A stretch of 29,077 nt of DNA from the IMG/VR virus record IMGVR_UViG_3300042864_000506, positions 1 to 29,077 of that record; one strand, given 5' to 3'. A program made the position numbers and the translations under genes. This DNA comes from a virus. Its lineage: Duplodnaviria > Caudoviricetes. Under the pieces are notes generated by a model. That model worked only from the letters and a program-made list of their open reading frames with translations. It made no database searches and was not told the DNA's origin. This document shows, piece after piece, positions 1 through 29,077 of the stretch; the first letter of the stretch is position 1; each line of letters starts with the position of its first letter.

Positions 1-450
1 AGACGTATATATGATGATAATTTTAAAACAAAAATAATTGATTTATTAATAAACAATTATAAAACTGGCACATTTAAATTATGGTTCAATTATAATGATT
101 TTAATTTAAAAAATTTTAATATTAGTTTAACGTCATATTATAATGGTAGATATCTTAATTTACATAAAGATAAATCTAGCGAACTAACAACAGTGATAGT
201 ATTATCAGATGGGTTTGAAGGTGGAGAATTTGCATTATCTGAAGATAAAAATCCACCAATGCATTTTGAAACATTAGAAGGGATATCAATTTTTAATCTT
301 AAAATAGGAGATTCTATATCATTTAACGGATCATCAACCTATCACGGAGTCTTACCAGTTACAAGTGGTGTACGATACGCACTAAACATTTGGATGACCG
401 AAACAGATTTTGATTACCCAAAACTTAAAGTTAATACTACATTAATATGA
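1..450 (+). CDS. 2OG-Fe(II) oxygenase (prolyl-4-hydroxylase-like fold), 5'-truncated by window edge
   Basis: Frame 1 is open from base 1 (RRIYDDNF...), upstream of the tracked GTG at 193. It contains HxD (LHKD), FEGGEF, distal His (YHGVLPV) and the 2OG-binding Arg (GVRYALNIW). Confidence 0.85.
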   Translation, partial: RRIYDDNFKTKIIDLLINNYKTGTFKLWFNYNDFNLKNFNISLTSYYNGRYLNLHKDKSSELTTVIVLSDGFEGGEFALSEDKNPPMHFETLEGISIFNLKIGDSISFNGSSTYHGVLPVTSGVRYALNIWMTETDFDYPKLKVNTTLI

Positions 451-965
451 GTATATTAATAATTGCATTACCGAGAACGGGGTCATCCGAATTAGGTAGA
501 AGACTATCCACATATAATAAATTTAAATACGAATTTGAACCATTTAACCCAAGTGTTGGGTTACCACCATTAACCGACTTTAAAAAAATTGTTCTTAAAA
601 CAATAATATTTCATTTACCTTATTATATAAAGGAAGAGAATAGAATTAATTGGTTAATTGAATTAACTAAAAATTTTGATGAAGTTGTTTTATTATCAAG
701 AAAAAATTTAACAGATTGTGCGGAGAGTTGGTCTTATTTAATATACAAAGAAAAAAGTTTTAAATCTAACCAACCATATCTTTGGGAAAAAACACCAAAC
801 TACAATGAAGAATATCTCAACATAATAAAGTGGAATGAGGAGTTAACGTTCATATCAAATGAATTAAATATACCAATCACCTATTATGAAGATTTATTCA
901 ATCCAAACGATAATGATAGATTAAGAAAGGGTAATTTAAATGATTACGAAAAAAAAATAATTTAG
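447..965 (+). CDS. Sulfotransferase-like P-loop protein (Stf0-like)
   Basis: N-terminal IALPRTGSSEL (5'-PSB loop-like), EFEPFNP, VVLLSRKNL..AES (3'-PB-like) and ITYYEDLF; ATGA overlap with the upstream gene. Confidence 0.65.
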   Translation: MSILIIALPRTGSSELGRRLSTYNKFKYEFEPFNPSVGLPPLTDFKKIVLKTIIFHLPYYIKEENRINWLIELTKNFDEVVLLSRKNLTDCAESWSYLIYKEKSFKSNQPYLWEKTPNYNEEYLNIIKWNEELTFISNELNIPITYYEDLFNPNDNDRLRKGNLNDYEKKII

Positions 966-968
966 AAA

Positions 969-2219
969 GTGAAAATATATATCCATCACCCATATCAAAA
1001 ATCTATATTTTATAAATTAGCACATAATACTACTAATAGAGAATACTTTATTGAAAATGATGAAGGTAGTGTGTTTTGTAAATATAAAAATATCGACGTT
1101 GAGTTCATTTTCAAAAAAGAAATTAGTTTTGAAGATGATGGATATCATATGTTAGATTATTTTACCGCATTTTTCTACGGGGAAATCGATTCTAAAATTG
1201 GTAAGATAGAACCAGATAGAGATTATATGGAAAGGGAAAGTCAACAAATTTTAAAAGTATTTATAAAATTATTAAAAGACTGCCCAAAAAATCAAAAATG
1301 GTTAATAGGTTATTTTAGAACTGAAAAAATTTTACAAACTAAAGACACAAATATAATTGATGAAAATTGGTTAGAAATTGAATCACTTATGGGAGAATTA
1401 AAAAATCATCACTTTATAACTGATAATATATTTTTAAATCAAAATTTAGAATCGCAGTATCCAAATTTTTATTACGCATTAACAAATACAATATTTCAAT
1501 GGAATGAAGTTGTTGCACTTAGATGGTATTATGAATTTAAACAATTGTATGATAAATTAACGTTTGATTATGATTTAATGTATAGTATTAAAAATCATAA
1601 AATTAATCGTGTGAACATTATAAATGAATTAAGTAAATTAAAAAACAATAGGTTATATTTACAACATACAGATGCGTTAAAAAATCCAGCATATAAAAAA
1701 CACTCACCGATAATAACACATATAAATACTAATTCAATAGTAGGAGATACCGACTTTTCGGATATAAGTTGTGTCCCAAATCATCAAGGATATATGGATG
1801 TGTTTTTTAGGGTTTTACCTAAAGCTAAGATGCAGATATTGTGTGAAAGTTGGTCTTGGAATAACAAAGAATTTACTTCTCAATATCTTTCAGAAAAAAC
1901 GTTTGGGTTATTATTTTCCGGTATACCATTTATTTCTACTCATGAATACCCTCTACAAATGATTGAGAAAATGTTAGATGTTCCACCTCACCCATTTTAT
2001 AATGAATCTAAAAGATGTAAAACTAACGGTAAATTATTTGCTGAATTTGTCAATAAATTTTTACAAGACTTTGATGAAAATTTTAAATTATGTAAAGAAT
2101 GGTCGGATTTGGTACACACTAAACTAATGTATAAAATTGAAAATGAAAATTCATTATTGGATTTAATAATTGGTGGAGAACTAAAAACTGAATTTGTAAT
2201 TAAAAAATCTTTAATATGA
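969..2219 (+). CDS. Hypothetical protein, possible GT-B/GT10-like glycosyltransferase
   Basis: 416 aa ORF with GTG start. The C-terminal ILCES...YLSEKTF...GIPFI resembles the ExxxxxY[IL][TS]EK...P nucleotide-sugar motif of GT10-like proteins. Confidence 0.45.
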   Translation: MKIYIHHPYQKSIFYKLAHNTTNREYFIENDEGSVFCKYKNIDVEFIFKKEISFEDDGYHMLDYFTAFFYGEIDSKIGKIEPDRDYMERESQQILKVFIKLLKDCPKNQKWLIGYFRTEKILQTKDTNIIDENWLEIESLMGELKNHHFITDNIFLNQNLESQYPNFYYALTNTIFQWNEVVALRWYYEFKQLYDKLTFDYDLMYSIKNHKINRVNIINELSKLKNNRLYLQHTDALKNPAYKKHSPIITHINTNSIVGDTDFSDISCVPNHQGYMDVFFRVLPKAKMQILCESWSWNNKEFTSQYLSEKTFGLLFSGIPFISTHEYPLQMIEKMLDVPPHPFYNESKRCKTNGKLFAEFVNKFLQDFDENFKLCKEWSDLVHTKLMYKIENENSLLDLIIGGELKTEFVIKKSLI

Positions 2220-2911
2220 TGCAAGTAGTTTTTACATACATACCCTTTAGATTAAAAGATATAACTGAAATTTATTTAAAATACACCATTGGTAATTTGA
2301 ATAACCAAAATATCACCCCAATTATTTATTCCGATAAGGATTATTTTATTAACACTAATTTAAAATATATTTGGGTTGAATTTGATGTTGAGTCTAAATA
2401 TAAAGTAGGAACATTGTGGTCTTATCCCAAATTAAAAGTATTATCGATGATTGATAAACCATTTATACATTTGGATAATGATTTAATTGTAGAAGATTTT
2501 AATAAGTTGATGAATTTAATAAATCCAAAAATATTAAACATATCACATAAACATATAATTAATGATGTGAGCACCTTTGTTGAAATTTTTAAAAAATATA
2601 CAAACAAACAACTTAACTTTGAATATTTAAATAACACCTCAATTATCGGTACCGAAAATTATAAATTGGTTAATCGTTCATATAGAGAGGTGTTAGACGT
2701 TATAGACATACATTATGATTTCTTTTTAAAGAGACATAATACAGTACCACCCGTTACCTTAAATCAGCAGTACCCAAATTTATATTTTGACAATATAAAT
2801 TATATATTTAATAAAAATCCATCGTACGATGATTTATATATAAATGGAGTATGTCATATGTCCGAAAAACAAATGAAACAAAAATTTATAACAACAAAAA
2901 AATTATTATAA
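2216..2911 (+). CDS. GT-A-like nucleotide-diphospho-sugar transferase-like protein (DUF6734-like)
   Basis: LWSYPKLKVLSMIDKPFIHLDNDLIV with a DxD motif; ATGA overlap with the upstream gene. Confidence 0.55.
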   Translation: MMQVVFTYIPFRLKDITEIYLKYTIGNLNNQNITPIIYSDKDYFINTNLKYIWVEFDVESKYKVGTLWSYPKLKVLSMIDKPFIHLDNDLIVEDFNKLMNLINPKILNISHKHIINDVSTFVEIFKKYTNKQLNFEYLNNTSIIGTENYKLVNRSYREVLDVIDIHYDFFLKRHNTVPPVTLNQQYPNLYFDNINYIFNKNPSYDDLYINGVCHMSEKQMKQKFITTKKLL

Positions 2912-3495
2912 TGGTTATTAAAATATACAATGACACAATATTAACCCCCGTAAAATGCGGCACCAGATACTTGGATAAGATATGGGAAGATAAACGAATT
3001 TATTCGGGACATGAAAAATATTTAAAATTTCCGAAAGTAAAATATATTATTGTTAGAGAACCAATGAGTCATTTAATTTCAGCTCTACATACGGAAACTC
3101 TTGATTGGATAAATCATTATACCGATAAAGATGATTTATATCACCAACTGAACGAGTTTAATAGTAATCAAGGATCAACACATTGGTGCGTTCCCTTTTA
3201 TGAATATTTTTATTATTATAGAAACAAACATGGTAATGACATTGAGGTTGTTAAATTAGAAAATTTAACAGAGTTGTTAAAACAATTGGGACACGATGTT
3301 GAATACACACCGGAAGAATATCATTTTAAAGAATATAAAAAGTGGTGGCCAAAAGATGAACTATTTCAAATGTTAAAAGATATGTACCCAAAAGAAGTAA
3401 ATTTGTTGATTGATAAAGTTAAAAATCAAACCGAATATTACAACAAATTAATAAATAATGAAATAGACAATAGATTGACGGGTAATTTACTATAA
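2911..3495 (+). CDS. Sulfotransferase family 2-like protein
   Basis: PVKCGTRYL (5'-PSB-like KxG[ST]), IIVREPMSHLISAL (3'-PB-like R..S), VVKLENL. Start moved from 2851 to the ATG at 2911, which forms a TAATG overlap with the upstream stop. Confidence 0.55.
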   Translation: MVIKIYNDTILTPVKCGTRYLDKIWEDKRIYSGHEKYLKFPKVKYIIVREPMSHLISALHTETLDWINHYTDKDDLYHQLNEFNSNQGSTHWCVPFYEYFYYYRNKHGNDIEVVKLENLTELLKQLGHDVEYTPEEYHFKEYKKWWPKDELFQMLKDMYPKEVNLLIDKVKNQTEYYNKLINNEIDNRLTGNLL

Positions 3496-4167
3496 ATGAA
3501 TAATATGAAAAACGTACTTTGGACATTTGGAGATTCAATGACATTCGGCCACGGATGTAATGAGTTATGTGTGTCGGAGACTAAAGAAGAGTATCTACCA
3601 TATAAAAAAGAAGGTGATGATGTTTGGGTAAATCATTTAGGTAAATTATTGAATTACGAAGTTAAAAATTTAGGTAAGAACGGAGCATCAAATGATTATA
3701 TATTTGATACAATTATTGAGAATTTTGATTATATAGGTGAGGATGATGTGGTTATAATTAATATGACATTACATGGTAGAATAGAAGTACCGATAGGTAA
3801 TGAAATAATGAACGTACTATCTTCCTATGAAAACGCAATTAAAATTATAGGTGAAAGTAAAGAAGAAGATAGTATTGAGAAAATCGATACGGTCCTTAAT
3901 TTCCAATATCATTTTTCAAATCATCAATTTTATAAAGAAAGACATAGAAAACGTTTTAGATTTATAAAAAATAGATTGAAAGAAGATAAAAAAATTAAAT
4001 TTATCTATCTTTGGTCATTGGAGGATGATGATGACATATATAGATCGTTTCAGACGATTAAAGACGACACTAAGGGTAAAATTAACGATACCCACTTCTC
4101 ATTTAAAGGACATTTAGATTTCGCACATTATCTGTCCTCAACCATGGACGTTAAAAAACTAATTTAA
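3496..4167 (+). CDS. SGNH/GDSL-family hydrolase or acyltransferase-like protein
   Basis: Block I FGDSMTFG, block II NLGKNGASN, block V DTHFSFKGH (DxH). Confidence 0.75.
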   Translation: MNNMKNVLWTFGDSMTFGHGCNELCVSETKEEYLPYKKEGDDVWVNHLGKLLNYEVKNLGKNGASNDYIFDTIIENFDYIGEDDVVIINMTLHGRIEVPIGNEIMNVLSSYENAIKIIGESKEEDSIEKIDTVLNFQYHFSNHQFYKERHRKRFRFIKNRLKEDKKIKFIYLWSLEDDDDIYRSFQTIKDDTKGKINDTHFSFKGHLDFAHYLSSTMDVKKLI

Positions 4168-4177
4168 CCACCAAAAG

Positions 4178-4206
4178 TTGATTTTTTAATGTATTTTCTT
4201 TATATT
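4178..4206 (+). promoter_or_regulatory. Putative promoter TTGATT-N17-TATATT
   Basis: Hexamers at 4178-4183 and 4201-4206; the ATG at 4214 follows after 7 nt. The same architecture recurs at 12059, 25303 and 27106. Confidence 0.55.
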
Positions 4207-4213
4207 ATGTGTA

Positions 4214-6940
4214 ATGAAAATACTAGCACACGCACCATTCATAGGTACAACTGGTTATGCAAACCACGCACGTTCATTCTTTTGTGCACTTAATAAGTAC
4301 CACACCGTAAAAGTTAGAAACCTCACAATTGGTAACAGTTGGAAGGGAATGAATAATCGTCCACATGACGGAGAACCATATTTCACAGAAGAAATTGGGG
4401 ACATGTTAATTTTACAGACATTACATAAGGCAGATGGTAATGGAAGGGTTGACGAACCAATGTACGATTATAAGGGTGACTTTACACCAGATGTACACAT
4501 TGTACTCATGGAAACTAATAACCACTACTTCTACGATGACTATGTTGGTTATAAAATTGCATATAATGTGTGGGAATCAACTCGATACCCCGATGATTTC
4601 TTTAATCAATTATTAAAGTTTGATGAGATGTGGGTCCCAACGCAATGGCAATTTGATTGTTTGGTTGAACAGGGTTACCCAAAAGAAAAAATCTTCATCG
4701 TACCTGAGGGTGTTGACGTTGATACATTCAAACCAATTAAAAAATTCCCTAAAAGAGAAAAGGTACGTTTTGTACATTTTGGTAGATGGGATTATAGAAA
4801 AGGTACCACCGAAATATTACAAGCCTTTGCGGAAGAGTTTAAAGATGTAGACGATGTTGAACTTTTAGCATCTGTCGAAAATCCATATCCATACGATGGG
4901 TTAAAGACAACAGAAGAGAGAGTTAAACATTATGGTATTGATACTAAGAATATTCAATTTTTAAATTTCCCCTCAAGGGAGGAATACGTAAATTATTTAC
5001 AAACCGCACATGTATTTGTTTCATGTGCTAGAAGTGAGGGTTGGAACTTACCTTTAATTGAGGCGATGGCATGTGGAACACCCTCAATTTATTCCGATTG
5101 GGGTGGTCAATTACAATTTGCACAAGGTAAAGGTGTACCAGTTGGTATTAAAGGATTAAGACCTGCTAATATTGAACATAAAGAATGGCCAGGTGAATAT
5201 TGTGAACCAGATTGGGATGACTTGAAGCGTCAGATGAGACAGGCATACGATTACAATACCGCTATGTGGATAAAGGCGGTTAGTGATGCTAAAGATATTC
5301 ACGAGAAATTTAATTGGGATACGGTTGCTAAGGGTGCGTGTGATATATTGGAAAGAAATAAGAAACCATTTGCTTTTGTAACAACAGGTAACTTAGGTTA
5401 CATGCCGGTAATAGAGAAGTTAGTTCAATCATTATTGGAATTCTCTGAACAAAAGATTTTGGTTTATGGTATTGATTGTGAAGTTCCATTCGACTATCCA
5501 AATGTTATTAAGAGAACAATTACCGTCCCTAAGATTTCTGAACACGATAAATGGTATTGGAAACAATGGTCTTGTATTGAAGCATTAAAAGAAAACTTTG
5601 AAAACTTTGTTTGGGTTGATGGTGACGTGGTTGTTAACCATAACATTGACGACATTAGACAATACTTTGGTCAAATCGAGAACTACCCAATTGCAGATAT
5701 TCACGTACAAGAAGAATTCTTCGGTATGTACGATAATGGTAACAAGTCCCAATTATTCAACGAACAACTTGCTAATGAATGGGGTATTGCTAAACATAAT
5801 CCATACATGCACATTTGTCTTTATGTTTACAATAAAAATTGTGGTGAATGGTTTGATGAATTACTTACTCATTATGTTTCATTAATGGAAACTAAACCTG
5901 AAGATTACAAGAGATTATATCTTTGGAATGATGAGGGTATTGATAATGCAATGAGATGGAAACACAGTCACACGAAACATTTACCCCTATCTAATTTTGA
6001 CACTTCGTCTTATGATGGGGATGCTGGATTTATTGATAAAACATTACATCAGTTTTATAAATTTTGGAACGAGGAAGGTCCACAGAATTTCGATAGAATA
6101 TTTGGTTATCAATTCATACCGAAAGATAAATCTAAAATCATTTATTTCCATGGTAACAAGAACGCTGAGATTTCAGATAAGATGATTGAGTTTATCAAAA
6201 TGGAAAGAGACAAATCGTTTTATAAATCACACTGTTTCTATACGGATGTTTACAAAGTTGAAAACTTCTCCAAATATTATGAATATCAGGGTAGTACCAT
6301 GGACGTTGCCGGTAAATTTGGCTGGGCGGTTGCTATCTTCCATGAGATTTTTAACTTATTAGATTACTATAAGAATAGGGAAAGAACGATTAACGAAGGA
6401 GACACTGTTGTTGACTTAGGTGGTAACATCGGAGTGTTCAATAGATGGGCGTATAGTCAAGGGGCTAGTAGAGTAATATCATTTGAACCTGACAAGAGAT
6501 ACTTTAAATTACTTTCCTTAAACGCAGACCCTCGTTCAGTATTATTCAACGCGGCTGCAAGTGATTCTATTGGGGAATTAAATTTATTTGAAAGTACTCA
6601 CTTAGGTGGATCCAATTTATTTGGTACACAAGAAGGAGCTAAAGAATATAAGGTAAGAACATATACATTAAATTACCTTTTTGAAACGGGACTTGTAGAT
6701 AAGATAGATTTCTTGAAAATAGATATTGAGGGAGCTGAACATCACGCATTGAAAGGAATTAGTGATGAAAATTTAATGAAGGTTAAAACAATTTCAATGG
6801 AATATCACCATGGTCATTTTAATTATGATGAAGAATTAAGACAGAGTATGATTGATAGGATGTTAAGATTAGGGTTTAACTCATATATTTTATTTATGGG
6901 TTCAAATAATGCATTACAAATGATATATTTTACAAGATGA
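4214..6940 (+). CDS. Three-domain protein: GT4 glycosyltransferase + GT-A glycosyltransferase + FkbM-family methyltransferase
   Basis: aa ~1-380: GRWDYRKG and SEGWNLPLIEAMACGTP (GT4 E-X7-E). aa ~385-665: FVWVDGDVVV (DxD), WNDEG, YFHGNK. aa ~700-908: VVDLGGNIG, FEP, IDFLKIDIEGAE, MEYH (FkbM). Confidence 0.85.
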   Translation: MKILAHAPFIGTTGYANHARSFFCALNKYHTVKVRNLTIGNSWKGMNNRPHDGEPYFTEEIGDMLILQTLHKADGNGRVDEPMYDYKGDFTPDVHIVLMETNNHYFYDDYVGYKIAYNVWESTRYPDDFFNQLLKFDEMWVPTQWQFDCLVEQGYPKEKIFIVPEGVDVDTFKPIKKFPKREKVRFVHFGRWDYRKGTTEILQAFAEEFKDVDDVELLASVENPYPYDGLKTTEERVKHYGIDTKNIQFLNFPSREEYVNYLQTAHVFVSCARSEGWNLPLIEAMACGTPSIYSDWGGQLQFAQGKGVPVGIKGLRPANIEHKEWPGEYCEPDWDDLKRQMRQAYDYNTAMWIKAVSDAKDIHEKFNWDTVAKGACDILERNKKPFAFVTTGNLGYMPVIEKLVQSLLEFSEQKILVYGIDCEVPFDYPNVIKRTITVPKISEHDKWYWKQWSCIEALKENFENFVWVDGDVVVNHNIDDIRQYFGQIENYPIADIHVQEEFFGMYDNGNKSQLFNEQLANEWGIAKHNPYMHICLYVYNKNCGEWFDELLTHYVSLMETKPEDYKRLYLWNDEGIDNAMRWKHSHTKHLPLSNFDTSSYDGDAGFIDKTLHQFYKFWNEEGPQNFDRIFGYQFIPKDKSKIIYFHGNKNAEISDKMIEFIKMERDKSFYKSHCFYTDVYKVENFSKYYEYQGSTMDVAGKFGWAVAIFHEIFNLLDYYKNRERTINEGDTVVDLGGNIGVFNRWAYSQGASRVISFEPDKRYFKLLSLNADPRSVLFNAAASDSIGELNLFESTHLGGSNLFGTQEGAKEYKVRTYTLNYLFETGLVDKIDFLKIDIEGAEHHALKGISDENLMKVKTISMEYHHGHFNYDEELRQSMIDRMLRLGFNSYILFMGSNNALQMIYFTR

Positions 6941-7596
6941 GTACATTAGACAAATTAGCAAAATCGTTCGGAACCGATAAATCTTCCGATAACCACAATT
7001 ATTGTGTTAAATATGAAAAGTACCTACCATTTAATAGATACGATAACCTAAACATTTTGGAAATAGGTATTTTAGATGGTAAGTCATTATTAACATGGAA
7101 AGACTATTATTATCGAGCTAATATATTAGGTATTGATATTAATCCCGATTGTAAGAAGTATGAAGAATCTCGAATATCAGTTGAGATAGGTTCACAAGCG
7201 GATGGTAATTTCTTATCAAGAACTTGGCAACAATATGGTCCATTTGACATGATATTAGATGATGGTTCACATATTAATGACCATATGATTTATTCGTTTG
7301 AACATTTATTTGGTTCGGTTAAATCGGGAGGTGTCTATGTCATTGAAGATATCGGTTGTTCGTATTGGGAGGACTACGGCGGTGGTTATCTTTATCCTGG
7401 TAGTGCTATGGAATACTTTAAAAGATTATCAGATGATATTAATTTTAGAGGGTTAATGAATTTTGACCACTCAAATGTACACGCAAGAAGAGAAGATGTT
7501 TTGACTGATTTATCAAAACAAGTACAACCGGGTTGTAGAACAGATATTGAATCGATAAATTTCCTTAACGGAATCATTATAATAACTAAACGATAA
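6937..7596 (+). CDS. SAM-dependent sugar O-methyltransferase, MycE/TylE-like catalytic domain
   Basis: GTDK...HNY, ILEIGI, GIDI, GSQAD, GPFDMILDDGSHIN and GGVYVIED closely match the motifs of the MycE/TylE/OleY class. Confidence 0.8.
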   Translation: MSTLDKLAKSFGTDKSSDNHNYCVKYEKYLPFNRYDNLNILEIGILDGKSLLTWKDYYYRANILGIDINPDCKKYEESRISVEIGSQADGNFLSRTWQQYGPFDMILDDGSHINDHMIYSFEHLFGSVKSGGVYVIEDIGCSYWEDYGGGYLYPGSAMEYFKRLSDDINFRGLMNFDHSNVHARREDVLTDLSKQVQPGCRTDIESINFLNGIIIITKR

Positions 7597-9713
7597 TGGC
7601 ATATAGTTTTGACGAAGATATCTTCGTAATTGATTGTTGGATTGACACTAAAGAAAAAGAACAAACACTTCTTAATTTAATTAATAGAGTAAAAGTTTAT
7701 AACGTACCAATACTATTATGTGGACATAGTCCCGTGAGTATCGAAATACAAAAACAAGTTGATTATTTTTTATTCGATAAAAATAATAACATTCTATTAG
7801 AAAAAGACTTTAACGAGTATGGGGTGGTAAGTGATAGATGGTCTATCATGAATGACTATAAAGTTTTTAACAAAGTAAATTTTCATCACGACTACGCAAT
7901 TTGGGAAACGATGAGAAACGCATTCCAATTTGTAAAAAGATTAGGTAAAAAATACATACACTTCCTCGAGTTCGATAATTTACCGGACGAGATTCAATAT
8001 CGTCAGGCTTTCATGGAATATGTAAGAGGTAATGATGTGGTTGTTCAAGAGTACCTTGAAGGATCAACAAGAGAACAAGACCCATATTGTGCAACATATA
8101 TATTCTCAATTAAAACCGATATCGCTAATCAGATGATTGAGAAGATTAATACGAAAGAGGAATATTTTAAAAATAGACCCGGTAAGTGGCAATTAGAAAA
8201 GGTTTTCTATCAAACCCTAAGGGAAATCACCGGTAGTATATTCGTTAGTAAGTATATCCCAAATGACGAGGAGTTAAACATTTATGCAGCTTGGAATCGT
8301 AACGGTATATTAAGAAACGGGGCAAGATTTCAAACATACTTGGCGGTAGACCATCATAAAAAATTACACATACACTTTATATCAGGATTTTCTGAAAAAC
8401 CCGCTGATAAAGATTATTTGGTTGAGGTCAATTATAAAAACCGTAATTTCTTCCATACTGTTACCAAAGGATCCTATCAATTAGAATCATTAGGTGAATA
8501 TGTTGAGGGAGAAACGGTTAAAGTATTTTACCAAGGGGTTGAGGTATTTTCTGAAACTTTAACCAAAAATGTTGATGAATTTAGAAGACTGAACAAATTA
8601 GAATGGAAGGTTAAAGAATCTAATAGAAGATTTAACATTAATTTCATAGACGGTCCGTACGTTGAGATATTAGATAATGTTGATTTGTCATATAGAGTTG
8701 ATTTTATTAATAGAAGAAATAATAAAATAGAATACACAACCACATTAAGAAGTAACCATTGGTCAAAATCATCCATAAAATATTTCGTAGATTGGGAAAT
8801 CAGGATTACGGGAATCGATAATGATTATGTTGGGACTTATTTGATGGATCTTAAGGGACAAAGAGTTTTAATTAGTTATGAAACAAAGTCCTTAGGTGAT
8901 AACATTGCATTTATACCATATGTAGAGGAATTTAGAAAACAGAAGGGTTGCCATGTAGTTTGTTCAACATTTCACAACGACTTATTTAAAAAAGATTATC
9001 CTGAAATTGAATTTATTGAACCAGGAACCAACGCCGAAAATATATATGCTCTTTATAGATTGGGTGTTTTTTATGAAAATAAACAAATTGATGACTCAAG
9101 ACACCCTATAAACCCAATTAAGGAACCTTTGATGAAAGTGGCTACGGATATTTTGGGTATACAGTATCGAGAAACCAAAGTAAAACTTCCTAAATTATCT
9201 AAAACAAAAAAGAATAGGGTATGTATTGCCATTCACTCAACTTCACAAGCAAAATATTGGAACAATCCGAATGGATGGCAAGATGTTGTGGATTACATTA
9301 AAGAAAAGGGGTACGAAGTTAGACTCCTATCGAGAGAAGAGGATGGGTATATGGGTAATTCAAATCCTAAAGGTGTTACATTACAACCAAGAGGTACTAC
9401 TAAAGAAGTATTAAAGACAATACAAGAATCAAAACTATTCATCGGAATTAGTAGTGGTTTAAGTTGGTTAGCTTGGGGAACAGATACTCCCGTTGTAATA
9501 ATATCAGGTTTCACCGATAAACATTTGGAACCTATGGATGGAATTACAAGAATTATAAATAAAGAGGTATGTAACGGATGTTGGCATACTCATGAATTCG
9601 ATCCGGGGGATTGGAATTGGTGTCCCGTACATAAAAATACCGATAGACAATTTGAATGTTCTAAAGAAATATTATCTAATGATGTAATTAAACAGATAGA
9701 AAAATTTTTGTAA
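7596..9713 (+). CDS. Two-domain glycosyltransferase: N-terminal GT-A-like domain + C-terminal Aah/TibC-type (autotransporter O-heptosyltransferase-like) domain
   Basis: C-terminal half has SLGDNIAFIPYVEEFR, CIAIHSTSQAKYWNNPNGW, FIGISSGLSWLAW, VVIISGFT and the four-Cys motif CNGCW...WCPVHKNTDRQFECSK, all characteristic of Aah/TibC. N-terminal half has IHFLEFD (DxD-like). Confidence 0.82.
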   Translation: MAYSFDEDIFVIDCWIDTKEKEQTLLNLINRVKVYNVPILLCGHSPVSIEIQKQVDYFLFDKNNNILLEKDFNEYGVVSDRWSIMNDYKVFNKVNFHHDYAIWETMRNAFQFVKRLGKKYIHFLEFDNLPDEIQYRQAFMEYVRGNDVVVQEYLEGSTREQDPYCATYIFSIKTDIANQMIEKINTKEEYFKNRPGKWQLEKVFYQTLREITGSIFVSKYIPNDEELNIYAAWNRNGILRNGARFQTYLAVDHHKKLHIHFISGFSEKPADKDYLVEVNYKNRNFFHTVTKGSYQLESLGEYVEGETVKVFYQGVEVFSETLTKNVDEFRRLNKLEWKVKESNRRFNINFIDGPYVEILDNVDLSYRVDFINRRNNKIEYTTTLRSNHWSKSSIKYFVDWEIRITGIDNDYVGTYLMDLKGQRVLISYETKSLGDNIAFIPYVEEFRKQKGCHVVCSTFHNDLFKKDYPEIEFIEPGTNAENIYALYRLGVFYENKQIDDSRHPINPIKEPLMKVATDILGIQYRETKVKLPKLSKTKKNRVCIAIHSTSQAKYWNNPNGWQDVVDYIKEKGYEVRLLSREEDGYMGNSNPKGVTLQPRGTTKEVLKTIQESKLFIGISSGLSWLAWGTDTPVVIISGFTDKHLEPMDGITRIINKEVCNGCWHTHEFDPGDWNWCPVHKNTDRQFECSKEILSNDVIKQIEKFL

Positions 9714-9750
9714 TTATAAATTTATTTGATACTTAAACATAAATGGCGAG

Positions 9751-9767
9751 TATTTATATGGTATAAT
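9751..9767 (+). promoter_or_regulatory. Putative late-type motif TATTTATA followed by extended -10 TGgTATAAT
   Basis: TATTTATA at 9751-9758 and TG-n-TATAAT at 9759-9767, in the 65-nt gap before the tail-fibre ATG at 9779. Confidence 0.4.
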
Positions 9768-9778
9768 ATCATATTTAG

Positions 9779-11797
9779 ATGAAAATATTTGAACCATTAA
9801 TAACAGGGTCCCTTTCAGTATCAGGTTCGGCACACGTAAGAGGTGATTTAACCGTACTTGGGACTATAAACGCTACGATTAGCGGTACAACATCAAACGC
9901 GGTGAGTGCGTCAACCGCACTGTACGCAAATGATGCAGATAAATTAGACGGTAAAGATTCTTCCGAATTTGCGATAACAGGAAGTAATATATTCAAAGCG
10001 AACCAAACAATTACAGGTTCACTTTATGTTACTGACGATATCATATTAAATGGACAGTCTTACACTGGACAAACTTCAGGAACATCAGGTACAAGTGGAA
10101 CTGCCGGAACAAGTGGAACTTCAGGTTCTTCGGGTTCGAGCGGTAGTGCCGGTACCAGCGGTTCTTCAGGAACGTCTGGTAGTTCTGGTTCATCTGGAAC
10201 ATCAGGATCCGCGGGAACATCAGGTTCTAGTGGTTCTTCAGGATCTTCAGGATCAAGTGGAACTGCCGGTACGTCAGGTTCTAGCGGTTCTTCAGGAAGT
10301 TCAGGTACATCAGGTTCTAGTGGTTCATCAGGTTCAAACGGGTCTTCAGGAACATCTGGTACCTCGGGTTCAAACGGGTCTTCAGGAACATCTGGTACCT
10401 CAGGTTCATCAGGTTCAAGCGGAACATCTGGTTCTAGCGGTAGTTCAGGTTCTTCAGGAACGGCCGGTACTTCAGGTACCTCGGGTAGTTCAGGTTCTTC
10501 AGGAAGTTCAGGTAGTTCTGGGTCTAGTGGAACGGCCGGTACGTCAGGTTCTAGCGGTTCTTCAGGAAGTTCAGGAACTGTTACTTTAAGTGGCACAACA
10601 GATAATGGTTTATTAACGTTGAACGGTAGTTCACCTAACGTTAGTGTTGAACCTAACTTAACTTTTGATGGTACAACATTAACAGTTACGGGTGACATTT
10701 TAGTTACTAATAATCTATTAGTTCAAGGTACAAATACAAATTTACAAGTTACCAACTTATATGTTGAGGATAAATTAATCACATTAGCAAGTGGGTCATT
10801 ATCTGCAGCTGCAGCTAATGGTGCGGGTATTGAGGTTGTTGGTCCAGCAACGGGAGCAACATTCACATATGCAAATGCTGACGATAGTTGGAACTCGAAT
10901 AAAAAATTAAATGTTCCATCACTTTCAATTAACGGAACTTTATATTCCGCAGCAACCTCAGGCTCATCAGGTTCCTCTGGTTCAAGTGGGTCATCAGGTT
11001 CTTCTGGAAGTTCTGGTTCAAGCGGGTCATCAGGTACATCAGGAACATCAGGTTCTAGTGGATCATCAGGTTCTAGTGGATCATCAGGTTCGTCAGGTTC
11101 AAGTGGTTCGTCTGGAACAAGTGGCTCTTCAGGTTCTAATGGATCTTCGGGTACATCAGGTTCTAGTGGATCATCAGGTTCTTCAGGAACAAGTGGTTCA
11201 TCAGGAAGTTCTGGAAGTTCAGGAACATCAGGTTCTAGTGGTTCTTCAGGTAGTTCAGGAACATCAGGTTCTAGCGGTTCTTCAGGTAGTTCAGGTTCAA
11301 GTGGATCATCAGGTACAACAACAATTACAAACGCATCTGCTGACCGTATAATGACAAGTGAAGGTGGGGTTACTCTAAATGCGGAAGCGGGTTTAACATT
11401 TAATGGAACAACACTATTTGTAAACGGAGCATTAGGTGTAGGTACATCAACACCAACCACTACGGGTTTAATCAGAGCAACAAATGATGTGATTGCATTC
11501 TTTGGTTCTGACGAAAGATTGAAAGAAAACATATTTACAATTACAGGTTCTTTAGATATATTAAAACAAATAAACGGTTATTATTTCGATTGGAAAGAAA
11601 TGCCGGGTATACATGAGAACGAAGGACGTGATATTGGGGTAATTGCACAAGAAATAAATGCGGTACTACCTGAAATTGTAACTACAAGAGATAATGGATA
11701 TATGGCCGTTAAATATGAAAAATTAGTGGCACTATTAATTCAGACAAACAAAGAGTTATTAGAGAGAGTTGAAGCTTTAGAGGCAAAAAATAAATAA
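9779..11797 (+). CDS. Tail fibre/spike-like virion protein with two Ser/Gly triplet tracts and a C-terminal intramolecular chaperone (peptidase S74) domain
   Basis: C-terminal FGSDERLKENI...YFDW...IGVIAQE...PEIV...VKYEKLVALLI followed by a coiled coil is the S74/CIMCD signature. ADKLDGKDS and the ITGSL beta motifs are typical of phage fibres. Confidence 0.88.
   Translation: MKIFEPLITGSLSVSGSAHVRGDLTVLGTINATISGTTSNAVSASTALYANDADKLDGKDSSEFAITGSNIFKANQTITGSLYVTDDIILNGQSYTGQTSGTSGTSGTAGTSGTSGSSGSSGSAGTSGSSGTSGSSGSSGTSGSAGTSGSSGSSGSSGSSGTAGTSGSSGSSGSSGTSGSSGSSGSNGSSGTSGTSGSNGSSGTSGTSGSSGSSGTSGSSGSSGSSGTAGTSGTSGSSGSSGSSGSSGSSGTAGTSGSSGSSGSSGTVTLSGTTDNGLLTLNGSSPNVSVEPNLTFDGTTLTVTGDILVTNNLLVQGTNTNLQVTNLYVEDKLITLASGSLSAAAANGAGIEVVGPATGATFTYANADDSWNSNKKLNVPSLSINGTLYSAATSGSSGSSGSSGSSGSSGSSGSSGSSGTSGTSGSSGSSGSSGSSGSSGSSGSSGTSGSSGSNGSSGTSGSSGSSGSSGTSGSSGSSGSSGTSGSSGSSGSSGTSGSSGSSGSSGSSGSSGTTTITNASADRIMTSEGGVTLNAEAGLTFNGTTLFVNGALGVGTSTPTTTGLIRATNDVIAFFGSDERLKENIFTITGSLDILKQINGYYFDWKEMPGIHENEGRDIGVIAQEINAVLPEIVTTRDNGYMAVKYEKLVALLIQTNKELLERVEALEAKNK
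10073..10576 (+). repeat. Tract 1: 56 x (S/T)-(S/A/N)-G triplets (9-nt period)
   Basis: 504 nt = 168 aa with Gly at every third residue and varied synonymous codons. Contains a 36-nt tandem duplication (10331-10402) and a 41-nt exact repeat (10265-10305 / 10535-10575). Confidence 0.95.
10955..11314 (+). repeat. Tract 2: 40 x (S/T)-(S/N)-G triplets
   Basis: 360 nt = 120 aa with Gly at every third residue and no interruption. Confidence 0.95.
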
Positions 11798-11841
11798 TGT
11801 AGGTTAAGCGTAAGTTTAATTAGTCAAACAAATTAATAGTT

Positions 11842-12057
11842 ATGGGTTTAATACCTACAACAGGAAGCGAAGTAAGTATGGGTAGAATTGGGGTGGCTCT
11901 CGGAGTCATCCCAAATGCCACTACACAGGTGGCACTAAACGCACAATTAGGTACGGGTCGTAACCGTTCATTATCAGGAGTTGCTAGTATTGCTTCAGGA
12001 TCTCAAACCGAAGAAGGGGCTAGTTTTGGTGGTTTGGAAACAACAGGTACGTATTAA
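11842..12057 (+). CDS. Small Gly/Ala/Ser/Thr-rich protein, probably virion- or fibre-associated
   Basis: 71 aa (MGLIPTTGSEVSMG...); composition resembles the fibre gene directly upstream. Confidence 0.55.
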   Translation: MGLIPTTGSEVSMGRIGVALGVIPNATTQVALNAQLGTGRNRSLSGVASIASGSQTEEGASFGGLETTGTY

Positions 12058-12058
12058 T

Positions 12059-12087
12059 TTTACATTTTCATAAAATTTATTTATATT
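12059..12087 (+). promoter_or_regulatory. Putative promoter TTTACA-N17-TATATT
   Basis: Hexamers at 12059-12064 and 12082-12087; the ATG at 12094 follows after 6 nt. Confidence 0.55.
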
Positions 12088-12093
12088 ATACGT

Positions 12094-12537
12094 ATGAATC
12101 TTACGTATAAGAATTATCCATCAAAATACGAATTACAATACGTTAAATGGAACGGAATTAACTTTGATAGAGAAAGACTCATCAAGTTTATTAAACGTCT
12201 CAGATTAACGTATTTTTTGTCTTTTATACCCTATTACAGAAAGGAACATCAGATACTCATCCAAATATTAAACACATACGATAAAGTTCGGATTGAAGGT
12301 ATGTTGAGTGGGGATGAGAACATTTTAAGAATGTGTCTTATTGAGAAATGGGCGAGAATTGCATCAGTCGACATCCTTCTAACAAACACATACTCTAGAT
12401 TAACTTACACAACAATTAGTAATTTACCAATAAAAGACTTCCAACTTCTATCTAAAAGAGTTGAGGAGATGGTAAAAGCGGGAAGAAATTTAACATTTCA
12501 ATCCGATAACTCATCAAATAATATACCCGGCACATGA
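12094..12537 (+). CDS. Hypothetical helical protein
   Basis: 147 aa ORF with its own promoter-like element and an ATGA overlap with the next gene; no recognised motif. Confidence 0.6.
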   Translation: MNLTYKNYPSKYELQYVKWNGINFDRERLIKFIKRLRLTYFLSFIPYYRKEHQILIQILNTYDKVRIEGMLSGDENILRMCLIEKWARIASVDILLTNTYSRLTYTTISNLPIKDFQLLSKRVEEMVKAGRNLTFQSDNSSNNIPGT

Positions 12538-13181
12538 AAAAATCATTAAACAATAGTTCAATGTGGGACGTTAGACCCGTAAAATTATCAATACTTGTTC
12601 CAACAAGAGATACAGTACATTCACATTTCGCATACTGTTTAACACAATTAGTTAGAACAACATCGGAGGCGGGAATTGATACATATCTATTCTTTGATTC
12701 AAATACCATATTATTAAATCAACGTGAAAAACTAATTGAGAAAGCGAAAGAAGTTCGTTCTGATTATGTTTTATGGTTAGATAGCGATATGATGTTCCCG
12801 TCAACCACAGCATTAAGATTATTGGAACATAATAAAGATATTGTGGCGTGTAATTACATGAAACGAGCAAAACCCTTAAAGACTGTTGCATACACTGACT
12901 TAACAAATTGGGATAGTTGGGTTCCTCTCGAACCTAAAGATGAATTGGTAAAGGTTGAAGGAGTTGGTATGGGTTGTATGTTAATGAAATTAAATATATT
13001 TGACAAACTACAAAAACCATATTTTGAATTTACATACAAGGAAGACAGTCAAGACTGGTATGGTGAAGATTTTAATCTACTTAAAAAATTAAGAGATTTA
13101 GGGTACGATGTTTTAATTGATACCATATTGAGTATGGACATTAAACATCTTGGGATATATGCGTTCGGTTCAGAAAATTAA
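12534..13181 (+). CDS. GT2-like (GT-A) glycosyltransferase
   Basis: ILVPTRD, YVLWLDSDMMFP (DxD), GVGMGCMLMK, GEDFN, IKHLG. Confidence 0.8.
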   Translation: MKKSLNNSSMWDVRPVKLSILVPTRDTVHSHFAYCLTQLVRTTSEAGIDTYLFFDSNTILLNQREKLIEKAKEVRSDYVLWLDSDMMFPSTTALRLLEHNKDIVACNYMKRAKPLKTVAYTDLTNWDSWVPLEPKDELVKVEGVGMGCMLMKLNIFDKLQKPYFEFTYKEDSQDWYGEDFNLLKKLRDLGYDVLIDTILSMDIKHLGIYAFGSEN

Positions 13182-14287
13182 ATCTGTCTATTAATTTTTA
13201 TTAACATGTTACCTGTTTTATATTCGCCAGGTTCGTAATAAGGTATTGATAATCTTATTAATTGTAACATAGACACATCTTCTTCTGTAAATGGAGATGT
13301 TTCCGTAATCATTACATCAACACCATCTGTAAGGGTAAATTTAGACCTTAAATCATAACGGGTATTCTTCTGTTCATTCTCAATATAGTCGTCAGGAATC
13401 AACCCTAAATCAATCTTATCGAAGAAGGGTTCCACATTGTATAATAAACTTTTATTACGAGTCTTTAATCCCATAGTAAAAGTATTATATGTAAATGTAT
13501 TCTCTTCCCAATATCTAATTTGATTAAATCCGTGTATTGGTAATCCCCACTTTCTAATGAAATTTCTATTAGAAGACATTTCAATTTTCAATCTATCATT
13601 TTTATAGTCGTCACTAAATCTTGATGTCTGCGAAACAAAATGATAGGTTATTGCTGAGTCACAGGTTTTTAATTCATAACCTTTTAGTTTCGCACGAATT
13701 AAAAAATCATCATCTTCACAAAAACATGGTACAAAACTAAACCCGTCGAAGTAACCAACATCTTCGAACATTTTTTTATAACCACTCATAAAGAATACTG
13801 CACCATCATAAAGATTGTCACCATCTTTCCATTGATTAACATAACTATCGAAACGGAACTTATCGAAATTTTCAAATCCCGAACCTAAATCCATTAACAC
13901 TTTACCCGGTCTTTTATGTCCTGCAAATATGGGAGGTTCGATTGTTGTATAAGATAACAACATATTGGGTTTTAATAATCTTTCAATCGATTCTAAAAAT
14001 CCTTCACCTATCACCATATCGTTATGTATCAAAACTAATTTTTCAGTATCGACTAATTTAATACCAACGTTATATGTGTCAGAGAAAGTTAATCTATCAT
14101 CATCATGAAATATGGTTACGTAGTCGTCAATCTCAGATATTTCTTGTAACCATTCTTTAGTACCATCACTTGAACCACCACTACTAATAACCAAGGGTGC
14201 CTTTGGATATAATTCACGAAGATGATTATAACAATTTTTTGTTAAATCTAATTTATTTAAAACCGCTAATACAAAAGTTATATCCAT
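13178..14287 (-). CDS. GT2-family glycosyltransferase
   Basis: GSSDGTKEWL, LVLIHNDMV, VGYFD...EDDDF, YHFVSQTS. Confidence 0.85.
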   Translation of the reverse strand: MDITFVLAVLNKLDLTKNCYNHLRELYPKAPLVISSGGSSDGTKEWLQEISEIDDYVTIFHDDDRLTFSDTYNVGIKLVDTEKLVLIHNDMVIGEGFLESIERLLKPNMLLSYTTIEPPIFAGHKRPGKVLMDLGSGFENFDKFRFDSYVNQWKDGDNLYDGAVFFMSGYKKMFEDVGYFDGFSFVPCFCEDDDFLIRAKLKGYELKTCDSAITYHFVSQTSRFSDDYKNDRLKIEMSSNRNFIRKWGLPIHGFNQIRYWEENTFTYNTFTMGLKTRNKSLLYNVEPFFDKIDLGLIPDDYIENEQKNTRYDLRSKFTLTDGVDVMITETSPFTEEDVSMLQLIRLSIPYYEPGEYKTGNMLIKINRQI

Positions 14288-15276
14288 TATTTTGGTTGTT
14301 TGTTAATCCACTCATATGTTTTTATTAAACCATCATATAATGGTTGAGTGGGTTGCCATCCTAATTTTTCTTGAATTAATTTATTGTCACTGTTTCTTCC
14401 TCTTACACCTGTCGGACCATCAATGTGTTTAACATATACCTCTTTACCACTAATGTCGGTAACATATCGAACTAGTTGATTGATAGTGACCATTTCATCA
14501 CTACCAATATTAACGGGACCCGTGAAATTAGAATTCATTAATCTAATCACACCCTCGAGGCATTCATCGATATATAAGAATGAACGAGTTTGTTCTCCAT
14601 CACCCCACACTTCAATCTCACCACCATCTAACACTTCAGAAATTTTTCTAGATATGGCTGCGGGTGCTTTCTCTTTACCACCTTTATATGTTCCGTAAGG
14701 ACCAAAGATGTTATGAAAACGAGCAATTCTTACATCAATACCATAATTTCTATTGTACGCCAAATAAAGTCTTTCACTAAATAATTTCTCCCATCCATAT
14801 TCAGAATCAGGATTAGCAGGATATGCTGAAGATTCTTCACAATTTGGGTTGTTAGGGTCCAATTGATTATGTTCAGGATACATACACGCAGAAGAAGAAT
14901 AAAATATTTTCTTCACACCCATTGAAGTTGCGTAATGTAAAACATTTAAATTAACTAATGAAGAATTGTGCATAACGTTCGCATCGTTTTCACCAGTAAA
15001 AATATAACCAGCACCTCCCATATCTGCTGCCAATTGATACACCTCATCAAATGCACCAACCTCTGTTGTTGATTGATTAGGGACAAACATTATTTTTGAC
15101 ACAAAATTTGGATTTCTTAAATCACCTAAAATAAATTCAGAACAAAATTCATTTTCATTAAAGTATTCATGATTTTTAATGTCAACTGCTCTAACAAAAT
15201 GACCCTCATCTTTTAATCTTTTAGAAAGGTGACCACCAATAAAACCGCCACCACCTAACACCAATATCTTTTTCAT
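14287..15276 (-). CDS. NAD-dependent epimerase, GDP-mannose 3,5-epimerase (GME)-like
   Basis: GGGGFIG, VYQLAADMGGAGYI, YSSSACMYP (catalytic Cys), YGWEK (YxxxK), GKEKAPAA (catalytic Lys region), GVRGRNSDN. Confidence 0.88.
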   Translation of the reverse strand: MKKILVLGGGGFIGGHLSKRLKDEGHFVRAVDIKNHEYFNENEFCSEFILGDLRNPNFVSKIMFVPNQSTTEVGAFDEVYQLAADMGGAGYIFTGENDANVMHNSSLVNLNVLHYATSMGVKKIFYSSSACMYPEHNQLDPNNPNCEESSAYPANPDSEYGWEKLFSERLYLAYNRNYGIDVRIARFHNIFGPYGTYKGGKEKAPAAISRKISEVLDGGEIEVWGDGEQTRSFLYIDECLEGVIRLMNSNFTGPVNIGSDEMVTINQLVRYVTDISGKEVYVKHIDGPTGVRGRNSDNKLIQEKLGWQPTQPLYDGLIKTYEWINKQPK

Positions 15277-16293
15277 TTAAATCAAATTTAATTTTACAAA
15301 TATATCTTTATTAACACTAACCCAACTTTGTAATTTTTCCAACCCCTCTTCCACACCAATTTTAGGTACCCAACCAATTGTGTTCTTTAGTTTAGTAATA
15401 TCACTCACATATATTTTTTGGTCACCTGGTCTCCAATCACTGTATTGATAGTTCAGTACATTTTGTTTACCCAACGTATTCAATAACTCTAACAACGATA
15501 ATGTGTTATCTTCACCACCACCAACATTGAATATTTGACCTTTACATTTATCTATGTTATTAATTATTGTTTCATAAAGGTTAATCAGGTCGTCAATGTG
15601 TAGAACGTCTCTCACTTGTTTACCGTCACCATAGATAAAAAACTTTTTACCGAATGTTGAGGCGATTGTAAACCATGCAACCCAACCTTGGTCTTCAATA
15701 CCAAATTGATTTTGACCATAGATACACGACTGTCTTAATACCACAGTTTTTAATTCATATATTCTACTGTAATCTCTAACATACTGATCTGCGGAACCTT
15801 TTGAACAACCATAAGGTGAATGAAAATCTAATGGAGTTTCTTCATTTACACCACCATCAAACACATATGAATATCTCTTTTCTTCCTCAATTAAATCACT
15901 TTGGTAGTTACCATATACCTTATTTGTTGATGCGAATAACAAAGTTGTATTAGGTGAATGAAGTCTTATAGATTCCAATATATTAAACGTTCCTAAAGCA
16001 TTTATTTCAAAATCCTCTCTTGGGTTTGTTACTGAAAATGTAACAGCAACTTGACCTGCCAAATGAAGTACAACGTCAGGTTGTATTTTTTTAAACACGT
16101 CCTCTATATCAAAGAAGTTACGTATGTCTTTAACATGTAACGTGATGTTTTTATTATTTGAAATCGTTTCATAGTTTTCCATATTACCTTTACGAGAAAC
16201 GTTGTCGACGATATGGATTTCATTATCTGTTGAAAAATACTTTGCTGCGTTTATACCAATAAAACCTAACCCACCTGTAATTAAAATCTTCAT
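15277..16293 (-). CDS. rfbE: CDP-paratose 2-epimerase (CDP-tyvelose synthesis, RfbE/Tyv)-like SDR
   Basis: GGLGFIG, HLAGQVAVT, STNKVYG, FHSPYGCSKG, RQSCIYG..QFGIEDQGWVAWF, GKQVRDVL, WRPGDQ. Confidence 0.82.
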   Translation of the reverse strand: MKILITGGLGFIGINAAKYFSTDNEIHIVDNVSRKGNMENYETISNNKNITLHVKDIRNFFDIEDVFKKIQPDVVLHLAGQVAVTFSVTNPREDFEINALGTFNILESIRLHSPNTTLLFASTNKVYGNYQSDLIEEEKRYSYVFDGGVNEETPLDFHSPYGCSKGSADQYVRDYSRIYELKTVVLRQSCIYGQNQFGIEDQGWVAWFTIASTFGKKFFIYGDGKQVRDVLHIDDLINLYETIINNIDKCKGQIFNVGGGEDNTLSLLELLNTLGKQNVLNYQYSDWRPGDQKIYVSDITKLKNTIGWVPKIGVEEGLEKLQSWVSVNKDIFVKLNLI

Positions 16294-17357
16294 ATTTTTG
16301 TTTTTATTAAGTCATTCCACATATCGTAGATTAATTTTTTTCTTTGTTCGTTGAATAATTGCATGTTAATACTAATTTCATTTGGATTCACTTCGTTCAC
16401 CAATTTATTTAAATGTTCGAATGATTCAAATTGTTGTATATGTGGCATCCATTTTGTATCATAGAAATCCGAATACTGTAACCATTCATAAACACTATCA
16501 TGGTTTGTATAATCATTTGGGTCAAACTGTCCTTTATAATCTATTACAGATTTACCACCACGACCCAAATCACCATTCCACGATATTTCTTTTAAGATAC
16601 CGGGGTAACCTTTTTTATATAAATCGATAAGGAAATCTTTTGTTGGTACAAATAGCGGAATGTTTGCTGTGTACTGCTCAAATATCGACATGTACGATAT
16701 CTGATATGGCATGTGAATAATACCCTTGAACTTAGTTAAATCCTTATGTTTATGTGATTGAAATATATCACCTTTGTATGTGATGTTGGGTGATGTAAGT
16801 TCGTTAATTTTACCCTTAGAGTAGTATAGGAAGTCCTCACGTTCTGGATTATAATATTCACCGTAGTAATCACAAATACTTGGTATGTGTTTCACTTCTC
16901 TTTCGATGAAGTCCTCCATATATTTTTTATCATAGAGGTTATTTGCAACCAATATGATTTTACCACTATCAACACCGTCTCTTAAAAAATCATTAAAATA
17001 TTCCCAATCATTTTTTCTAAACGAGAACGGCCATTCATATCTAATTGGATTATTAATGATGATTGGCTTATCAAAATGTTTGTAAAGTAATGAGAACGGA
17101 GGTGGATAAGTTACAATGAATGCGTCATAATCTTTTAACTCGTCTTTATACGTATTATAAAATTCGTCCGAAAATTGAGACGGAGTCATGTTTCTCCAAC
17201 GACCACCATCTAACATAGGTATGGATGCTCGTTCTTTATTGAAAACCCATGTGTGGTCAGATAAAGACCAGTCGGTAACTTCATGACCTAAGTCATTAAA
17301 TATTTTTCTCATATCGGCAATGATAGAGATATGTAAGTCTATATTAAAAAATTTCAT
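16290..17357 (-). CDS. Hypothetical protein, possible GT-B glycosyltransferase
   Basis: 355 aa ORF inside the operon; GIIHMPYQISYMSIFEQYTANIPLFVP resembles the GT-B C-terminal E...P donor-binding region. Confidence 0.5.
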   Translation of the reverse strand: MKFFNIDLHISIIADMRKIFNDLGHEVTDWSLSDHTWVFNKERASIPMLDGGRWRNMTPSQFSDEFYNTYKDELKDYDAFIVTYPPPFSLLYKHFDKPIIINNPIRYEWPFSFRKNDWEYFNDFLRDGVDSGKIILVANNLYDKKYMEDFIEREVKHIPSICDYYGEYYNPEREDFLYYSKGKINELTSPNITYKGDIFQSHKHKDLTKFKGIIHMPYQISYMSIFEQYTANIPLFVPTKDFLIDLYKKGYPGILKEISWNGDLGRGGKSVIDYKGQFDPNDYTNHDSVYEWLQYSDFYDTKWMPHIQQFESFEHLNKLVNEVNPNEISINMQLFNEQRKKLIYDMWNDLIKTKI

Positions 17358-17973
17358 TAGTCAAATTGTATAATTTATTCATTAATTCGGTTGTCTTAAT
17401 ATAATGAAAAGTAATGAAATTTTGTACATCATTATCATTAATTTTGTAAAATTCGGGCGGTTGGGATTTGAATAATGGGTAATCTTGTATTGGTATGTTT
17501 AGGTCCCTTAAAGCATATCCCAAGGTAACATCAGCATATGTAGTATTTCTATTAGGAACATTACCTTTAATTAATTGTAAAATCTTATTACTAACCAATT
17601 TTCCAGCACCTCCAGATACATAGTACAATGATTTATCGGAATGGTATGTGTTTAATTCCTGACCATAAACAATAGTTTCATCAAAATCCGTTATTTTTTC
17701 GGATAGTAATTTTGTATTGACAAACGTATCATTATCACAAAATAAAAACCAATCATAGTCTTGATATCTATCAGGTATTAAATTTAAAATATTACAAAAC
17801 TTTTCTTCGTTTGATTTATAACTGGAATCATTTGAAGATTTAATTATATTTTTATCAAAATCCTCATGATCGGAATAAAATATACAATCAACATTTTGAC
17901 CCCACGTATTCATTACATTATCATACCTCTCATTTTGATTTTGGGTATGCATAATCACATATAAAATTTTCAT
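17344..17973 (-). CDS. Fringe/GT31-like beta-1,3-glycosyltransferase
   Basis: NTWG, YDWFLFCDNDTFVN (DxD), YVSGGAG, ADVTLGYAL and ITFHY occur in the motif order of Fringe/C1GalT-type enzymes. Confidence 0.75.
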   Translation of the reverse strand: MKILYVIMHTQNQNERYDNVMNTWGQNVDCIFYSDHEDFDKNIIKSSNDSSYKSNEEKFCNILNLIPDRYQDYDWFLFCDNDTFVNTKLLSEKITDFDETIVYGQELNTYHSDKSLYYVSGGAGKLVSNKILQLIKGNVPNRNTTYADVTLGYALRDLNIPIQDYPLFKSQPPEFYKINDNDVQNFITFHYIKTTELMNKLYNLTNEIF

Positions 17974-18626
17974 CGTATTGCTAAATAATCGTTATTAAAT
18001 GGTTCATCGTTAATATTCATTCTTTCACCAATAAACCTACCGTTTTCTCTTTTTATTGGAAATGGTTTCTTTTCAAAAAAATCATCATGTGTACATCTAT
18101 CATTTTCAAACACGTTGTATATTGTTTTTAAAAAAGTTTGATCTATACCATATCCCATAGTTTTATTTTTGGAAAAGTTTTCAATCGACTCTTTCATTGG
18201 TATTGTGTTACCTTTGATTCCCCACATACCACCTAATATACCTAAAGCGTTGTTACCATACGGTATTTGATGTGCCGGATGGTCTCTCATAACATGAATT
18301 GTTTTTCCACTCTCAATCCACTCATTTACCGCCATTTTTTCACGAATAGATAATCTTGAATCACCATCTCTAAAAATTGCAAATTCACAATCTGGTAAAT
18401 CCGAGGCAAAAAATCTCCAAAACATACCGTGAGTGTGACCATCCACATTAACTAATTTAACATTTAAATTTTCTAAAATGTTAAGGGTTTCTGTTGGTAC
18501 TGAATTATCATGATAGACTATCATCTGCCAACCCGGATATATTTTAGGTACTTGTTCAGCATTTTTTACCATCCCAATGTTATACAGTTCATTGTCTCCC
18601 CATAAAGAATAACTTATATATCTCAT
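17970..18626 (-). CDS. GT-A-like hypothetical glycosyltransferase
   Basis: ISYSLWG, MFWRF, IFRDGDSRL (DxD), HVMRDHPAH, ILGGMWG, DQTFL. Start placed at ATG 18626, just after the upstream stop, rather than 18638. Confidence 0.6.
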   Translation of the reverse strand: MRYISYSLWGDNELYNIGMVKNAEQVPKIYPGWQMIVYHDNSVPTETLNILENLNVKLVNVDGHTHGMFWRFFASDLPDCEFAIFRDGDSRLSIREKMAVNEWIESGKTIHVMRDHPAHQIPYGNNALGILGGMWGIKGNTIPMKESIENFSKNKTMGYGIDQTFLKTIYNVFENDRCTHDDFFEKKPFPIKRENGRFIGERMNINDEPFNNDYLAIR

Positions 18627-18627
18627 A

Positions 18628-20037
18628 TTACAGTTCAATTTTTTTAGTTACTTCATGACCTTGTGTTCCGTGTGAGTCTGCTTGAACATGTTCCAAATAA
18701 CCTTGGTAGAAATAAACTGGAGTATTTGTTAATAAACAAAAGAACGATACTGCTCTTTCTTGATTATGACCACAATTGATGTCGTCTTTCATGTGACTTA
18801 TTAATGGAGAAACCCACCTCATGTATTTGTCAAAGAAAGAATAATCAAAACAAACATTATTAGTTGTTGCCCAAACTGGTTCTCTACCCGCAGCGTTTTC
18901 CTTATTAACAACATCCACTATAATCTTAAACATATCTAACTTATACACTGATTGAATACCTTTGAATACGGAACTAACCCACCCTGGATTCATTACATAA
19001 TGATAATTTCTCATCTCCAACGGGAAGTACCCAACAATCTTAGGTTTATGTTTTAATAGAATGTTTTTTAAATGTAATGAGTAATCATCTTTTAAGTTAA
19101 CATCATACTCCAATAAGTTAATGTACTTAGTTTTACACAAACCTTGTCTCCATATTGCATACCACGCAGTGAATGCGGTGAACAATGGATACTGTTCAAT
19201 GTTATGTTTTAAATCTCTTACAATAATAACTTCAGGATAGTTTTCTAGTTCTGTGAACTCACCTTTACCAACATACATAAAGACCACATTACCTAAAGAT
19301 TTAAATTTATTGGATTCAATATTTGATTTGATAATTTTTTGGTCATGACACATAACGTATGTTGTCAAATCCCCAACCTCCTCATACTTTAACGGTAGAC
19401 TATCTTTATATTTCCCAACAAACAATTGTCTATTGATGTCCCACTGAGCCGGAGTTTCCCCTAACGATAAATGTGTAACTCTAACATCGTATGTAACACC
19501 AACCTTTACACCTTTCAGATAGTTAGAAAATGAAAAGCTTAAATCATAGAAATGAAAACCAGGTATCTCAGCATCAAAAGTTTCTTTAATTCTACCTTTA
19601 TGTAATGAAATGAATAACCCATCCACCACAACTACGTTGGATATCTTACCTTCGTTTGGTGAATATTTTGATTCCCATTTTTTACCGTCTTTTTGGTGGT
19701 TAACAATACCTCTTAAGTTTAACGGAACATCCCACCATTTACCTGAAGATGGCATAACAACAGAACCCGCCAATCCTAAAACACCGTACTCGGTTTTTTC
19801 AAAATTCTTTAATAAATTTTTACCCCAATTCTTAGTTTCAAATAGAATATCATCATGACAAAGAACTACAATATCATTAACTGATTCGTTAATAATTTCA
19901 TTATATGTTTCTGACAATGATTTTTCACCATTGTTTATTTTTTGAATTACTTGTACGTTATTAATACCACAAGTTTTAGTAACGTAATCAATAAATTCTT
20001 GATTATCTTTTCTTGTTGAAAATCCTACTGTTATCAT
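18628..20037 (-). CDS. Two-domain GT-A glycosyltransferase-like protein
   Basis: N-domain: VLCHDDI, VVVVDGLFI, FHFYDL, VTHLSLG. C-domain: INLLEYD, HNQERAVSFF. Confidence 0.7.
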   Translation of the reverse strand: MITVGFSTRKDNQEFIDYVTKTCGINNVQVIQKINNGEKSLSETYNEIINESVNDIVVLCHDDILFETKNWGKNLLKNFEKTEYGVLGLAGSVVMPSSGKWWDVPLNLRGIVNHQKDGKKWESKYSPNEGKISNVVVVDGLFISLHKGRIKETFDAEIPGFHFYDLSFSFSNYLKGVKVGVTYDVRVTHLSLGETPAQWDINRQLFVGKYKDSLPLKYEEVGDLTTYVMCHDQKIIKSNIESNKFKSLGNVVFMYVGKGEFTELENYPEVIIVRDLKHNIEQYPLFTAFTAWYAIWRQGLCKTKYINLLEYDVNLKDDYSLHLKNILLKHKPKIVGYFPLEMRNYHYVMNPGWVSSVFKGIQSVYKLDMFKIIVDVVNKENAAGREPVWATTNNVCFDYSFFDKYMRWVSPLISHMKDDINCGHNQERAVSFFCLLTNTPVYFYQGYLEHVQADSHGTQGHEVTKKIEL

Positions 20038-21041
20038 ATTGTTGTTTTATTTTTCCAGAATGAATAAATTCCTTTTTCTAATTCGTATTCGGACCACACA
20101 AATCTATCTCTTTTAGGTTGTTTTTGTACCCATGACCACATTTGTGTTAAACCATCTTTTAAAGAAGTTTCGTGTTTAAAATCTAAAAGGTCAATTGACT
20201 TTTGAAATGTTGGTATTGAATTTTTTACCTCATGTCTTGCCTCTTTGTAGACAACTTCACCTCTTGTTGGTAGAACACTTCTTAAAACTTCACACGCATC
20301 GTTTATAGAATATTCCTCAACACCACCTAAATTAATAATTTGTTTGGATGTGTTTTCATTTTGTGATGCCTTCCACAACGGTTCGAGCGAATCGTCAATA
20401 AAACTAAACGCTCTTGTTTGATTACCATCACCAAATATTGTCATTGGTTCGTTGTTCATGTACTGGAACATCCAAATACCTAATACGTTTCTGTACTTGT
20501 CCCAGATGTTCTGTTTGACCCCATAAACGTTATGTGGTCTAATGATACACCAATCTAATCCATGTTGTTCACCAGCAATTTGTATATCCATTTCACATCC
20601 ATATTTGGCAACACCATATGGGTCAATTGGTTTTGGTGTTTGATCCTCATCAAATACTCCACCATTACCGTGACCATAAACCGCTAATGTCGAAGTGAAC
20701 ACTAATCTTTTAACGTCATGTTTAATACATTCGTTTATTATACGAGAAGTTGCCACTAAATTATTTTGATAGTTAAAACTTCTAATGAATGGTGACAACC
20801 CCTCAGCCGCATATGCTGCGAAATGATAAACATAATCGAATTTATGTTCACTAAAACATTTATCTAAATTACAATTAACTAAATTCATTTTCCAAAATTC
20901 GACTTTTGGATTTATGTTTTCAAAATACCCCCCACTCAAATCATCGATACCGACAATCTCAACCTCAGGATAATTTTTTATAATATAATCTGCCAATCTA
21001 GACCCCAATAGTCCGGCAACGCCTGTTATTAAAATTTTCAT
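20034..21041 (-). CDS. NAD-dependent epimerase/dehydratase (GalE/UDP-sugar 4-epimerase-like extended SDR)
   Basis: TGVAGLLG, DDLSGG, YHFAAYAAEGLS, FTSTLAVYG, PYGVAKY (YxxxK), IFGDGNQTRAF. Confidence 0.85.
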   Translation of the reverse strand: MKILITGVAGLLGSRLADYIIKNYPEVEIVGIDDLSGGYFENINPKVEFWKMNLVNCNLDKCFSEHKFDYVYHFAAYAAEGLSPFIRSFNYQNNLVATSRIINECIKHDVKRLVFTSTLAVYGHGNGGVFDEDQTPKPIDPYGVAKYGCEMDIQIAGEQHGLDWCIIRPHNVYGVKQNIWDKYRNVLGIWMFQYMNNEPMTIFGDGNQTRAFSFIDDSLEPLWKASQNENTSKQIINLGGVEEYSINDACEVLRSVLPTRGEVVYKEARHEVKNSIPTFQKSIDLLDFKHETSLKDGLTQMWSWVQKQPKRDRFVWSEYELEKGIYSFWKNKTTI

Positions 21042-21658
21042 AAACCGCTATAATATTTGTTTTGTTTTTCTTGACGATCAATTGTCTTATGATGTTGTAT
21101 ACAATATTCTTCATCATTAGGTAATGATGAGAATTTTTGACCCCCGATTATTCTTTCGTGAACCTTACCGTACCAAGTCATACCTTTACGGTATATTCGT
21201 CCTTGTGCATCTGGAAAGTTTACCCAACCCTTTTCGTTAAGTCTCCACCCCCACTTATCGATATGTTCTTGAGTTATACCATTAACAGTATTGATACGAG
21301 GGACAAAAATTAAATCAACCTTTGGGTTTAGTTCTAATATCTGATTAAGATTTTTAACAATATACTCACTAATCATTTCATCCGCATCTAGCTGATAGAT
21401 GTAATCACCAGTACAATACTCGTTTAATTTATTTTTCCAATCGGCGAAGTTACCCTCAAAATCAAACCCTCTCCATGTTTGAACATTTGGTTTGATATTG
21501 AATGGTTGTAAATATTCAAACACTTCAGGATTACCATTCTTATTATCGTAAAGAATGACAATCTCATCTTGAGGTCTCTTGTGTTCTAATATGAACGGAA
21601 CCAACTTCTTGATTTCCTCTAACTCGTTGCAAACTGTTATTGCGTAACTTATCTTCAT
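21038..21658 (-). CDS. GT2-family glycosyltransferase
   Basis: MKISYAITVCNE, YIYQLDADE (DxD), FPDAQGRIY, GKVHERI. Start placed at ATG 21658 rather than 21676. Confidence 0.8.
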   Translation of the reverse strand: MKISYAITVCNELEEIKKLVPFILEHKRPQDEIVILYDNKNGNPEVFEYLQPFNIKPNVQTWRGFDFEGNFADWKNKLNEYCTGDYIYQLDADEMISEYIVKNLNQILELNPKVDLIFVPRINTVNGITQEHIDKWGWRLNEKGWVNFPDAQGRIYRKGMTWYGKVHERIIGGQKFSSLPNDEEYCIQHHKTIDRQEKQNKYYSGL

Positions 21659-21749
21659 ATTTTTTTTTATTTTCATTTAATGTTAACTCCTCACATCTCC
21701 AACACCAATCTTTGTCCGATGTGTCCCACATATGTTTGTCACATTTCAT
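21564..21749 (-). CDS. Possible micro-protein with CxxH/CxxC metal-binding motif
   Basis: MKCDKH...WCWRC. Its ATG overlaps the upstream TGA (ATGA) and it fills an 87-nt gap, but its tail overlaps the GT2 gene by about 95 nt. Confidence 0.35.
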   Translation of the reverse strand: MKCDKHMWDTSDKDWCWRCEELTLNENKKKYEDKLRNNSLQRVRGNQEVGSVHIRTQETSR

Positions 21750-21958
21750 GCTCTCATTCCACCATTTATTCTTCTAGTTATTGTTTGTATAATTTCTTCA
21801 TCAACCCTTCTTGAAATTTCTTCAGACATAATTCTGGTTAATTCGGACTCAGCATCCATAGTGTACTGATTATATAAATTTTCATTAAATTGGGGATTCC
21901 ATTCTACCCTAAATTTAGTATTAACAACCCCATGAAAAAATTTAAAACTACTAATCAT
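21746..21958 (-). CDS. Small protein resembling a fragment of T4-like major capsid protein gp23
   Basis: KFRVEWNPQFNENLYNQYTMDAESELTRIMSEEISRRVDEEII parallels the remembered gp23 consensus (R/K)LKAxWxxELAQDLxAxHxxDAExELxxILSxEIxxEIDREI. Start placed at ATG 21958 (MISSFKFFHG). Confidence 0.6.
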   Translation of the reverse strand: MISSFKFFHGVVNTKFRVEWNPQFNENLYNQYTMDAESELTRIMSEEISRRVDEEIIQTITRRINGGMRA

Positions 21959-22214
21959 TTTGTCTCTCCCTCGCAAATAATTTAAAAACTCTACCGTTAT
22001 CGTTGAATGTCATATTACCGTCAGGACTCGGAGCCAAACGAATTGAACATTCATTTGGACCACTCCCAAATACAACTGGTTCGTTGTTCTCGAACTGAAA
22101 ACAAAACTCAACATTTGCGGGTGTAAATGATGGTCGAGTTAATGTCAATTGTTGTACGGGTTCTAACCTAAGAAAGTCATATTCTTCTTTCCCTCTTAAT
22201 AGTTTGAAGTTCAT
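21951..22214 (-). CDS. Hypothetical protein
   Basis: 87 aa ORF tightly packed in the operon; begins MNFKLLRG. Confidence 0.6.
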   Translation of the reverse strand: MNFKLLRGKEEYDFLRLEPVQQLTLTRPSFTPANVEFCFQFENNEPVVFGSGPNECSIRLAPSPDGNMTFNDNGRVFKLFARERQND

Positions 22215-22216
22215 TG

Positions 22217-23467
22217 TTAATTAATTTTATCTAACTTTGGTAAAATCAATTTATGTTCTTTAGGTTGATTAATAAACGGAGTTAAAATATTCCCAAACTT
22301 AATCTTCATTTTTTCTAATGAGAAATTATTAACATTCTCTTCTCTTAATTTTTCAGATCGATTAAGAAAATTATTATAATCCTTTTTAACTAACTTTAAT
22401 ACTTGTATAAGTTCATTATAATTCGCAGTAAACCATTTGGAACCTTTGATAATGAATGAGTCAACCGCACTATCATGAACATCAGTCAACGTACCACCAA
22501 TCATTACAGATTTATCCATAGGTAAAAAATCTTTATGACCAGACCAATTGGAGGCAATCACAGGTTTACCTGTCATTGTAAATTCAAGTAACGGTCTACC
22601 AAATCCTTCACCTTTAGTGATTGACACCATTGACTTAACTTTTGGATGATTATACAATTCGTTCATTTCTTTATCTGTTAATTCACCAAATAAAAGATAA
22701 ATTGAAGGAGGATTTTTATAACCGCTAACGTGGTTTTCAATCCTCTTTCTGAAATTTTCTCTTTCTTTTACTGAGAATGTTGCTGAAGATGTTTTAAGTA
22801 CCAGCGCCGGTTTGTCCTCTTCGTCTTTGAATGATTCACAAAAACATTTTATTAACATGCCGACATCTTTTCTATCCTGACCTAAATCACCTTTCAACCA
22901 ATGCCCAACAAAAAGATAAGCAAAATCTTCCTTAATATCAAAATTTAAACCATTAAATTTATTGTTATATATTGAAGTATCTGCACCTTCAAACAACACT
23001 TCGATTGGTTTAATAATTCTATGTTGAGAAACTAATTTACCCGTTGTCTTATCATTTTCGTTATAAACTGTGGATAAAAGGACATCTCTTGAAAACTTAG
23101 AAGTAGTAATTACTAAGTCCATCTTATTACAACCATCAACCCATTCTTTAGGTGCAACTGTTGTTTCTATACCAGCAGTTATACCTATATTAAACCTACC
23201 CATTCTTTGAAATTCATTTGGGACAGTAACTTGTACATAAATGTCTGGATTGGAATCAATGTATGTTACAATGTTATCGTTAATCCATTTATGAAATTCA
23301 TTATCTTCATTTAATGCTGTTGATGGGGTATTCCCCCAAGGACAACTATCTATTTTAATATCAAATAAGTTCATCTCATACAACGATTGTAATAAATCTC
23401 TTGAGTGTGAACCATAACCACTTCTTGTTTTAACTGGTCCTCTAAATAATAATACCGGTTTCATCAT
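22217..23467 (-). CDS. GT4-family glycosyltransferase
   Basis: TRSGYGSHSRD, FVGHW...DRKDVG, GEGFGRPLLEF (E-X7-E), ASNWSGHKDF. Confidence 0.85.
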   Translation of the reverse strand: MMKPVLLFRGPVKTRSGYGSHSRDLLQSLYEMNLFDIKIDSCPWGNTPSTALNEDNEFHKWINDNIVTYIDSNPDIYVQVTVPNEFQRMGRFNIGITAGIETTVAPKEWVDGCNKMDLVITTSKFSRDVLLSTVYNENDKTTGKLVSQHRIIKPIEVLFEGADTSIYNNKFNGLNFDIKEDFAYLFVGHWLKGDLGQDRKDVGMLIKCFCESFKDEEDKPALVLKTSSATFSVKERENFRKRIENHVSGYKNPPSIYLLFGELTDKEMNELYNHPKVKSMVSITKGEGFGRPLLEFTMTGKPVIASNWSGHKDFLPMDKSVMIGGTLTDVHDSAVDSFIIKGSKWFTANYNELIQVLKLVKKDYNNFLNRSEKLREENVNNFSLEKMKIKFGNILTPFINQPKEHKLILPKLDKIN

Positions 23468-24813
23468 ACTATTTTATATAAATTAAATCTCTCTCTTGGA
23501 GTAAAGTTTTTTATTGTAGTTTCAATTCCTTCCACCATCTTGGAACACATTATCTTATCCGATAAATTATTAATCATAAATTCTCTTCCTTTCTTTCCCC
23601 TTTCTTTTCTTCCTTCACGACCCCAATTGTAAACCGTCATAATTGCATTTGCAACTTCATTATCGTTAACTCTATCATCAAAAATAAATGGAGTTAACAC
23701 TGAACCATTTAGATTAATTGCTGATGGCCAAATAGGTACAACCCATTCACCCGACACTTCATCTTTTGAATTGTGTAACGAACCGATGTTAATATACTCT
23801 TCAGCAGTAAAATTAAATCCACATTGGTCTTGTAATCCACCTGTCACATTAACTATAATTGGTGTACCCGACATTAAAGATTCTGCGGTCGTTAACCCAA
23901 ACCCCTCATTACTTGCAATGTTAATCGTACAATCAACTACATTGTAAATTTCATTCAATATGTCTTGATTAAATTTACTCTCAGTAAATTTCACATCGTA
24001 ATCAACACATAGTTCTTCTATTACAGAATATAAATTAGTACCATTTTCATCAACAGGAGAAGTGTGCATTAAGAGTAAACATTTTTCAGATACTTCTTTT
24101 GGTAACTTATCACAAAACAACTTATAAGATAAAATAACATCACTGGTCAATTTTCTTCTAATGTTACGATTGTTATAGAATAACACAAAGTCGTATTTTT
24201 TATTACCATGAATCATATTAACAACATCAACCGAACTACTCTCCAATGGTTTAAACACCTCTGAATTTATTCCGTGAGGAACATAACTAATTTGCCAATC
24301 TTCCAATGGTTTATATGTTACCTTATCGTTTAATTTACCAACACGATTAACAATACCATAAGTTAACTTCGATATGGCACCAATCCAATCACAACTTTCG
24401 TAATAATCTCTATTGTATTTTGGGTCTGGAACATTGTCCCAAATGTGATAATATAAAATAGGAACTTGTTGCCTAATCTCATGTTCGTTATCGTATAACC
24501 ATTGCCAATAATGTGGGTCAGTAAAATGTAAAATGGCATCTGGTTTTTCTTCCTTAATTAATTTACGAATGATATGTATATCACCATAACCATTCGAAGG
24601 TATTATTTTGACATTAGCGTCTTGAACACCAGTTCTTTTTCTAATATCCTCATTCATGTCGATTATCTTACCTAATTCAGGATGTCTAATAGCAGCACCT
24701 AATTGAACCCAATCAAATTTGTTAACTGTACCCATCACAATTTCTTTGGACATAGTCGAAATACCCGAGGTCATCCTTAAATCATCAGATAGTAGTAGTA
24801 TCTTTTTCTTCAT
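23464..24813 (-). CDS. GT4-family glycosyltransferase
   Basis: LLSDDLRMTSG, YVPHGIN, NRNIRRK, NEGFGLTTAESLMSGTPII, TGGLQDQ. Confidence 0.85.
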   Translation of the reverse strand: MKKKILLLSDDLRMTSGISTMSKEIVMGTVNKFDWVQLGAAIRHPELGKIIDMNEDIRKRTGVQDANVKIIPSNGYGDIHIIRKLIKEEKPDAILHFTDPHYWQWLYDNEHEIRQQVPILYYHIWDNVPDPKYNRDYYESCDWIGAISKLTYGIVNRVGKLNDKVTYKPLEDWQISYVPHGINSEVFKPLESSSVDVVNMIHGNKKYDFVLFYNNRNIRRKLTSDVILSYKLFCDKLPKEVSEKCLLLMHTSPVDENGTNLYSVIEELCVDYDVKFTESKFNQDILNEIYNVVDCTINIASNEGFGLTTAESLMSGTPIIVNVTGGLQDQCGFNFTAEEYINIGSLHNSKDEVSGEWVVPIWPSAINLNGSVLTPFIFDDRVNDNEVANAIMTVYNWGREGRKERGKKGREFMINNLSDKIMCSKMVEGIETTIKNFTPRERFNLYKIV

Positions 24814-24816
24814 AGA

Positions 24817-25014
24817 TTAAAACTTTGAACCGCTTGCGGCTAAACCATTATGGTTGTTTATTGCCTCCCTGAATTTTTCGTCTTTATTATATAAATCTAA
24901 AGAACGATTAACTAATTTTTGTAAGTTAAGTGAACACTCAATCGAATTTATTTTAAATTTTTTATAAACATCATCTAAAATGTTTACACTTGTTAATTTT
25001 ATTTCTGCTTTCAT
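24817..25014 (-). CDS. Small protein, possible ribbon-helix-helix DNA-binding protein
   Basis: 65 aa. An alternating beta-strand (KLTSVNI) is followed by two helices (DDVYKKFK / LQKLVNRSLDLY), the RHH pattern. Confidence 0.5.
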   Translation of the reverse strand: MKAEIKLTSVNILDDVYKKFKINSIECSLNLQKLVNRSLDLYNKDEKFREAINNHNGLAASGSKF

Positions 25015-25047
25015 ATTAGTATATATATTTTTATATATTATAGGGAT

Positions 25048-25077
25048 TAAAAAATATCGTCAAATAAGACGATATTT
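25048..25077 (-). terminator. Perfect 10-bp inverted repeat with minus-strand T tract (intrinsic terminator and/or operator)
   Basis: AAATATCGTC (25052-25061), 6-nt loop, GACGATATTT (25068-25077). On the minus strand the stem runs into TTTTTT, about 25 nt downstream of the 25103-25276 ORF. Confidence 0.55.
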
Positions 25078-25102
25078 CACGAAATCGTTTTAATAAACGA
25101 TA

Positions 25103-25276
25103 TTATTGTTCTGGTTGTTGATTAGTCATTTCTTTAATTCTATCCACAATTGCTTGAACTTGTTGTTCTTGAACGGTAACCGTTTGTGGGTTACTTGTTG
25201 ACGAATTCTCGGTCATTCTTATTGTTGCCGTTTGTTGAGTCGTTTCGTTAGACTTCTTTTTACATCCACATGCCAT
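25103..25276 (-). CDS. 57-aa micro-protein absent from the ORF track (MACGCKKK...)
   Basis: Hand translation: MACGCKKKSNETTQQTATIRMTENSSTSNPQTVTVQEQQVQAIVDRIKEMTNQQPEQ*. Upstream TATTTATA motif, downstream hairpin, and a composition distinct from the AT-only flanks. Confidence 0.7.
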   Translation of the reverse strand: MACGCKKKSNETTQQTATIRMTENSSTSNPQTVTVQEQQVQAIVDRIKEMTNQQPEQ

Positions 25277-25292
25277 GATATTAATGTTTTTT

Positions 25293-25366
25293 TATAAATA
25301 TTTTGGTTTATTGTTTTTTATTTCTTATATTTTTAAAAGTGTAAACTATTTTAAATAAAAAATCAA
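25293..25366. promoter_or_regulatory. Divergent promoter region
   Basis: Minus strand: TATTTATA (25293-25300) and TTGATT-N17-TACACT (25366-25338). Plus strand: TTGGTT(25303)-N17-TATATT(25326). Confidence 0.5.
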
Positions 25367-25374
25367 GAATTGTA

Positions 25375-26067
25375 ATGAAAATAGGTGTTGGGGGGTGTTC
25401 ACACTCATCTTACGGTTATGGGGACCCATGGCATAAATTTATGGGCCACAAGTTGGGTGTCGAAATCATCAAATCATCATCCTCAGGAGGAGGTAATGAG
25501 ATGAATATTGAAAAAATTAAGTACATTTTTGACAAGAATCCCGACTTAGATGTTTTTGTTTTACAACTTACGGAACCATCTCGATTTGTTTTTGGAATGG
25601 AAGATTTTAACAATAGTCATGAAAAAACCGATTGTGTGTTGGACTGCCCAACGTTTTTCAACGGAGTTAAATACTATACCGCTGTCGGTAATAAAAATGA
25701 TGAAAGATTAAAAAAAAGGACAAATATTGACGTTAAATTTGATCAATTATTTAAGAATCACATTTACGTTTCCAATTATAACACCAAATATAAATTTTTA
25801 CATACACTAATGTCAATTCAACATTTAGCAAATTACTACAATAAAAAAATAATCTTTTTTAGTTGGTTTGTCGATGTTAAAGAATTGGCACAATCGGTTG
25901 GTTATCAACACATAATAGAAAAAATGACAATACTTGACGGATATGTTATGGATTTTGTTAAAAGAAATAATATCCCCGCATTACCAAGAGATAGTCATTA
26001 TGGGACAACATCACACGAAATAATATTTAACGATTACATATATCCACAACTAAAAAATTTAATTTAA
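25375..26067 (+). CDS. Divergent SGNH-like protein
   Basis: GVGGCSHS (block I GxS), SGGGN (block II), DSHY...H (block V); same layout as 3496-4167. Confidence 0.55.
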   Translation: MKIGVGGCSHSSYGYGDPWHKFMGHKLGVEIIKSSSSGGGNEMNIEKIKYIFDKNPDLDVFVLQLTEPSRFVFGMEDFNNSHEKTDCVLDCPTFFNGVKYYTAVGNKNDERLKKRTNIDVKFDQLFKNHIYVSNYNTKYKFLHTLMSIQHLANYYNKKIIFFSWFVDVKELAQSVGYQHIIEKMTILDGYVMDFVKRNNIPALPRDSHYGTTSHEIIFNDYIYPQLKNLI

Positions 26068-26072
26068 AACAA

Positions 26073-26765
26073 ATGGAACCAGATTTCAAACCAGTAAAAA
26101 GTGTTTACAACAGTAACTACGAAGCAATTAAGAACATTATGTTCCTCTATAATATCGAAAGATTCGATTTAGATTGTACGTACTCAAAGGGAAATTTTTG
26201 GAAGGACTTACCCTCACCCGTTAATAAATCTGACATCTACCCTGTTAATGATACGGTTGTTGAAGCAAGTTCAGAAAAATTACCATTTGGTAATGGTTCA
26301 ATGAGGAGTATTATGTTTGACCCACCATTCGTAATTGCCGGTAAATCATATAAAGGTAATAAGGAAGGTAGCTCAATCATTGCCAAGAGATTTGAGGGTT
26401 ATGAGACATATAACCATCTAAAAAACCATTATTATAACACTTTGAAGGAGTTGTATCGAATCTGTGAGAAAGGTGGGTATGTGGTCTTTAAATGTCAAGA
26501 TACGGTATCGGGCGGAAAGAATCACTTCTCTCACGTTATGGTAATGAATATGGCTCAAGAGTTGGGGTTCTACCCAAGAGACTTATTCATCTTAACATCT
26601 AACGTTCGTATTAATAGTTTTGGAACTAAGTGGACTAAACAAGAACATGCTCGTAAGTACCATTCATACTTTTGGGTATTTGAGAAAGTAAAACCAAGAG
26701 TGAAATACGATAACCCTGTTGAGGTGGTTACCGAACAGGATTCAATGGAGTTCCTAAATACATAG
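26073..26765 (+). CDS. SAM-dependent amino-methyltransferase (DNA m6A/m4C MTase-like)
   Basis: LDCTYSKG (motif I-like), SIMFDPPF (motif IV DPP[YF]), ELYRI..KGG..VFK; no cognate nuclease nearby. Confidence 0.65.
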   Translation: MEPDFKPVKSVYNSNYEAIKNIMFLYNIERFDLDCTYSKGNFWKDLPSPVNKSDIYPVNDTVVEASSEKLPFGNGSMRSIMFDPPFVIAGKSYKGNKEGSSIIAKRFEGYETYNHLKNHYYNTLKELYRICEKGGYVVFKCQDTVSGGKNHFSHVMVMNMAQELGFYPRDLFILTSNVRINSFGTKWTKQEHARKYHSYFWVFEKVKPRVKYDNPVEVVTEQDSMEFLNT

Positions 26766-27093
26766 CAACTTTGTCACCAACCTTCCAATTGGTGGCGGTG
26801 CCTGCGGGAAATTCAATTACATGGTCCCCAATACCTGTGTACCTCGGTGGGTTGGTCCAATGACTATCAGGAGCCTCGCAGTTTGTGTGTATTCGACTTA
26901 TACGATTGTTTAAAACAAAGATTATGTCGAGAGGTATTAAACAATTCTTCATCCAAAATGAATGATGACCTTTACCCATATTAAAAACCATACAACCACT
27001 TAATGAGTCTCTACCCATCATACCTTTACGAATGTCTTCTGGTGTTTTTAGGTATTCGGCTTCAAATGTTTGGTTGTTAATGTGTACTGACAT
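26728..27093 (-). CDS. DUF192-family protein
   Basis: RKGMMGRDSL, CMVF, SFWMKNCLIPLDIIF, VIEFPAG, VGDKV. Confidence 0.85.
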   Translation of the reverse strand: MSVHINNQTFEAEYLKTPEDIRKGMMGRDSLSGCMVFNMGKGHHSFWMKNCLIPLDIIFVLNNRISRIHTNCEAPDSHWTNPPRYTGIGDHVIEFPAGTATNWKVGDKVAMYLGTPLNPVR

Positions 27094-27096
27094 ATC

Positions 27097-27134
27097 TATA
27101 ATTATTTGGTTTTTTGAAATAAAATTAGTATAAT
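27097..27134. promoter_or_regulatory. Divergent promoter region
   Basis: Plus strand: TTGGTT(27106)-N17-TATAAT(27129), 6 nt before ATG 27141. Minus strand: TAATTATA (27097-27104), 3 nt before the DUF192 ATG. Confidence 0.5.
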
Positions 27135-27140
27135 TGAATT

Positions 27141-27407
27141 ATGGAAAATATATTTGGGGGATTGATTGAATTCGAAACAGAAAATGAGTTTGATGAATTT
27201 GTTAAAGACATCAACGAAAAAAACGCACTATCAATTATTGAAAAGGCTATTGAATATGGTCACCATAATAATTTATATTCGGTGCAAGAAACGTATTTTA
27301 TTTATAAATGTTTAAAAAAATTAAAAGATTATGCAAATAAAAATCAGGGAGATAGTATACATAATGATGATACTAACGGGGATATTAGTTCAGAGGTACG
27401 GTCTTAA
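27141..27407 (+). CDS. Hypothetical protein
   Basis: 88 aa acidic/helical ORF preceded by a promoter-like element. Confidence 0.6.
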   Translation: MENIFGGLIEFETENEFDEFVKDINEKNALSIIEKAIEYGHHNNLYSVQETYFIYKCLKKLKDYANKNQGDSIHNDDTNGDISSEVRS

Positions 27408-27513
27408 AGGAGCCGACCCCGAATTGGTAAAGTATTTTGGTTGGGGAGCAATCAGTTTAGGGTCATTTAACATTGTATTGGATTACATTAGAAAACCTAA
27501 AAAGAATAAATAA
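27331..27513 (+). CDS. Small two-TM membrane protein
   Basis: 60 aa with two hydrophobic stretches (IVYIMMILTGILV; YFGWGAISLGSFNIVL) and a basic tail; overlaps the upstream ORF tail by 77 nt. Confidence 0.5.
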   Translation: MQIKIREIVYIMMILTGILVQRYGLKGADPELVKYFGWGAISLGSFNIVLDYIRKPKKNK

Positions 27514-27514
27514 G

Positions 27515-28213
27515 ATGGATACAATTACAAGTTACGACGACTTAGTTCAACATCTAATTGATAATAAAATTACGATGGTTCGCCCCGATGAATTTAAAAC
27601 GATATTCAACCATCATTCTGAAATATCCAAAGTAGATGGAGATATAGTAGAGTGTGGTGTTTGGAGGGGTGGATTTTCAATATTTTTAAGTTATGTTTTT
27701 CAGGATAAAAATATTTGGGTATGTGATTCATATGAAGGGTTCCAACCTATTGAAATTGCTAAACATAGTTATGATAGGGAAAGACACACAAATCATTACA
27801 CACACAATTCTGTTGGTCCGATAGCCATTAGTTTAGAAGAAGTTCAATCACACTTTAAATCATATGGATTAGGTGATGACAAACGAATTAAATTTTTAAA
27901 AGGATTTGTTAAAGATACTCTACCGACATCTGGAATAGAAAAAGTATCCTTATTAAGGATAGATGTGGACGCATTTTCCGCCACACTAGAAACTTTAGAA
28001 GAATTATATGATAAGGTACAACCAGGTGGATATATTATATTTGACGATTCTGGTCTATATGAATCCTTAGATGCGATTAGAGTATTTTTTAAACAAAGAG
28101 ATATACCTGAATTCTTAAACCATCCCGTAACCAATCAACAATTAGATATTAATTTAAGGTATACAAATGATGACTCGGGTTTACCACCAGGTTGTTATAT
28201 TATAAAAAAATAA
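27515..28213 (+). CDS. TylF/MycF-family (macrocin-type) O-methyltransferase
   Basis: GDIVECGVWRGG, VCDSYEG, FLKGFVKDTLP, LLRIDVD, LYDKVQPGGYIIFDD. Start placed at ATG 27515. Confidence 0.88.
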   Translation: MDTITSYDDLVQHLIDNKITMVRPDEFKTIFNHHSEISKVDGDIVECGVWRGGFSIFLSYVFQDKNIWVCDSYEGFQPIEIAKHSYDRERHTNHYTHNSVGPIAISLEEVQSHFKSYGLGDDKRIKFLKGFVKDTLPTSGIEKVSLLRIDVDAFSATLETLEELYDKVQPGGYIIFDDSGLYESLDAIRVFFKQRDIPEFLNHPVTNQQLDINLRYTNDDSGLPPGCYIIKK

Positions 28214-28218
28214 ATAAA

Positions 28219-28413
28219 ATGAAAAAGAAATATTACAAAGACTTTTTTATTTACAAGAAAAAACATCATTGGTTTTTAATTCCAACAATTGTTTTCTTTT
28301 ATAATAAAACGGAGTTTCTTGAGACAGGTGTAACATCACCATCTTGGGGATTAACAATTAGATGGTTAACGTATATGATAGGAATACAAATACAACAAGG
28401 ATATGGAAAATAA
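28219..28413 (+). CDS. Small hypothetical protein
   Basis: 64 aa from ATG 28219, aromatic/hydrophobic; fills the gap between neighbouring genes. Confidence 0.5.
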   Translation: MKKKYYKDFFIYKKKHHWFLIPTIVFFYNKTEFLETGVTSPSWGLTIRWLTYMIGIQIQQGYGK

Positions 28414-28774
28414 TAATGGAGGTGTATTAATAATTGGATTAATAATTGGGGCACTCATCGGTGTGTTTGTTTCATTAACGTATTTTAATGATAAACCCAT
28501 ACCCGTTGTGACAACAAACATATGTAAGGAAGATTCGTTACAAAACGTAATTATTGAATTACAAATGGATTTGAAAATGCAATCAGATGGGTTTGATTCC
28601 AAAGAGAGAAGATATGAAGATATTTTATTTGAATATGAATATGGAGTTGACCATTTAAAGAACTATCAACCACAAGCATATAGAGAGTTCCACAGAATTT
28701 TATCTCATAAAGAAAATTTCAGCAGAAAAGACGAACAAGATAATATAAAAAGGTTGGAGACGCCAAAATGGTAA
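28403..28774 (+). CDS. Membrane-anchored coiled-coil hypothetical protein
   Basis: N-terminal TM segment [22 protein letters not shown] followed by a helical acidic region. Confidence 0.6.
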
Positions 28775-28776
28775 AC

Positions 28777-29077
28777 ATGAATAGATTAGATAAAAGATAT
28801 CAAGATTTATTACAAGATATTTTAGATAATGGAGTCGTAAAAACGGACAGAACAGGTACTGGAACCATTTCAGTATTTGGTAGACAAATTAAACATAAGA
28901 TGTCACAAGGGTTTCCATTACTAACCACAAAGAAAATTGCGTGGAATACAATGGTAACGGAGTTGTTATGGTTTCTTAAAGGAGACACCAACATCAAATA
29001 TCTCGTAGATAACAATTGTCACATTTGGGATGGTGATGCGTATAAGAGTTATCAAAATATAACCAAAATAGAAATCG
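28777..29077 (+). CDS. thyA: Thymidylate synthase ThyA, 3'-truncated by window edge
   Basis: Hand translation [33 protein letters not shown]...GFPLLTTKK...[15 protein letters not shown]...IWD gives the canonical ThyA N-terminus. Alternative in-frame ATG at 28768. Not in the ORF track. Confidence 0.95.

Follow-up and report, generated by a model that had tools for sequence, protein, structure and literature searches.

A conserved C-terminal Leu/Ile tail on modifying enzymes of an uncultured giant phage lineage, and a candidate hub that may read it

In a lineage of uncultured giant bacteriophages, about a dozen unrelated proteins, mostly of modifying-enzyme type, share a C-terminal tail with the consensus K-[STKN]-[LI]-[LI]-COOH. 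We tentatively propose that this tail labels, at the protein level, the enzymes belonging to a single phage module and could well be a docking tag read by an untagged hub. This hub, which is predicted to join an ATP-grasp ligase to a Hint domain and comes with a tiny partner, would recognize the tail, presumably through non-covalent binding, and gather interchangeable hydroxylases, halogenase and sulfotransferase-, SGNH- and methyltransferase-like enzymes onto a common substrate; this substrate may be the peptide released by the hub, or else a protein or glycan of the phage surface.

Tagged genes in the window

Tags were counted over the 36 open reading frames (ORFs) called in the whole analyzed stretch of 29,077 nucleotides (the window), with a caller that may miss genes spanning stretch borders. 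The run of tagged genes in the window is the downstream end of a larger module, truncated by the window edge. The genes concerned are the following:

1..450, + strand: 2OG-Fe(II) oxygenase, 5' part beyond the window (PF13640, 1.6e-8); ends KVNTTLI; family tagged in 34/37
447..965, + strand: probable sulfotransferase-fold protein, 172 aa (no direct Pfam match); ends YEKKII; family tagged in 31/31
969..2219, + strand: 416-aa protein, family unassigned (no Pfam, PHROG or NCBIfam match); ends IKKSLI; family tagged in 22/26
2216..2911, + strand: DUF6734-like protein, 231 aa (PF20508, 5e-4, below cut-off); ends TTKKLL; family tagged in 21/21
2911..3495, + strand: 194-aa protein (no match in the Pfam, PHROG or NCBIfam libraries); ends LTGNLL; family tagged in 6/10
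3496..4167, + strand: SGNH/GDSL-like protein, final gene of the run (PF13472, 3e-3, below cut-off); ends DVKKLI; family tagged in 23/28
4214..9713, + strand: adjoining glycosyltransferase/methyltransferase block, untagged control with ATGA and TAATG overlaps; ends YFTR, ITKR, EKFL
25375..26067, + strand: stand-alone gene, SGNH-like by the label of the original prediction (no library match); ends LKNLI

Eight of the 36 ORFs end in [LI][LI], namely the six genes of the run, 15277-16293 (KLNLI) and 25375-26067 (LKNLI). The original prediction that six successive genes carry this ending is confirmed, with the same ends, and their last two residues are encoded, in order, by TTA-ATA, ATA-ATT, TTA-ATA, TTA-TTA, TTA-CTA and CTA-ATT. 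Most other genes in the window lack the tag, as had been stated, including the control block that follows the 46-nt gap closing the run and whose families are tagged in 0/5, 0/7 and 2/6 cases. Inside proteins, the [LI][LI] dipeptide occurs at a rate of 2.9%, and 20/422 control genes of two complete relatives end in it. The run is as improbable as had been claimed: at 20/422, six consecutive tags have a chance probability of ~1e-8, and at the 6/33 seen for controls with ATGA overlaps the value is 4e-5. Lys had been said usually to precede the tag; it does so at position -3 or -4 in four of the six genes, and is missing from NTTLI and GNLL. Scans of positions 1-4400 returned 43 promoter-like sites, compared to 35.8 +/- 6.4 in shuffles (an uninformative result), and no terminator.

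The enzyme labels originally proposed hold in part. The oxygenase, whose complete gene is present in L077 and L019 (188 aa in relatives), passes the Pfam cut-off; the DUF6734 and GDSL assignments fall below it, and genes 2, 3 and 5 lack any match in Pfam, PHROG or NCBIfam. A profile link (1e-21; pairwise, 6e-9) connects gene 2 to a family that itself matches PF13469 weakly, and a PDB sequence search with this gene gave no meaningful match. The 194-aa product of gene 5 we take to be sulfotransferase-like from its N-terminal motif alone. Genes 2 and 5 may share a sulfotransferase fold, so the six unrelated folds first described may be five. For the 416-aa protein, an Atlas row (PF00852 at 0.89) offers glycosyltransferase GT10 as a lead only; its single-sequence fold (pLDDT 37) was set aside, and a comparison with cultured phages gave no match.

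The distant SGNH-like gene was also said to share the tag, and this is supported by its three relatives (79-86% identity), whose longer tails, ITTKII in two and IPNNII in one, all end in [LI][LI]. The RfbE-like gene at 15277-16293, likewise named as a member, is doubtful and was omitted, because its ending lacks the linker and, of 20 related loci, four close ones (72-99%) have LNLI or LDLI at the end and the other 16 (largely one near-identical set) do not.

Conservation of the tail and its distribution around the hub

The tail sits at the extreme end of each protein behind a variable Lys-rich linker. Its position profile is dominated by Ile (72%) or Leu (22%) at -1 and Leu (71%) or Ile (21%) at -2, with Ser (28%), Thr (28%), Lys (18%) or Asn (10%) at -3, where Ser/Thr together reach 56%, and Lys (58%) at -4. 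Among 177 orthologue pairs, position -2 was identical in 74, differed by synonymous changes in 49 and by Leu/Ile swaps in 39, and showed other changes in 15, while pairs with altered tail length kept the tag terminal in 13 of 17 cases. Sequence comparison thus shows, as originally argued, that the tail is kept as amino acids and not as a by-product of the DNA, and the same motif, under amino-acid selection, occupies the extreme terminus of unrelated folds in the manner of a portable address tag.

We considered whether the tail might instead arise from AT-rich DNA and from the start signals found where the next gene overlaps (TTAATATG-like junctions). The control rate is raised at ATGA overlaps, because the overlap forces an NNA last codon, and an overlap effect on C-termini is reported in the accessible text of PMC7246954. 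However, where the gene end does not overlap (more than 20 nt to the next gene, or no called gene after it), 96 of 106 cluster genes are tagged, compared to 5 of 178 controls, and the Leu codons at -2 of these cluster genes follow internal usage. Together with the predominance of synonymous and Leu/Ile changes among the orthologue pairs, these ends refute the artefact, to which we attach a negligible probability. The 20 cluster families were picked after their tag rates had been viewed, a choice of which the position-based counts given next are free.

A contig with 96% identity to the window shows 16 genes in a row of which 14 are tagged, and the two without the tag encode the 493-aa hub and its 47-aa partner; the hub gene lies just upstream of the window. 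Around 50 non-redundant hubs, 344 of 409 genes at offsets -5 to +4 are tagged, compared to 36 of 343 at least eight genes away and none of the 50 hubs themselves, in loci that are mutually related and hence give non-independent counts. The tag is therefore not equally frequent in all gene classes, other genes of two complete relatives carrying it in 20/422 cases. The claim that it is portable and class-specific is supported. That only hub and partner are untagged in the module, and that tags cluster around hubs, speaks for docking; against it, this co-location could reflect co-regulation only, and strict tagging falls to ~50% (93/185) at offsets +2 to +5 of 50 divergent hubs.

Genome-wide counts were drawn from the relatives G003, G004, G007 and G008. 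Tag runs, as docking would have it, are absent from two complete hub-less relatives (10/275 and 3/218 ORFs tagged; longest run, 1), and none of 27 chosen homologous enzyme genes of five cultured hub-less phages is tagged. The hub-less genomes make a weak comparison, because they also lack nearly all tagged families (the one clear homologue is untagged). Within the same loci, a small Cys-rich protein has tagged (95-aa) and untagged (72-77-aa) paralogues. A search of GTDB genomes with the hub gave a single locus, on a 3.7-kb contig of a metagenome bin; its neighbors are tagged, and it is probably phage DNA.

In G003 and G004, 18 proteins of the same folds are encoded more than 10 kb away from the hub, of which 6 are tagged and 12 are not; the occurrence of tagged genes far from the hub implies that the tag acts in trans. 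The original prediction had also suggested a shared degron, by which a host protease that reads C-termini would keep the enzymes short-lived or at low abundance. PMC7246954 reports that hydrophobic residues are under-represented at bacterial C-termini and hasten degradation, with C-terminal Leu giving the fastest decay tested in Mycoplasma pneumoniae. Yet a degron leaves unexplained the untagged enzymes of the same class, both in these genomes (12/18) and in cultured phages, as well as the near-exclusive Leu/Ile, the Lys at -4 and the Ser/Thr at -3, and we regard it as quite improbable.

The hub and its predicted contact with the tail

The hub combines a YgiC/YjfC-like ATP-grasp fold, a Hint domain without the first nucleophile and a Cys/Trp-rich peptide, and has no Pfam or NCBIfam match. 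Foldseek related its N-terminal domain to 7uk6 (E = 8.7e-6), 7uk8 (6e-5) and 2ioa (6.3e-5), solved folds of E. coli YgiC/YjfC and glutathionylspermidine synthetase; these ligases, like RimK, act on the C-terminal carboxylate of a peptide or protein. Unlike YgiC/YjfC, to which it is 11-12% identical, the hub is fused to a Hint domain and a peptide, and it is known here from sequence and predicted fold. Across 96 hubs, D9, E21, N23, R112, D116, K173 and R228 are each conserved in 94-96, which adds to the fold the acidic/Asn/Arg/Lys set of Gss/YgiC/YjfC-type enzymes; these residues are presumably catalytic, as read off ATP-grasp motifs.

Residues 290-466 match the fold of BIL and Hedgehog Hint domains (2lwy, 6y75, 1at0 and 4o1r; Z 16.2-16.4, rmsd 2.0-2.5 A over 136-143 residues), and the first Hint ends in an invariant His-Asn, as do C-terminally cleaving BIL-type domains. 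Unlike in BIL and Hedgehog domains, position 1 aligns to His290, not to Cys/Ser, and the residue after Asn varies (S, T, G, A, P, N); the intein pattern (Cys/Ser at position 1, Cys/Ser/Thr at +1) is thus absent and splicing is not expected. The domain is predicted to cleave only after His-Asn, freeing a short peptide. The cargo after it varies among hubs (Cys/Trp peptide, further Hints or 2-12-residue spacers) and in many consists of no more than Ala-Pro or a few residues; this would be too little for a dozen enzymes to act on, which counts against docking. Since the cargo varies while the ligase motifs are near invariant and the tag persists, the constant parts are the ligase, the first Hint and the partner, a 29-55-codon ORF lying directly after the hub in 100 of 100 rows listed (three loci are in both lists).

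We then compared predicted complexes of hub residues 1-466, partner and ATP with the last 30 residues of one tagged protein. The score was 0.57, compared to 0.00 for the best of three controls; it applies to the 30-residue piece as a whole, which includes the end of a Cys-rich domain, rather than to the last four residues. In the benchmark, 116 of 157 solved pairs and 2 of 215 mismatched pairs reached the mark, scores up to 0.60 comprising 18 of the solved pairs and both mismatches; runs shared at least 50% of contacts, and the partner had a pLDDT of 35-37. These models lend weak support to binding of the tail by the hub. The docking on a scaffold first envisaged thereby gains a concrete, weakly supported candidate, whereas the suggested TPR/PDZ-like phage reader was not encountered: no PDZ, TPR or S41 protease domain was detected (Pfam, 1e-4) among 269 of the 360 ORFs of the complete relative G003.

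The reader could also be a protein of the virion, baseplate or tail fibre, an assembly compartment or a protein of the host, the hub being an ordinary module member. The tagged proteins far from hubs (6/18, and likewise gene 25375 of the window), the many scanned G003 proteins without a Pfam family and an enzyme mix suited to modifying a surface protein or glycan would all fit. In contrast, G007 lacks both the hub and any tag run, although it has homologues of 123 G003 proteins (mean identity, 53%) and its capsid protein is 72% identical, and the complex score dropped to 0.00 on hub replacement; we give this reading a low probability.

Similarly unlikely, in our estimate, is a phage C-terminal conjugation system, in which the tag would be a ligase substrate: self-cleavage of the hub would create a new amine, and the K-x-L-I carboxylate, once activated by the ATP-grasp domain, would be joined covalently to that peptide or to another common amine, anchoring the enzymes on one carrier. 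The amine could be the N-terminus left by Hint cleavage, a lysine of the partner, a polyamine or a lipid. The closest solved folds of the N-terminal domain (YjfC, YgiC and glutathionylspermidine synthetase), the near-invariant ligase motifs and the requirement for a terminal tag (13/17 length-changed pairs) agree with ligation, and the complex score fits it as well. Precedents appear in the accessible texts of PMC11762307, reporting YgiC as a peptide-spermidine ligase, and PMC11957791, in which RimK extends a protein C-terminus. On the other hand, each hub would release a single peptide and so could not supply a dozen enzymes, unless a small molecule provides the amine; some tagged loci (L011, L023, L032 and L037) have a partner without the conserved Lys/His end; and the acceptor is hypothetical, the residues named being only presumed catalytic from ATP-grasp motifs. 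If conjugation did occur, a four-residue tail alone would admit new enzymes to the pathway, by a logic resembling that of sortase or ubiquitin but using an ATP-grasp ligase and Hint domains.

Comparison with known systems

Under the docking reading, the four-residue tail would mark enzymes of one pathway even when they are encoded elsewhere in the genome, and it points to a candidate reader testable with two purified proteins and a peptide. A literature search for tag or hub, with subscription journals mostly outside its coverage and supplements excluded, found no description of either, nor of interchangeable enzymes gathered by such a tag. If the hub reads the tag, this would be a plug-in addressing system not yet described for bacteria or phages in the searchable literature, and a possible tool for enzyme co-localization or C-terminal protein ligation.

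PTS1/Pex5 and class I PDZ ligands have, as the tag does, a free carboxylate, an aliphatic last residue, basic or Ser/Thr residues upstream and a flexible linker. Class I PDZ ligands require Ser/Thr at the third-last position, found in 56% of tags, and do not require an aliphatic second-last residue. Unlike those systems, the G003 proteins scanned offer no TPR or PDZ reader. The CIA TCR tripeptide [LIM]-[DES]-[FW]-COOH is read at the Cia1-Cia2 interface (PMC13255074, accessible text); there too a very short C-terminal motif on unrelated proteins leads to one hub, with a two-protein reader, as hub and partner might be. That system, as far as the same text describes it, differs in serving eukaryotic Fe-S delivery, with other residues, clients that are not modifying enzymes and neither ligase nor Hint. 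The tag profile does not fit the CIA motif.

In large aquatic phages, genes for oxygenases, halogenases, sulfotransferases and transferases form long and variable arrays. The cyanophage arrays, such as Syn9 gp41-gp53 (PMC2938197, accessible text), likewise hold phage 2OG oxygenases and tryptophan halogenase-like genes; unlike here, none of 12 Syn9 genes is tagged, that text mentions no tag, and the hub has no match in 50,697 cultured-phage records. RiPP clusters combine a ribosomal core peptide with co-encoded enzymes that modify it. Among the hub loci, a halogenase accompanies the Cys/Trp peptide in 18 of 33 cases, compared to 0 of 35 others, a pattern confounded by descent; L035, left out of this count for its truncated hub, combines a halogenase with a peptide-less end.

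The tag at the end of module proteins

As originally noted, six consecutive genes at window 1-4167 encode proteins with a common [LI][LI] end (in order, KVNTTLI, YEKKII, IKKSLI, TTKKLL, LTGNLL and DVKKLI), an ending present in 8 of the 36 ORFs called across the window. Among the enzyme names proposed for these genes, that of the oxygenase is backed by the library, the exception to the slight backing of the other five. Junction types vary: ATGA overlaps occur twice and a TAATG overlap once, two further pairs are separated by 0 and 3 nt, and 46 nt follow the last gene. An epimerase (20034-21041) ends in KNKTTI, which resembles the tag without being [LI][LI] and recurs in three close relatives.

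The lineage of the window is that of a large T4-like bacteriophage, and a complete relative (G003, 287 kb) encodes Gp23, a T4-type portal, terminase, gp19 and gp32. A related contig, L077, matches window 1-6862 at 96.0% identity and continues upstream; its uninterrupted row of 16 genes includes 14 with the tag, the two untagged genes in mid-run encoding a 493-495 aa protein (the hub) and a 47-aa ORF (its partner). Among the equivalents of the L077 upstream genes in locus L019 are four 2OG oxygenases, a tryptophan-halogenase-family gene, a DUF6071-like gene and a 95-aa Cys-rich protein. Frequent flanks of this module (L077:1234-2269 and relatives) are APS kinase, a DUF2061 gene and carbamoyltransferase, tagged in 1/17, 0/17 and 0/12 cases, respectively, so that the tag carried by sulfotransferase-like genes is absent from the supply enzymes.

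Clustering of the window together with 149 loci (150 sequences) yielded 2,233 distinct ORFs, in families largely bimodal for tagging (80-100% or about 0%), and the tag recurs across many unrelated families. In twenty module families, picked after their tag rates were known, 439 of 491 ORFs are tagged (90% non-redundancy), compared to 20 of 422 control ORFs, the counted loci being kin and their rows thus not independent. A position-only count around 50 hubs gave 344/409 tagged genes at offsets -5 to +4, 36/343 at least eight genes away and 0/50 for the hubs themselves; around another 50, more divergent hubs, the strict tag ends 93/185 genes at +2 to +5, with many near-misses (e.g. SFI, TVI, KLF). 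G003 has 28 tagged ORFs among 360; 13 of these fall in an unbroken run of 14 genes spanning the hub, and the remaining 346 ORFs account for 15. A second hub-bearing relative has 14 among 215.

An overlap artefact was rejected as the cause of the tag: ORFs with no called gene behind them, or with a gap above 20 nt, are tagged in 96/106 cases in module families and 5/178 in controls. For ATGA-overlap ORFs, the values are 129/141 and 6/33.

The proposal that the signal acts at the protein level is supported by synonymous codons and Leu/Ile swaps in 177 orthologue pairs of 60-90% identity. At position -2, the codon is identical in 74 pairs and synonymous in 49, Leu and Ile are exchanged in 39, and 15 differ in some other way; the corresponding values at position -1 are 108, 21, 42 and 6. 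When tail length is altered, both members keep the tag in 13/17 pairs, compared to 0/23 in untagged families. The distant SGNH-like gene at 25375-26067 (LKNLI) does share the tag, with relatives at 79-86% identity ending in ITTKII or IPNNII. Bacteria in general disfavour hydrophobic protein ends (PMC7246954, in excerpt), and the tag therefore runs counter to this background.

The hub and its predicted products

In the AlphaFold2 model of the hub (62 sequences, pLDDT 82.5), the N-domain is matched by YjfC, YgiC and glutathionylspermidine synthetase, and residues 290-466 form a Hint domain (Z about 16). Residues of likely catalytic role are conserved in 94-96 of 96 hubs, and an ORF of 29-55 codons follows the hub in 100 of the 100 rows listed. 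The Hint domain starts with His and ends in an invariant His-Asn followed by a variable residue, so that C-terminal cleavage only is predicted (for the mechanism, see excerpts of PMC4031507). In the clade of the window, cleavage would release a Cys/Trp/Tyr-rich peptide of 25-35 residues; in other clades, it would release short spacers lying between further Hints.

Divergent hubs (L039/L075, L180, L181, L206, L214, L220, L222 and others) present two or three Hint domains with short spacers between them, Ala-Pro in many and Gly/Tyr/Trp/Phe-rich peptides of 7-12 residues in others. Their later Hints begin with Cys, and these spacers could therefore be excised at both ends. Some hubs (L017, L023, L041, L043, L150) carry a terminal S74-like chaperone after the Cys-rich peptide (S-D..K-E-N motif, by eye); in most hubs lacking this chaperone, the protein ends in Lys and a single hydrophobic residue.

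A halogenase occurs in 18/33 loci with the Cys/Trp peptide, compared to 0/35 other loci, which hints at the peptide as substrate, with descent as a confounder and L035 as a counter-example outside the count. A small Cys-rich protein occurs in two copies (L017, L023, L114), one of 72-77 aa and untagged, the other of 95 aa with linker and tag; tagged copies accompany Cys-peptide hubs (38/48 strict) and not other hubs (0/5).

Hub-encoding stretches were confirmed in viral scans (257 and 348). No hub homologue was matched among 50,697 cultured-phage records, and a GTDB search returned one match, on a 3.7-kb binned contig.

Candidate readers of the tag

We tentatively propose, at somewhat less than an even chance, that the tag is a docking signal that would be read by the hub together with its partner. 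Covalent ligation of the tag carboxylate has precedents in YgiC (PMC11762307, in excerpt) and RimK (PMC11957791, in excerpt); we consider it unlikely here. A single complex prediction combined hub 1-466, partner and ATP with the C-terminal 30 residues of the 95-aa protein; its score was 0.57, and the best of three controls reached 0.00, with partner pLDDT of 35-37 and no contacts given. The benchmark mark is reached by 116/157 solved and 2/215 mismatched pairs, those reaching it with scores up to 0.60 comprising only 18 of the 157 solved pairs but both mismatches; the prediction weakly supports tail-hub binding.

A reader other than the hub is likewise improbable, and a degron still more so. 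The suggested TPR/PDZ-like phage reader found no support: the 269 G003 proteins scanned, each 100 aa or longer, included no PDZ, TPR or S41 protease. Of the same-fold proteins encoded over 10 kb away from the hub, 6/18 carry the tag, indicating that it tracks the module more closely than it does the enzyme class and is nonetheless able to act in trans. Twelve long contigs chosen by capsid protein held no full hub match and one weak partial match; in the two that are complete, 10/275 and 3/218 ORFs are tagged, never two adjacent, and both genomes also lack nearly all module families. In five cultured phages with halogenase and oxygenase arrays, 0/27 chosen genes are tagged; excerpts of PMC2938197 describe such arrays and do not mention the tag.

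Known address tags and genomic surroundings

A literature search for the tag or hub found no description, most subscription journals and supplements being outside its reach. PTS1 and PDZ ligands are other short C-terminal address tags, similar in working to this one, yet it is a member of neither. It also resembles TCR, a short C-terminal address (PMC13255074, in excerpt), but is no TCR member.

Directly downstream of the module, a tail-fibre-like protein (9779-11797), which has long Ser-Gly-Thr repeats as well as an S74 chaperone, is a candidate substrate for the neighbouring transferases. A 70-aa ORF (21746-21958) matches part of the major capsid protein Gp23 (PF07068, 7.5e-6). A satellite group in G003 (L056, about 153-157 kb), 23-26 kb from the hub, comprises two tagged members, a radical SAM gene and a homologue of window gene 5 (2911-3495), alongside an untagged small Cys-rich protein. 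G003 also encodes a 1089-aa outer-membrane barrel with a carboxypeptidase-regulatory domain (L050:11569-14835; PF25183, PF13620), presumably pointing to a Bacteroidota host.

Follow-up and report, generated by a model that had tools for sequence, protein, structure and literature searches.

The closest described systems are the pairs TibC-TibA and Aah-AIDA-I (bacterial autotransporter heptosyltransferases, BAHT; TIGR04414; PDB 4RAP/4RB4; PMC4358343). The residue roles used here for comparison are those given in the TibC structure paper (PMC4358343). As described there, Arg286 of TibC contacts adenine and its loss weakens activity, TibC glycosylates Ser and not Thr, and AAH accepts both heptose isomers. 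Viruses also carry heptose enzymes of unsolved role, and the enzymes that synthesise CDP- or UDP-heptose share an (F/L)XXGRSTT motif, as set out in sections of PMC11573728. We found no paper on a phage TibC/Aah homologue or on Microcystis phage Mel-JY01 in a search of the openly readable literature (a mention in an annotation table is possible). The terms 'heptos', 'TibC' and 'collagen' are all absent from PMC7824862, and the accessible part of PMC12801897 holds nothing relevant.

The locus described here lies in a stretch of 29,077 nucleotides of viral DNA (the window). An earlier note had proposed that an Aah/TibC-type enzyme encoded in it modifies a Ser-saturated tail fibre encoded just downstream. 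This interpretation is supported: the two refuting conditions that could be checked by computation both went its way. From the sequence, we consider glycosylation of the fibre by this enzyme to be highly probable, with about three quarters of that likelihood falling to heptose as the sugar. In the full reading, the TibC-type enzyme would glycosylate many Ser of the (Ser/Thr)-Ser-Gly repeats of the phage's own fibres, with heptose as the most likely sugar; for this our confidence is somewhat better than even. Its support at the sequence level lies in family membership, in conservation of the catalytic Asp and of the iron finger, and in a genomic link between enzyme and repeat. The relevant features are as follows.

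4214..6940, + strand: 908-aa protein with GT4, middle domain and FkbM methyltransferase (Pfam); upstream of close homologues too
6937..7596, + strand: 219-aa methyltransferase; overlaps both neighbours and is kept between the two genes in close homologues
7596..9713, + strand: 705-aa fusion of GT-A-type domain, beta-rich linker domain and TibC/Aah-family transferase (profile, alignment, model)
7596..8303, + strand: N-terminal domain, aa 1-236, GT-A/nucleotide-sugar transferase fold (predicted fold)
8328..8606, + strand: all-beta segment, aa 245-337 (predicted strands)
8625..9704, + strand: TibC/Aah-type domain, aa 344-703 (TIGR04414, 279 bits; alignment to 4RAP)
9570..9659, + strand: four-Cys iron-finger motif, C659, C662, C676, C688 (motif reading; 4RAP alignment)
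9750..9758, + strand: GTATTTATA motif 5' of the fibre, candidate late (structural-gene) promoter element
9779..11797, + strand: fibre protein, 672 aa, 182 Ser (ORF; Pfam; PHROG)
10073..10576, + strand: repeat tract 1, 56 (S/T)(S/A/N)G triplets, aa 99-266
10955..11314, + strand: repeat tract 2, 40 triplets, aa 393-512
11507..11680, + strand: Peptidase_S74 chaperone domain, aa 577-634 (E 2.7e-16)

An ORF and motif check agrees with the earlier description of the enzyme and fibre genes. The 705-aa and 672-aa ORFs are 65 nt apart, SLGD, STSQAKYWNN and SSGLSWLAW start at aa 432, 548 and 619 of the 705-aa protein, and the Cx2C...C...C pattern at 9570-9659 comprises Cys 659/662/676/688. In a profile search, aa 344-703 score 279.3 bits with TIGR04414 (curated cut-off 200, E 4e-83), whereas the best LPS heptosyltransferase model on the same domain, TIGR02193, gives 34.9 bits, below its cut-off of 185.3. 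The domain matches TibC (4RAP) with an E value of 1e-54 and WaaC with one of 0.27. The predicted model, which includes an N-terminal beta-barrel and a GT-B catalytic domain, aligns to 4RAP over 375 columns with a TM of 0.81, compared with a TM of 0.54-0.57 and 11-14% identity for WaaC. Pfam gives a GT9 match (PF01075) in the 705-aa protein; the identity of the domain as an LPS-core GT9 enzyme is ruled out by the TIGR scores, the E values against 4RAP and WaaC and the TM scores. The pre-set test, whether the domain groups with Aah/TibC or with WaaC/WaaF, was thus decided for the former. By sequence and predicted model, aa 344-703 are a member of the TibC family with a fold like that of TibC, and in all likelihood the enzyme works like TibC.

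The catalytic D435 corresponds to D110 of TibC, T549/K553 to T226/K230 and W624 to W305. The alignment columns of Asp110, Lys230, Trp305, Phe368 and the four Cys show no variation across 66 unique viral sequences, and Thr226 is kept in 63/66. The thumb positions Y585/M586, together with F686, are equivalent to TibC F265/V266/F368 (model pLDDT is <50 at 581-588), and the iron-finger Cys region is of low confidence in the predicted model. S619 stands at the position of TibC P300, where AAH also has Ser. Three of the four donor-binding residues (Thr226, Lys230, Trp305) are therefore kept and the adenine-contacting Arg286 is replaced by Val: V605 occupies its position, in a register fixed 19 residues ahead of W624. 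Arg286 is present in two of the unique viral sequences and absent in 64/66; in the 150 best representatives of a wide library it is kept in 41 of 145 motif matches. None of these 150 is a direct fusion of enzyme to repeat. With Arg286 lost, the donor's nucleotide may be other than ADP; more speculatively, the loss may let viruses use CDP- or UDP-heptose. The protein departs from BAHT proper in two features: this loss and the lack of an autotransporter partner.

The GT-A domain that the earlier note had placed at the N-terminus agrees with the predicted fold of aa 1-236 (model pTM 0.82); the assignment is weakened by the lack of a Pfam match for this segment and by nucleotidyltransferases lying within 1 Z of the best glycosyltransferase in the structure search. 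The best VIA match is mannosylglycerate synthase (Z 14.4, rmsd 3.0 over 169 residues), and Foldseek also gives a GT-A-type fold. E125-x-D127 is invariant in 17 aligned homologues, an ExD where the GT-A type has DxD. In the ESM Atlas the segment falls in unnamed viral clusters, the nearest named one being WavE (82% of members, score 0.92), which is a lead only. On the model, aa 1-236 are a candidate chain-extending transferase. No BLAST similarity was found between aa 245-337 and the following TibC barrel, of which that segment might have been a duplicate. In other homologues, GT4 and methyltransferase domains stand in place of the GT-A domain or alongside it. For example, the GT4 and FkbM parts of the 4214-6940 gene are fused to the TibC-type domain in one locus (L087), and its GT4 part is fused to it in Mel-JY01. 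The 908-aa protein is likely to belong to the same glycan pathway and the 219-aa protein is likely to be a glycan O-methyltransferase.

The 672-aa protein is over the Pfam cut-off for both PF01391 (collagen) and PF13884 (S74); its PHROG tail-fibre matches are partly repeat-driven. S74 domains chaperone trimeric fibres. The 96 triplets reported earlier were counted again, as 56 + 40 in two unbroken tracts: 87 are SSG/TSG and 9 TAG/SAG/SNG, with no Pro in the tracts. Read in Gly-X-Y register, X is Ser (65) or Thr (31) and Y is Ser (87), Ala (6) or Asn (3), so that Ser precedes Gly in 87/96 triplets and the fibre repeat offers approximately 150 potential sites. This acceptor is unlike the beta-helix motif of TibC's partner, which counts against the heptosylation reading. 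The 56-triplet tract is built of 31 different 9-base units and is therefore not a simple slippage run; a DNA slippage artefact as the origin of the repeat is ruled out by the mixed codons. Glycosylated Thr is known to stabilise collagen in a vent worm. The sequence makes the protein a likely virion fibre and glycosylation acceptor.

The nearest record (G002), a viral contig of 316 kb and 95% completeness, has an enzyme domain with 99% identity to that of the window; it gives 361 repeat-pattern matches, with a small part of the record translated. Because it includes a Gp23-type capsid gene, and because genes for tail sheath, tube, portal and terminase occur in a 324-kb relative (G003), the source is very likely a large phage with a contractile tail. 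The motif upstream of the fibre has the form [GA]TATTTAT, here and in front of homologous fibres, and GTATTTAT stands ahead of 10/10 homologous fibres displayed. In the 324-kb relative the motif precedes 37/308 genes, including those for sheath, tube, portal, terminase, head protease, baseplate wedge and all three SSG fibres. It is absent ahead of the enzyme gene. GTATTTATA is thus likely to be a late (structural-gene) promoter element. As the motif precedes structural genes and repeat fibres and not the enzyme, it suggests that the fibre is expressed late and separately from the enzyme; we infer a location in the virion.

The association between enzyme and repeat was surveyed from both sides, and all counts include related genomes, which inflates them. 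A pattern scan of 2/64 parts of the viral collection gave 155 repeat loci, from which the 50 longest distinct contigs with the repeat confirmed on translation were taken (spurious SRG, CSG, ASG and TTG-only matches and L287 were excluded; three STG-type contigs were kept). The enzyme is present in 24 of the 46 that were searchable, in 23 of them over cut-off, and in 6/6 near-complete ones, from 66 to 548 kb. Collagen controls, 50 of 129 GPx loci (41 contigs of at least 20 kb and 9 of unlisted length), carry it in 0/49 cases, 0/11 among the near-complete. With size matched at 35-140 kb, the figures are 19/39 repeat contigs versus 0/27 collagen controls. Starting from the enzyme (50 of 80 loci taken, 46 searched), the repeat was found in 23/46 and in 7/8 near-complete records; in the eighth, a TNG/TSG fibre lies 5 kb from the enzyme. 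A further control consisted of the 50 longest of 80 contigs sharing the window's epimerase. Here the enzyme is over cut-off in 4/5 repeat-positive contigs, two of these four being close relatives of the window, versus 0/45 repeat-negative ones, one of which has a weak 127-bit match. The window's 25375-26067 segment, tried as a lineage control, gave 3 relatives only, which is too few. The expected association of the enzyme with (S/T)SG proteins is therefore strong against two controls, the collagen repeat and the glycan island.

The enzyme-then-substrate arrangement proposed earlier exists at this locus; as a general rule it does not hold, since strict adjacency occurs in only 16/80 loci. The fibre also has its own structural-gene upstream motif. 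Another 26 loci have the repeat within 10 kb and 38 are without it in the DNA covered. Pairing also persists where the two genes are oppositely oriented or far apart, and it spans small as well as huge phages. Immediate adjacency is thus clade-specific and the enzyme-repeat link is genome-level. In one locus (L010) a 61%-identical enzyme is followed by a homologous fibre without the repeat, on a 27-kb contig that is repeat-free. Two contigs, G011 (84% complete) and G008 (77%, STG-type), have the repeat and not the enzyme. Four of 50,697 named phage records match the enzyme: Mel-JY01 (47%) and three huge-phage records. The repeat is present in both of the two checked, and Mel-JY01 (PP395634), a cultured phage, carries enzyme and repeat, with the repeat ORF at the start of the record and the enzyme at 4750-8430.

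The same association extends to bacteria. Among 80 genome loci, 79 could be classed by Arg286 state. A repeat protein lies nearby in 13/21 loci lacking Arg286 (some of which resemble phage contigs inside MAGs) versus 0/54 keeping it, with 4 unclear. In a FastTree phylogeny with midpoint root, viral sequences surround a cellular group (Methylomicrobium, Methylobacter, Polaromonas and relatives; support 1.0), which stands apart from the classical clade holding Aah. Its partners are proteins of 98-316 aa that start with what look by eye like signal or lipoprotein peptides and continue in TSG/SSG/TAG runs; one (L553) has an aperiodic Ser run. In the cultured Methylobacter luteus and in Methylomicrobium, enzyme and partner form a cassette of two genes. 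They are unrelated to the fibres, and the repeat is the sole shared feature. This is our strongest argument that the repeat is likely to be the acceptor.

The earlier note had found no ADP-heptose genes. This stands for the 34 window ORFs scanned and not for the nearest genome, which has, away from the enzyme locus, a cluster of cupin, HldE-nucleotidyltransferase, HldE-kinase and HldD-like genes. Each of the heptose-type genes has a heptose family as its best match, yet under the family cut-off. GmhA is missing from this genome and present in 3/30 records, and neither HldE part was found in the 324-kb relative. HldE-like genes lie near 19/80 enzyme loci, often overlapping the enzyme's stop. 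In one subfamily, of standalone homologues in which Arg286 is absent too, it is an HldE-nucleotidyltransferase gene that overlaps the stop codon. HldE-kinase was found in 11/22 enzyme-positive versus 0/10 enzyme-negative records. The exact (F/L)XXGRSTT motif is absent from the phage nucleotidyltransferases examined. A GDP-heptose route was considered, and no GHMP kinase was found in 5 records. Heptose is likelier than the earlier note allowed: with HldE/HldD-like genes in the nearest genome and beside many homologues, it is the likely sugar.

We propose that NDP-heptose would be supplied in the infected cell by phage HldE/HldD-like enzymes working with host GmhA/GmhB. Priming of Ser by the TibC-type domain would take place in the cytoplasm, probably ahead of S74-driven trimerisation of the fibre, and elongation and capping of the glycan would fall to the fused GT-A domain, upstream GT4 and methyltransferases. 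A fibre with dense glycosylation is the predicted outcome, and the same enzyme probably serves the other repeat fibres of the genome.

Enzyme and acceptor could be as proposed with a sugar other than heptose, its donor coming from the three NAD-dependent epimerases/dehydratases which the profile scan found in the window. These nucleotide-sugar genes, the lost Arg286, the half of enzyme-positive records without an HldE-kinase match and the 324-kb relative without HldE all point that way. We nevertheless regard it as unlikely: the heptose-contacting T226, K230 and W305 and the AAH-like Ser are conserved, and standalone homologues lacking Arg286 overlap an HldE-nucleotidyltransferase gene. HldE is also over cut-off in 14/14 bacterial genomes tested, although it is common to most Gram-negatives anyway. 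It is still less probable that the GT4 or GT-A domain primes Ser and that the TibC-type domain then contributes heptose to a glycan under construction, in the manner of GT9 enzymes acting on LPS. In favour of this are the Pfam GT9 match and the GT4, GT-A and methyltransferase domains that accompany the enzyme, often as fusions. However, the TibC-type domain stays constant across changing fusion partners, this domain is far nearer to TibC than to WaaC, and bacteria pair enzyme and repeat protein with no other glycosyltransferase among the 15 neighbours scanned.

The enzyme might instead modify the host surface (receptor masking, superinfection exclusion), its link to the fibre being hitch-hiking in a glycan island. 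The window is such an island, the fibre's upstream motif is absent from the enzyme gene and L010 is a counter-example. We judge this as improbable as priming by another domain, given that none of the 45 repeat-negative glycan-island contigs has the enzyme over cut-off (the one match being weak) and that pairing holds across orientation, distance, small and huge phages and bacteria. Besides the differing acceptor, the points counting against heptosylation of the fibre repeat are the Arg286 loss, the 16/80 adjacency, L010, G008/G011, the sub-cut-off heptose genes, the nearest genome's lack of GmhA and the 324-kb relative without HldE.

A wider proposal, which we advance as speculative and rather doubtful, is that a phage-centred TibC branch recognises (Ser/Thr)-Ser-Gly as a glycosylation tag that is portable between proteins, and that the sugar coat lets a Pro-free Gly-X-Y chain form a stable collagen-type fibre ('glyco-collagen'). 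This would be used by thousands of viral contigs (approximately 4,800 stretches estimated), and methanotrophs and Betaproteobacteria would have borrowed it for proteins of their surface. If heptosylation of the fibre is correct, TibC-type protein heptosylation reaches virus particles, beyond E. coli-type adhesins, and gains a new acceptor class, while the viral heptose-biosynthesis genes whose role is called unsolved in the relevant section of PMC11573728 acquire one. A common aquatic phage fibre type is predicted to be a glycoprotein, with consequences for host recognition, grazing and particle stability, and a short repeat tag with its dedicated transferase would be a tool for glyco-engineering.

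Among known systems, phage-encoded glycosyltransferases also decorate virion proteins in mycobacteriophages (Freeman et al. 2023, as cited in PMC12619734 and PMC12582341). As summarised there, capsid and tail-tube subunits bear those glycans at their C-termini, whereas here a TibC-family enzyme and a fibre repeat are concerned. Bacillus BclA, C. difficile BclA1 and mimivirus collagen resemble the predicted fibre in having O-linked sugars on Gly-X-Y repeats; according to the passages concerned in PMC8968730, theirs are Pro/Thr-rich and served by another enzyme family, while the phage repeat is Pro-free with Ser in Y. WaaC/WaaF (GT9) share the GT-B fold and the PF01075 match but have neither barrel nor iron finger, and the phage domain scores 35 bits against a cut-off of 185. 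The BAHT pairs are closest, sharing the fold, the catalytic Asp, T226/K230/W305, the thumb hydrophobics, F368, the four-Cys iron finger and a Ser-rich partner downstream; the phage domain is 37% identical to a plasmid Aah beside AIDA-I. They differ in that viral enzymes form a clade apart from the Arg286 bacterial ones (FastTree support 1.0 versus 0.91, midpoint root), that the phage enzyme has Arg286 replaced and is fused to other transferases, and that its partner is a Gly-X-Y collagen-like/S74 fibre instead of an autotransporter.

Further genes, many with domain matches to glycan functions, lie 3' of the enzyme and fibre genes in the window, and a short ORF with a match to a capsid protein also occurs in this region:

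11842-13181 (+): 71-aa ORF, 147-aa ORF and GT2/Anp1-like gene, 3' of the fibre gene
13178-24813 (-): convergent block of glycan genes
21746-21976 (-): 76-aa ORF matching a short stretch of the Gp23 major capsid protein
27473-28213: TylF-type O-methyltransferase

The convergent block includes three NAD epimerases/dehydratases, a GT2-like gene, a Fringe-like gene and two GT4 genes. Together with the O-methyltransferase, these may contribute to the same glycan as the enzyme. The three genes 3' of the fibre are kept in several relatives, and are kept at L010 despite the repeat-free fibre of this locus. The Gp23-like ORF lies far from the real capsid gene; comparable fragments occur in two large related records (G002 and G003).

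In some phages, additional short GT9-like genes adjoin the TibC-type gene (L075:5847-7948; G004, 9091-9465; G148; G170). One locus, L089, carries two TibC-type genes (2168-3298 and 7813-9936), one standalone and the other fused. At another, the enzyme gene is followed immediately by:

L013:5711-8060: cupin, APS-kinase-like, HldD-like and HldE-kinase genes

A cupin gene again adjoins HldE genes in G002, G006 and L034, and may represent a heptose-pathway enzyme that has so far escaped recognition.

Proteins carrying the (Ser/Thr)-Ser-Gly-type repeat are also encoded at other loci:

L147:4295-17534 and L134:7010-20630: repeat proteins of >4,400 aa with 1,250-1,400 triplets
L628:2-3052 (+): ORF with the repeat, spanning at least 1,016 aa, in the cultured Microcystis phage Mel-JY01 (PP395634.1)
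L551:9130-9429, L554:9199-9531 and L555:9156-9452: predicted lipoproteins of approximately 100 aa, Betaproteobacteria

The 735-kb phage LR756501 contains 1,448 matches to the repeat pattern. The Mel-JY01 ORF has no GenBank annotation of its own, hypothetical genes being placed there on the opposite strand. In the bacterial loci, the lipoprotein genes are convergent with the enzyme gene, and the mature part of each predicted product consists of hardly anything beyond a TSG/SSG/TAG repeat.
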